This document shows, in pieces, positions 1 through 64,000 of a stretch of 64,000 nucleotides of DNA. The notes beneath the pieces are model-generated. The model was given only the letters and a program-made list of their open reading frames with translations. It did not search any database and was not told the DNA's origin. Both the position numbers and the translations under genes were made by a program. Location of the stretch: contig NIVC01000708.1 in NCBI GenBank assembly GCA_002269645.1, positions 62,001 through 126,000 of the forward strand, in the 5' to 3' direction. The stretch comes from Macrostomum lignano. Lineage: Eukaryota. Each line of letters begins with the position of its first letter. The stretch's first letter is position 1.

Positions 1-363
1 GCAACAAATAGCTCCTATTAGATACTTTTCTCTAATGAGAAATGTAAGATCTGTACTATTCTTTTTGTAATTAGGAATAGTGGGTTGACTCAATTTTATT
101 TTTATTTTTTTGCGTTTCTATGATCACCCCGTATAAAAAGTCCATTCCATGTGAAACTGATGACTGCAACTAGGTTTGATGAATGACAGCTGTACGTGTA
201 AGATTAGAATAACTTGGACGGCCGACTATTTACTTTGGTCGATTTATGACATGGTTTTATGCATCGTAAAATACGCATGCATGGCAAAAGTTCAACAAAA
301 AACAATTCTTTACTGGAATTGTACTGTTGATTATCTTCAGTTCAGTGTCAGCTTAATAATTAT

Positions 364-798
364 TATAGTATTTGTCATGCTGTCTCAGCCTGGAGACGTC
401 CAAACTCAGCCAGCCCATCTCAACAGTGCGATTTTTTACGTAAGCCAGTCGAGTTTTGCCATGGACATGCTTCTTAAGGCTATCTCAGCTATCTCAGCTA
501 TCTCAGCCTGGGACATGCAATCTCAGCCACTTTTCAGATTCTTACTGACTTTTCTTGCTGCGTTCATTCATTGCTGTTTGTTGCCATTTCATGTCACGTT
601 ACAGAAATGATAGCATTGAGATCTGTTTGCAATTGAAATCTATATTGGCTGAGATTGCATGTCCCAGGCTGAGATAGCATGGCCTTAAGAAGCATGTCTA
701 TGGTAAAACTCGACTAGCTCGAGCCAAAAAACGCATTGCGGAATGGGGCTGGCTGAGTTTGGATGTCCCTGGGCTGAGATAGCATGACAAAAGCTATA
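364..798. mobile_element. Foldback/MITE-like inverted repeat
   Basis: Arms ~364-529 and ~646-798 are imperfect reverse complements (e.g. gtcatgctgtctcagcc / ggctgagatagcatgac; gggacatgcaatctcagcc / ggctgagattgcatgtccc) around a ~115 nt spacer. No clear TSD. Confidence 0.65.
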
Positions 799-2740
799 TT
801 ACATAGCCTTAACTCACGCGGCACAGAACTTAAGCAATGTCATTGCTGATTCAGTAACGTGTGAATTTGTGAAGGAACTACAAGCGTGCCAAAGTGCTGT
901 TGCTCATCGTAGCATCAGGGACGTAAGCAGGATTGGGGAGGGGCTTCATTTCATTTTGGTGGCCTGGGCTCTTGATATTTACTAGGATTTGCAATTGCCC
1001 GAAATTTTTTATTTTACATAGTAAGTACCAAAAACGTGCCCATTTCGTGCATCCGCAATAGTTATTTGTTATAAAATATTTTGAAGGCTTAACAATCGTT
1101 TGAAATTAATATTTTTTTCTGGATGCACTTTCTGTAATTACTATCATATGCATATATTAAAAATTCTAAACTGCAGAGTCAGACACTGGTATTACGTTGA
1201 TGTGCAACAGTGTCTGTCCGTCTTGTCAGAAACTGAAAAAAAAACACTAAGAAACCTATATGAATAGTATATAGAAGACTACTCGTAGTGCAAGGCATAC
1301 TAATTACTAACATGTGAAGTACAGCTAGTGATTGCTATATTTTAGAAAGCGAGCGTAACTTGAATGTTCATTTCTATTTGTAAAACACAGACAGGTCTTA
1401 ACTCGGCATAAATAATACAAAGAAGTTTAAAAGTAGGCACATCATTGAACAATGAATCATCCATAACTTTGGGGTCCCCGGTGGAGCGTTGTTCCACTTG
1501 GCCGGGATTAGAAAGCCAACCTGTTGAACTCTTGAAGCAGCCGAAGCTGTATTACCATTGCCAATGGCATTTTTGTTTTTATCATTGCAGTGTCAGCACG
1601 AGTTAGTAGGGGATAACAGGTAGTTGTTGCTTAGTACTTAAACTTCTTAAAGTATAGAATGCCACACACGGGCTTCAGGTTGGGTCAGATGGGTCAGTCA
1701 GTGGGTCAGATTTCCATATGTTCGATTTTGTCTCCAATTTTGACACGTGGTTTTTAATGAAAATTTAGATTACTACCTTTGGAGTTCCTTAATCACTGAA
1801 AGGGTGGGTGTCATTCCGAAGTCACAACTTGCAATTCAACTTAGGCGTAGCCTTGAAACTGACAGTCACCCTTGGGTGGTCAAAGTCGGGTAGAGGAGTG
1901 GGGAAAGTGAAATGTGAAAACACCGTGGGGGTCTTTATCAATGCGCAGGTAGCCGCCCTAGGGGTTCGGAGTGCAACGCTGGGCTGGCATAAAGACCTGA
2001 CCCCATGGCATGTTGCGCAATGCTAGCCTGCGTGTATTGTGTGCGCAAATTAAGAATGGTCCTGGAGATCCGAAGCGAAGGATTATCAAGTTTGGCTCAC
2101 CACCTGGGGGTTGGGGTTGAGATCGCGGGCTATTGTTCTCTCTCGTCTTATCAGTTGGAGTTTCCACTGGCATTGATATTATTTTAGTCGCTAATACTTT
2201 TTGCCTATGGCGCAGCCGCAGGCAGATGGCTGTGTGGACGTGTGGTCCGAACTTGGTGGTGGGGTAGGTGAATGTGGGCTTTGCAGGACGTTTTCGCACC
2301 TTAATATAATGCCATTCTCTATAACCTTGGAACCTAGGCAAAGGTGTCTAGCTTTGAAATGTTGCGCAAAGCCAGGCACGTTGCGGCTTAAGGCTTGGTG
2401 TGGCATCGCGCATTCGCTTCCTCGGCATTGTTTAAGATTAAACGACTATTATCGTCATTGGTCGCTTGACCTTGGCTTGTGGAAATAGCATTGGGGAATG
2501 TTTATCTAAGTGTATTGGGCAATCTTTTTCTAATCTAGTATTGTCCTCGAAAGTTGCCAGAACAAGGATGCAATATTAGGCCTAATTTTTGCAATAACAA
2601 CTTATCCCTTCGGCTTGGCCTCTGATTGTATTGTACAGAGAGAGCTGCGGGATGTCACTATACTGTTGAACTGAAAGTATTCGTGTTTGATGATTTGTTC
2701 TATAATAAACTTTTGTGTTTATTCACGCAGCTCTAGGTTT

Positions 2741-3615
2741 CTGATCCCAATCCCTGTTTCCATCTCAATCCCTGTTTCCATCTCAATCCCTGTTTCCATC
2801 TCAATCCCTGTTTCCATCTCAATCCCTGTTTCTATCTCAATCCCTGTTTTCATATCAATTCCTGTTTTTATCTCAATTCCTGTCCTGATCCCAATCCCTG
2901 CCCAGATCCCAATCCCTGCCCAGATCCCAATCCATGTCCAGATCCCAATCCCTGCCCAGATCCCAATCCATGTCCAGATCCCAATCCCTGCCCTGATTCT
3001 AATCCCTGTCATAATCCGAATCCCTGTCTTGATCCCAATCCCTGTACTGATCCCAATCCCTGCCCTGATTCTAATCCCTGTCATAATCCCAATCCCTGTC
3101 TTGATCCCAATCCCTGTCCTGATCCCGATCCCTGTCCTGATCCCAATCCCTGCCCTGATCCCAATCCATGTCCAGATCCCAATCCCTGTCCTGATCCCAA
3201 TCCATGTCCTGATCCCAATCCCTGTCCAGATCTCAATCCCTGTCTTGATCCCAATCCCTGTCCTGATCCCGATCCCTGTCCTGATCCCAATCCCTGTCCA
3301 GATCCCAATCCCTGTCCTGATCCCAATCCATGTCCTGATCCCAATCCCTGTCCAGATCTCAATCCCTGTCTTGATCCCAATCCCTGTCCTGATCCCGATC
3401 CCTGTCCTGATCCCAATCCCTGTCCTGATCCCGATCCCTGCCCTGATACCAGTCCCTACCCTGATCCCAGTCCCCGCCCTGATCCCAATCCCTGCCCTGA
3501 TCCCGATCCCTGTCCTGATCCCAATCCATGTCCAGATCCCGATCCCTGTCCTGATCCCAATCCCTGTCCTGATCCCAATCCCTGTCCTGATCCCAATCCC
3601 TGTCCTGATCCCGAT
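2741..3615. repeat. Minisatellite, 18-nt unit GATCCCAATCCCTGTCCT
   Basis: Direct tandem repetition; explains the IP-rich and SG-rich ORFs. Confidence 0.95.
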
Positions 3616-3680
3616 CGTAATTCTAGAAGTTCATGTCACAGTAAATGACAGCAGTCTCGCTTCCGAACTGACCCAAGCAG

Positions 3681-4100
3681 AAACTTAACCGGCGCCAGAA
3701 GGCTTACGAATCTATTCGGGACAGTCTCGACTCGTCCGAGCGCGAGCGCCACGAGCGTGTGCTGACCCGGGACTACACGTCCTCGGACGAAGAGGACTCC
3801 ACCGGTCCGTCCGGCTCTCTGCGCGTCCGCCAACTCGCCTGGGAATCCGAGGAGCTGCGCCGGATGAAGCGCAGCCTGGACGAGGTCTACCGGACTCGGC
3901 TGGCCGACGACAGACAGCGCGCTGAGATGGACCGGCTGCGGCGAGACGGCGACGGCGACGGGCAACTCGGCGCTGATGAAGAAGGTGGTGTTGGCGGCAG
4001 CGGCATCTTCAGCGCCCGCGGACCGCCGAGCGACTGTCCGGACTGGGCGTCGAGACCCGTGGCGGGCGGAGGAGACGCCAGCTCATTGCTGACTGACTGA
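3681..4100 (+). CDS. Probable terminal coding exon of an uncharacterised protein (possibly C14orf93-like C-terminus)
   Basis: GC-rich open frame KLNRRQKAYE...DYTSSDEED...LAWESEELRRMKRSLD...SARGPPSDCPDWA* after a cag acceptor at 3678-3680, with an in-frame stop just upstream (3669-3671). Family resemblance is from memory; upstream exons not found. Confidence 0.45.
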   Translation, partial: KLNRRQKAYESIRDSLDSSERERHERVLTRDYTSSDEEDSTGPSGSLRVRQLAWESEELRRMKRSLDEVYRTRLADDRQRAEMDRLRRDGDGDGQLGADEEGGVGGSGIFSARGPPSDCPDWASRPVAGGGDASSLLTD

Positions 4101-4130
4101 GGCTTCGCCAGCCCGTGCTGATTAGCATCT

Positions 4131-5185
4131 CCATTATCCCAATGTGTTCCCCTTTCCCATTATCCCAATGTGTTCCCCTTTCCCATTATCCCAATGTGTT
4201 CCCCTTTCCCATTATCCCAATGTGTTCCCCTTTCCCATTATCCCAATGTGTTCCCCTTTCCCATTATCCCAATGTGTTCCCCTTTCCCATTATCCCAATG
4301 TGTTCCCCTTTCCTATTATCCCAATGTGTTCCCCTTTCCCATTATCCCAATGTGTTCCCCTTTCCCATTATCCCAATGTGTTCCCCTTTCCCATTATCCC
4401 AATCTGTTCTCCTTTCCCATTATCCCAATGTGTTCCCCTTTCCCATTATCCCAATGTGTTCCCCTTTCCCATTATCCCAATGTGTTCCCCTTTCCCATTA
4501 TCCCAATGTGTTCCCCTTTCCCATTATCCCAATCTGTTCTCCTTTCCCATTATCCCAATGTATTCCCCTTTCCCATTATCCCAATGTGTTCCCCTTTCCC
4601 ATTATCCCAATCTGTTCTCCTTTCCCATTATCCCAATGTATTCCCCTTTCCCACTATCCCAATGTATTCCCCTTCCCATTATCCCAATGTGTTCCCCTTT
4701 CCCATTATCGCAATCTGTTCCCCTTTCCCACTATTCCAATCTGTTCCCCTTTCCCACTATCCCAATCTGTTCCCCTTTCCCACTATCCCAATCTGTTCCC
4801 CTTTCCCATTATCCCAATTTGTTCCCTTTCCCACTATCCCAATGTGTTCCCCTTTCCCACTATCCCAATGTATTCCCCTTCCCATTATCCCAAATCTGTT
4901 CCCCTTTCCCATTATCGCAATCTGTTCCCCTTTCCCACTATTCCAATCTGTTCCCCTTTCCCACTATCCCAATCTGTTCCCCTTTCCCATTATCCCAATT
5001 TGTTCCCTTTCCCACTATCCCAATGTGTTCCCCTTTCCCATTATCCCAATTTGTTCCCTTTCCCACTATCCCAATGTGTTCCCCTTTCCCATTATCCCAA
5101 TGTGTTCCCTTTCCCACTATCCCAATGTGTTCCCCTTTCCCACTATCCCAATGTGTTCCCCTTTCCCACTATCCCAATGTATTCG
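4131..5185. repeat. Minisatellite, 26-nt unit CCCCTTTCCCATTATCCCAATGTGTT
   Basis: Direct tandem repetition; three G-runs per unit on the minus strand. Confidence 0.95.
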
Positions 5186-7819
5186 CCTTTGTCATTACCT
5201 ATCCCATTGTCTCACGAATACCACGATCCTCTCACTTCCCTTGTATCCCATCCATACCAGTCTATTATTAATCCTAACTAGGATTTCTCAAATTGCCGTT
5301 TATTGAATGTCACCGAATCTCTGCAATCCCTATTGTTAATAATCAGAAAGCACTGTCTGTCGCATGAGGCAATTTAAAATGCAACAATTCAATGTGTTTT
5401 TTATAGCATCGTCTGTCTGTTTCTTTTGGCATTTGAATTTTTTAAGCCTACGTCGTGCGTACGTCGTACATCGACAAGTTAATATTTGTACTTATGTATT
5501 CTTCATCAACTCAGTTTTGTCACCAGGAGCTGTACTTCCTTAAACTAAGCTGTTTGTATTTTAAATTTGTTTAACCGTGTTTAATTTTGTCAATATTAAT
5601 CGTAATTAATTAGTAATCATGGTTCATGCCTCCCACTGTTTGCGATGGAATCATTAAAATATAAACGTCCATCGACTGCATCCAGCGTGTTGTTATCAGC
5701 AATAGTCTCTTGCTTATGAATTTTATCAAAATATGAAGCGTTGGGATTTAATTCAATTCTTAATTAATCTCATCTATTACACGTTTTACTGCGATCCTAA
5801 GGCTAAGAGACCGCCATATATGGGATGGTAGATACTGCATAAATGACTGACTATATTCGCACATTCGAGTACCCCCAGTTGCCATGAACGTTTTCCAGCC
5901 AGATTTATATTTAGTATTTATGCACTATCTGATAGTGCTACATGTATATTGAATCATGTACATTGTACATCGACTGAAATAATGAATTAAGTGCATATGC
6001 ACTTTAATTAATGAGGTAACTCCGAGATACATGTCTTCCTTATAGAATCACCAGATTACATGTAAGTAGAATTTTCGAAATTTCTTGCCTGGTACAGCTA
6101 GATGTATATACATGTAGGTCAGCAAAGTAAGCTGCAAGGTTGACTTTGGCTCAAAAGCTGATCAGTGCATTATTTTTTCGATTTTACACTACGCAACTAA
6201 TCTCAAGCTTCACTGCTGCCATGTACATACCCCATTTTCTCTAAATTCTCTAATCCCGTACATGTTAACTCTCAAGAAACTATCTCGATGTTTTTGCTTG
6301 CGACAAATAGGTTTGTAGGAACGATCTACATTGATTCAAAAATCGAGGTGCAAAAAAGCGGGGCACAATCTTATAATTTTCAGGTACAACATCGACAAAA
6401 ACTCTTGCGAAAAAACTGTGGCAAAAATAAACAAGAGTGCTCCTAAAATACAAACTTAATTAAGTGAACAGAAAATCGTGAAATTTTTATTCCTGCATTT
6501 TTTCACGATCATCTCAATTTTTAGAATAATTCCTCGCCGGAAATGGTTCTTTTCTTCCTATCTTGAAATTCCAGGTTTAATCACAGTTACGGTATTTTTT
6601 TCGTTAATAGGCATGTTAAAACAAACGTTTATATTGGTTGTTGAATAAATAATCGTGCAAAAAAACAGTTAGGCTTACTAACAAGAAAATATAAAATTGT
6701 ACCTTAACTTAATAGCAGCTTTATTATCGTATTATTTTCAGAAAATTTTATGCGATATCAAAAAGCAACTTTTTTGTTTGCTAGCGTTTCTACGAATTTA
6801 GAATTTAAGATTGTTTTGCATTTTACTTGATAGTGATTACAAAAACTGTTAGCTATTCTGCTTTTACCTTTGAAACAAACTTAGTTTTAGGCTTTTAAAT
6901 CAAAAAGGAGTTGACAAAACTAAAAAAATCCTAGCCATTTAGGAGTGTCTTCCATAACCATTTGAGTTTTAAATTATAGTATACTGCCATTCAACATTGA
7001 TTCATGAATTCCAACCATTTAGTGACTATTAATAGCTTATATTTAATTTTCTATTTTACGCATCCACACAGGACTCAAGATATTTTTATCAGGAAGTTTC
7101 ATAGATTTGTATTGTGTAGGCTTTTTTTTATACATTTGCTGTTTTTTTCTAAATGCTTCACCTTACCTTCATTCATACATGCACGCGTACATGTATGGCC
7201 AATTGGGCATAGCTCTGTGTTTTATTGAATGCTTTTATTGACTTTATTTAAACAAATTCAAACTTATTTGTTAACTATTTTTAATTTTAATTTTATTTGA
7301 ATTTTAAGATTTTTTAAAAAATGTTCCTCTAATTAGTTGTAGGTTCAAACTGAGCCTTTCAGTATAAAATGAGTTTGCCAAATTTAATCTATTATTGGAG
7401 TTTGTAGCATAGTAGTTCAATTTTAATTTCCTAATTAAACATAGAACTATAAAAAGGTTGAAGAAAGTAACTATAGTAACTTAATTTACTTTCATGCATC
7501 AGCAATGGTTAATGTTGGCTTTGCAAATTATTAAATACTATTATGTTTAATAATTGATAGAAATTTTAGGTTTTAATTAAGCTGGCTATTACAGCAATCA
7601 TAATGTGCATTATGTCTGCTAATCTTAAAACCATTCAATTTTCTCCATTCTGTATTTTTAATTAAAGTCCCTTTATTAATAATGAAAATTTGATTTTATG
7701 ACCACAAAATGATAAAGTTTTATACCCATCCATGAATACAACACATTAAATAGATGCACCAAATACCCACTGGTCCACTTCTGCTTTTTTACTGTTAAGC
7801 TGAACACCCACTAATAGTC

Positions 7820-8970
7820 ATGGGAAACACGTTGCCGGCGGACATGTGCTCCACATTCGACATGGAGGAGCTGAAGCGGCTGGGCAAGCGATTCAAGAAG
7901 CTGGATATCGATGGGTCTGGAAGCCTCTCGGTGGACGAGTTCATGTCTCTGCCTGAGCTGCAGCAGAACCCGCTGGTCCAGCGTGTCATCGACATCTTCG
8001 ACACAGACCAGAATGGCGAGGTGGACTTCAAAGAGTTCATTGACGGCGTTTCCCAGTTCTCTGTGAAGGGCGACAAGGAGGCCAAACTGCGTTTCGCGTT
8101 TAAGATCTACGATATTGACAAGGACGGCTTCATCAGCAATGGCGAGCTGTTCCAGGTATGTTCGGGGCCTGATGATGAGTGAACTGCTATTCTCACGCAC
8201 TGTTCACGCAGAGTGAACTGATATTCTCACGCACTGTTCACGCAGAGTGAACTGCTATTCTCACGCACTGTTCACGCAGAGTGAACTGCTATTCTCACAC
8301 ACTGTTCACACAGAGTGAACTGCTTTTCTAGCACACTGTTCACACAGAGTGAACTGCTATTCTCACACACTGTTCACACAGAGTGAACTGCTATTCTCAC
8401 ACACTGTTCACACAGAGTGAACTGCTTTTCTCACACACTGTTCACACAGAGTGAACTGCTATTCTCACACACTGTTCACACAGAGTGAACTGCTTTTCTA
8501 GCACACTGTTCACACAGAGTGAACTGCTATTCTCACACACTGTTCACACAGAGTGAACTGCTTTTCTCGCACACTGTTTACTTAGAGTGAACTGCTATTT
8601 TCACACACTGTTCACACAGAGTGAACTGCTTTTCTAGCACACTGTTCACACAGAGTGAACTGCTATTCTTACACACTGTTCACACAGAGTGAACTGCTAT
8701 TCTCACACACTGTTCACACAGAGTGAACTGCTTTTCTAGCACACTGTTCACACAGAGTGAACTGCTGTTCTCACGAGCCACCCACTCATTCACCGCCAGG
8801 TGCTGAAAATGATGGTCGGCAACAATCTGAAGGACACTCAGCTGCAGCAGATTGTTGACAAAACCATCATCTTTGCTGACAAAGACGGTGACGGCAGAAT
8901 CTCCTATGAGGAGTTCTGCGACTTGGTCGGCGGTCTGGACGTTCACAAAAAGATGGTGGTAGATGTCTGA
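7820..8970 (+). CDS. PPP3R1: Calcineurin subunit B (EF-hand regulatory subunit), 168 aa
   Basis: join(7820..8155,8800..8970), GT-AG phase-0 intron. MGN myristoylation start; [27 protein letters not shown]|[30 protein letters not shown] match calcineurin B. Confidence 0.97.
8178..8775. repeat. Intronic minisatellite, 34-nt unit GAGTGAACTGCTATTCTCACACACTGTTCACACA
   Basis: Fills most of the calcineurin B intron. Confidence 0.95.
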
Positions 8971-9624
8971 TCCTGTGCTCTGTTAGCCTCTAAATTATCT
9001 AATTATCTTCTATCCTTCTATTTTTAGCAACTCTGGTCCGATTTGCCTACTGCTGAAGTGTTAGTAGTATGGTATTGTTATCAAAGCATTGTCTATATAT
9101 ATATATAGACACATAAATTTCCTTACGCTCAGTCTAACCAATATTCGTGTTGTATCGCTGTTTACTACAACGCTCTCCTAATGTACCCGTCTGTCTTTTC
9201 CTCGCTATTCCGAATATTGTGCGCTTCTATAGCTTTTGAATAAATTTTCTTTACACTTTTTACTGGAATGCGCTATCAAAGCTACTTATGTTAGTAGCGA
9301 AAGTCCCCGAGGCACTCCGTCGTTTGACTCTGCGCAGGTTTCCGACTACAATATTTTTGGGTTGTTTATATTCACAGCAATGATGCATGCGAATCTCTAC
9401 TCATTTGGTTTAGTCACAAAGTCAGACATTTTTCACAATCTTGCAGTGCTATGCAACCTTTGAACTTTGAACCTTTGCTTGCTATCTAAATTTTCTTGAT
9501 CACTTTTGTGACTCAAATTTCCAGCTGCAACATAAATTTTACCTCACCTCTAATTACGCGTAATCTACTATAAACTTTATGCTCTCCTTATTCAATCCAC
9601 TGGGACTAACCATGGGTGCGTACT

Positions 9625-9910
9625 TTCCTGACCAATTGCCAGTCTTTACTGACCAATTATCAGTCTTTACTGACCAATTACCAGTCTTTACTGACCAATT
9701 ATCAGTCCTTACTGACCAATTATCAGTCCTTACTGACCAATTATCAGTCCTTACTGACCAATTATCAGTCCTTACTGACCAATTACCAGTACTTACTGAC
9801 CAATTATCAGTCCTTACTGACCAATTACCAGTCTTTACTGACCAATTATCAGTCTTTACTGACCAATTATCAGTCCTTCCTGACCAATTGTCAGTACTTT
9901 CTGACCATTT
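9625..9910. repeat. Minisatellite, 21-nt unit CTGACCAATTATCAGTCCTTA
   Basis: Direct tandem repetition. Confidence 0.93.
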
Positions 9911-10333
9911 TTTTCAAGCCGAATCGTTTTAAACAAATTCCCCTAAATTTGTTTTACTCGTATTAATTGGATTCTCGGTCGCTTTTACTGTTGTTCCAAA
10001 CTTCATAGTTTTCCGGCTTTATGGCTAATAACGAAATTGGTTGCGCCGTGTTATAACAAACTCAGTACTATTTTAAACAGGAACATTTTTTATTGAAACT
10101 TAATATATTTAATTTACCTTTGTTGCCTTTCTCTACTGAATGACTATTCAATATGTTATTTTCGGTGTTGTCTCTGCACTACTGGGTCGCAATAAAACTC
10201 ACTGCAAGTGCTTTTGCCAGCTTAGCGGGACCTGAGCTTGGCACAGATCGATACGATAAGCGATGAAGCTGGAGTTCCCTGATTGTTCTCAATTTGATGA
10301 TGGGCAGGCTTGTTGAAATTTTCCCGGCGGTTG

Positions 10334-13300
10334 CATTGGGGAAGAGGGTAAAGCATTGGGGCAGAGGGTAAAGCATTGGGGAAGAGGGTAAAGCATTGGG
10401 GCAGAGGGTAAAGCATTGGGGCAGAGGGTAAAGCATTGGGGCAGAGGGTAAAGCATTGGGGCAGAGGGTAAAGCATTGGGGAAGAGGGTAAAGCATTGGG
10501 GCAGAGGGTAAAGCATTGGGGCAGAGGGTAAAGCATTGGGGAAGAGGGTAAAGCATTGGGGCAGAGGGTAAAGCATTGGGGAAGAGGGTAAAGCATTGGG
10601 GCAGAGGGTAAAGCATTGGGGCAGAGGATAAAGCATTGGGGAAGAGGGTAAAGCATTGGGGAAGAGGGTAAAGCATTGGGGCAGAGGGTAAAGCATTGGG
10701 GCAGAGGGTAAAGCATTGGGGAAGAGGGTAAAGCATTGGGGCAGAGGGTAAAGCATTGGGGAAGAGGGTAAAGCATTGGGGAAGAGGGTAAAGCATTGGG
10801 GCAGAGGGTAAAGCATTGGGCAGAGGGTAAAGCATTGGGGCAGAGGGTAAAGCATTGGGGCAGAGGGTAAAGCATTGGAGCAGAGGGTAAAGCATTGGGG
10901 CAGAGGGTAAAAAGCATTGGGGCAGAGGGTAAAGCATTGGGGCAGAGGGTAAAGCATTGGGGAAGAGGGTAAAGCATTGGGGAAGAGGTTAAAAAGCATT
11001 GGGGCAGAGGGTAAAGCATTGGGGCAGAGGGTAAAGCATTGGGGCAGAGGGTAAAGCATTGGGGCAGAGGGTAAAGCATTGGAGCAGAGGGTAGAGCATT
11101 GGAGCAGAGGGTAGAGCATTGGAGCAGAGGGTAAAAAGCATTGGGGCAGAGGGTAAAAAGTATTGGGGCAGAGGGTAGAGCATTGGAGCAGAGGGTAAAA
11201 AGCATTGGGGCAGAGGGTAAAGCATTGGAGCAGAGGGTAGAGCATTGGGGCAGAGGGTAAAGCATTGGAGCAGAGGGTAAAGCATTGGGGCAGAGGGTAG
11301 AGCATTGGAGCAGAATGTAAAGCATTGGAGCAGAGGGTAAAAAGCATTGGGGCAGAGGGTAAAGCATTGGAGCAGAGGGTAAAGCATTGGAGCAGAGGGT
11401 AAAGCATTGGGGCAGAGGGTAAAGCATTGGGGCAGAGGGTAAAGCACTGGGGCAGAGGGTAAAGCATTGGGGCAGAGGGTAAAGCATTGGGGCAGAGGGT
11501 AAAAAGCATTGGGGCAGAGGGTAAAGCATTGGGGCAGAGGGTAAAAAGCATTGGGGCAGAGGGTAAAGCATTGGGGCAGAGGGTAAAGCATTGGGGCAGA
11601 GGGTAAAGCATTGGAGCAGAGGGTAAAGCATTGGGGCAGAGGGTAAAGCATTGGAGCAGAGGGTAGAGCATTGGGGCAGAGGGTAAAGCATTGGAGCAGA
11701 GGGTAAAGCATTGGGGCAGAGGGTAGAGCATTGGAGCAGAATGTAAAGCATTGGAGCAGAGGGTAAAAAGCATTGGGGCAGAGGGTAGAGCATTGGGGCA
11801 GAGGGTAAAGCATTGGAGCAGAGGGTAAAGCATTGGGGCAGAGGGTAAAGCATTGGGGAAGAGGGTAAAGCATTGGGGAAGAGGGTAAAGCATTGGGGCA
11901 GAGGGTAAAGCATTGGGGCAGAGGGTAAAGCATTGGGGCAGAGGGTAAAGCATTGGGGCAGAGGGTAAAGCATTGGAGCAGAGGGTAAAGCATTGGGGCA
12001 GAGGGTAAAAAGCATTGGGGCAGAGGGTAAAGCATTGGGGCAGAGGGTAAAGCATTGGGGAAGAGGGTAAAGCATTGGGGAAGAGGTTAAAAAGCATTGG
12101 GGCAGAGGGTAAAGCATTGGGGCAGAGGGTAAAGCATTGGGGCAGAGGGTAAAGCATTGGGGAAGAGGGTAAAGCATTGGGGCAGAGGGTAAAGCATTGG
12201 GGCAGAGGGTAAAGCATTGGGGCAGAGGGTAAAGCATTGGGGCAGAGGGTAAAGCATTGGGGAAGAGGGTAAAGCATTGGGGCAGAGGGTAAAGCATTGG
12301 GGCAGAGGGTAAAGCATTGGGGAAGAGGGTAAAGCATTGGGGCAGAGGGTAAAGCATTGGGGAAGAGGGTAAAGCATTGGGGCAGAGGGTAAAGCATTGG
12401 GGCAGAGGATAAAGCATTGGGGAAGAGGGTAAAGCATTGGGGCAGAGGGTAAAGCATTGGGGCAGAGGGTAAAGCATTGGGGCAGAGGGTAAAGCATTGG
12501 AGCAGAGGGTAAAGCATTGGGGCAGAGGGTAAAGCATTGGGGCAGAGGGTAAAGCATTGGGGAAGAGGGTAAAGCATTGGGGCAGCAGAGGATAAAGCAT
12601 TGGGGCAGAGGGTAAAGCATTGGGGCAGAGGGTAAAGCATTGGGGAAGAGGGTAAAGCATTGGGGAAGAGGGTAAAGCATTGGGGCAGAGGGTAAAGCAT
12701 TGGGGAAGAGGGTAAAGCATTGGGGCAGAGGGTAAAGCATTGGGGAAGAGGGTAAAGCATTGGGGAAGAGGGTAAAAAGCATTGGGGCAGAGGGTAAAGC
12801 ATTGGGGCAGAGGGTAAAGCATTGGGGCAGAGGGTAAAGCATTGGGGCAGAGGGTAAAGCATTGGGGCAGAGGGTAAAGCATTGGGGCAGAGGGTAAAAA
12901 GCATTGGGGCAGAGGGTAAAGCATTGGGGCAGAGGGTAAAGCATTGGGGAAGAGGGTAAAGCATTGGGGAAGAGGGTAAAAAGCATTGGGGCAGAGGGTA
13001 AAGCATTGGGGCAGAGGGTAAAGCATTGGGGCAGAGGGTAAAGCATTGGGGCAGAGGGTAAAGCATTGGAGCAGAGGGTAGAGCATTGGAGCAGAGGGTA
13101 GAGCATTGGGGCAGAGGGTAAAAAGCATTGGGGCAGAGGGTAAAAAGTATTGGGGCAGAGGGTAGAGCATTGGAGCAGAGGGTAAAAAGCATTGGGGCAG
13201 AGGGTAAAGCATTGGAGCAGAGGGTAAAGCATTGAGGCAGAGGGTAAAGCATTGGAGCAGAGGGTAAAGCATTGGGGCAGAGGGTAGAGCATTGGAGCAG

Positions 13301-13636
13301 AATGTAAAGCATTGGAGCAGAGGGTAAAAAGCATTGGGGCAGAGGGTAAAGCATTGGAGCAGAGGGTAAAGCATTGGGGCAGAGGGTAAAGCATTGGAGC
13401 AGAGGGTAAAGCATTGGGGCAGAGGGTAAAGCATTGGGGCAGAGGGTAAAGCATTGGGGCAGAGGGTAAAGCATTGGGGCAGAGGGTAAAGCATTGGGGC
13501 AGAGGGTAAAGCATTGGAGCAGAGGGTAAAGCATTGGAGCAGAGGGTAAAGCATTGGAGCAGAGGGTAAAGCATTGGGGCAGAGGGTAAAGCATTGGGGC
13601 AGAGGGTAAAGCATTGGAGCAGAGGGTAAAGCATTT
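10334..13636. repeat. 3.3-kb minisatellite, 20-nt unit GCATTGGGGCAGAGGGTAAA (22-nt variants)
   Basis: About 160 copies; source of the >1000-aa artefact ORFs. Confidence 0.97.
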
Positions 13637-14103
13637 TGATGGAGGGTAGTTCGGGGTGCAAGTACGGCAGTGTGACTGTTGCAGCACAAGCTATCTTCAT
13701 CAACACGAACCAATACGAAGTATTTTTCGGTTCATTTTTTGACAAACAGGCGGTGCTTGCGATTTTCATTACCTTCAGCAAATTTCCTCATTTCGTGTGC
13801 CGTCGGCATTCCTGCAGTGCTGCCCGCGGGAGGCAAAGGGCAGATTCTTCATCTCTGCCGTCTGCTGCGTGTGCGACAGCTTCACCACTTTGGACAGCCG
13901 GACAGGGTTGGGGTATTTCATTTTTTATCAAAGATCCTCTGGGAGTCTGGATTGCGCTAGCGCTGCCGCCCCTGGCTGGCACTTACGGGATATTAAAAAT
14001 TCATATAGGGAATTTGCGAGTGGCACTGAGGCAGCTTCGCTTATCTTTGTTTTGTCGCGTGCTTTTGCACAGCTGACGGGATTTGCCAGGTTATGGGGAA
14101 CTG

Positions 14104-14373
14104 GCCTGACTGCAGGGTGCTGACCAGTCTGACTGCAGGGTGCTGACCAGCCTGACTGCAGGGTGCTGACCAGTCTGACTGCAGGGTGCTGACCAGCCTG
14201 ACTGCAGGGTGCTGACCAGTCTGACTGCAGGGTGCTGACCAGTCTGACTGCAGGGTGCTGACCAGTCTGACTGCAGGGTGCTGACCAGTCTGACTGCAGG
14301 GTGCTGACCAGCCTGACTGCAGGGTGCTGACCAGTCTGACTGCAGGGTGCTGACCAGTCTGACTGCAGGGTGC
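14104..14373. repeat. Minisatellite, 23-nt unit CTGACTGCAGGGTGCTGACCAGT
   Basis: Direct tandem repetition. Confidence 0.93.
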
Positions 14374-14794
14374 TTACCGCTATTTCTATTTTATTTACCA
14401 TTCTTTATTTGCATCAGAGAAAGCTGATTTTCAGATTATTTTATATTTGCATTACTAAAAGTAGTCAGTCAGAAGCAGTAGCAGAATAACTTGAAATTAA
14501 ACAGAAATGAATACTTGCTGTATTAGTAGTTGTCATCCATATGCCTGTATTTCAATGCTGTATTCAATAGAGCAAAATTTGATAATTTCTAAACATTTGC
14601 AATACTGAGTGAGCAGACAGTGCCAGTACTGGAAAGCATAATAATAATTTTTGTCATAGAATACAGCTTAGACGTGACTATCCGGACAATAAAGTGTCTA
14701 ATCCTTCTCTTCTTACAGGTGCAGCACAAGAGGTAGGCAGGAAAAGGCGAGGTTTATCATGAGATAAGAATGAAGAAATGACTAAGATTAATCA

Positions 14795-15880
14795 TAGCGA
14801 TTAGACATAGGAACAATGAGATTCACGATGAAATTAGAGATGGGATCAATGAGATTCATGATGAGATTAGAGATGGAATCAATGAGATTCATGATGAGAT
14901 TAGAGATGGAATCAATGAGATTCATGATGAGATTAGAGATGGAATCAATGAGATTCATGATGAGATTAGAGATGGAATCAATGAGATTCATGATGAGATT
15001 AGAGATGGAATCAATGGGATTCATGATGAGATTAGAGATGGGATCAATGAGATTCATGATGAGATTAGAGATGGAATCAATGAGATTCATGATGAGATTA
15101 GAGATGGAATCAATGAGATTCATGATGAGATTAGAGATGGAATCAATGGGATTCATGATGAGATTAGAGATGGGATCAATGAGATTCATGGTGAGATTAG
15201 AGATGGAATCAATGAGATTCATGATGAGATTAGAGATGGGATCAATGACATTCATGATGAGATTGGAGATGGGAACAATGAGATTAATGGTGAGATTAGA
15301 GGTGAGATCAATGAGATTCATGGTGAGATTGAAGATGGGATCATTGAGGTTCATGATGAGATTAGAGATAGGATCAATGAGATTCATGGTGAGATTAGAG
15401 GTGGAATCAATGAGATTCATGATGAGATTAGAGATGGAATCAATGGGATTCATGGTGAGATTAGAGATAGGATCAATGAGATTCATGATGAGATTAGAGA
15501 TGGAATCAATGGGATTCATGATGAGATTAGAGATGGAATCAATGAGATTCATGATGAGATTAGAGATGGAATCAATGGGATTCATGGTGAGATTAGAGAT
15601 AGGATCAATGAGATTCATGATAAGATTAGAGATGGCATCAATGGGATTCATGGTGAGATTAGAGATGGAATCAATGAGATTCATGATGAGATTAGGGATG
15701 GGACCAATGAGATTCATAATGAGATTGGAGATGGGAACAATGAGATTAATAGTGAGATTAGAGATGGGATCAATGAGGTTCATGATTAGATTAGATATGG
15801 GATCAATGATGTTCATGATGAGATTAGACATGGGAACAAATAGATTCATGGTGAGATTTGCGATGAGAGCTATGTTAAGA
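14795..15880. repeat. Minisatellite, 33-nt unit GATGGAATCAATGAGATTCATGATGAGATTAGA
   Basis: Direct tandem repetition with degenerate ends. Confidence 0.93.
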
Positions 15881-16045
15881 TTGATTGCAGTGTTATGAAG
15901 TTTGAAGTTTAACTTTAACATGTTAACGATGTCAGGAATTGATTTGATTTCGAAGGCAAGAGACCCATGAAATTGACATTAATGTCAGGCATGAACAAAT
16001 GAATGGCACAGATGAACTTCTGCAGTTGCATTTGGTGCGCCCTGA

Positions 16046-19000
16046 TCAGCGGGTTTGGCAGAGTTGCCATGCCATCAGCAACAGCGGTGCAGCAAGCTGA
16101 CGGCTCAGCCAAGGGCACTCGGCGACCGGAGGAGCTCCATTGTTGAGACCGGAAAAAAGTACGCCTGGACCTTCGGGGCGGGATGGTTCGTGATTGAATC
16201 ACAGAGCTAGTCTAAGACACCCTTGAAACCCCTGACCCATCACATCCCTCACTGACACCCCCTGACCCATCACATCCCTCACTGACACCCCCTGACCTAT
16301 CACATCCCTCACTGACACCCCCTGACCCATCACATCCCTCACTGACACCCCCTGACCCATCACATCCCTCACTGACACCCCCTGACCCATCACATCCCTC
16401 ACTGACCCCCCTGACCCATCACATCCCTCACTGACACCCCCTGATCCATCACATCCCTCACTGACACCCCCTGACCCATCACATTCCTCACTGACACCCA
16501 CTGACCCATCACATCCGTCACTGACACCCCCTGACCCATCACATCCCTCACTGACACCCCCTGACCCATCACATCCCTCACTGACACCCCTGACCCATCA
16601 CATCCCTCACTGACAACCCCTGACCCATCACATCCCTCACTGACACCCACTGACCCATCACATCCCTTACTGACAACCCCTGACCCATCACATCCCTCAC
16701 TGACACCCCTGACCCATCACATCCCTCACTGACAACCCCTGACCCATCACATCCCTCACTGACACCCACTGACCCATCACATCCCTTACTGACACCCCCT
16801 GACCCATCACATCCCTCACTGACACCCCTGATCCATCACATCCCTCACTGACACCCACTGACCCATCACATCCCTTACTGACACCCCCTGACCCATCACA
16901 TCCCTCACTGACACCCCTGATCCATCACATCCCTCACTGACAACCCCTGACCCATCACATCCCTCACTGACACCCCCTGACCCATCACATCCCTCACTGA
17001 CACCCACTGACCCATCACATCCCTTACTGACACCCCCTGACCCATCACATCCCTCACTGACACCCCTGATCCATCACATCCCTCACTGACAACCCCTGAC
17101 CCATCACATCCCTCACTGACAACCCCTGACCCATCACATCCCTCACTGACACCCCCTGACCCATCACATCCCTCACTGACAACCCCTGACCCATCACATC
17201 CCTCACTGACACCCCCTGACCCATCACATCCCTCACTGACAACCCCTGACCCATCACATCCCTCACTGACACCCGTCACATGCTAAGGAGCGAATGCCGG
17301 TCACTCACTGGTTCGCCCCTCAAAGAAGTAGTTCGCGTGGAAGCCCGCAGCTGAGTACTGGCTGTTGCTGACGAAGCTGAGCCGCAGGCAGGAGGTCCGC
17401 CGAGTCACCGAGTAGGCGGTGCCCGGCTCCGGCTTGCCGCAGAACGTCTGCAGCCTGTAGTTGGGTCGGTGGCACTCCTCCACCAGCACGTAGTCACTGT
17501 CGCCTGGCAGGCAGCTGGAGCAGCGGGGCGGGGCGGGAGGATTTTTTATTGGGAGTGACTGAGAGCAGTTGGGAGTAACTGAGAATAGCTGGGAGTGACT
17601 GAGAGCAGCTTGGAGCAACTGAGAATAGCTTGGAGTGACTGAGAGCAGCTGGGAGTGACTGAGAGCAGCTGGGAGTGACTGAGAGCAGCTGGGAGTGACT
17701 GAGAGCAACTGGGAGTGACTGAGAGCAGCTCGGAGTGACTGAGAGCAACTGGGATTGACTGAGAGCAACTGGGATTGACTGAGAGCAACTGGGATTGACT
17801 GAGAGCAGCTGGGATTGACTGAGAGCAGCTGGGAGTCACTGAGAATAGCTGGGAGTGACTGAGAGCAACTGGGAGTGACCGAGAGTAGCTGGCAGTTACA
17901 GAAACCGACAGGGAGTTACAGAAACCGACAGGGAGTTACAGAAACCGACAGGGAGTTACAGAAACCGACAGGGAGTTACAGAAACCGACAGGGAGTTACA
18001 GAAACCGACAGGGAGTTACAGAAACCGACAGGGGGTTACAGAAACCCCTGTCATCCTTTCTGTAACAGGGAGTTACAGAAACCGACAGGGAGTTACAGAA
18101 ACCGACAGGGAGTTACAGAAACCGACAGGGAGTTACAGAAACCGACAGGGAGTGACAGAAACCAAGAAGGAGTAACAAAAACAGACACAAATGAGACTTT
18201 AGGATCGTGACCAAGAACCTCGGAGGGTGTCAGAATCTCCCAACCGCACTCACAGCCGGGAGGACTCGGTGTCATAGTTGGTGAACTCAATCCTGATTCG
18301 CTCCTCAGGCCTGGCCAAGAACACGTAGTGGCAGGCCAGGCTCTCCGGGTAGGCGTGCGGGTAGTTGGGGCTGGTGAAGCTGCCCGTGGAGCTCTGCCAG
18401 CTGCGGAACTCAAAGTAGCAGCCCACGCTGCGGTTCTGCACCTTGAACTCGCCGCTCACACCGAAGTCTGCGGTTCAAGAGCAAGCGGTACAAGTTTTTG
18501 TAAGCTGTACATAAGGACCAATCCCTCCCTCCCAGCCAATTGCAGGCCTCCCAGCCAAAATCGCAGGCCTCCCAGCCAATCGCAGGCCTCCCAGCCAATC
18601 GCATGCCTCCCAGCCAATCGCAGGCCTCCCAGCCAATCGCAGGCCTCCCAGCCAATCGCAGGCCCTCGAGCTCACCCCGTACGAAGCTGTAGGAGAACTC
18701 AAGACCGCCCCGAGTCCTCGAGTCGGCCGTGGCATTGAAAGTGACGAGCAGGCGGCCCAGACTCGAGCTCATGACGCGCACCGGGTGGTCGCGGCTCACC
18801 TGGCAGAAGACCAGCGGTGGCGCCGCCTCCTGCCGCTCCCTGCCGGGCTCCTTCAGGAACTTGGTAACCAGCACCCGGTCCGCGGAGCTCCTGGCGCTGC
18901 AGCCGGAGCCGCTCAGAGCGCCACCGGTCGCTGGCGCCGGCTCGAGGTCGACGTGCCGCAGCTCGACGACGATCCGCTCGCCGCCGGCCGCCCGCAGGTC

Positions 19001-22000
19001 CCAGGTGCAAACTCCGCGACGATAGCCGAGAGGAAAGTCGCGAGTTCGAGCCACCCCGGACATCGGCGCGGAGCCCCGGATGACCACCGGCTCTGCCGGA
19101 CAGTCGGGTGAGGAGGCTTCGGCGGTCGACGGCTGCGGAGGCCGCGGTCGGGCTGCGGGCGGCTCCGAGACGGGTGGCGCTGGCGAAGGCCGCGGCGGCT
19201 CCGGCGGCACAGCGGACCGGCGGAAGAACCGGTAGGTGGCGGCAAAGCCGAGCTCGCCAGGGCCGACGACGCCGTCGGAGCGGAACTCGAGCGTCAAGTA
19301 GCGGCCCTCCGACCAGAAGTCATCGACGGAGCGGCTGCCGCAGCGGGCGGACACGCGGTTGCTGAAGTCGGCGCCGTACCCGTCGAAGATCAGCAGGCGG
19401 TCGCCGGCGAAGTCCAGGCCGCAGGTCCTGTCGGCGGGGTGGCGGCGGAGCTGGTTTCCTAGAAACATGCTTGTACTTTTCGGCATCTGAAAATCTTGGG
19501 ATCTAAAAAACTCGGGTTCTGAAAAATTTGGGATTCGAAAATTTTAGGAACAGAAAAACTCGGGATCTAAACATTTTGGGATCTGAAAATTCATGATTTA
19601 AAAATTTAGGATCTGAAAATTTCTGGGATCTGAAAATTGTGGGATTTGAAAAATTTGGGATCTGAAGAATTTGGGATCTGAATCCCAAATCCCAAATCTG
19701 AAAATTTTGGGATTTAAAAAATTTGGGATCTGAAGAATTCGGGATCTGAATCCCAAATCCCAAATCTGAAAATTTTGGGATCTGAAAAATTCAGGATTTA
19801 AACAATTAAGGATCTGAAAAATTAGGGATCTTAAAAATTTTGGGATCTAAAAAAGTCGGATCAGGATTTTTGGGATTTATAAAATTTGGGATCTGAAAAA
19901 ATCTGAAAGTGTGGATTTGAGCTCCGTCGGCTCACCCAGTTCCGGTGCCCAGGCTGAAGCTGCTGAAGCTGATGCAGACGGTCTCGTCAGGCTCGGCAAA
20001 GAACCGGTAGATGACCCGAGTGAGCGGCGGGTAGGCGCTGGGGAAGTCCGGGCTGGTGACCGCGCCCTCCTTCTTCCCGCTGCTGCTGAAGAACTGCAGC
20101 TGGCGCTCCGAGTACTGCCGCGGCCGTTTCGTTGGGTAGCCTGGGGGCGGCGCGGCGGTTAGGGCAGTTCAGATTGACAGGTGGGCTGGAGTGGGTGGGA
20201 CTGCAGGACCTTCAGAAGTTCCCGTTTTTTTCGAATCCTGAGGTCCTTCACAAGGTCCCGTTTCTCGAATCCCGAAGTCCTTCAGAAGGTCCCGCTTCTC
20301 AAATCTTGAGGTTCTTCAGAAGGTCCCGTTTCTCGAATCCCGAGGTCCTTCAGAAGGTCCCGCTTCTCGAATTCTCAGGAACTTCAGAAGATCCCCCTTC
20401 TCGAATCCCAGGGCACGCAGGGTTTCCGGGGAACGAGCTGGCAGACACCCTCGCCAAGAGGGGCGGCTCTGGCTCTTTCTTCGGCCCTGCCCCCCTGGTC
20501 CCTATGCCCTTGACAGTCATCAATCGTCAGATCGACGACTGGGCTGACTCCCTCCACAGGGACAGATGGGCGGGCACCCAAAACTGCCGGCAATCTCGTG
20601 CCGCGGTTCCTTGCCCGTCTCACAGGCTCAGAAACATCCTTCTAAACCAGAATCGGAAGGATATCCGAGCCCTTGTCATGACCCTTACCGGCCATGGCTA
20701 CCTCGCCAGGCACTGCTTCCTCCGAGGCGACCTCGAGAGCGAACTTGCCCCTTTTGCGAGTGCGACAATGAAGATGCTCAGCACTTTGTCTGTCACTGCC
20801 CTTTCTTTAACAGAGACCGGCTACGCTACCTCAGGCCGAACCCGTCCATTGACGAGGTCTGCCAGCCCGACAGCATCTCACGGCTCATCCAGTTCCTTCG
20901 GGCGACTAGACGAGCCAGTTTCTTCCCAACGGAAGATCACGCTGCAGGACGGACCGGCGGACCACCCTGACCGGCCCCACGCCTCTGCCTGTCTGCGGGC
21001 CTTCAGGGGCTAGCGGAATGGGCGACCCTCGCCTCCCCGCTGTGTCTACGGACCACCCTGCAGCTAAGTCAAGTAAGTCCCCCTTCTCGAATCCTCAGGT
21101 CCTTCAGAAGGTCCCGCTTCTCGAATTCTCACGAACTTCAGAAGGTCCCGTTTCTCAAATCCTGAGGTCCTTCAGAAGGTCCTGTTTCTCGAATCCCGAA
21201 GTCCTTCAGAAGTTCCCGCTTCTAGAATCCTCAGGAACTTCAGAAGGCCCTGCTTCTCGAATCCTCAGGAACTTCAGAAGGCCCTGCTTCTCGAATTCTC
21301 AGAAACTTCAGAAGGCCCCGCTTCCCGAATCCTCAGGGACTCCACAAGGTCCCCCTTCTAGAATCCTCAGGAACTTCAGAAGGCCCTGCTTCTCGAATCC
21401 TCAGGAACTTCAGAAGGCCCTGCTTCTCGAATTCTCAGAAACTTCAGAAGGCCCCGCTTCCCGAATCCTCAGGGACTCCACAAGGTCCCCCTTCTAGAAT
21501 CCTCAGGAACTTCAGAAGGCCCTGCTTCTCGAATCCTCAGGAACTTCAGAAGGCCCTGCTTCTCGAATTCTCAGAAACTTCAGAAGGCCCCGCTTCCCGA
21601 ATCCTCAGGGACTCCACAAGGTCCCCCTTCTCGAATTCTCAAGAACTTCAGAAGGCCCCGCTTCCCGAATCCTCAGGGACTTCAAAAGACATCTTAGGCA
21701 GGCTTTCCCCAAATCCCCAACCAATGACTCCCTCAATTCTGACCTTCTCCAAGCGCCGCTCCCGCAGCCACCCTGTCCATAGGCTGGGTGGGCTGCAGCA
21801 TGTGCCTGGCAACAAAGGCGAACCGACCAGCAAAGCCAGAACCGGTGTGCTCATCTGAGTTGGCCCGAAAGCGGAGCTTGAGCAGGCCGGCCGGGCTCAC
21901 CACCTGCTGCCGGGAGGCGGGGGCGCAGCGGGTGGAGAAGCTGGCAAGCAGGTTGGCGTCTTCCTTGTCGGAGTCGAAGATGAGCACTCGGTCCTGGCTG

Positions 22001-25000
22001 GGAGGGTCGGCGAGTCGGCAGCCGGTGCCGTTGTCGGCGTCCGTGTCGCTGCCCAGGCTCAGGCCTTGAAGGTCCAGACGGATTCGCTCGCCTGGCAGCG
22101 CGCGGAACACGAAAGTACATGCGATGCCCGGCGGGTAGTTCTGCGGGTGCCTGGGCGAGAAGAACCGGCCAGACTTCGTCTGCTGGCTGCTCAGGAACTG
22201 CTGGTCGCAGTCTGAGTTGGGCACCGGCTGACCGTCCGACTTGTACTGATCTGCCGGGTGAGGGAGAGGACACAGTGTGTGTGTGTGTCAGTGCTGCTCT
22301 GCCGGATGAGGGAGAGGACACAGTGTGTGTGTCAGTGCTGCTCTGCCGGGCGAGGGAGAGGACACAGTGTGTGTCAGTGCTGCTCTGCCGGGTGAGGGAG
22401 AGGACACAGCGTGTGTCAGTGCTGCTCTGCCGGGTGAGGGAGAGGACACAGTGTGTGTCAGTGCTGCTCTGCCGGGTGAGGGAGAGGACACAGTGTGTGT
22501 CAGTGCTGCTCTGCCGGGTGAGGGAGAGGACACAGTGTGTGTCAGTGCTGCTCTGCCGGGTGAGGGAGAGGACACAGTGTGTGTCAGTGCTGCTCTGCCG
22601 GGTGAGGGAGAGGACACAGTGTGTGTCAGTGCTGCTCTGCCGGGTGAAGGAGAGGACACAGTGTGTGTCAGTGCTGCTCTGCCGGGTGAGGGAGAGGACA
22701 CAGTGTGTGTCAGTGCTGCTCTGCCGGGTGAGGGAGAGGACACAGTGTGTGTCAGTGCTGCTCTGCCGGGTGAGGGAGAGGACACAGTGTGTGTCAGTGC
22801 TGCTCTGCCGGGTGAAGGAGAGGACACAGTGTGTGTCAGTGCTGCTCTGCCGGGTGAGGGAGAGGACACAGTGTGTGTCAGTGCTGCTCTGCCGGGTGAG
22901 GGAGAGGACACAGTGTGTGTCAGTGCTGCTCTGCCGGGTGAGGGAGAGGACACAGTGTGTGTCAGTGCTGCTTGGCTGTCAATCTCAGATGCAATATTGA
23001 GCAGTCCGCAGTGACGCGGAACTCAATTCCTGGTATGCCGGATATTTTAATGAAGAGGCTGCATGCTCCCCGGGCATCTCACTGCCAAGCCTTTTTCATG
23101 CTGCAGACAACTTTGCATACGGCCTTTAATTAGCATTGATTTTTTTGTCTCAGAAACTACTCGCTTGAAATTCGGGAAATGGCTTTAGGAGATGCGGTGA
23201 GGACCCGGAGACAGGGCTGCTCGGTATATTCGAATTGTGGCAAGATAGGGGAGAGAAACTGCAAAAAAATTAAGCAGAAGGCCGGTCTTTCAGGCTGTGT
23301 GAGCAGGGAGGCAATGTGAGCAGGGAGGCTGTGTGAGCAGGGAGGCAATGTGAGCAGGGAGGCTGTGTGAGCAGGGAGGCTGTGTGAGCAGGGAGGCAAT
23401 GTGAGCAGGGAGGCTGTGTGAGCAGGGAGGCTGTGTGAGCAGGGAGGCTGTGTGAGCAGGGAGGCTGTGTGAGCAGGGAGGCTGTGTGAGCAGGGAGGCT
23501 GTGTGAGCAGGGAGGCTGTGTGAGCAGGGAGGCTGTGTGAGCAGGGAGGCTGTGTGAGCAGGGAGGCTGTGTGAGCAGGGAGGCTGTGTGAGCAGGGAGG
23601 CTGTGTGAGCAGGGAGGCTGTGTGAGCAGGGAGGCTGTGTGAGCAGGGAGGCTGTGGGAGCAGTGAAGGGGACTCACCAACCGGGATGAAATGGAAGGAT
23701 CCCCTGAACCCTGAGTAGCGCCGCACGGGCTGGTATTCGGTGTGCAGCTCCAGCATGAGAATCCTGGTGGACGAGTAGAAGTTCCGCTGCGGCAGCCGAT
23801 GGCCGCAGAGCTCGGAGTTTGGCCGGTCCGAGGGGCTGAGCTCGGCTCGAGGGCTGTCGAGGAAGAGGCGGACGAAGTCCTCGCACCTGCGGCCGGTTTG
23901 AGCACGAAAATTGGGAATGTTCGTTCCTGGATTTCTGAGTTCATACTGTGAGTCACCAACTCAGAACCCTAAGTCACCATAACTCACCTAAAACCTAAAA
24001 CACACCTGAAACATTACTAAATAAAACATTATTAAAACACACCTAAATCTCACCTAAAACACACCTAAACCACACCTAAACGACACCTAAAACACACCTA
24101 AACCACACCTAAACCACACCTAAAACACACCTAAGCCACACCTAAAACACACCTAAACCACACCTAAAACACACCTAAAACACACCTAAACCACACCTAA
24201 ACCACACCTAAACCACACCTAAAACACACCTAAGCCACACCTAAAACACACCTAAACCACACCTAAAACACACCTAAGCCACACCTAAGCCACACCTAAA
24301 ACACACCTAAAACACACCTAAACCACACCTAAAACACACCTAAGCCACACCTAAAACACACCTAAACCACACCTAAAACACACCTAAGCCACACCTAAAA
24401 CAGATAAGAAACCAGCAAAGAACTTAAACGACAGGGCAGTTTTTTTCAAATTTAAGAGCTGTGCCGCCAGTCCCGCAAGCAAGTTGGACTGAACTCTTCA
24501 AAGCTCGGATCCCGGGTTGCTAGGGCAGCTAGGGATTTGCTGCACTGAGCTGATCGCAGCGAGCTGGGCGGCCAAGCTAATTACAGGGTGGGGTGGGGAC
24601 TGGAGGACTTTCAGAGTTGAATGCGTAGTCCCAATCCCAGTTCAAGGGGATCTAAAAACTTGAAAATTCCTACTGTGTCGCTTTTCGAACATTGCGAGCG
24701 CATTAACACAGTGTTTTTCATTCATTCTAACTTTGCATCGAGACCAGCTCAGAAATCCCATGCATGACAATCCCAATTGTTTTGATGTTTGTTTGAAATT
24801 CAATAAGAGAAATATTTGCTAACCCAAAGTCTAGCTCATGGTCTCCTTGACCAGCCCCTAGGGACTGCACCACTGCTCACAGGGAGGTGGCAGGTGCTTT
24901 CGGCTGAGCGATCAGCCTGCAGTAATACTAGGTTTGAGCACAAAGACGCTTAGTATGGCTTGGAACTGGCTACCCTGCCTTTATGCATTCTCTGTCCGAA

Positions 25001-28000
25001 CTGAATTCCCAGTTTCTGTTGGGGCTCGTTGTGTAGCCAGATATTCTACTACAAATATTCTACTCCAGATATTCTACCCCAGATATTCTACTCCAGATAT
25101 TCTACTCCAGATATTCTACTCCAGATATTCTACTCCAGATATTCTACTCCGGATATTCTACTCTAGATATTCTACTCCAGATATTCTACTCCGGATATTC
25201 TACTCTAGATATTCTACCCCAGATATTCTACTCCAGATATTCTACTCAAGATATTCCACTCCAGATATTCTACCCCAGATATTCTACTCCAGATATTCTA
25301 CTCCAGATATTCTACTCCAGGTATTCTACTCCAGATATTCTACTCCAGATATTCTACTCCATTCCCCATCCGCTGACTCACCTTGAGTTCCCCGGCCGCT
25401 TAGGCTTGAGCGAGAACTCCTGGAAGCTGAGGTGCACGATCTCGCCCACGTCGGCAACAAAAACGTACAGCAGGCAGGGCAGCTGCAGCGGGTAGGGCTG
25501 CGGGTGCCTCGGAGATTTGAACACGCCCGACTTTTTGGTTCGGGCGCTTTGAAACTGTCGACAGCGGCAGCCTGTGGGGATGAGAATTTGGAGATTTATT
25601 GTTTATAATTTCCTATGTATTATGTACCGGTATATTATAAATTAGGTACATGAATGAAATCTTTGCTTTATAGATATGATTACAAATTAAGCTTTTAGCG
25701 TTCTTAGAGATCATGTGTACGCTCCCATTGCATCCTTAGCAACATAACTCTTGAAACTTTAACGTCCCTAGCAGCATTTTCCTAGCAACTTTGGCAACCC
25801 CTAGCAACAAAAGTGTCACCTTGACGTCCCTATCAACAAGCCAACAATGACCTCCACTTTGGTGACCTTAAGCGTCTCTAGCAACCTTACCCTCCATCTG
25901 CATCCCCCAGAAATGTGTCTGATTCCTGTGATTGCCAAGGTTGCCATTGCTACAAACAACAGGAAATGGTGGCTGTAATGGACTGTAGATTTTTCTTCCC
26001 CTAAAAGCAAATATTTGATCATATTAAACTTCCATCACTATAGTAGCCCTAGCCTAAAATTGCTCTCCAAATTTCTATTAGCTAAATTGTATCAAATGCT
26101 GCCTGTCTAATCGAAGCGATGGCCAGCCAACTACCAATTCTACTAAGTGCTCTCCTCTTCTCATATCATGTCATGATGATGATGGATTCCAGTTCCAGCC
26201 AGGCCCAGTGCGACTTAAACAACCCCCCCCCCCCGAGGCACTGCAAGTTGCAACCAGCGACAATGATGGATAGATGGATGAAAATGCGAATTTGAAGTGA
26301 TACGAGGCATTAAGAAATTGACTCTGGCATCGAAACAGGCTGCAGGCTACAGCTTTAAGTTTAAAAAATGAAAAGTATCTTGTTGGCCGTTGTGGAAGCA
26401 CATTGGTTGGAAGTTCGTAGTTGAAGAAGTAAGTTAACTTAAATACAAAATTAAATATTATACTCGTACTAACCGCTGTGGGGACGGGAGCGAATCTCGC
26501 ATTCTGCTCAGCTTCATTCTAAAGGTCGACCATTATAGTAATTAATATAATAAGCCTAGGTCGCAAGACTCGCAATGCCCCTAATAAATTGCCACCGCAG
26601 TTTGGTTTGGACTTTGGATTGAGGCTGCCATCTTCACCACTTAGACTAGATAGAAGAAATTCGGCATTTGCAACTGAGGTAAGGAGATGCGAAGACCGAG
26701 AAAATAGGAAATATATGGCTAAACTTCAGATTAGAAATCCCGCGGTCCACTTTTATTTTAAGTGAGCAGAAAGCAGCAAACAGTACAGTACAGTACGCAG
26801 TAAGCCAAAAGAACGAAATTTGAAGCCTCAGAGTACATTGTATGAGACACACCAGTAAATTCTTTATAAACAAATGTACATTTACGCCGCGTAAACAGGG
26901 CAGCCACACTAATGTACATGATGCCCTCGGCAAATAGTAGGAGAGGCTATCTGTACATTCATTATTAAATCGATAAAGCAGCTCGCGGCTGATGGCTAGC
27001 CGTGTAATCCACTAAGTCAGAAACCCCCGGCTGAACCCACGCTCGGCTAGCCGTACTGGCTGATCAGATAAAGCATCGAGAATTCTACCCCACGCTCCAC
27101 TCCCAGTCAAGCCAACCTTCAGCGATGTACGAGCTACATTGATAAACCGGTGCATATACATTCAGTTCTTAACCGAGGATAGGAAAATTCCTCACGCCCA
27201 AAAGACTGTACAGTGTGCAGTAAGCCAATAGACAAAAAATCGATACTTCTCTTTAAGCCAATTCAAATCTTGTCTTTATTAACTTTACCATACTATTTAT
27301 ATAGACAGCTTGACTATTATATTATTCAAAAAATTACTGGGTACCAGCGTAGCTATAAGCAACTTTTATGGCTTTTTCTACCACGCTTACATCCTAGATC
27401 CCAACCCTTGAATTCCCATCGGGAACTCATAGCAATGTCAATTCCAGCCTAACACCATGTCGGCTTGTAGTAATGTGTAGCCATCCATTTATTGACGAAG
27501 TGTTACAGAAATTCAGATGGGACTCGATCATTCATGCCTCTTAAATCCCTAACCTAACGTAGCCCCCCGGCCCCCCTGCAGTGCAGCAGCCACCGCCCAT
27601 TTATCCATGACGATGACGCTTTTGTTTGGCAAGGCTAATTGGTTGATGCACGTAGCAGCAGCCCCCTAAAGCCCTTGATAGTTTTAATATGAGGCGCCAG
27701 GGAGCACCACGGCAGGAAAGGGATCAGGAAAAGTGCGGACTTCTGCTAGTGCTTCGGCGGTGACAGCTCTGCGCTCCCCCAGCCTCTCCCTCTCCCTCGC
27801 CCCCTCTCGCAAATCAAATCTAATTATCGTGGCACTAATTAGCCCCCCCCCGTGCAGGGACGAGGATGGAATGGAAGTGGAGGTGGCTTGAGCAAAAGGA
27901 AACACTGTGCAAGGGCGTGCATGTGCTCACCCGCTGAGCTGAGTCAGTTAAGACCACAAGCTCATATGAGTACGTTTATTTGCTTCAAAAAAGAAATTCC

Positions 28001-30232
28001 GGCGCCGCCACCGCATCTGATGGTACTTCCGCGGCCGGCAGCTGGTGGGAAGGATTAGCGGTGAAAGCTGCCTGCTCCGGCCGGGTCCCCGTTTCCATAC
28101 TTTAATGGGGCCGGGATTTCGAAATCGGCCGGATCTGTTTTCCCGCTCAGTTCCCCCCCCCCCCCCTGACCCGAAGCCTGACCTCGCAACCAACGGTTGC
28201 TAGTGCTAGCAACTGGAGATCTTGCTTCTTTTCTTCACCCAGTCAACATTTGAGTGAAGAGTGACGCACTGCTGCCTGAATCAGTGCGTGCGTACACTGT
28301 GCCCCCCTGCCAGCCCAAGTCCTGTTAAACCCGGCTGCTGGTGGCGAAAGGGGAATGAATCATTAGGCCTTCCTGGAAACGCTGTCCGTTGGTATTATTA
28401 TCCTGTGCACTGCATTAACTTGGTCTCTTTGGGTGCTGGGCTAGATTAGCAATCCATTTTATTCCTTCATCAGTGATGTTGGCTAGATTAGCAATCCGTT
28501 CTATTCCTTCATCAGTGATATTGGCTAGATTAGCAATCCATTCTATTCCTGCATCGGTGGTGTTGGCTAGCTTAGCAATACATTCATGTGTTTATCCACT
28601 GACACACATGAGGGCAGAGCAGTGAACTTGTTGTTTACTCATACCCCCTCTCCCTCATCCCCAAATAACTCGCACTCTCGGTAAGCTGTGCTCAAATCAG
28701 CTGGCAATCTCGCTGCCCAGTCAGCTGTGAGGCAGTACTCCGTTATCGCCCTCGCTCCGCCACCCCAAGGCCGACAAATTGGGAAGATTTCAGCCAAGTG
28801 AGGAATGCGACTTATATTCCTCAGCCTTCAGTTTGTCCTTTTACAGTCTCTATTTTAAGGTGAAATCTATCGCATGGATTTCATTTTCACTGCGTGTCCA
28901 CTGCGAGGACTTACATTAGCTCCCGGTTCTACTTGCATCACTAGCATATGTTAATTAGGCTACTACAGCTTACTAGAATCACTAGCATATGTTAATTAGG
29001 CTACTACAGCTTACTAGAATCACTAGCATATGTTATTTAGGCTACTACAGCTTACTTGCATCACTAGCATATGTTAATTAGGCTACTACAGCTTACTAGA
29101 ATCACTAGCATATGTTATTTAGGCTACTACAGCTTACTTGCATCACTAGCATATGTTAATTAGGCTACTACAGCTTACTTGAATCACTAGCATATGTTAA
29201 TTAGGCTACTACAGCCTTACTTGCATCACTAGAATATGTTAATTAGGCTACTACAGCTTACTTGCATCACTAGCATATTTTAATTAGGCTACTACAGCTT
29301 ACTAGAATCACTAGCATATGTTAATTAGGCTACTACAGCTTACTAGAATCACTAGCATATGTTAATTAGGCTACTACAGCCTTACTTGCATCACTAGAAT
29401 ATGTTAATTAGGCTACTACAGCTTACTAGAATCACTAGCATATGTTAATTAGGCTACTACAGCTTACTTGAATCACTAGCATATGTTAATTAGGCTACTA
29501 CAGCCTTACTTGCATCACTAGAATATGTTAATTAGGCTACTACAGCTTACTAGAATCACTAGCATATGTTAATTAGGCTACTAAAGCTTACTTGCATCAC
29601 TAGCATATGTTAATTAGGCTACTACAGCTTACTTGAATCACTAGAATATGTTAATTAGGCTACTACAGCTTACTAGAATCACTAGCATATGTTAATTAGG
29701 CTACTACAGCTTACTAGAATCACTAGCATATGTTAATTAGGCTACTACAGCTTACTAGAATCACTAGCATATGTTAATTAGGCTACTACAGCTTACTTGC
29801 ATCACTAGAATATGTTAATTAGGCTACTACAGCTTACTTGCATCACTAGCATATTTTAATTAGGCTACTACAGCTTACTAGAATCACTAGCATATGTTAA
29901 TTAGGCTACTACAGCTTACTAGAATCACTAGCATATGTTAATTAGGCTACTACAGCTTACTTGCATCACTAGCATACGTGAATTCGTCTTGCTGGCAGTA
30001 CAGTCTCAAGAAGCCCGGTGCATCTCCGTCGCTGTCGCGGTTGTCGCCGCTGGCGTCACCTTCTGCTCCGGCTGAGATCAATCCGGTTTCAAAGATGCGA
30101 ACACATTGCACAGCACCGGGAGAGAATGAAATAACAATTCGAGCTCGACTCACCTTGCTGAACTGCCTGGCTCAGCAGCAGTCCGGTGCAGCACAGAATC
30201 AGCAGCCGCTGCCAGCAGCATGGGGCGCTCAT
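16046..30232 (-). CDS. sol-1: SOL-1-like (suppressor of lurcher 1) secreted/anchored protein with five CUB domains, ~826 aa
   Basis: complement join of 30154..30232, 25382..25571, 23678..23886, 21744..22250, 19936..20140, 18676..19427, 18254..18467, 17309..17514, 16046..16164 = 2481 nt. All introns GT-AG with matching phases 1,2,1,1,2,1,2,1. Signal peptide MSAPCCWQRLLILCCTGLLLSQA; CUB motifs (GVFKSPRHPQPYP, GRFFSPRHPQNYP, GSFTSPNYPHAYP); hydrophobic C-terminal tail. Orthology is by recollected similarity. Confidence 0.8.
16230..17275. repeat. Intronic minisatellite, ~29-30-nt unit CTGACCCATCACATCCCTCACTGACACCC(C)
   Basis: Fills the last intron of the CUB gene. Confidence 0.93.
17555..18170. 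repeat. Two adjacent intronic 20-nt minisatellites (CTGGGAGTGACTGAGAGCAG; GGGAGTTACAGAAACCGACA)
   Basis: Direct tandem repetition, switching unit at ~17890. Confidence 0.9.
18530..18665. repeat. Short intronic minisatellite GCAGGCCTCCCAGCCAATC
   Basis: About 7 copies within a 208-nt intron. Confidence 0.85.
19495..19910. repeat. Degenerate intronic repeat (AAAATTTGGGATCTG-like)
   Basis: Recurrent GGGATCT/AATCCC motifs. Confidence 0.75.
20205..21690. repeat. Intronic ~34-nt minisatellite (CTTCAGAAGGCCCTGCTTCTCGAATCCTCAGGAA-like) interrupted by a LINE fragment
   Basis: Array at ~20205-20408 resumes at 21078-21690. Confidence 0.85.
20409..21077 (+). mobile_element. 5'-truncated LOA-like non-LTR retrotransposon (RNase H C-terminus, CCHC finger, 3' UTR)
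   Basis: IPGHAGFPGNELADTLAK (RNase H), CPFCECDNEDAQHFVCHC after a frameshift near 20743, tail ctgcagctaagtcaagtaag. 17-bp TSD TCCCCCTTCTCGAATCC at 20392-20408 and 21078-21094. Confidence 0.9.
22251..22970. repeat. 42-nt minisatellite whose minus-strand unit is a complete 3' splice-site module
   Basis: Minus-strand unit AGCAGCACTGACACACACTGTGTCCTCTCCCTCACCCGGCAG, ~17 copies; the exon-proximal copy is the real acceptor of exon 21744..22250. Confidence 0.93.
23293..23660. repeat. Intronic minisatellite, 17-nt unit GCTGTGTGAGCAGGGAG
   Basis: Direct tandem repetition. Confidence 0.93.
23990..24400. repeat. Intronic minisatellite, 11-nt unit AAA(A/C)CACACCT
   Basis: Direct tandem repetition. Confidence 0.9.
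25037..25362. repeat. Intronic minisatellite, 14-nt unit CCAGATATTCTACT
   Basis: Direct tandem repetition. Confidence 0.93.
28915..29978. repeat. Intronic minisatellite, 41-nt unit TCACTAGCATATGTTAATTAGGCTACTACAGCTTACTAGAA
   Basis: About 25 copies in intron 1 of the CUB gene. Confidence 0.95.
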
Positions 30233-30791
30233 CCCGCTGCCAGCTCGGCCCAACGACTCTTGCGAGGAAACTGAGGATTCTGGCGCCCGGCCAGAGTTGG
30301 GAGTCGAGTTTGATGGGGAATAAACTTGCAGGGGCGATGGTATCCACTGCCAGGTGGACAGCAGCTTATACCACTGGCTCGGCGGTACAGCGGGAATTTG
30401 CTGGCTCATTCATCACGGGCGACTCAGATCCCAACTGACTACAATCTACCGCCAGGAAGTTATTGCTGCTTTTTGCGGGCAGAAGATGATAAAGCGATCA
30501 CCGGTTAACCTCGAGGCTCTCGTGGTGAATTCAATATTTTGTGAGGAAGCGAGCGTCGCTTCTGGGGAGCGGGATTGGACAGCCCGGGGCTGAGGCCAAT
30601 GATTGGAGCGGTGGGGGATCTGGTGGGGATTTCAGGAAACAATGGAAATCGCAGTGCGATCAAGGCGGTCTCTGGGCAGACACACTGGAAGCTGTCTTAG
30701 TAGTTCAGAGCTTCAACTGAAACAAGGTAATTTTCCATGGCCTTGAACTGCAGCACATTGATGGCGAAAAGGTGATGCAAAGGGTGAAGAT

Positions 30792-31410
30792 GACAGTGAC
30801 AGAAGTGACACAGTGACAGAAGTGACACAGTGACAGAAGTGACACAGTGACAGAAGTGACACAGTGACAGAAGTGACACAGTGACAGAAGTGACACAGTG
30901 ACAGAAGTGACACAGTGACAGAAGTGACACAGTGACAGAAGTGACACAGTGACAGAAGTGACACAGTGACAGAAGTGACACAGTGACAGAAGTGACACAG
31001 TGACAGAAGTGACACAGTGACAGAAGTGACACAGTACCAGAAGTGACACAGTGACAGAAGTGACACAGTAACAGAAGTGACACAGTAACAGAAGTGACAC
31101 AGTGACAGAAGTGACACAGTGACAGAAGTGACACAGTACCAGAAGTGACACAGTGACAGAAGTGACACAGTAACAGAAGTGACACAGTAACAGAAGTGAC
31201 ACAGTGACAGAAGTGACACAGTGACAGAAGTGACACAGTACCAGAAGTGACACAGTGACAGAAGTGACACAGTGACAGAAGTGACACAGTGACAGAAGTG
31301 ACACAGTACCAGAAGTGACACAGTGACAGAAGTGACACAGTAACAGAAGTGACACAGTGACAGAAGTGACACAGTGACAGAAGTTACAGTGACAGAAGGA
31401 ATACGGTGAC
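30792..31410. repeat. Minisatellite, 17-nt unit GACAGAAGTGACACAGT
   Basis: Direct tandem repetition. Confidence 0.95.
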
Positions 31411-32026
31411 AGAAGCTCAGGCTCATCCAGTCATCGAAAACTCATCTGCTAGCAGAGTTTATGACCTCGCCGCCATGGAATAGGATTCACTGACCTGCTG
31501 TTTCAGAGCGATCATCTGCAGTGCCAGCCCATGCGAAGCTGCAGCGGCAGTCGCAGCACCGATGCGGCCTCATCCTCTGCAACTGCTGTGTAAGGGTTTA
31601 GTAGAGAGAATATGCTTCTCTTCGATGTGTTTTTAGTGCATTTTTTGTTAGAATGTACATGGCATACATGTTTTTTAACAGATAATTGAAAAGCAGAAGT
31701 GCGGTACACTCTATTTCTTGGGAACATTTTGAAGATGCCTAAAAGCTTCGTTAATCGAGCTTAGCATGTGTAAGTTCTTCGTTAAAACCAACGCCTCAGA
31801 CATGTTGACTACTCGTACATCATACTTTTCCAGTGAGATAATGCTTTTAATTTTCTTTACTATTTTTTAATAGGCCCAATAAACTAAAATCTAACCCTTT
31901 TATTAGGTTCAGTGCGTGCAGCTTGCTGATTGGCGCTCAGAATGTACACTTGATAAGTAGAGATGTACACTGTCTGACTAAGGGCTGGTCCAATTAACGA
32001 GCTCCGCGAGTCGTTTCAGTCTACAA

Positions 32027-32097
32027 GCATCGGTGGTTCAGTGGTAGAATGCTCGCCTGCCACGCGGGCGGCCCGGGTTCGATTCCCGGCCGATGCA
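32027..32097 (+). tRNA. trnG: tRNA-Gly (GCC)
   Basis: 71-nt GCATCGG...CCGATGCA cloverleaf, anticodon GCC, intact A and B boxes, T-run terminator downstream. Confidence 0.97.
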
Positions 32098-33305
32098 AAA
32101 ATTTTTTTCTACTGGTGTCTCATCAAGTGTTAAACTCTGTAATAATGGAAAAAATAATCATATTTTCTTAACTAATTTAATGCTACCGCTTATTGCTGCG
32201 TCCAGCCTTGAGTTTTGCTGAGCCTCAATAACATATTTTCATATAAACCCGAAATTTCACAATGTCAAAATACGCTGAAGAGATAGGAGGCTATTCATCT
32301 TTGTTTAAATTGCAGGTTTGTAAATTTTTTGGGTTTATGTATTTGCAATGCTGTGAAATGGCTGGCTAAGCTTAAGGTTTTCAATGTTGTAAAATTTCGG
32401 TCTTATGAAAATTCGAGGTTGTGAAAGGCAGTGTCTTTCGACTTTGTGAAAAATTGGATTTGTGAAACGACCCCCGTAAGTCTTAAAAAATTACAAAAAA
32501 TGCATTATCTATTTCGTGAAATAACCTTTAAGACAAAAGGTTACTCAGATTTTTCTTAAGAAGAGATTCGAATTTTGCTACTTGAAGTAGAAGACAAAGA
32601 ACGAGTTTTAGAAGAGCAAAAACTAAAAAAGCAATATTTTAAGCATTTGAAATGTTAAATTTTAGACAACCATCCGGATGCTAGTCTCTTGAGTCCGCTC
32701 GAGTCTCCTCTCTAACCATCCATTGACTCTCCTTCATCTCATATACTCCCTTCAGAAGCTGTATGCATGATGTTCGCTGAGAAAACTGATAGCTCTGTAT
32801 TTGGACAACCGCAAGCACCAGCAAGCACGCTGAGCAGATCGTCCGTGTGAAGCAGGGCAAAGCGTCGAACGAAAAATCAATGCCAAGGCAATGTTATCGA
32901 ATGGAGAAGCGTAGAGGACAAGGTAAATCATGTACTGTGTTCCCTCATACTGAATGGCGCTGATGCGGCTGTTATAAAACATCGATTCTTGCTACTTCAT
33001 CATCATCGCGTGACTGACTGCACAGCCCGGGACTGTCTGTTCAGCTCCTGTGCAGCCTGGGCTGATTTTGTGTTTGATTTTTCCTGATCCACTCCGTTCA
33101 CCGTTCGTCGCCTTGTCTGTCCGTCAAAAAAGCATGTTTGGCGAGATTAATCATATTGATTTGCAATGTGTTTTTTTAACTATAGGCAACTAACTATAAG
33201 TACATATTTTACGCTTGTACAGTGCGCCTACTGACAAGAGATGTACACTGCCTAACTTGGGGCGCAGGTCCTATCAAACGGCTCCGAGTGTCTCTTGGAT
33301 AACAA

Positions 33306-33376
33306 GCATCGGTGGTTCAGTGGTAGAATGCTCGCCTGCCACGCGGGCAGCCCGGGTTCTATTCCCGGCCGATGCA
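33306..33376 (+). tRNA. trnG: tRNA-Gly (GCC) variant, possibly pseudogene
   Basis: Same as the 32027 copy except variable loop CGGC>CAGC and T-loop TTCGATT>TTCTATT (B-box change). Confidence 0.8.
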
Positions 33377-34309
33377 GCAACTTTTTCGCACCGATACAAA
33401 CGTCTCCAGATAAACAAAACGCGAAGAACGAGTTGAAATTCCGTCAGCCTGCCGATCCACGCATGCGAGAGAGATGGAGTGGGGATAAGCCAGACAGACA
33501 AGTGCGCCCATTTCTCACTGCTTCTGCATGGAAACTTCTTTTGCAGCATTTGCGGAACACTAGCAGCAATTCGAACACTTTAGCAGAGAGCCTAAAATCC
33601 CTCCTATCCGGCCCCCAGTTCCCCGGGGGAAGCTGGAAAGATACAAACTAAGATAGAGGCGCTCCCGTGTCCCCGGATTAGCCGAAGAGAAGGAACCATC
33701 AGCCTCCTCTTCTGAGCCGCATCAGAAATATGCCGAGACTGCATGGGTTTTAGAGCTGCACCTACACGAGTTCACTCGCAAAATGGAGCTCGAGCCGCTT
33801 TCCCATTGGAAGGTTATTAATAATAATAATTGGCATTCTCAAGCTTATGCCGCGTGCCCCTATTTCTCACTCTCTCATTCGTTGGCCAGATCCCACAGTC
33901 GTGAGGGAAATTAATGGAATTTTCCCATTTATTTTACCACCCTCCGCGCAACGGTGAAAGCTGCGCGGTCGCCCCTTGGTTGGTGCCTAAGCTGAGTCGC
34001 TGAAGGGTCACAGCTGCTTCTGGGTGAAAGTTCGGGTCCGCGGGGGACCGGAGCGCGATGAGTACAGCCGCCCAGCATCCGGGTGAAGAAATATTGGCTC
34101 ACTTCCCAGTGTTATAAAATTGATTGCAATGCAACTCGCTCCGTCCCTTCGTCTCTCCCGCTCGTGTCTCTTTGCACTATTCACTTGAATGATCCACCCG
34201 GGTGGATCCACCCGAGTGCTTATGGGAGGCTTCTGTAGATGATTTGAAATAATGTTGGATCCCAGAGTCACGCTTTTATACACGCGGCTTGCTCCACTCT
34301 CAGTGTCCC

Positions 34310-34600
34310 TTTGGAGTCACTCCATGCACCGACACAGAATCTCACAGTTGGGTCAGCAGCTGGGTCACTCCATGCTCCGACACAGAATCTCACAGTCAGC
34401 GGCTGGGTCACTCCATGCTCCGACACAGAATCTCACAGTCAGCAGCTGGGTCACTCCATGCTCCGACACAGAATCTCACAGTTGGGTCAGCAGCTGGGTC
34501 ACTCCATGCTCCGACACAGAATCTCACAGTTGGGTCAGCAGCTGGGTCACTCCATGCTCCGATACAGAGTCTCACAGTTGGGTCAGCAGCTGGGCAACCT
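34310..34600. repeat. Minisatellite, ~48-nt unit GGGTCACTCCATGCTCCGACACAGAATCTCACAGTTGGGTCAGCAGCT
   Basis: Tandem copies with internal deletions. Confidence 0.88.
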
Positions 34601-35949
34601 ACAGTTAGCTTTGTTGCTACTAAAGCAGTTCCTATAGAATTCAATCTGCATGTCTTATAAATTTAGTAGCATCCTTTCTCCGATGCCGCGTTGAAGATAA
34701 CCCCTGAATTGGCTCAATTCGCATGGCAAACCGCAGCATTGTGCGAATCACCACGGCATCATACGCGTACAAACTCGACCTGGACAAATTCAAACCGCCA
34801 CTGTGGAGGAAAAACGATTTCTAAACAAGTTGCAAACCATAAAAGATGATGACGAAGCCGGGCAATTTAATCGAGAGCCCACAGAGTTTGGCAGCTTAAG
34901 CGCCAAGACGATGAGGGCCGGAGGAGGCGAGGCTTAGGAGGTGTGGACACAGTGGAGTCCCGGCCTCTCCTCACCCACTTTCAGCACTTCATGCGCTATC
35001 GCACGCGCCAGCTCCTCGGCAGCGAATTCCCCTCTCCTCTCCTCTCGGCATCGCCTCTCCATCTCCTCATAGGCCTGCCGTGCGACCCCCAGCCTCTCAC
35101 AGCCTCTTTTTTCATTTGGAATGCCGTGACGTGACACAGACGCGGGCCGCGCAGGGTCGTAGAGTGGAAGCAGAGTCTTGCAGGAGCCCGGGCACGCGGC
35201 CCTTGTAAGTCGCCCTGCTTGACATGCCGCAGCTTCAGGTCTGCGGGATCTCTCTCACACAATTCCCCCTTCACCCAGTTCTCAGCATCCCCTCTCTTCC
35301 TTACAGCCTCATCCCGCTACAGGCGCATCTTCCTGTCCTGCGCGCGAGGGCACAAAAGCCTGCAGCCTGCAAGATCTGGCCGCAGTCTGTGTGGCAAAGT
35401 GCGGTGCGACCCGCGGCTGATGGGAAGGCCAGACTGAAGTGGCCAAACTCCTCAGCCAGGCCCTGATTAGCTGATCAGCAACAGACTCATCGCCCCGTCA
35501 CCCTGCTGACACGCACGCAAGACGCGTATCAAATTAATCCCTAAAAATCCTACTGCCAGCCGTCTCACCGAAAAGCTTTTTCGCGTGGGCTGCTCAGCAG
35601 GAAAGAAGCATTCATTTGCAGCTTCTTTCAGCCCACATTGTTTTTGCCTGCTCAACCAGCTGTAAGAGCGTGCAGCTCGGCAGATCCGCTCCGAGGATCT
35701 TTAATCTTGCCGGTCGTTGCAGGTGTCACTGTTGCATGCTCCGTGAGCCACGAAGCCAGACGTGACAGCTCATATGCACCCATACATGTACTTTTAAGCT
35801 ACTCAGGTGTTGCAGGCACCCAGTTGCCACCAAGGACAACTACTGATATCTGATATACTGCTAGTGGTACTTGGTTGCCACATGCTGCAAATCTGTAGTT
35901 GTGCATGTACCAACAGAAGGCGCTGACGAAAATCACCTGCAGTTCCGCC

Positions 35950-36940
35950 ACAAACACCCAGTTTTCGGTGGGCGCCACAAACAACCAATTTTCGGTGGGC
36001 GCCACAAACACCCAGCTTTCGGTGAGTGCCACAAAACCGTTTTCGGTGGGCGTCACAAACAACCAGTTTTCGGTGGGCGCCACAAACAACCAGTTTTCGG
36101 TGGGCGCCACAAACAACCAGTTTTCGGTGGGCGTCACAAACAACCAGTTTTCGGTGGGCGCCACAAACAACCAGTTTTCGGTGGGCGCCACAAACAACCA
36201 GTTTTCGGTGGGCGCCACAAACAACCAGTTTTCGGTGGGCGCCACAAACAACCAGTTTTCGGTGGGCGCCACAAACACCCAGTTTTCGGTGGACGCTACA
36301 AACACCCAGCTTCCTGTGGGCGCCACAAACACCCAGTTTTCGGTAGACGCCACAAACACACACCAAGCTTCTTGTGGGTGCCACAAACAACCAGTTTTCG
36401 GTAGACGCCACAAACACACACCAAGCTTCTTGTGGGTGCCACAAACAACCAGTTTTCGGTAGACGCCACAAACACCCAGTTTTCGGTGGACGCCACAAAC
36501 ACCCAGTTTTCGGTGGACGCCACAAACACCCAGTTTTCGGTGGGCGCCACAAACACCCAGTTTTCGGTGGACGCCACAAACACCCAGTTTTCGGTGGACG
36601 CCACAAACACCCAGTTTTCGGTGGACGCCACAAACACCCAGCTTTCGGTGAGTGCCACAAAACCGTTTTCGGTGGGCGCCACAAACAACCAGTTTTCGGT
36701 GGGCGCCACAAACAACCAGTTTTCGGTGGGCGCCACAAATACCCAGTTTTCGGTGGACGCTACAAACACCCAGTTTTCGGTGGACGCCACAAACACCCAG
36801 CTTCCGGTGGACGCTACAAACACCCAGCTTCCGGTGGACGCTACAAACACCCAGCTTCCGGTGGACGCTACAAACACCCAGCTTCCGGTGGACGCTACAA
36901 ACACCCAGCTTCCGGTGGACGCTACAAACACCCAGTTTTC
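35950..36940. repeat. Minisatellite, 27-nt unit GCCACAAACAACCAGTTTTCGGTGGGC
   Basis: Direct tandem repetition. Confidence 0.93.
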
Positions 36941-38291
36941 CAGAAATTTCCCTACAATTTGAAGGCACTTCTAATAAGCGACAATGATCAATTGCACGTA
37001 CATATGTAGAAAAGGGCGGCTGTCTTACCAGTAGCTAAACAGAGGCTCGCAACAATTCCGGCCCTTTAAAAACGACCTATACGACCTTTTTTAGTAAACG
37101 CAGGATAACGCAAGAGTAATATAGAATGAAAAACCAATCATTCCAAGATCAAGCTTATGTAGCATGCTGTAGACATGCAACTTGGCAGAAAGGAACTGTC
37201 GGTAAACGGTTTCTGATTGGATGGGACTGAAGGAACCAACCAAGGCTTTCCGTCGCATTTGGCTGAGGTGCAACTTCTTACAGCAACTAAGCAATATCTC
37301 TTGACAAGGGCGTTTAATACGCTCAAAATGTCTCATCAAAGTCACATCGACTCAAGCTCAGCTCACGGTGGGTGCCTTAGTGGGGGGAGTGTCACAGGGC
37401 CAGACAGCCTATTCAGCTGCGCACTAACCATGACCAGCTCCGCTTAACCTTCAACTCTGCCCAACCAACAAGATTCCAATAAAGTCCCCCTGCACTAGCA
37501 CTAACCTAGGTTCAAAGCCGAATCAAATGTAACCTAAATCGCATGCAATAAACTTGAACCAGATGCTGCAGACAAACTGGAGATGGGGCTGCGATTGCCA
37601 AATTGAATCCTGTACAGAAATGAGGGACAGACAGAGTAACAAGCGGAACAGGCCCGCCGGCTTCAAAAGCAATAAGTGAGAAGCCAAGGACTGAGCAATT
37701 TGCTAAGATGGATTTTCTTAGCTGATTTATCAGTAAAACCGAGGTCAGATTGAAAGCGAAATCAGAACGCCGCACGCGCTACTTACAGTAATAAAAATGT
37801 TGGATAAAGAAACAACAGCAAGGCAAACATATTTGGCTCTATTAACTTGTTAAAGATTTTTTTCTCATTTTATTTAGTAAATTGCCAATTACTCCGGAAA
37901 ACAGTCAACGAAAGCTACACCAACACTCTGATTCATGTTTTAAGCACGAGGACACAAAGCACAGCGGCCGCACCCACTGCAATGGGGGGAGAGATTTTAG
38001 GGCATTAGGAAGGACACACGGGATCAGTCCAGATCACCAAACTGGCTGCTGACGAGCGGTACTCGGCACGAATGAGTGAGTTAGAAGTTAGCATGCTCTG
38101 GGCGCGATTCATTCTTAAGAAATGTTTTTTAATGAACTACGGATGCTGACGAAGAGATTGACGAGAAATAATGTTAAGAGAGAGAGAGGGGGACAGAGGA
38201 GCAGCTCAGGCGTGATGGGGCCATTCACGAGACGAGGCGTCAGTCGAGGCCAAACAAACGGCGCCAAGCAGGCTGGTCCGGAAAGGCCGCG

Positions 38292-41200
38292 TCAGCTGGC
38301 CCCGTCTTCGCTCAGCGCGTTCCACCGGTTGCTCACCTGGACGGCCTCGGGCTTGGCCGAGCCGCCGAACGCCTGCGAGTGCGCCGGGTGGCTCCGGCGG
38401 CCGCCCGGGTCTCGCACGCTCTCAAATGGCCGGCTGTCCTCCACACCCGGCCGGCCGGCAGTCGCCGACGTTTCGCTGCTCTCAGCTCCGCCGCTGACGC
38501 CCGGCGCCAGTGTGGGGAACTCCTCCACGTCGTTGATGTTCGGCGCGTTCTTGTCGCGTCGGCCGGAGCCGCGCGGCAGCGGCCTGGCAGCGAACAGGTC
38601 GGCAGCCGGGCGCCCGCTGACGGCCGCTGCTGCCGTGCGCCGGTGCGGCGGCACGTACTGGGTGGCCCGCGGCGCCGACGGAGCCTCGCCGCTGCCGCCG
38701 CCAGCCGAGGCCGCCTGCGAATCAGCGCTGGCGCCGCCGCCAGCAGCAGCTGACGCTGCCGGAGCTTCGCCGCCGCCGGCCTCGCCGCCAGCCGCAGCAG
38801 CAGATTCTGCGGGTGCAGCGGCAGCGGCGGCCGCAGCGGCTGATTCAGCAGCTTTGCGACGCCAGGGACCTTCGTCAACGGAGCCGGCCTCGCCGCCATC
38901 CTGGCCAGAGCCGCCCTCGCTGCTGGCCTCCTGGGCTTGGCGCTCGGCCAGGTTCACCACGCGGAGGCCTTCGAGGTTGAGGCCTGATGGGTCGTCGAAG
39001 TCCTCCCAGTCGTCATCCTCCTGGGTTGGATGGGGAGACAGTGGGCACAGTCTACTAACAGTAGCCTAATGAGAACTGGACTATAATGAGAATTTTAGTT
39101 TCTATGGCTAGACCGAAAAAGATGGGATTTTGGTAAATCAAAAAGATTTAATACATAGAAAATTTATATTGAATATAAAAGGTAAAAGTATAAGATATTA
39201 AAAATAGACACTGATGACAAATTTAAAGCATCAGGGCACTAAGATAAATAATATTTAGGATATTATGTGTCAATGGTACTCAATACTACAAAGTTACTAA
39301 ATCTGAAAACAGGTTAATCTAAAATAATTCAACCATTTATTCTAAGTAGTAATATCTGCAACTGAGCTACTGTCAGGTGAAAATCATAACCCAGTTGTCC
39401 TGCTTTTTTTTATCATATCAACTAACAATTCTATCATATCAATTTATATGGCATTTTATTATATTTACAAAATCTTATATGAATATATAAATATTATATT
39501 TACAACTTTTTTTTAAATTGGCAACTGGCATAGGAAAAATGAAGTGGCATCATTTGATTGGCCTCTGATGCCAAAAATCCAGTTGCCAATAAGATTTTCA
39601 AGGGGCCAAAAACCCTGTATGGCCTAAAAAACCCAGGATAGGAGTCAAATCATTTTTTCATTTGAACTACCTTTTTATCTCAAACCTAGGTTAAAATCAG
39701 GGGGTCTCAACTTTGCGCAGATCAAAAGCCCTCTTTTAATACAAAAGACATTATTCTTAGCACTATCAAGACACCTTTTAGATGCCTAACATAGGGTTGG
39801 TAGCAAACTATATGTACTTTAAGCAGTGGCAATAGTGCAGTTTCGTTTGCAAAATTATTTTTTGTTTAAATTTGAAAGTTTGAAACCAGAAAACAATAAC
39901 AACAATAAAAAATAATGTTTTAAACCATTCTAATGATTGTGGCAGAGACCGTGGCAGCCATCAGGTCGCACGCATTTAGCTCTAGTTGCGGTAGAGCATT
40001 TGCTAGCAGCACTTCATTCAGCGGAATTATCCACGAGGGTCTTGGTGGTCGTCTAGCCATGATACAATATGTTGTCCAAAAGAAAAAGCAGATATTAGCA
40101 GCTTCTCAGGTAAAGGGAAACAGTTCAAGCCCCCCCCCACTTGAGCCCCTTTTGATTTTTCGAGCCTCTAACTCTATGTCTAAGGACACGGCCGCCGTGT
40201 CCATAGCTACCACACTACTCTGTGCCTAGAGCCATGGCAGCTGTGTCTTTAGCTGTGTGGACTCGCGGCACGGCCACCGTGTCCCTAGCTCTGTATATGG
40301 GGACACAGCAGCCATGTTCCTAGTAATCTACCACTCACATGCCTGGGGGCACGGCGGTTGTTAGATTTGGGTGAAAATCGGAGAAGTGAAAAAACAGCCT
40401 ATTTGACCAAAAGACAAACTTGGATCCACGACACAGTTATATACTTATGAGTTTTAGTATATTGGAAAAGATTGATCGACACAATATTTAACTGTCTTTA
40501 CGAACACTACTGGTGACATTCGAGCTACCTACGTACATGTATCAAATCATGTTCTCCGTGTCCCTAGTCATGGCGTTTTTTTAAAATATTTTTTCCATAG
40601 ACAACTTGCATTTCAAGTAGCATTCGAACGTGGAACAGATTTAATCAAAAAAGTATATTAATAGAGTGCCCATTTGCTTTAAAGTTCCATGACCAGTGAG
40701 CTTTGGCATAGTCGCTAGAATGGTTTAAAACATTGTTGTTATTGTTTTCTGGTTTTGAACTTTCAAATTTAAATGAAAAATAATTTTGCGAACGAAACTG
40801 TACTATTGCCTAAGCAGTCTACCTTTAAAATTCCTTGGCCATAGTAGGGATTAGAACATTGGCACTTTGCTATTAAACTACAACCTAAGCTACTAGTTCT
40901 TTATCTAGGGTAGGGCCTTTAAGAAAGTAAGGTCTAATCCCCTGCCTAGATTCCCCTTCTATCTTGATATTAGTACCTCTGGCCTTGGCTATAGCTCTAT
41001 AAGCTATCATTCCCTAGGTTATATCACAATTAAGTGTGATTTTCCTAAGCTAATACTAGCATATAAATAAGCATATTTAATATATCAGCTTATATATTAT
41101 ATTCCAATTCAGGGCTCATTGTTAGTTTCTTGTTTGTAAAATATTTTGTTCTATTCTTTATTATTGAAAGCCCTTTAAAATCAGGTTAGATGGCTACATA

Positions 41201-41771
41201 AAGCCAAATTGCATTAACAAAGATTAGAAACTTTTTAAATGCTTGAATCTTGGGATCCTAGCCCAATTTGTTGGGATCCTAGGATTAGCAAAGTCCAAGA
41301 TATCCCAATCCCAGGAATCCCAAGATTTTGTATTTCCTAATTGCCATTCATTAGATAAAATACTTATAATTATATAGGCCTACAAATTATAATAGATTAT
41401 AATGGCAGTTTTTAGGCTTAGATAAACAATATCTTATTTGTCAATATCTATATATAAATTGCATTATAAGTTTAATAACAGCGAGTAATGAATAAAAAAT
41501 GAAACATTAACCAAGCTAAAGGACAAATTATTTATCGAGGCCTTGTTAATTAGTCTACTCTCAAATAAATCTTATCTCAATAGTCACATACCTTAGTCTT
41601 CTTTAGAACATGCGGTGCCTGTTCATTACTTTCAAGCAGTTGTTTCTTCTTCTGTTTTTCCTTTTTAGCCTCATTCTCTTTTTTCATTTCATCCAGGAGA
41701 TTGGCAGCAACAATCTTAGTTTTCCCCTTTTTCTTGTCCTTCTTTGCAAAAAAGTCATCGAGATCACCCAT
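38292..41771 (-). CDS. CDV3: CDV3 homolog, 302 aa
   Basis: complement join(41592..41771, 38292..39020), phase-0 GT-AG intron. Motifs MGDLDDFFAKKDKKK, EDDDWEDF...GLRV, GPW, YVPP, EEFPTL, NRWNAL are characteristic of CDV3. Confidence 0.85.
39828..40810. mobile_element. Non-autonomous DNA transposon with >100-bp TIRs and 8-bp TSD (Merlin- or MULE-like)
   Basis: Ends GGCAATAGTGCAGTTTCG... / ...CGAAACTGTACTATTGCC; TSD TAAGCAGT at 39820-39827 and 40811-40818; lies in the CDV3 intron. Confidence 0.85.
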
Positions 41772-43553
41772 CTTGCTTTTGCAATTGCAGACAAAGAAAA
41801 AGTAAAGTAATTTTAACCCCGGCACGAAGTGCTACGAGGCACGAAAAGAACAAGATAAGGCTTTAAATGTGTTACCAGAAGACGCTTTTACTTTGCTCGT
41901 GGCTGGTGCAAGTTCAAGAGCCTTTGCGGTCATTTAAATAATATGAACGGCCGGGTTAGAAACAAAAACATACTAAAACAAATACAAAAGTGTTTTTACC
42001 TATTTATAAGAAAGTATAATCTTGTTTTTACTACTTAATTAAAAAAACAATTTCACTTTCAATAACTTTATTTTGAATTTACTAGAAATGTAAGCTTGAA
42101 CTATTTTCGTTTTTCGTTTTCACCTTCCTCGCACGTGGCCCGTGCGATATGACTATAGCAGTAAGTGTTCCAAGTTCCAGGTTCCAAGTATAGTTACACA
42201 AATTTTGTTTCAAGTTGTCGTTTTGAACATTAGTTCAACGGCTGGACTTTTTACAGCAAGGCTTTGATACGCTTAATGACAGTGTAATACTTTTTACTTT
42301 CAGGTTTTAATACATCTAGATCCATTTGCATTAATGTCTGGATATTATATTAGGATAATCTGATACGTGTCATGATAGTGATACCTACTATATATATTGC
42401 GTTAGATTAGAAAACCAAAAATAAATCAATGTTATAATTTTGATTCTTACACAAACGCATTGATTTTAGTATTGTTTTTATGTTTTACTGCATGTTAGGA
42501 ATATTTAACTATAGGCCTATTAGTATTATAAATGCTACTAAGCTGCTACTTTCTCAACTAGGAAAGGGCTGGGTACACTGGAGAGCTCAAAAATAATCAT
42601 CTCAGAGCAAGATAGTTCAGGAATCATTGAAAAAATAATTTAACGAACAAAACTTGAAGATTGCCTATAAATATAGTTTAGTTGAGGTAAGGTTAGAGAT
42701 TGCAAAATCCTGGTTTTTTGTGATCCTGGGATCCCAGGATTTAATCCCAATATTTAGCCAATCCTGGGATCAGAAAAATACAAATTTTTAAGCTTTTAGG
42801 TCAAAATTTTAAAGCAAAATGTGCACTAAACATATTTTTGCTTCCATTTTTGATTGTTATAAAGAGAAAGATCCTTTTGTAAATGAAAAACAATATTATC
42901 TTGTGGCATATTTAAGTAAGTAGCATAAAAGTACTATTTAAAGTCTAGTAAGCCAAAATGATGCAAGTAAGGGTAGCAGAGTTAGATAGCCCTAAATAAG
43001 AGGCAAGTGCATGGGGTCAGAACACCCTTAGATAGACATTAGCCCTTTTACCACCAAGTTGAATATTTGTGGTGGGCTTTATCTATTTAATGTACAATGC
43101 CTCAAGAGAGACAACTTTATACTTTGAATAACTCTGATTAATACTCTGGCAATTACAATCAATAATTTCAAATTTATTAGCATATCTAACTTTAGCGCAT
43201 TGGTTGCTATATTTTATGAGATTAAGTTGATATAATAGTCACTAATCATTGATAGAAGTGTCTATCGCCCAAGTGTCTTGTTGCCAAAGTGACTAGTAGC
43301 CTCCCAAGCCAAGTTCAATATTTGTCATTTTGCCAAACCCAGCAGCCAGGTTCCTAGTGTCACTGTGGGCAGAATTGAATGATGCATCATTTGTGTACAT
43401 AGGTCACTCGAGCTCCACTTTATGAGCTTAAGTTGACAGACCCTTTTTTGTAAGGTAGGATGCAAAGGCGCTCTGCTCTTCCTTCAAGTTTCAATTACTC
43501 CCTTTGCGCTGAGGTTTTGCTATAAATTGCAAAAAAATTCGATACAATGTCAA

Positions 43554-43624
43554 GCATCGGTGGTTCAGTGGTAGAATGCTCGCCTGCCACGCGGGCGGCC
43601 CGGGTTCGATTCCCGGCCGATGCA
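43554..43624 (+). tRNA. trnG: tRNA-Gly (GCC)
   Basis: Identical to the 32027 copy; TATAAA ~33 nt upstream, T-run downstream. Confidence 0.97.
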
Positions 43625-44013
43625 ACTTTTTAAAATATAAAGTCAAACGTTTTTTTCCAAAAAGTATTTTTTTGGATTCGTTAATAAATTTATAGATTTA
43701 AATTTTAGCATAAACAAGCATACAAACAAATATTAGAGATCTATTATATTTAGATTTTTTGGAGTATTTGAGAATTAGGCTTTTTTATTTAAGGCTCTGG
43801 TATTGCCATATGCAACATTAGTCCCATTAAATTGTTTTTTTCTAGAATCTAATGCTTCTACTAACTAGAACTAGCATATATTGGGCTTGATCTATCTATT
43901 AGTAATAACTAATAGAAAAATAGCCTAGTATTTTAACGCAAAACTACTTACAGCAGCCGAATCAGTTTTCCGATATGTATCGAAAAAATGCTTTGTAAAT
44001 CTTAAATTTTCAG

Positions 44014-47000
44014 AAGGTATTCAGCTACGCTTCGTATTTTTCGGTCAGCAATTTCGGCGACCGGTCCAGCGGCAAGCAATTCGAAATTCCTGAGTCGCAA
44101 CGCCACGATGCAAACATTGGTCGCGCTCTCAGCGAGGTGGGCATTGACCCCCTCTATTCGGTGTTTTTCGATCTGCTGCCGAAGCGACCTCGCCACTCAG
44201 TCAGCGACAAACCGTCGCCTTGCGATTGGTGGCTCTGCTTCAGCGCCCACCTCGGCAAGTTCTGCGACTTCCCCAATCGGTGGAAGTCTCTCATTCAGCA
44301 GGTGCTGAGCAAGAACCCATCGCTATTGATGTACGTAGCCCAGCAGGTTATGGTGATGCTTCTCGATGAGAAGTACGGCTTCGACTTTGACGAGACTTAC
44401 CCGTCCAGGCCGTTCTGGTTCTTCATCTACGGCCTGCTGCTGCTGGATGAGCATGAGTGAGTGCCAACCTTAGGCGAGACCCTGCGGCCTTCAGCGATGT
44501 TAATCTTAATGATGACCCTTACAATATTTATCCCAATCCCCATCCTCAGGATATTTATAAATATCCCCATCCTCATGATACTCGTATGTATCCAAATCCC
44601 CATCCGCAGAATATTTATCCAAATCCCCATCCTCAGAATATTTATCCAAATCCCCATCCTCAGGATATTTATCCAAATCCCCATCCTCAGGATATTTATC
44701 CAAATCCCCATCCTCAGGATATTTATCCAAATCCCCATCCTCAGGATATTTATCCAAATCCCCATCCTCAGGATATTTATCCAAATCCCCATCCTCAGGA
44801 TATTTATCCAAATCCCCATCCTCAGGATATTTATCCAAATCCCCATCCTCAGGATATTTATCCAAATCCCCATCCTCAGGATATTTATCCAAATCCCCAT
44901 CCTCAGGATATTTATCCAAATCCCCATCCTCAGGATATTTATCCAAATCCCCATCCTCAGGATATTTATCCAAATCCCCATCCTCAGGATATTTATCCAA
45001 ATCCCCATCCTCAGGATATTTATCCCAATCCCCATCCTCAGGATATTTATCCCAATCCCCATCCTCAGAATATTTATCCCAATCCCCATCCTCAGAATAT
45101 TGATCCCAATCCCCATGCTCAGACTATTTATCCCAATCCCCATCCTCAGGATATTGATCCCAATTCCCATCCTCAGAATATTTATCCCAATCCCCATCCT
45201 CAGGATATTGATCCCAATTCCCATCCTCAGAATATTTATCCCAATCCCCATCCTCAGGATATTGATCCAAATCCCCATCCTCAGGATATTGATCCCAATC
45301 CCCATGCTCAGACTATTTATCCCAATCCCCATCCTCAGGATATTTATCCCAATCCCCATCCTCAAAATATTGATCCCAATTCCCATCCTCAGAATATTTA
45401 TCCCTGTCTTAGCTAAAGAATCCCAATCCCCCACTCAGAGAAAGCCAATGCTTATCCCACAAACTGCCATCCCCAGGCTGGCCGGCCTCACGCCGGCTGC
45501 CGACGGTGCCGCTAGCTGCCTGAGCCTGGCGGCCTCCACGCGCAGCAGCGGCGACATCCCAGCCGGGGTGAAGCGCCTCCACACGCTGTTGCACCGGCGC
45601 TACCTGGCTGGCCGCAAGCGGCGCCTTTCGCCCGACGTCTCCGTTGACTATCGCGCCGTCAGCAAGCGCCGCTGGAGCGAGTTCAAGCCGTGGTACCAGG
45701 AGCGCCAGCGTCAGCTGTTGCAGCTGACTGCGTCGCACCGCTCCGAAGGCAGCGGCGACTCGACTTCGCGTAGATGCGTTGGCGCCAGCTTCCTCCAGAC
45801 TTTCCTAGAAATTGTGCTAGCGAACGAGCCGCTCCGCCTGAAGCTGGACAAAGCGCTGTGCCGCCTGCCTTTGGATGAGTTCAGCGGCTGCTTGAACAGC
45901 TGCCTGTCGCAGACTGTGCACTGGAAGCAGCTCATGTGTCAGGACGGCTTTGCCCGGCTGGCCCGGCTCTCCTGGGAGCCGCCGCACACAGCCATTGGGT
46001 GCGTGCAGCTGCAGCCCATTAGTCAGCTGTAGTGCATTAGTTAGTCAGCTGTAGCCCATTAGTCAGCTGTAGTTCATTAGTTAGTCAGCTGTAGCCCATT
46101 AGTCAGCTGTAGTTCATTAGTTAGTCAGCTGTAGCCCATTAGTCAGCTGTAGTTCATTAGTTAGTCAGCTGTAGCCCATTAGTCAGCTGTAGTTCATTAG
46201 TTAGTCAGCTGTAGCCCATTAGTCAGCTGTAGTTCATTAGTTAGTCAGCTGTAGCCCATTAGTCAGCTGTAGTTCATTAGTTAGTCAGCTGCAGCCCATT
46301 AGTTAGTCAGCTGCAGTTCATTAGTTAGTCAGCTGTAGCCCATTAGTTAGCTGTATATATTAGTTAGTCAGCTGTAGTTCAGCTGTAGTTCAGCTGTAGC
46401 TGTAGCTGTAGTTCATTAGTTAGTCAGCTGTAGTTCAGCTGTAGTTCAGCTGTAGCTGTAGCTGTAGTTTATTAGTTTGTCAGCTGTAGCCCATTAGTTA
46501 GTCAGCTGTAGTGCATTAGTTAGTCAGCTGCAACCCATTAGTTAGTCAGCTGCAGTGCATTAGTTAGTCAGCTGCAGCCCATTAGTTAGTCAGCTGTAGT
46601 GCATTAGTTAGTCAGCTGCAGCCCAATAGTTAGTCAGCTGCAGTCCATTAGTTAGTCAGCTGCAGTGCATTAGTTAGTCAGCTGCAGCCCATTAGTTAGT
46701 AATGTTATGCAACATTGTCCCTGTCTTCCCGCAGGGTTTTCCCCACTATCCCGTCCCTGGACGCTGAGCCGAGGCAGCAACAGCAGCGGCGGCCGAAGCA
46801 GGCGGAGCTCCATTGTCTGCGGCTGCTGGCGAACGATTCTCGAGCAGTTTTCTGCGAGTTCACGAGTAATGCGGACAAGGACTATGTGAGCTACCGTTGC
46901 AACTTTATGCGTAAATAACCAGTTTCGGGTTTCTATGCGGAATTATTTGACAAAGTTTTCGCCTGCCCGAATCCGACAGAACGTGATGGCGTTCAGCTCC

Positions 47001-50000
47001 GAGTGGGAGGCCCTGGCCATGGCCTGGTACTTGCAGCGGCACCGGCTGCTGGCTGTTAGCTTCAGCCAGTCCATGCTGGAGCCTGACGGGGCCCTGGAGA
47101 GTCGGCTGCTGCTGCCCAAACTGCTGCAGCTCTACAGGCCTGTGCTAGGAATGTGAGTGGTTTAGATGTCACCCGCGCTGTGCAGGTGCTAATTAGTCCT
47201 GATAAGGGTGGGTCACCCATGCCAGTGTGAGTGAGTGCAGGTGCTAATTAGCCCTGATAAGGGTGGGTCACCCATGCCAGTGTGAGTGAGTGCAGGTGCT
47301 AATTAGCCCTGATAAGGGTGGGTCACCCATGCCAGTGTGAGTGAGTGCAGGTGCTAGTTAGCCCTGATAAGGGTGGGTCACCCATGCCAGTGTGAGTGAG
47401 TGCAGGTGCTAATTATCCCTGATAAGGGTGTGTCACTCAGGCCAGTGTGAGTGAGTGCAGGTGCTAATTATCCCTGATAAGGGTGGGTCACCCATGCCAG
47501 TGTGAATGAGTGCAGGTGCTAATTAGCCCTGATAAGGGTGGATCACCTTCAGCCAGTGTGAGTGAGTGCAGGTGCTAATTAGCCCTGATAAGGGTGGGTC
47601 ACCCATGCCAATCCCCAATCCTCTCGCAGAGCTCCGTTCATCCCAGGCAGAGGCCCCGACCCAGAGCAGCAGTGCGAGTTCAACCTGCAGCTCACAGCAT
47701 TCAACTGCTCAGATCCTGAGCAGCCCCGCCTGACACTGTCGGACCCGTCTGACGGCAACAAAGCTCACCAGGTGGGCTGGATGGCGGACCCAACCCTGGC
47801 GGCCAGGGCCAGCTGCGGCCGTCTGCTGCAGGGCCTGCTGTCCGACGTGCTGCCCATGGACGGCTTTGCGGTCCGGCCGGACACCCTGCCGGTGCTGAAG
47901 CCCAACGAGTTCCAGGTGCTCACTGACAACCATCACGAAAACCGACAAGGTCAGCGACCCACTTCTTTATTTTTGTCTTCCTATTTTTACATTTCTTAAC
48001 TTCTCCAATTTAAACGAAAATTGCCAAAATGCACTCTAAACAGTTGTGAGGATCAGCCTCACGAGCAACAAGTTTCACCTGCCTAGCCGGCTTGTGCTCA
48101 AGCGAATTCCGTCGGTAAGCTGCGAAAGTTGCTTGGAAATCAATTTAACTTTGTGATTTGTGTACTGTGTGTAATCTGTGCGCGGGTAATTGAAGCATGA
48201 GCAGGGGAGATGGGATCATGAGCAGGGGAGATGGGATCATGAGCAGGGGAGATGGGATCATGAGCAGGGGAGATGGGATCATGAGCAGGGGAGATGGGAT
48301 CATGAGCAGGGGAGATGGGATCATGAGCAGAGGAGATAAGGTCATCAGCAGGGAGATAAAATCATGAGCAGAGGAGTTAGGTCATGAGCAGGGAGATAGG
48401 ATTATGAGCAGGGGAGATGGGATCATGAGCAGGGGAGATGGGATCATGAGCAGGGGAGATGGGATCATGAGCAGGGGAGATGGGATCATGAGCAGGGGAG
48501 ATGGGATCATGAGCAGGGGAGATGGGATCATGAGCAGGGGAGATGGGATCATGAGCAGGGGAGATGGGATCATGAGCAGGGGAGATGGGATCATGAGCAG
48601 GGGAGATGGGATCATGAGCAGGGGAGATGGGATCATGAGCAGGGGAGATGGGATCATGAGCAGGGGAATGGATCATGAGCAGGGTAGATGGGATCATGAG
48701 CAGGGGAGATGGGATCATGAGCATGGGGAGATGGGATCATGAGCAGGGGAGATGGGATCATGAGCAGGGGAGATGGGATCATGAGCAGGGGAGATGGATC
48801 ATGAGCAGGGGAGATAGGATCACGAAAGAACGGGGCTGTAATTCCATAAGATATATTTGCCTTTGAACTCCCCGCCTTCCTCCCCGGAGTTCAATAACTT
48901 CGCGAAGACGCGGCGCCTGATGTCCCTCGCCAGTCAGTCCTGCCGCCTGAACTGCGCTCACATCAACCCGGTGCTGGCGCTCACCCTGGAGCCTGAGTTT
49001 GGCATCATCTCGGAGCTGCGACTCGCCTCCTGCGCCACTCTGCTCGCCAGCAGGCAGCGCAAAGTTCACTTCACTGTTGCTCACCTGGTCAGCATGCTCA
49101 GGCAGTGTCTCAGCGCACTCTTGTACCTGCTCAGGCAGACCTGTGTAAGTGGCGCTTATTGGACTCCTTCATTGGGGTGTACAGGAGTGCATTGGTGTTC
49201 ATTGGTGTGTACAGAGTGCATTGGTGTTCATTGAGGTGTACAGGAGTGCATTGGTGTTCATTGGTGTGTACAGAGTGCATTGGTGTTCATTGGGGTGTAC
49301 AGGAGTGCATTGGTGTTCATTGGGGTGTACAGAGTGCATTGGTGTTCATTGGGGTGTACAGAGTGCATTGGTGTTCATTGGGGTGTACAGGAGTGAATTG
49401 GTGTTCATTGGGGTGTACATAGTGCATTTGTGCTCATTGGGGTGTACAGGAGTGCATTGGTGTTCATTGGGGTGTACAGGAGTGCATTGGTGTTCATTGG
49501 GGTGTACAGAGTGCATTGGTGTTCATTGGGGTGTACAGGAGTGCATTGGTGTTCATTGGGGTGTACAGGAGTGCATTGGTGTTCATTGGGGTGTACAGAG
49601 TGCATTGGTGTTCATTGGGGTGTACAGGAGTGAATTGGTGTTCATTGGGGTGTACAGAGTGCATTTGTGCTCATTGGGGTGTACAGGAGTGCATTGGTGC
49701 TCATTGGGGTGTACAGGAGTGTATTGGTGCTCATTGGGGTGTACAGGAGTGTATTGGTGCTCATTGGGGTGTACAGGAGTGTATTGGTGTTCATTGTGGT
49801 GCACATGAACGCATTGAACTCTGCAGTCGGACAGTAGGCACCACAACAACATCAAGCTGTCGAACATCTTGATCGACTACCTGGACTCTAACGCCATTAA
49901 TGTCCGGCTGTGCGACCTTGCTTGTCCAGCTTCGACGCAGGAGTCTGTTGCCAACGACTTGAACAAGCTGCACCACTGCTTGTACGATGAACTGCTGTGC

Positions 50001-53000
50001 AATGATAGTCATGGAGGGGCGAGCGCCTGCAGCGAATGCAGCCTACTGCTGCCAGTGATGCGGCTGGTCAAGGCAAAGGCTGCTCCGCAAGGCAACGAGG
50101 AGGCCTGTCTGCTCGAGCTGGTTGCGGAGACCAATGCTCTGGATAAGACAGGTGAGCGCTGGTTGAGCGTGTTGGGTAGGCAGTGAGCATGTTGGGTAGG
50201 CAGTGAGCGTGTTGGGTAGGCAGTGAGCATGTTGGGTAGGCAGTGAGCGTGTTGGGTAGGCAGTGAGCATGTTGGGTAGGCAGTGAGTCAGATACGTTTC
50301 GCTGAGTAGTAGGCAGTGAGCATGTTGGGTAGGCAGTGAGCATGTTGGGTAGGCTGTGAGCATGTTGGGTAGGCTGTGAGCATGTTGGGTAGGCAGTGAG
50401 CATGTTGGGTAGGCTGTGAGCATGTTGGGTAGGCTGTGAGCATGTTGGGTAGGCAGTGAGCATGTTGGTTAGGCAGTGAGCATGTTGGGTAGGCAGTGAG
50501 CATGTTGGGTAGGCTGTGAGCATGTTGGGTAGGCAGTGAGCATGTTGGTTAGGCAGTGAGCATGTTGGGTAGGCAGTGAGCATGTTGGATAGGCTGTGAG
50601 CATGTTGGGTAGGCAGTGAGTCATACGGTACGCTGAGCAGTAGGCAGTAAGCAAGCTGTATATGTACAGACAACCCGATTGCAAACCTTGTGCCTTCAGA
50701 GATTCGTGAAGTCTTCCCTCACCCTGTGCTTCCCGTGGGCTGTCGGCTGACTCTGCCCAGCGAGTCCGACGGCCAGTGCCTGGGCGTGTCCGAGATCCCG
50801 CAGCACCTGCAGTTCAATCCGTCCGATCTGCTGCTCACCGGCGAAAAGCTGGGCTCCGGCTGCTTTGGCTCCGTGGTGCGCGGCTCCCTGCAGCTCAACG
50901 GCCGCAGGGTCAGCGTGGCCGTCAAGACACTCCGCAGCGACGCCTCCAACAGCCAATTCGTCAAGGAGGTCCTCACGCAGGCGAGTCTGCCGAAGCACGA
51001 GAATATACTGGAGCTGCTGAAGGTTTCGGAGGGTGAGTGAGTGGGTGTGAGTGGGTAAGCGAGTGAGTGAGTGAGTGAGTGAATGTGTGAGTGAGTGGGT
51101 GAGTGAGTGAATGAATGAGTGGGTGAGTGAGTGAGTGGGTGAGTGAGTGAGTGAATGAATGAGTGAGTGGGTGAGTGAGTGGGTGAGTGGGTGAGTGAGT
51201 GAGTGAGTGGGTGAGTGAGTGAATGAATGAGTGAGTGAGTGGGTGAGTGAGTGAGTGAGTGAGTGAGTGGGTGAGTGAGTGGGTGAGTGAGTGGGTGAGT
51301 GAGTGGGTGAGTGAGTGAGTGGGTGAGTGAGTGAGTGAGTGAGTGAGTGGGTGAGTGAGTGAGTGAGTGAGTGAGTGAGTGGGTGAGTGAGTGGGTGAGT
51401 GAGTGGGTGAGTGAGTGGGTGAGTGAATGAGTGAGTGAGTGGGTGAGTGAGTGGGTGAGTGAGTGAATGAATGTGTGAGTGGGTGAGTGAGTGAGTGGGT
51501 GAGTGAGTGAATGAATGAGTGAGTGGGTGAGTGAGTGAGTGAGTGAGTGAGTGAGTGAGTGAGTGAATGAATGAGTGAGTGGGTGAGTGAGTGGGTGAGT
51601 GAGTGAGTGAGTGAGTGGGTGGGTGAGTGAGTGAGTGAGTGAGTGGGTGGGTGAGTGAGTGAGTGAGTGAGTGAGTTAATGAATGAGTGAGTGGGTGAGC
51701 GAGTGGGTGAGTGAGTGAGTGAGTGAGTGGGTGAGTGAGTGAGTGGGTGAGCGAGTGGGTGAGTGAGTGAATGTGTGAGTGAGTGAGTGGGTGAGTGAGT
51801 GAGTGGGTGAGCGAGTGGGTGAGTGAGTGGGTGAGTGAGGGAGTGAGTATTCCCAGCAAGCAGCAGCGCCATCCAACACCTGCCCCCAGGTGAGCAGCAG
51901 CTCATCACTCCTTACATGGAGATGGCGCTGGACAAATACCTGGCCAGCCACCGCTCCCAGCTGTGCAGTCCTAACGGCCGGGCACTCGACTTTCTGCGCC
52001 AGATTGCCAGCGTGAGTCGCTTTGAAGATCGATTTTGGAGTGGGAATAGCCGCATAGGGATATGGAGAAGTAGAATCCCAAGGCTTTTAAGGGATTATCT
52101 GAAACCTTTTCATAATTTGATTAGCTCTGCATGATAAATTAGACATTAGCAGGGATTTATGAGCACAGATAGTGGATAGATGAGGGATTAACACATATAT
52201 TAGCGATTAAAATAAATAGATTCGGAACTAATGCACATAGATAAGGCATTTAACATGGATAGATTAGGCATTTGACATGGATAGATTAGGCATCAACATG
52301 AATAGATAAGGCATTAACATGGATAGATTAGGCATTTAACATGGATAGATTAGGCATTTAACATGAATAGATTAGGCATTTAACATGAATAGATTAGGCA
52401 TTTGACATGGATAGATTAGGCATCAACATGAATAGATTAGGCATTAACATGGATAGATTAGGCATTTAACATGGATAGATTAGGCATTTAACATGGATAG
52501 ATTAGGCATTTAACATGGATAGATTAGGCATTAACATGGATAGATTAGGCATTAACATGGATAGATTAGGCATTAACATGGATAGATTAGGCATTAACAT
52601 GGATAGATTAGGCATTAACATGGATAGATTAGGCATTTGACATGGATATATTAGGCATCAACATGGATAGATTAGGCATTTAACATGGATAGATTAGGTA
52701 TTTGACATGGATAGATTAGGCATTAAGATGGATAGATTAGGCATTTGACATGGATAGATTAGGCATTTGACATGGATAGATTAGGCATTAACATGGATAG
52801 ATTAGGGATTAGCACGAATAGATTAGGATTAACATGGATAGATTAAGCATTAGCACGGATAGATTAGAGATTAGCACGGATAGATTAGAGATTAGGATGG
52901 ATAGATTAGGGATTAGCATGGATAGATTAGTGATTAACACGGATAGATTAGGGATTAACACGGATAGATTAGGGATTAACACGGATAGATTAGGGATTAG

Positions 53001-53688
53001 CATGGATAGATTAGGGATTAACACGGATAGATTAGAGATTAGCATGGATAGATTAGGGATACAGATGGATTAGCAAGCATAGGCCGGCACAAGAGACGCA
53101 GAGCATGTGAACCCCCGTCGACTGCAGGGCATGAGGTTTCTTTCCGATTACGGAGTGTTCCACTGCGACCTGGCTGCCCGCAACGTGCTGATGGAGAACC
53201 TGAGCCCCGGGCCGCCCAGGCTGAAGATTGGCGACTTCGGTCTGTCCGGGATGTTTCAGAAGCGAGCTGATGCCGAGTACCTGTATTACACCTTGCCGAA
53301 GGACAACCGAAAGTTCCCCATGTACATCCTGCCGCCCACGGACTTGCAGACTAAGATCTACCCAACCACAGACAGCTGGAGCTTCGGCACCCTCATATGG
53401 GAGATGTTCAGCCATATTCCAGTGCTGGAGGCATTCTACGTCAACCCTTCCAGGGACAATGGACCCTTGCATCTGGTCGAGTACGTGAAAAAGAAGCCGC
53501 AGAAGTACCTGCTGCCATTGGATTCGGTGCCGCCACGTCTGCAGGGCCTGGTGCAGCGCTGCTGGGAGCCAGACCATATTGCCAGAATCAGCCTGCAGGA
53601 CATCTACAGTTTCTTGCATAACGATGTGCAGGCAATCTTTACTGAGCCGAACGGCATTGAGAAGAGTTCAACACGGCAGATAGACTAA
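44014..53688 (+). CDS. JAK: Divergent Janus kinase-like protein (FERM-like N-terminus, pseudokinase, tyrosine kinase), >=1104 aa, 5' incomplete
   Basis: join(44014..44456, 45477..45998, 46735..46885, 46980..47152, 47630..47949, 48044..48114, 48851..49144, 49827..50151, 50700..51032, 51890..52011, 53128..53688); phases consistent, acceptor at 48851 uncertain. C-terminal TK: LGSGCFGSV, VAVKTL, HCDLAARN, DFG, DSWSFG. Upstream degenerate kinase: HNNIKLSNIL, VRLCDL. N-terminal GIDPLYSVFFDLL and FSSEWEALAM resemble JAK FERM motifs. The TK call is secure; the JAK call is moderate. Confidence 0.7.
44520..45410. repeat. Intronic minisatellite, 27-nt unit ATTTATCCAAATCCCCATCCTCAGGAT
   Basis: About 33 copies in the first modelled intron of the kinase gene. 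Confidence 0.95.
46005..46700. repeat. Intronic minisatellite (AGTCAGCTGTAGCCCATT(AGTT) variants)
   Basis: Alternating ~21/25-nt units. Confidence 0.9.
47175..47610. repeat. Intronic minisatellite, ~54-nt unit GTGAGTGAGTGCAGGTGCTAATTAGCCCTGATAAGGGTGGGTCACCCATGCCAGT
   Basis: About 8 copies. Confidence 0.92.
48195..48820. repeat. Intronic minisatellite, 21-nt unit GATCATGAGCAGGGGAGATGG
   Basis: Direct tandem repetition. Confidence 0.93.
49170..49800. repeat. Intronic minisatellite, 28/30-nt unit TGCATTGGTGTTCATTGGGGTGTACAG(GAG)
   Basis: Direct tandem repetition. Confidence 0.93.
50165..50650. repeat. Intronic minisatellite, 20-nt unit GAGCATGTTGGGTAGGCAGT
   Basis: Direct tandem repetition. 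Confidence 0.93.
51033..51848. repeat. Intronic (GAGT/GGGT)n microsatellite starting at the splice donor
   Basis: Begins at the donor g|GTGAGT and continues as a tetranucleotide array. Confidence 0.95.
52250..53070. repeat. Intronic minisatellite, 22/23-nt unit TAACATGGATAGATTAGGCATT
   Basis: Direct tandem repetition with drift toward the 3' end. Confidence 0.93.
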
Positions 53689-56320
53689 GAAATCGTCTAC
53701 TGAACAGTAGCAAGATAAGAATGCTAAACGAATTTCTTTACTTTCGGAGAAAATGGAAAACTTTATTGTGTTGTGCGTCTACAGGTGAGGACACCTCCCA
53801 GTGGACTGAAGGCACTAGTTCACAACGACGAAGAACTAAAAAAACAGACCCTAACCTATTGCTACGTAGTTGTGTTCGAATCTCACCTATTTGTATGCGC
53901 ATCAACCCACCCTTGTTAAGGCTTTTTCGTTTTCAATATTTCTAATTCTTCAAGCGCCTTGCTACCAGCATTCTACAATAATTTTATCATATTTTCCTGT
54001 CTTTAGCTTTTTAAATCAAGAATGTACTTTTATCTGTTTTTTTAACTGTTCACCTTCGTTTATTCGTACAGACATCGCTTACTAACAAGTAGCGTGCAAC
54101 GATTTTGAAGCGATTTTTATGTTAGCAATCGCTCGAAAGTTGCGCAATATAATTGTTGAAAAAATTTCAAAGCTTGTACCAGATACTTTTCGTGCCGGCT
54201 GAGCCAGTTCTCACCTATGAATAACCTCTGATTGGTCAGATATTGACAATAGTTCAGTTTGATTGACAATATTGACAATTACCAAGCACGGCGGTAAGAC
54301 ATCGGGGAGGGAGGCAGAAAAGGTCAGCGATGATGCGGGCGTCAGTCATGACTTCGTACTCGCTGCCGGCGGCTGATGGTCTCGGAGGCAGCCTCGGACG
54401 ACCTTGGAAGGTCCATCAAAATTTAGCTGACATTGAGGGTAGTCGTGATCCCAGATCCCTGCATCCGACATCTCACATCCGAGCGTTCGCAGTGCAGCGA
54501 GCAGCTCACGGTGTAGCTGGAGTTCTGTTCTATAATCTGAGTGAACATTTAACCGGCCACTTTGGGCATTAAATTCACTGATCTTGGCACTTTATGTGAA
54601 GATAAAGCTGTGTCCCCAGTTAAGTGAGCGGCTGTTCCTCTCTGCCCTTCACAGTCACAGAGCTGATCATCGCTGGCTCTTTCAGCTGCACTGCGAACCA
54701 GTGAAACCCGCCGTCTGCTTGGCTCCTGTTTTTAGAGTGGAAAAACCTTAGCTAGTGGCATCTCTGTAGATGGTCTCATCAGCTGACTGATTTCTAGTGT
54801 AAAAGCAGCTAGGTGGGGCCCGGATCAGGTGCAAAACTGGACTCCTGCGAATCGGGAACTGGCCTTGCAGTAGATGCAGTGAAAATTTCTGAACACGAAC
54901 TTGAATGTAGTAGCGCTTGCTAAAATTATACTCAGTATTCAGTAACAGTCAAAAATTTCACCCCCAAAGCAAGATGAAGATGAAAATTTTCTAACTAATT
55001 GCGACAACTTCTCACTCACTCACAATCCAACCCCCAATTTACGCAACTAAGTCGCCGCGAGGAAGGGAAAGTGATTGAATCAGTAATAAACGTCACTCGA
55101 ACGAAATCATAACAATTTATTCTTTATGAAATATGCAGTTAGAATTGCGATAACGCGTGTGGGATCCCCTCACGCAGAAGTGCGGCGATTCTGCGGGGCA
55201 TCCCCAGGATGAGGCGGCGCAGAAAGTCCTGGGGAAGCTGCTGCCAAGCGTTTTCAATGGCATGACGCAGCTCGGCAACATTCTGTGGTGGATTTATTTT
55301 CGAATGCTGCGTTAGGAAGTCTCAGACATGCTCGATGGGATTCATGTCTAGGGACCGGCAAGGCCAGCGCAGTGCGCAGCTGTAGCTGTTCCTTCAGTTG
55401 ACTAACAGCATCGGCTTGGTGTGCCGGCGCGCGTGGTCATCCTGGAGAACCCCCAAATGGCAATAAGCTTCGCGCGCGTGCCGTTATGCCGTAATTTGCA
55501 TCACGCGCAATAAGTGAGAAAAATTCATCTCTCTTTGGAGGGTGGAACAGTTGCTGAGTGTATAAAATGAATAATTCGTTTTTACAAGGAGCAAAAGACT
55601 GGAGGACGATTGCTAATTGACTGGCTGTGGCTGGGGTAACTTGGCCTGCGTGCACGCCGGGGTGGTGGGTGCTGGGTTGCAGAGTTGTTTTGATGTCTGT
55701 CACTCTCGCTGAATGTACTTTGCTAGCGCGGGGTGGGGGTTGGGGTGAGTCAGGCGATCGATAATAAAATGGTTTCAGTATAAAGCTGCCTTTCAGCCTG
55801 CAATGTTGTTCGTGCTTTTGGTCAAAATACATGTAAAGGACTTTATTTCACTGGGATTCAGAATTTTTTAAGAAGTTCAGCTTATCACATTGAGATTTAA
55901 CTGTCAGAAAATAAGTTTAACAGCTCAAGCCTTTAGACAGTCGGGCTGCATCAGGTCACGTGTACTCCAGCAGCTGTTGGCAAGTCCGAGATCTCATTAT
56001 ACTCTTCCGTTCCTGCAACAGGAGAAGCAGACGGCTGCTCGGGCTTAATTCTTTGCTCTGCTTTCTCACTGCGACTCTGCAAGGTCGGAGATATAAAGTG
56101 TCGGAGATATGAAGTGTCGGAGATGTGAAACACCAATGAACGATGACTTCGAAAGCTGTCCGACTGATCTAACTGCAGAGAGAGCGGGCGCCACTGGCTG
56201 TGTGCTTGACTTACTTGACTTAGCTGCAGGGGGCGTCCGGCGGATGCAGCGAGGAGGCGGAGGAGACCGCCCATTCCGCTAGCCCCTGGCGACCAACGAC
56301 TTCCGTTGAAGTGGTGTCGC

Positions 56321-59300
56321 TCAGGGGGACCCGTCGGTCTCGCCTGCAGCGCGGTCCTCCTCACCGACGGTGGGGAAGAAATCAGCTCGTCCGGTGTCCC
56401 TGAGGTACCGGGCGAGCAGCGGGATGCTCTCGGGCCTGCAAACGTCGGAGAGAACCGGGTTTGGCCCGAGGTGAGTAAGCCTGGCCCTGGTGAAAACCGG
56501 GCAGTGGCAGATAAAATGCTCGGCGTTTTCACTGCCTGAGCGGCAGAAGGGGCACCGCTCCTCGGGTACTTGGCCCTAAAGGAAACGGTGGCGAGAGAAG
56601 CAGCCATGCCCGGAGAGGGCCATGCTAACTGCTCTGAGGTCTCTGCGGTTGAGCCTGAGGGGGGCTCTACGCAGGAGAGGAGAGGGGCAGGGGACGGCAG
56701 CACGGGATTGCCTACAATTCCGGGTGTCGTGCCACCTGCGGAGATGCTCGGAGTCAGCCCAGCGCTTAACGCGGGAATTGATCACCGAGGCGGGGATGGG
56801 GGCTCCCGGGCCCGGCCCTAGCAGCGCGCCGGCGGAGCCAGCCTTGGCCAGCAGGTCAGCGCGCTCGTTGCCGAGGAAGCCGGCGTGGCCCGGGATCCAT
56901 CTGAGCTCCACTTGGTTGCCTAGCGCAAGCCCGTTGAGCTGGGTGTTGCAGTCCAGGACGGACCTGGAGCTGGCGGTGCTGCGGCAGAGGGCCCGAAGGG
57001 CAGCTTGGCTGTCAGAGTGAAAAATAAATTTCCGGCCGCTAAGCTGCCTTCGGCGCAGCTCTGCCGCGCAGGAGCTGATGGCAAGCACCTCGCTCTGAAA
57101 AACACTGGAGTTGAGCCCAGTGTGCTGGGAGTAGCTCCACACCACTTCTCCCTTAAAGAAGACGCAAGCTCCGAAGCCTGAAAGACCATGCCTCATAGAG
57201 CCGTCAGTGTAACAGTGGACTTCAGAATCGCTCCAGCTGTCACTCGCCTCGTGTCGAGGCTGAATGGTGACCTTATACCTTTGGCTCAGGAGAAGGGTGG
57301 CTGGGATCGAGTCCGTGAGGATGTTGAGCCCGCCACCCTCCTCGAGAGCCTTGAGGCAGAGGTCAGAGTGCGGGATAAGCGACCGCTTCTTAAAGGCCCG
57401 CACTTTCTTGAAGGCCACCCCAGCATCCAGAAGACGCCGGGTGCTCTTCGCCGCCTCTCCTTTGATATAAATATCCAGAGGAGGGGCACAGAGGAAGGCA
57501 TTCATGCCTTCAAAAGGAGTAGAGGGTGGAGCGCCCATAGTCATGCGGCAGGCTCTGCCCTGGATTTTGTAGAGAGCGTCGAGGTTGCTCTTGACGCTCA
57601 GGCCGCTAGCCCACACGAGGCTGGCGTAACTGATCGAGGGGCGGATGATGGCAGTGTAAATCCACCACAGCTTCCTGGGGGTGAGCCCCCAGGTGGTGCC
57701 CACGGCGCGCCTGATCTGAGCCAGTACAGCCAGGGCTTTTTTGGCTTTAGTTTGAATGTGCGGAGTCCAGTTAAGCCTGTGGTCCAGAGTGAGGCCCAGG
57801 CAGCGGACCTGCTTCTCCATGGAAATATTCTTTCCATAGAGGGTGAGGGGCTTAATGGTCCAGAGCAGTTTGTTGGTAAACATGACTGCTGTGGTTTTCG
57901 ACTCTGAGAGTCTAAGGCCACATTGGTTTGCCCAACGCTCCGCTCGTCCCAGAAAGCCCTGCAGAAGGTCTCTGATGGTATCAACCGAGGGGCCCGCGCA
58001 TATCGCGGTCACATCATCGGCATAGCCCACCTTGAGAATGGGGTCGTGGAGATCACTGCAAAGCAACTCATCCATGACCATGTTCCAGAGAACGGGGGTG
58101 AGAACGCCGCCCTGGGGGCCCCCTTTCAGGACAGGCACCGAAAGAGAGCTGCCGTTCAGGTGGGCCACAACAGTGCGGTTCCGGATCATGAACATGATCC
58201 ACCGGACAAGGTGAGGGTGCGTGGCCCTGGATTCCAGGGCTCTGCAAAAGGCCTCGAAGATGACGTTGTCGAAGGCCCCCTCAATGTCCAGGAAAAGCGT
58301 GTCGCGACTTTCCTAGTCATTTCTTAGTTCACCTTCAATTGTCTCTGTTTACTCCGTTTTCTCTCTCTCTGTCTAGCTCAATCTTGTTATTCTTATCTCT
58401 CTCTCCCTTGCTGCGTTCTGATTGGCTCTCCGTTCTCGCCTCTTTCCTCAGTCGCGCACTCCACCCCCTCTCTTTATTATTTTGGGCTCAACCCCCCAAA
58501 GTTAAATGTTCTATAAATATATCGGTTTGGGCCCTGCGCCCACTTACTGCTCATCCTGCTCCTTCAATTTAACTCCAATTAAATAGTCTTTAGTTTAGTA
58601 TTTTTTCTACAAAGCGAGAGGGCAAAGCCGCTGCCAAGAACGGCCCTCTCCAGGAAGTCAACAATGACATGGAGAGCACTCTCGGTTGACCTGCCCGCGC
58701 GGAAGGCGTGCTGGTTCTGCGAGAGTGGGAAGCGCTTCAGCTCGACCGAAAGTAGGCGCCAAAGCACCAACCTCTCGAGGAGCTTGAGGCAGAAAGAGGT
58801 GAGGCTGATAGGCCTGAAGGCCTTCACCGATTGGTAGTCGCTCTTTCCAGGCTTGGGGATAAAGACCACCCGGGCCTCTCTCCACGCAACTGGTACATAG
58901 CCCAGCTCCACACAAGCTCGAAGGAGACGACAGAGCAGGTCCAGGAAGCGGTGGTTTTTTACCGCCTCGTGCAAGAACGCTGGGTAGATGCCGTCGGGCC
59001 CAGGCGCCTTGAACGGGTTAAAGGACCTTGCCGCTCTAATAATGCGGTCTTTGGTGATCATAGACTTTGCTAGGCCTTGCCCTCCCACTGTGTGGTCGGG
59101 CGGGCCCTGCTGAGTCGGAGATTTAGGGAAAAAACTGTTGAGCATGAGCTCTAGAGTCTCTTCCGAACTCTCTGTGACCGAGCCATCAGGTCTCTTCACA
59201 ACAGAGAGTTTAGAAAAACGGTCATTAGTGAGTGCCTTAACCACGCGGGCTACGGGGCGAGAGCCCTCAAGCCCTTCGCAATATTGGCGCCACTTGGCCG

Positions 59301-60338
59301 TCTTGGCCCTTCTGACTTGGCCCTTAAACTCGTGGATCGCACGGGTGTAGGCCTCTATATCAGATGGGTCTTTGGTTTTGAGTGCTCGCCTTTGGAGGGT
59401 CCTGGCTCGGCGCCGAAGGGCCCCGAGCTCTGGGTTCCACCAGGGAGCAGATTTCTTGCCTTTATAGGCCTTTAGAGGGCAGGCTGCTTCAAAGGCAGTG
59501 GTGATCGCCCCGCCCAGGGAGGAGGCGAGATCATCCACCACCTGGCAGTCAGAGAGGTCACTGGGGGGTCAAGATCCCGAAGGCCGCGGCTCAGCTTCGA
59601 GCCAAAGGCGGCCCAATCGGTGTTCCTGACGTTCCGACTCCAAGTGACCTTAGGCTTTTGCTTGGTCGGCCCAATGCAAAAGCGGATAAAGCGGTGGTCC
59701 GAGAGCGAGTCCTCGTCCCACACTCGCCAGCCCGTAACTGCGGAAAGCAGTCCGGGTGAGGCGATGGTGGTGTCGATGACTTCGGCCCACCGCCCATTTT
59801 TGAACGTTGGTGCATTGCCCACGTTACAGAAATTGAGGTTTGTGCTGCTGACGTAGGCCAGCAGCTCCTCGCCTCTGTTATTGGTGTTCTTGCTGCCCCA
59901 ATGCAGGTGGTGTGCGTTCACATCCCCTGCAATGAGCAGCTCGAACCGTCGGGATGCGGCATAGTCAATGAGGTTGACTAGTGCGTCGCAGACTACTGGG
60001 GCATCGCCTGGGAAATAGGCAGATGCTACCAGCGCAGGTTTATTTGGAATGAGGTTATTGATTTGAACAACACAGATGTCCCCAGTCGAGAGATCAGGTC
60101 TCATCCATGCTTCAAAAGCTTTTGCAGCAAAGACCAGAGATCTTGGGCGAGGCTGAGAGTCCGCCATGCAAAAACAGTGGTAGTCAGATGGCACATTATT
60201 TGGCTTACCTTTAGTCATCCAGGGCTCCTGCACGAAGACCAGGCCCGGAAGCTGTTGCTCTGTCGTGCGCATCAGGTTGACTGACGCCGCCACGCAGTGC
60301 TGAGTGTTGATCTGCAGACACCAGGTAGCCGCTGGCAT
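56321..60338 (-). pseudogene. LINE ORF2 (AP endonuclease - reverse transcriptase - RNase H - CCHC), disrupted
   Basis: Frameshift at the G6 run 59563-59568; solo-LTR insertion 58300-58611; nonsense TAG at 56576-56578; true stop 56321-56323. YADD, YTDGS, HSDSQAAL, WIPGHAG and CPFC..HFICHC motifs are present. Confidence 0.9.
58300..58611 (+). mobile_element. Solo LTR (312 bp), BEL/Pao-like by TSD length
   Basis: TGT...ACA ends; 5-bp TSD AAGCG at 58295-58299 and 58612-58616; TATAAA 58512-58517; ATTAAA 58578-58583. Removing it restores RT GFALSLFLDIEGAFDNV. Confidence 0.85.
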
Positions 60339-60390
60339 CAGTGCAGATCGGGTGTTGCAGTCGCCAGGAGTTCCTCCTCCTCCTCGGCGC

Positions 60391-61854
60391 TCACCAGCTT
60401 CGGGTCGGGGTCACCGGTGTCCATGGGCTCTTCTTCAGCAAAAGGCCCCGGTTGGTCGGAAGGCAATAGGCAGCGTTCGCCGCCCTTCGCCCACCAGCCA
60501 TGGGGTCCTCCGCTTCAGACTGGCCCAATGCCCTGGAGCAGCCAGCCGCCTGGGCAGGCGGGTCCGTCTCCAGTCGGCCCTGCCCCGAGGGGTTGGGCCC
60601 AGCTGGGACATCCCCACCCTCCCTGGACGAACTGGTGCGCCTAGGCGTCCCGGCGACCTCTCTCCTCAGCTGGGTGATTTTGGCGGTACGGACTGCCTCA
60701 GCTGCGCGCTGGTACAGGCCGCGTCGCTTGGTGCTGCGTGCCGGGCGTCGGTCTCCGCCCTCAGCAGCGCGCTCGGCTTTACCCGCGCGGCCGTGCTGCC
60801 GGGCGGGGCGGTTTGCTTTGGCAGCCTGAGCAGAAGCTCGCGCCACGGCCCCGGCTGCTTCGGCATTCCGCCCGCCCTGCTCACCACCACGGGGAGGGTC
60901 GGCCTCGTAGGAGCGGATACGCAGCTTCCAAAGGCCGACGTTGATGAAGCTGCCGTGCGGATAGCGCCTCATCCAGGCGTCCGACAGCCCCAGGATGGCT
61001 GTGAAGCCAGTGCCGTCGGTGCGCTTAAGGGTGTCATGCACCACTAGGCCCGCGGCGGGAAGCTCCCGGTTGACTGCTAGCAGTCCTTTCCGGAGCTCGT
61101 CAGCAGAGGTAACGACGCTCCTGGCCGGAACCCAGATTCGATGCCTCTTGGTCCGGGGGCGTTCGTCCTCTCTGCAGAAGGCTAGGTTGAGGTCCCAGCT
61201 CTGCTCGGACAGCAGCTCAAGGAGCCGCCGACCCGAGTCAGCATCACTGGGCCAAATGAGAAGGCACGAGTCCCTCGTTGCATTCAAATGAATGTTCAGA
61301 GGCGTGCCCTTCAGAGTTTGCTTCCACAGGAGGCCATCAACGGCACCTCTCACCTGCTTCAGCTGATCGGGAGACAGGCGCGCGTCCTTCCCCAGAATGA
61401 CAACCGCCGGTTGCCTCTTTGCCGCATCAGCGTAGGAGGCCCGGGGGTCGGTGGAGCATTTTTCAGGTGGGCTGTCCACCCTCCCGGCTGCATCGGCCTC
61501 CCCATCCTGGACAGGGGCTTCAGTGGGCTCGAGGCCCTCTTCCGCCACCGCCCCAGATTGGGAAGCTTCCGCTGCCGCGGGCCGTTGGCCCCTGGCGCCG
61601 GTTAGGCTTCCGCCCTCCTTGGCCCGCCTCGCCTTGTTAAGTCGACGGCGGGCAGCTCCTGAGGTGGTGCTCAGCTGCTTGGCAGCTGGAGTAGCAGGTG
61701 TCTTCTCGGAGGCACCGCTCAGAGTTGGCTCCACGGGTCTCGCCGAGGCGTCCCCGATGGTAGCAGGTGGTATGGCCGCGGAGTCCACGGCCCCAGCCGA
61801 GGCCGGAGGCACTGTGTCATCCACAGCCGGTTGGGTACTTCGGTTAGAAGCCAT
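60391..61854 (-). CDS. LINE ORF1 (nucleic-acid-binding, DUF4780-like), probable frameshift near the C-terminus
   Basis: First ATG 61854 (MASNRS); SYADAAK, RIWVP...ELRKGLLAVNREL...GLWKLRIRSY; no zinc knuckle. An alternative frame gives an acidic tail ending at 60338-60340. Confidence 0.75.
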   Translation of the reverse strand: MASNRSTQPAVDDTVPPASAGAVDSAAIPPATIGDASARPVEPTLSGASEKTPATPAAKQLSTTSGAARRRLNKARRAKEGGSLTGARGQRPAAAEASQSGAVAEEGLEPTEAPVQDGEADAAGRVDSPPEKCSTDPRASYADAAKRQPAVVILGKDARLSPDQLKQVRGAVDGLLWKQTLKGTPLNIHLNATRDSCLLIWPSDADSGRRLLELLSEQSWDLNLAFCREDERPRTKRHRIWVPARSVVTSADELRKGLLAVNRELPAAGLVVHDTLKRTDGTGFTAILGLSDAWMRRYPHGSFINVGLWKLRIRSYEADPPRGGEQGGRNAEAAGAVARASAQAAKANRPARQHGRAGKAERAAEGGDRRPARSTKRRGLYQRAAEAVRTAKITQLRREVAGTPRRTSSSREGGDVPAGPNPSGQGRLETDPPAQAAGCSRALGQSEAEDPMAGGRRAANAAYCLPTNRGLLLKKSPWTPVTPTRSW

Positions 61855-62084
61855 TGGCTGGAAGTAAAAAGGTGGGACTTCCTGCAGAACACAGGCAAAG
61901 AGCCGCAAGGCCGCAACCCCAAACCAAGCGGCAGGCCCCCAAAAAGCGAAATACCACCCTGCGGGGGGACCCAAAAGCGCAAGGGGAACCGTTAGCGACC
62001 AGACTACTCCCTGGTCAAGCGTCCATCAGCACGGAGTTACACTGGGACATTAGAGGGTGCGTTTATATGGTCACACCAGGACCC

Positions 62085-62229
62085 GGCGCCAACGAATTAG
62101 CTCGGCAAGGCCCGAGAGCCTGCCTTAACACCCACGGGACGAGTACCCTTCGAAGTGCGCCTTGCAGGGTGAAAATCAGGAGACAGAGTCTCTTTAGCTA
62201 TCAGCCCGCCAGGGGAGGCAGGTGTGAGC
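62085..62229 (-). ncRNA. HDV-like (delta-like) self-cleaving ribozyme
   Basis: P1 GCUCAC (62229-62224)/GUGGGU (62135-62130) with G1.U wobble; P2 CGAA/UUCG extended by GGCGC/GCGCC; P3 GGG/CCC; L3 UACUCGU; P1.1 AC/GU; P4 GGCAGGC/GCCUUGCC; J4/2 GAGCUAA with catalytic C at 62100. Folded by hand, activity untested. Confidence 0.85.
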
Positions 62230-62717
62230 ATCGCTGGTTGGGATAAGGGCCATACCATGCAGTCTCATACTGCACAGATAGTTCACCACGCCATTGCGTG
62301 CAGGACCCGGGGTCCTGGGGGCAACAGCCCCGGCCTGGCTGTGTGCACTGATTGGAACCGGATTCCAGGTGTCAGAGTTCTGGAGTTCAGGGAGCGTTCG
62401 TAGAGAGCTGCAGATAAGACTGTCCGACACTCTCGGACAGTTTCTTCTCTCCAGCCTCTGATCTCCATCACTTTTGATTTGCTACACAAGCTGAGTAGGA
62501 AACCGTCCCTGCTCAAGTTCTGCAGCCAGATCAGTCGGACAGCTTTCGAAGTCATCGATCATTGGTGTTTCACATATCCTACATTTTATATCTCCGACAC
62601 TTCATATCTCCGACACTTTTAATATCTCCGACACTTTATATCTCCGACACTTTATATAAATAGGCAAACAGATCCTGCAAGTAGACATCCTGCAAAACAG
62701 ACATCCTGCAAGCAGAC

Positions 62718-64000
62718 TGACGCGACCCAGACAAGACTTGTTTTAGTTTGAACGATAACGCAGCGAACTGATATATTTGTTGAGTAAAAAAATCACAACG
62801 AAGAAAAGCTATATTCAGTTATTTAAATACGAAGTGGTATAAAACGAAATTTGAGTTATCGATAAAAGTTAGAGTAGAAAGTACGTTATGTGCGCATTGA
62901 TGTACGCATGAGTGGGGTGCACGCTTGGCGTGGTAAGCAGGGCACAAAGTGAGTCAAAGTTTAATAGTCAATAGGCAGCGACAACCCCCCAACACGTCAT
63001 CTTCCCCGTCCGAACCATTCGGAATTGATCAACGGTAGGATCTGATCCTGATACCAAGGACTACTTAAGAACACAGGACGTTACACTTGCAAATATTGGC
63101 AGAATTCTAAAAGGCCGCTTTGAATGCATGTGTCTATGGTTTTAGTGGCCTTTTTGCTTAGTAATTCGCATCGCAGCGTAGCATGATACTCATAACCCAT
63201 AAGTCTACGTTAGAGCACCAAGCAGACAAGATCGCAAACAGCTCACTTTATTGTGTTCTCTGGATCTTTTATTTCTTTCTTCAAATTAAATTATCAATTG
63301 AGTTATACAAGATGCCGACGAAGTGTTGCGTTCCAGGCTGCACAAGCAACTACACACACACTACACATTATACACATTGCTTCAAATAGCAAAAAGGCCA
63401 CTAAAACCATAGACACATGCATTCAAAGCGGCCTTTTAGAATTCTGTTCTTAAGTAGTCCTTGCCTGATACATGTACGCCCGGAGACGCCCGGATCCTTG
63501 TTGAATGAGGGCGGTATTCGAGCCCTTCTGCAGGAGAAACTCCGCCTTTTCAGGAGGCAGTCCGGCGGCGGGGACGTACCAGATGCCCGATTCGATCGGC
63601 GTGCGCATGGTAATGGGATTTCGAAACTGCCGACCCATCAGCTCCGATGGGCTGTGCGGACGTCCTGCATGCGGGATGCAGCGGTAGTTTAGTAGAAGCC
63701 TGGCCAGGAATTGCTCTCGTACGTTTCTCGACGATCCCAGCCCAGAGAGGCCTTCTTGATAGATTGGACCATTCGATGCCGTTGGACTGAGGATGTAGTG
63801 GCGGGGTCTTGATGGGGCGGCAGCCGATTCTCTCGAGCCAGCCGGTCAGTTCAGCATCATGGAATTCTGCCGCGTTGTCGCTTACCAGCACGTCTGGGAC
63901 TCCATTGCGAGAGAAAACGTCCTGGAGCACACGCTTCACGGTTTCTGCGCTTCTATCTGGAACTCGCACGGCCTCTGGCCAGCCCGACATTGCGTCCACG
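62718..64000 (-). mobile_element. 3' end of a Ty3/gypsy LTR retrotransposon (integrase C-terminal half, PPT, 3' LTR)
   Basis: Integrase WPEA..VLQDVFSRNGVPDVLVSDNAAEF..TPPLHPQSNG, frameshifted afterwards. PPT GGACGGGGAAGA (63000-63011) abuts a 282-bp LTR 62718-62999 with TGACG...CGTCA ends. Continues beyond the window. Confidence 0.88.
63055..63463 (+). mobile_element. Non-autonomous P-superfamily element with a THAP-domain stub
   Basis: CAAGGACTACTTAAGAACA terminal inverted repeats; 8-bp TSD CCTGATAC at 63047-63054 and 63464-63471; MPTKCCVPGCTSNY at 63312; inserted in the gypsy integrase tail. Confidence 0.88.

Follow-up and report, generated by a model that had tools for sequence, protein, structure and literature searches.

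An orphan tandem pseudokinase–tyrosine kinase of Macrostomum lignano that resembles JAK in layout

Does the gene at positions 44014-53688 of the window (the whole 64,000-nt stretch of Macrostomum lignano DNA that was analyzed) encode a hidden, highly diverged JAK, as a preliminary description proposed from its size, its two kinase-like domains, and short motifs near its N-terminus? The gene is real and is already annotated in Macrostomum lignano: its 11 exons on the + strand, with GT-AG at every junction, translate to the GenBank protein PAA78088.1 (1091 aa + stop), labeled "hypothetical protein". The preliminary description had the 11 exons right, and its length of ~1104 codons was about 1% high. 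The exons, with the sequence blocks discussed below, are:

Exon 1, 44014..44456, + strand: aa 1-148; starts at the acceptor TTTTCAG/AAG; GIDPLYSVFFDLL at 44140-44178 and YGLLLLD at 44428-44448.
Exon 2, 45477..45998, + strand: aa 148-322; N-terminal region, fold not assigned; blocks FLxTFLEIVLxNE, VHWK, and GFARLA are common to PAA78088.1 and the sole relative found.
Exon 3, 46735..46885, + strand: aa 322-372; the opening ~28 residues are missing in that relative, and an alternative gene model splices part of the region differently.
Exon 4, 46980..47152, + strand: aa 373-430; FSSEWEALAM at 46992-47021; conserved block AWYLQRH.
Exon 5, 47630..47949, + strand: aa 430-537; the N-terminal region ends and the pseudokinase N-lobe probably starts.
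Exon 6, 48044..48114, + strand: aa 537-560; RLVLKRI at 48088-48108, a candidate pseudokinase beta3 strand with its Lys (K556), kept in the relative.
Exon 7, 48890..49144, + strand: aa 561-645; pseudokinase alphaC to alphaE, matched by hhalign and Pfam Pkinase.
Exon 8, 49827..50151, + strand: aa 646-754; degenerate catalytic loop, HHNNIKLSNILI at 49839-49874 (HRD to HNN), and VRLCDLA at 49902-49922 (DFG to CDL); C-lobe unrecognizable.
Exon 9, 50700..51032, + strand: aa 754-865; linker and tyrosine-kinase N-lobe (Pfam PK_Tyr_Ser-Thr); GSGCFGSV at 50852-50875, VAVK with K829 at 50915-50932, alphaC E843 at 50957-50974.
Exon 10, 51890..52011, + strand: aa 865-905; tyrosine-kinase hinge, alphaD, and start of alphaE.
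Exon 11, 53128..53688, + strand: aa 906-1091 and TAA stop; Pfam E=4.5e-21 from this exon alone; HCDLAARN at 53161-53184, DFG at 53233-53241, EYLYY at 53275-53298, PMYILPPTD at 53317-53343 (degenerate P+1/APE), DSWSFG at 53371-53388, CWEPD at 53560-53574.

The window also carries CDV3, a CUB-domain gene, tRNA genes, and retroelements. A 1647-aa UniProt model is an artefact, its extra C-terminus matching frames opposite a downstream LINE.

The gene model has no ATG start codon. An in-frame stop lies 5 codons 5' of exon 1, with no ATG between the two; exon 1 begins in phase 0, and 105 open codons precede the first internal Met, a stretch that by a rough calculation would arise by chance with a probability of ~0.0065. 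There are three near-identical paralog copies of the gene (g1-g3), and all three models begin at 44014 or one codon later. The spliced leader (SL) sequence terminates in ATG (PMC8629364). The acceptor at 44014 is probably an SL trans-splice site; in the most likely reading the mRNA would be trans-spliced there, and the start codon would probably be the leader's terminal AUG, in frame. With an in-frame AUG supplied by the SL, the 'partial' annotation of PAA78088.1 would be effectively complete.

Relatives of the protein are very few. When aa 1-792 were compared by HMMER with 1.84 billion representative proteins, the matches were a fragment of the same gene and one relative with 43% identity, itself an mRNA fragment on an intronless, RNA-derived contig; cluster look-ups of this relative and of two other proteins gave no further members. 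About 43% identity between two relatives over the N-terminal half gives a measure of how fast a signaling kinase can evolve. We consider it fairly probable that the gene encodes a fast-evolving, non-receptor tyrosine kinase, so far seen in Macrostomum only.

The C-terminal domain (approximately aa 800-1068) matches Pfam PK_Tyr_Ser-Thr with E=2.1e-44. Its catalytic residues are complete, that is, the Gly-loop GSGCFG, K829, E843, D919 and N924 (in HCDLAARN), and DFG at 941-943; the tyrosine-kinase signatures DLAARN and VAxK and the xxWSFG-type and CW motifs of the C-lobe are also present. From these residues we infer an active tyrosine kinase. The domain departs from the tyrosine-kinase norm in having HCD for HRD and PMYILPPTD for PxxWxAPE. 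Its activation loop reads E-Y-L-Y-Y (Y956, Y958, and Y959), so the tandem YY noticed in the preliminary description is indeed there, as Y958-Y959; a YY in the activation loop also occurs in FAK, Met, Syk/ZAP-70, FGFR, and InsR-type kinases and is not JAK-specific. With HCD in place of HRD (a non-RD kinase), activation-loop phosphorylation is perhaps less needed than the YY suggests.

The best relatives of the kinase domain come from several tyrosine-kinase families. By phmmer it scores 89.7 bits with EphA3, 74.4 with JAK2 JH1, and 66.5 with EGFR (partial domain); its best PDB matches are Eph, Met, and EGFR (~1e-24), and its nearest database relatives are VEGFR-like, ACK/TNK, and Srms/FRK kinases with 28-36% identity. 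Neither a JAK (among the best 49 database matches) nor a flatworm sequence (among the best database relatives) was found, in word-indexed searches of protein databases of a kind that can overlook distant relatives; an NCBIfam scan gave generic kinase matches only. Judged from pairwise scores and database matches, the domain has no firm grouping in any other tyrosine-kinase family. The alphaF Trp and the alphaI CW are 63 positions apart here and 69 in JAK2 JH1, and among 45 other tyrosine kinases the distance is 47-59, mostly 54-55; the 9-residue insertion between alphaF and alphaG occupies the site of the JAK family-specific insertion but is shorter than JAK's and has no significant sequence match.

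Directly N-terminal to the tyrosine kinase, at aa ~520-770, is a second, very degenerate kinase-like domain. Its Pfam Pkinase match has E=0.0013 and is sub-threshold (18.7 bits vs the 31.7-bit cutoff); on an independent tyrosine-kinase profile it scores 4.9 bits, more than any of 500 shuffles; and hhalign places aa 579-662 on columns 52-131 of a tyrosine-kinase profile with P=1.1e-4. The match is statistically weak and spans beta4 to the catalytic loop only, with neither an alphaF/WSFG-type motif nor a C-lobe recognizable in the middle domain. The low bit scores on both profiles, the missing C-lobe, and the lack of any kinase among phmmer matches of aa 1-792 to all PDB chains are what would be expected if the protein had no pseudokinase, that is, if it were an orphan with the tyrosine kinase as its one kinase domain, preceded by a long N-terminal extension that is lineage-specific and partly disordered, and the signal at aa 579-662 were fortuitous. 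We regard this as quite improbable: all three methods agree on one colinear stretch of the kinase fold for the match, with P<=0.002 in two cases, and the order VLK ... alphaC-like ... H-N-N-I-K-x-S-N-I-L ... C-D-L, with its spacing, fits a kinase core. The succession of a degenerate kinase and a tyrosine kinase, already noted in the preliminary description, is borne out by these measures. The middle domain retains neither the Gly-loop nor the catalytic Asp (HNN) nor the DFG (CDL), and so cannot phosphorylate; as the analogy of JAK JH2 and of further tandem pseudokinases suggests, it probably regulates or scaffolds the live kinase in cis.

By sequence, the N-terminal ~500 residues resemble no known domain; presumably they bind partners or localize the enzyme. 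They match no Pfam family, FERM, SH2, and JAK-specific models giving no hit up to E<=10, and aa 1-792 have no phmmer match among PDB sequences. The preliminary description had paired three of their motifs with the JAK2 FERM region. The motifs (aa 43-55; YGLLLLD, 139-145; FSSEWEALAM, 377-386) and their JAK2 counterparts (at 76, 179, and 356) are genuine, in colinear order, and identical at 6/13, 3/7, and 5/10 positions; as evidence of homology they are at chance level by shuffles. The best hhalign match to a FERM-SH2 profile (JAK1/JAK2/TYK2) falls on the F1 helix/strand at the first of these motifs, with P=0.15-0.19, and 32 of 200 shuffles score as well; with TYK2, the top local alignment lies at the F3 end, at FSSEWEALAM, and is equaled by 64 of 200. 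Needleman-Wunsch and Smith-Waterman alignments with JAK N-termini gave z<=0 and P~0.3, no colinear global alignment exceeded rotated or shuffled controls, the global mode of hhalign returned trivial end overlaps, and the SH2 section of this profile gave no significant alignment at the sequence level. AlphaFold2 models were unusable: the full-length model, built from a single sequence, has a mean pLDDT of 35.8, and that of aa 1-560, built from a 4-row alignment, one of 34.5.

A RasGEF (Cdc25-homology) domain in this region, which would make the protein a GEF-kinase fusion, is suggested by the UniRef name of A0A1I8H763 (aa 1-232 of the protein), 'Ras-GEF domain-containing protein', and RasGEF-like motifs can be aligned by eye. 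This identity, which we find barely credible, is effectively refuted at the sequence level: there is no RasGEF or RasGEF_N Pfam match at E<=10, the PDB matches include no RasGEF, and with the validated SOS1 catalytic module hhalign returns P=0.6. That RasGEF motifs are as easily found in the same stretch as FERM motifs shows that short matches made by eye are no evidence.

How much, then, speaks for a true, extremely diverged JAK orthologue (FERM-SH2-JH2-JH1) kept in the early-branching Macrostomorpha, its N-terminus proposed to bind a cytokine-type receptor and its kinase to phosphorylate STAT? We know of no tyrosine-kinase family besides the JAKs with a tandem pseudokinase-kinase, so the layout itself favors such an orthologue. 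Length and landmark spacing also follow JAK2 (offsets of 20-57 residues except at the third landmark), the dead domain has HNN where JH2 has HGN, the activation loop has its YY, the alphaF-alphaG segment has an insertion, and the top FERM-SH2 and TYK2 alignments land on F1, at the motif of aa 43-55, and on the F3 end, at FSSEWEALAM. However, both of these alignments are at chance (P=0.19 and 0.15; 32/200 and 64/200 shuffles), no global colinear alignment beats its controls, no FERM, SH2, or JAK Pfam match exists, and YY and the Asp-to-Asn change are both frequent in other kinases. The kinase domain has 74 bits with JAK2 JH1 as against 90 with EphA3, with no JAK in its best 49 matches, and the middle domain lacks JH2-specific likeness: hhalign aligns it to JAK2 JH2 over 11 columns, with P=0.31, and phmmer scores the pair at -2.8 bits, and the tyrosine-kinase profile that gives the middle domain 4.9 bits gives JAK2 JH2 itself 134. 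We think a diverged JAK unlikely. Because the kinase does not group firmly in another family and the fold models have pLDDT ~35, descent from a JAK is possible but unproven.

On present evidence, the protein is a lineage-restricted, orphan tandem pseudokinase-tyrosine kinase that is JAK-like in its pseudokinase-kinase tandem alone, and membership in the JAK family cannot be assigned. The preliminary JAK reading is supported for the layout and not supported for identity: no FERM, SH2, or JH2 likeness is detectable by sequence, and the kinase is closer to EphA3 than to JAK2 JH1. Among parasitic flatworms, Table 2 of the Schistosoma mansoni kinome survey has no Jak row (PMC3135232), and JAK is nowhere mentioned in the Fasciola hepatica kinome paper (PMC12837073); the literature yielded reviews silent on the matter and kinome tables in which JAK has no row, and no explicit statement that JAK is absent from flatworms.

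Either origin would matter. Should the tandem layout be real and of independent origin, tyrosine kinases would have evolved the JAK-type arrangement twice, and the protein would offer a natural experiment on how a pseudokinase gains control of its neighbor. If the protein is instead a relic JAK, the loss of JAK in flatworms would be dated after the split of Macrostomorpha, JAK signaling would survive in macrostomids, and the gene would offer a handle on cytokine-type signaling in an animal that serves as a regeneration model and where RNAi knock-down is already practiced.

Among known systems, the kinases nearest by score (ACK/TNK, Srms/FRK/PTK6, and VEGFR/Eph/Met) share the canonical catalytic core, with 28-36% identity over the domain, and no one of these families is clearly nearest; unlike them, the M. 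lignano protein has no SH3, SH2, SAM, CRIB, or extracellular modules and has an extra, dead kinase-like domain. The GCN2-type tandem kinases share the principle of a degenerate domain beside an active one; they phosphorylate Ser/Thr and carry different accessory domains, and a relationship in sequence is not expected. The JAKs (JAK1/2/3, TYK2, and Drosophila Hopscotch) differ from the M. lignano protein in FERM, SH2, and JH2 domains to which no similarity is detectable by sequence or profile, in a JH1 that is not the nearest kinase, in HRD where it has HCD, in DLATRN where it has DLAARN, in a P+1/APE segment that is degenerate here (PMYILPPTD), and in a JH2 much less decayed than its pseudokinase, the C-lobe of which is unrecognizable. 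Like the M. lignano protein, however, they are cytoplasmic proteins of ~1100 aa in which a dead kinase-like domain adjoins an intact tyrosine kinase; they share with it Asn for the catalytic Asp in the dead domain, tandem activation-loop tyrosines, a longer alphaF-alphaG segment, and an N-terminal region of ~500 aa, the right size for FERM-SH2.

Provisionally translated, the open blocks at 44-54 kb retrieved GenBank entry PAA78088.1 (P0001; "hypothetical protein BOX15_Mlig009938g3, partial", 1091 aa) from the free-living flatworm M. lignano. A candidate splice-site search and tblastn yielded one set of eleven GT-AG exons that reproduces this protein residue for residue; thus, the coordinates and exon number in the preliminary description (eleven exons, 44014-53688) are exact, and its size estimate of ~1104 codons is ~1% too high.

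Exons of the kinase gene (+ strand; exact translation to P0001)
44014-44456, exon 1
45477-45998, exon 2
46735-46885, exon 3
46980-47152, exon 4
47630-47949, exon 5
48044-48114, exon 6
48890-49144, exon 7
49827-50151, exon 8
50700-51032, exon 9
51890-52011, exon 10
53128-53688, exon 11

Two more near-identical copies (g1, g2) are found elsewhere in the assembly. In an alternative M. lignano model (P0008) the junction between exons 2 and 3 differs, and a related mRNA (P0010, described below) lacks the opening ~28 codons of exon 3; these differences suggest that splicing is alternative here or that part of the exon was gained recently. A longer model (P0006; UniProt A0A1I8HA49, 1647 aa) was rejected, its extra C-terminus being antisense-frame read-through of the downstream non-LTR retrotransposon.

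All gene models start either exactly where exon 1 does or one codon downstream. A TTTTCAG acceptor directly precedes exon 1, an in-frame stop lies five codons 5' in the genomic sequence, and no ATG occurs between that stop and exon 1. Approximately 30% of M. lignano genes are trans-spliced to a 35-nt leader ending in ...TTGCATG (PMC8629364); because exon 1 begins with a complete codon, the leader ATG would be in frame (M-K-V-F-S-Y...). The frame is open for 105 codons ahead of the first internal Met (chance ~0.0065 by a rough calculation, (61/64)^105). We infer that the start codon comes from the trans-spliced leader and that PAA78088.1 is an essentially complete protein.

In eight of the ten introns (44457-53127), a single long minisatellite makes up most of the sequence, and the unit differs from intron to intron (27, 22/40, 55, 21, 30, 20, 12 and 21 bp; 8-68 copies; 73-94% matches); the two introns without an array are both 94 bp long. 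Comparable arrays occupy much of the remaining window. The intron 9 array has its first base at the exon 9 donor, so that >100 further copies of the 5' splice-site consensus GTGAGT follow the donor that is used. The tRNA gene nearest the kinase gene lies 390 bp 5' of exon 1 in AT-rich surroundings (33-37% GC), and the CDV3 homologue is the called gene 5' of the kinase gene in the public annotation.

Intron arrays and neighboring features
44524-45403, minisatellite
46006-46700, minisatellite
47180-47610, minisatellite
48196-48822, minisatellite
49168-49816, minisatellite
50164-50620, minisatellite
51033-51848, intron 9 minisatellite, (GTGAGTGAGTGA)n, about 68 copies, first base at the exon 9 donor
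52237-53057, minisatellite
18410-19486 and 21733-22224, -, CUB-domain exons of one gene (Pfam E=5e-5 and 5e-8)
20132-21013, +, ORF between the CUB exons with RNase H-like motif GHAGFPGNELADTLAK, no Pfam match
32027-32097, +, tRNA-Gly(GCC)
33306-33376, +, tRNA-Gly(GCC)
38292-38960, -, CDV3 homologue (Pfam CDV3 E=2e-5, slightly under the curated cutoff)
43554-43624, +, tRNA-Gly(GCC)
~56576-61974, -, non-LTR retrotransposon just 3' of the kinase gene, also encoding RNase H
59472-60338, -, its endonuclease
58579-59541 and 56576-58195, -, its reverse transcriptase
60391-61974, -, its possible ORF1, no Pfam match
63550-63999, -, integrase core (rve) fragment of another mobile element, interrupted by the window end

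The C-terminal segment (aa ~800-1068) is clearly a tyrosine kinase, with a Pfam PK_Tyr_Ser-Thr match at E=2.1e-44 and PDB matches to Eph, Met and EGFR near 1e-24. It keeps GSGCFG, VAVK (K829), the alphaC glutamate (E843), HCDLAARN (D919, N924), DFG (941-943), DSWSFG and CW, with HCD in place of HRD and PMYILPPTD at the PxxWxAPE position; the tandem YY reported for the activation loop is present (EYLYY). The catalytic domain is thus intact and probably active. The domain has no firm family home, because its best matches are spread over several tyrosine kinase families and EphA3 outscores JAK2 JH1, the JAK tyrosine kinase domain (phmmer: EphA3, 89.7 bits; JAK2 JH1, 74.4; EGFR, partial domain, 66.5; JAK2 JH2, the JAK pseudokinase, 35.6). 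In a collection of 5.8 billion proteins, 49 matches reached E<=1e-10, with 27-37% identity; they are VEGFR/FLT-like, TNK1/ACK, Srms/FRK/PTK6 and similar kinases. There is no JAK among them, and no named match is from a flatworm.

In front of this domain, the preliminary description placed a degenerate kinase, and the weak yet mutually consistent signals in aa ~520-770 bear this out: Pfam Pkinase at E=0.0013 (under the curated cutoff), a score of 4.9 bits with a profile built from 55 tyrosine kinase domains, this one left out (exceeding 500 of 500 shuffles), and an hhalign match of aa 579-662 to beta4 through the catalytic loop (P=1.1e-4, probability 57%). The catalytic Asp is lost (H-N-N), as is DFG (C-D-L), and this dead domain probably regulates the adjoining kinase. 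No likeness specific to JH2 was detected (P=0.31).

For aa 1-792, Pfam (E<=10) gave no match except the weak kinase signal, and PDB chains gave none. The JAK references were the human JAK2 sequence, validated against the PDB (1139 bits to 4Z32, 642 to JH2 entries, 697 to JH1 entries), and JAK1 and TYK2 FERM-SH2 sequences drawn from PDB alignments. In profile-profile comparison with the JAK1/JAK2/TYK2 alignment, the flatworm N-terminus gave a single 35-column match, surrounding the first of three motifs that had been likened to JAK2 FERM strings (P=0.19, probability 0.3%); on repetition P was 0.15, with scores at least that high in 32 of 200 shuffled queries. End-free global and local alignments to each JAK (BLOSUM62) gave z between -0.4 and -1.5, with P near 0.3 for the local ones, and circularly permuted controls equaled or exceeded the real alignments. 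The three motif pairs are real strings in colinear order but no better than chance, and the proposed FERM resemblance is at chance level. RasGEF-like motifs can also be found by eye in the same residues; a RasGEF N-terminus, suggested by the UniRef name "Ras-GEF domain-containing" on an N-terminal fragment, was rejected (P=0.6 in an hhalign comparison with the validated SOS1 catalytic module). AlphaFold2 mean pLDDT (35.8, full protein; 34.5, aa 1-560 with a four-row alignment) is too low to judge the fold.

With aa 1-792 as query, a filter-only HMMER scan over 1.84 billion representative proteins matched two, a fragment of the same gene and P0010 (356 aa; about 41-43% identity over aa ~175 to ~560). 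The latter derives from an intronless 1228-nt contig of run SRR30276804; at the exon 6 donor position this contig runs into a retained intron start, GTAAG, and stops, which indicates RNA from a relative. Together with the scan, this shows a family that is expressed, restricted and fast-evolving. No JAK is listed for Schistosoma mansoni (Table 2; PMC3135232) or Fasciola hepatica (PMC12837073) in kinome surveys; an explicit statement that flatworms lack JAK was not found in the literature.

We consider it reasonably probable that the gene encodes a lineage-restricted orphan cytoplasmic tyrosine kinase with an intact, probably active catalytic domain, a dead, probably regulatory domain in front of it and a novel N-terminal half. 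True JAK descent, as originally proposed, is unlikely: each FERM, SH2, JH2 and JH1 similarity test that we ran was negative or at chance. It retains some weight because the pseudokinase-kinase layout agrees with it, as do the spacing of the landmarks and a few minor features. JAKs have a family-specific insertion between alphaF and alphaG, and the flatworm kinase has an insertion at that position, a small point for JAK: its alphaF Trp and alphaI Cys-Trp are 63 residues apart, compared with 69 in JAK2 JH1 and with 47-59 in 45 other tyrosine kinases, most of which have 54-55. JAK2 JH2 scores 134 bits on the profile that gives the flatworm middle domain 4.9, and the first kinase-like domain is far more decayed than JH2. 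As judged from sequence, the likeness to JAK is one of layout only.

Follow-up and report, generated by a model that had tools for sequence, protein, structure and literature searches.

Self-cleaving ribozymes of the HDV-like kind are an established route by which the 5' ends of LINE transcripts are processed, and a candidate on the minus strand of a Macrostomum lignano contig raises the question of whether a LINE family of this flatworm encodes such a ribozyme in its 5' UTR and, if so, where the RNA would be cut. The stretch of DNA that we analysed, hereafter the window, is 64,000 nucleotides long, and positions are counted from its first letter. Our analysis suggests that the 5' UTR of this LINE family probably encodes an HDV-like ribozyme with the nested double-pseudoknot fold, with catalysis and role argued by analogy with known systems. 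The candidate lies in a LINE copy with the following features (further parts of its 5' UTR are given below):

62335..62346, minus strand: upstream copy of a 12-bp target-site duplication, GCACACAGCCAG, the longest exact match between both flanks
56206..62334, minus strand: LINE copy, about 6.1 kb (from ORFs, Pfam domains, tail repeat and target-site duplication)
62230..62334, minus strand: 5' leader with four local hairpins (fold z = −1.36, not significant)
60391..61854, minus strand: ORF1, 487 aa, starting at the ATG at 61854
56576..60338, minus strand: ORF2, in three pieces (from the ORF list and Pfam)
59472..60338, minus strand: ORF2 piece with EN (AP-endonuclease)
58579..59541, minus strand: ORF2 piece with the N-terminal part of RT
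56576..58195, minus strand: ORF2 piece with the C-terminal part of RT and RNase H
3' end of the element, minus strand: LINE 3' tail, found as the tail repeat (TAAGTCAAG)x2
56194..56205, minus strand: downstream copy of the target-site duplication GCACACAGCCAG, abutting the LINE 3' tail repeat

The flanking 12-bp direct repeat is perfect (62346–62335 versus 56205–56194), which fixes the element at 62334–56206 and its 5' UTR at 480 nt. In a protein search, ORF1 showed 94% identity with a UniRef protein from Macrostomum lignano, while ORF2 matched the Pfam families Exo_endo_phos_2, RVT_1 and RNase_H; the clade is placed no finer than this APE–RT–RNase H architecture, a setting in which HDV-like ribozymes are known (PMC3774820, PMC3185411). 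A preliminary description of the locus had called the element dead, rightly so: ORF2 is frameshifted near 59472–59541, its RT domain is split between '...GFAL' and 'FLDIEGAFDNV' by a purine-rich insertion of ~0.3 kb (~58300–58590, minus strand; no terminal inverted repeats were found when looked for in this insertion), and the C-terminus of ORF1 is frameshifted relative to its closest relative. The 5' location in the LINE that the same description gave to the ribozyme holds in part, in that the core is within the 5' UTR but not at the element's 5' end, which the target-site duplication sets at 62334. The leader (62334–62230) was also considered as a known small RNA captured via template switching, a reading rejected for want of any Rfam match.

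The canonical HDV-like core occupies 62161–62085 on the minus strand and, read directly from the letters, is made up of the following segments (with the corresponding letters of L002, a homologous contig, where they bear on a segment):

62149..62161, minus strand: 5' strand of P2, GGCGC-A-CUUCGAA, with bulged A62156 (kept in L002 as A85)
62146..62148, minus strand: 5' strand of P3, GGG
62139..62145, minus strand: L3, UACUCGU, with the reverse-wobble U and G and with C62143 and A62144 of P1.1
62136..62138, minus strand: 3' strand of P3, CCC
62130..62135, minus strand: 3' strand of P1, GUGGGU (identical in L002)
62128..62129, minus strand: J1/4, GU, the 3' half of P1.1 (G62129–C62143, U62128–A62144)
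62104..62124, minus strand: P4 hairpin, 6 bp (GGCAGG 62124–62119 / CCUUGC(C) 62109–62104)
62097..62103, minus strand: J4/2, GAGCUAA, with candidate catalytic C62100 and, at +3, A62097 (GCACUGA in L002, with C148 and A151)
62085..62096, minus strand: 3' strand of P2 (from the pair table)

All core elements follow in the correct order for a nested double pseudoknot (P1-P2-P3-(L3)-P3'-P1'-P1.1-P4-J4/2-P2'), and the order, coordinates and letters given earlier for the core proved accurate, including P3 GGG/CCC, L3 UACUCGU and a J4/2 with CUAA. P2 is a 12-bp helix (62161–62149 with 62096–62085) of ten standard pairs, a tandem U.U and the bulged A62156; the loop that closes the 3-bp P3, L3, contains the U and G of the reverse wobble as well as the P1.1 C; P1.1 joins L3 to J1/4 through two pairs; and the J4/2 cytosine stands directly before the 3' strand of P2 with an A three nucleotides on (C62100-U-A-A62097; C148-U-G-A151 in L002). 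Constrained positions of HDV-like ribozymes include the U20.G25 reverse wobble (PMC3774820, PMC13635239) and the catalytic C, and the A three nucleotides downstream of the latter contacts P3 (PMC13635239).

We assessed the rarity of this arrangement with a strict descriptor built from generic family features: a 3-bp Watson–Crick P3; a 7–8-nt L3 of the form U.C.CG; a P1 3' strand of 6–7 nt with G as the next base; a P4 with 5 bp or more; C-N-R-A immediately ahead of the 3' strand of P2; and 4 bp or more of pairing between that P2 strand and the bases that immediately precede P3, with no requirement for a P1 5' strand. The descriptor matched once in the whole window (both strands), at the core site, and once in L002. 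The numbers of matches expected by chance were 0.03 per 128 kb at the composition of the window and 0.075 per 128 kb at that of the LINE (400 Markov simulations in either case), or about 3 × 10−4 per 480-nt 5' UTR; the descriptor being post hoc, written after the candidate had been seen, these figures are a bound rather than a P value. The motif search that had been proposed earlier finds only the core site in the window, but no counterpart in Rfam: at the gathering score and at E ≤ 10, no HDV-like model matched the window, a 501-nt slice of it, a 166-nt slice, L002 or a second related contig, L001, and the scans gave just three tRNAs and weak noise from miRNA models, with no match at or near the gathering threshold for any curated family of HDV-like type, the HDV ribozyme, CPEB3 and drz-Agam among them. 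Rfam models of HDV-like ribozymes are lineage-specific and unable to encode pseudoknots, so the miss counts against those sub-families alone.

The post hoc origin of the descriptor and the Rfam miss would fit a GC-rich 5' UTR that resembles an HDV-like core by accident. The small number of matches expected per 5' UTR speaks against this reading, as does L002: the same motif stands at its homologous place with both bases altered in six pairs, and, its ORF1 being just 45% identical, L002 is not a contaminant copy of the same locus. Chance is thus close to refuted.

Relatives were sought through ORF1, and a search with the protein and one with an ORF1 profile, both in a protein collection, recovered the same relatives each time (at least four, two of which, L001 and L002, have DNA); the candidate lists of the protein searches may have been filled up by low-complexity stretches of ORF1. 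Further contig look-ups, one of them for a piece of the window's ORF2, yielded no record. The ORF1 profile found no relatives in metagenome contigs or viral contigs, and when the antisense ORF lying over the ribozyme was used as query, to catch spurious gene calls in other copies, nothing was returned. DNA patterns of the core and UTR gave only chance matches in metagenomes, GTDB genomes and IMG/VR: those in the metagenomes and IMG/VR were rejected because the rest of the motif is absent, and the seven in GTDB, all in bacterial MAGs, are presumed from their hosts alone to be chance.

Conservation and covariation are judged on one informative homologue, L002, a Logan contig from a separate sequencing run. 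Its core, at positions 81–162, has the same place in the 5' UTR as the window core and likewise precedes a conserved block of the 5' UTR and an ORF1 starting MASN. The two cores are nearly identical in L3 (UUCCCGU in L002, UACUCGU in the window), P3, the P1 3' strand, the GU of J1/4 and the UAA, and they have in common the U and G of L3, the C–G pair of P1.1, the P1 3' strand, the C-N-R-A of J4/2 (CUAA in the window, CUGA in L002) and the bulged A of P2. When the core pairs of the window were compared with L002 (n = 23), 11 were identical, six had changed on both sides and still paired (two inner P2, two outer P2 and two P4 pairs) and two had changed on a single side; P4 differs by two pairs altered on both sides and one altered on one side, and two positions of P2 that are U.U in the window are Watson–Crick in L002. 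Aligned with MAFFT and kept in register, 93% of cells pair, and sliding the 3' partners by 1–3 columns lowers this to 41–49%. A catalytic centre that is frozen, with peripheral helices that covary, is also what is seen in the R2 ribozymes of Drosophila, silkmoths and other animals including planaria, in which P3, L3 and P1.1 are conserved in sequence and the other helices covary (PMC3774820), and mainly on this ground we accept the core as a genuine HDV-like module. The conservation of pairing in other family copies, on which the preliminary description had made its claim depend, is thus borne out for the core, with covariation, in a single homologue.

The second relative gives a different picture, since L001, although closer in ORF1 (63% identical), has only the downstream UTR block in common with the window. 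No HDV-like core was found in the 334 nt of its 5' UTR, and where the core would stand (L001 4–185) there is a ~96-nt tandem duplication with units that are 91–98% identical. A 'GGGUAC' in L001 was considered as P3/L3 and rejected, because the part of L002 to which it aligns is downstream of the ribozyme, and because a 3' strand of P3 is missing. Either the module is not universal in the group or the L001 contig stops short of it, and the duplication points to 5' UTRs being exchanged as modules among these LINEs, or to an artefact of assembly.

The conserved part of the 5' UTR downstream of the ribozyme has one further structured feature:

61997..62016, minus strand: conserved hairpin GACCAG-GGAGUAGU-CUGGUC, identical in L002 (283–302)

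This hairpin sits in a strongly conserved block (about 62056–61990) that is partly kept in L001. A hammerhead was considered downstream of the core (CUGAUGA in L002, CUGAUGG in the window) and rejected, with neither a GAAA core nor an Rfam match. Separately, L002 has a long GC-rich hairpin between ORF1 and ORF2 (2049–2130) with weak, sub-threshold matches to several miRNA models.

Where the RNA would be cut depends on P1. In HDV-like ribozymes this helix has 6–7 bp, its 5' end is the cleavage site, and it normally opens with a G.U wobble. Two 5' strands were weighed as partners for the 3' strand GUGGGU:

62224..62229, minus strand: P1 5' strand GCUCAC of the preliminary description, with 6/6 pairs (G62229.U62130 through C62224–G62135)
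62162..62223, minus strand: the J1/2 insert that this strand entails, 62 nt, with two to three hairpins, no closing helix and z = −1.6
62164..62168, minus strand: compact P1 5' strand CCUGC, followed by a conserved linker AA (62163–62162)

The first of these belongs to the architecture proposed in the preliminary description, with a 6-bp P1, a 62-nt J1/2 filled by three hairpins and a cut at 62230/62229. GCUCAC does pair with GUGGGU (6 bp, G.U first, two wobbles); it is the sole upstream G-initiated 6-mer to pair perfectly, forms the most stable of the options and puts the canonical G.U at the cut. Long J1/2 inserts are known in LINE ribozymes (216–498 nt in silkmoth R2, PMC3774820; Agam-2, PMC4908430), and we reason that the distal end of the 12-bp P2 is within reach of a long linker but hard to span with two nucleotides. 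However, such a strand is expected by chance: as GUGGGU contains only G and U, half of all bases pair with each of its positions, and a G-initiated 6-mer pairing with it occurred in 85% of shuffles (P = 0.85) of the 173 nt from the element's 5' end to P2, a stretch in which three perfect 6-mers with any first letter are actually present. The closest counterpart in L002 (GCUCCC, 54–59) has a C.U mismatch, and P1 mismatches go with loss of cleavage (PMC3774820). In addition, GAU (62232–62230) is able to pair with GUU (62129–62127), giving a 3-bp extension of P1 past the cut that would displace P1.1; extension of P1 across the cut is reported to lower cleavage (PMC3185411).

The insert raises a similar difficulty, in that folding partly reproduces the three hairpins, but their stability is not unusual and no helix closes them. 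Active ribozymes with a large J1/2 insert have it closed by a P1.2 helix, and unstructured inserts cost up to about 1000-fold in rate (PMC4908430). The likeness to drz-Agam-2 of Anopheles, which has a large insert between P1 and P2 (PMC4908430), would hold only if the GCUCAC P1 is right, and whereas P1.2 pinches P1 and P2 together in the large Anopheles ribozymes, no closing helix is predicted for the Macrostomum insert.

The compact strand, by comparison, pairs 5/5 both in the window and in L002 (CUCGC, 74–78), within a block YYYGCAAG that is conserved between them, and the two differences between the strands are Y-to-Y changes opposite G. The resulting P1 would have 5 bp and no G.U wobble, leaving U62130 unpaired or opposite C62169 (in L002, U73 opposite U111). 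A C–G opening pair is not disqualifying, since the product of the active L1Tc ribozyme of Trypanosoma cruzi (L1TcRz) starts at C1 in a G–C-rich P1 (PMC3185411), a precedent for a compact P1 of this kind. The objection here, from our own structural reasoning, is that two linker nucleotides would have to span to the far end of the 12-bp P2. MFE folding cannot choose among the options, because P1 and P2 cross. On balance, we rate a P1 closed by the compact CCUGC, with a putative cut at about 62170–62168, as a serious candidate at somewhat under even chances; the GCUCAC architecture is possible at slightly lower odds; and the remaining probability goes to a P1 closed by neither strand. The assignment of the cut to 62230/62229 is accordingly not supported, depending as it does on a chance-level strand without a perfect L002 counterpart, with a conserved compact alternative at 62168–62164.

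The preliminary description had also singled out P1.1, arguing that an A–U pair in place of the usual C–G was a compensatory change unlikely to arise by chance. In the window, P1.1 consists of C62143–G62129 plus A62144–U62128, and in L002 of C–G plus U.U; given this U.U, the change is one-sided within the family and not a conserved compensatory pair. A–U and U–A pairs in P1.1 were, moreover, already known in active ribozymes (PMC13635239): in fast, crystallised HDV-like ribozymes from C. briggsae and Ackermannviridae, P1.1 is a U:A pair plus C:U or U:U, and mammalian CPEB3 has a non-Watson–Crick pair at the second P1.1 position (PMC13635239). Neither comparison involves a LINE-borne ribozyme, and the P1.1 of the window and L002 is within their range by pair type, not position by position. 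L1TcRz likewise has a weak P1.1, of 1–2 bp (PMC3185411). The A–U pair is within known variation and adds nothing new.

If the RNA folds and works as HDV-like ribozymes do, P2 would stack on P3, L3 would provide the U.G reverse wobble together with the P1.1 C, the GUGGGU strand would form P1, and the general acid would be C62100 of J4/2 (CUAA). HDV-like ribozymes are characterised by Mg2+-dependent scission at a specific site, with a 5'-OH and a 2',3'-cyclic phosphate as the resulting ends. If the case resembles those of R2, L1Tc, Baggins and RTE, a cut 5' of P1 would detach the LINE RNA from an upstream transcript, and the product would be an RNA with a 5'-OH and with the folded ribozyme at its head.

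Where the core sits in the element agrees less easily with that analogy. The candidate cuts (62229 or about 62169) fall 105–165 nt inside the element, whose 5' end is at 62334, and not at or upstream of the 5' end as in the R2, L1Tc, Baggins and RTE type. Since the 5' end given by the target-site duplication is upstream of both candidate cuts, the RNA that served as template for this copy was uncleaved. Possible reasons for this escape are slow or partial cleavage, cleavage that serves translation rather than the template, and lost activity; for the window copy, the tandem U.U in P2 may weaken the ribozyme.

L1TcRz, compared by description, is alike in having an HDV-like fold in the 5' region of an ingi-clade LINE with AP endonuclease, RT and RNase H (PMC3185411), but it occupies nucleotides 1–77, cuts at +1 and overlaps an internal promoter, whereas the Macrostomum core starts about 165 nt inside the element. 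R2 ribozymes, in which J1/2 can be very long, have 5' processing of LINE RNA as their role (PMC3774820), and R2 itself is site-specific, has a single ORF, is co-transcribed with 28S rRNA and is cut at or upstream of its 5' junction; the Macrostomum LINE, by contrast, has two ORFs, an APE endonuclease, an RNase H, a MITE-like insertion site and a leader upstream of the cut.

One way to accommodate the retained leader is that the conserved HDV-like fold does not cleave, any more or ever, and is instead a 5' UTR module for cap-independent translation or protein binding, or that the ribozyme is active in the family and has decayed in this dead copy. Such a reading would account for the 105–165 nt that the element retains upstream of the putative cut, and is in keeping with the lack of a convincing canonical P1 common to the window and L002, the tandem U.U in P2 of the window copy, the strong conservation of the remaining 5' UTR and the proposal that HDV-like folds promote translation of LINE mRNA (introduction, PMC4908430). 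Yet at 45% ORF1 identity there is no change in the catalytic C, its +3 A, the L3 U and G or the C–G of P1.1, as would be expected with selection on catalysis, and this argues against a non-cleaving fold; we consider this explanation unlikely. Also improbable would be an internal position by design, in which transcripts start at 62334, a cut 105–165 nt downstream removes the capped leader so that an mRNA without a cap, beginning with the ribozyme fold, is translated, and only RNAs that escape cleavage copy the whole element, with the competing P1 strands at 62229–62224 and 62168–62164 forming a switch between the two fates.

The preferred reading, an HDV-like ribozyme encoded in the 5' UTR of the LINE family, would add a free-living flatworm (Macrostomum) and a two-ORF APE/RT/RNase H LINE to the hosts of these ribozymes, and among the papers searched none ties Macrostomum to an HDV-like ribozyme. 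A core well inside a copy with ends set by a clean target-site duplication is modestly unusual, and, should the RNA cleave, the element would decapitate its own transcript, making it a test case for the balance of cleavage, translation and template choice.

The LINE is inserted within a foldback or MITE-like repeat (62519–62657 and 56084–56179), the inverted arms of which are 92% identical over 96 bp and both continue into tandem repeats of 16 bp (GTCGGAGATATGAAGT); another tandem array, with a 15/16-bp unit, occupies 62672–62717. Next to the LINE, an ORF that runs off the end of the window (63550–63999, minus strand) has an integrase core domain (Pfam rve, E = 2.8 × 10−9) and is probably part of an LTR retrotransposon or DNA transposon. 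Farther away, at 20664–21079 on the plus strand and in the opposite orientation, the 3' end of a related LINE is represented by a divergent fragment with 68% identity. Finally, the window contains a small cluster of three tRNA genes (32027–32097, 33306–33376 and 43554–43624, plus strand; 63–67 bits), two of them identical and the third differing at two positions, with an anticodon loop, CUGCCAC, that is consistent with tRNA-Gly(GCC).
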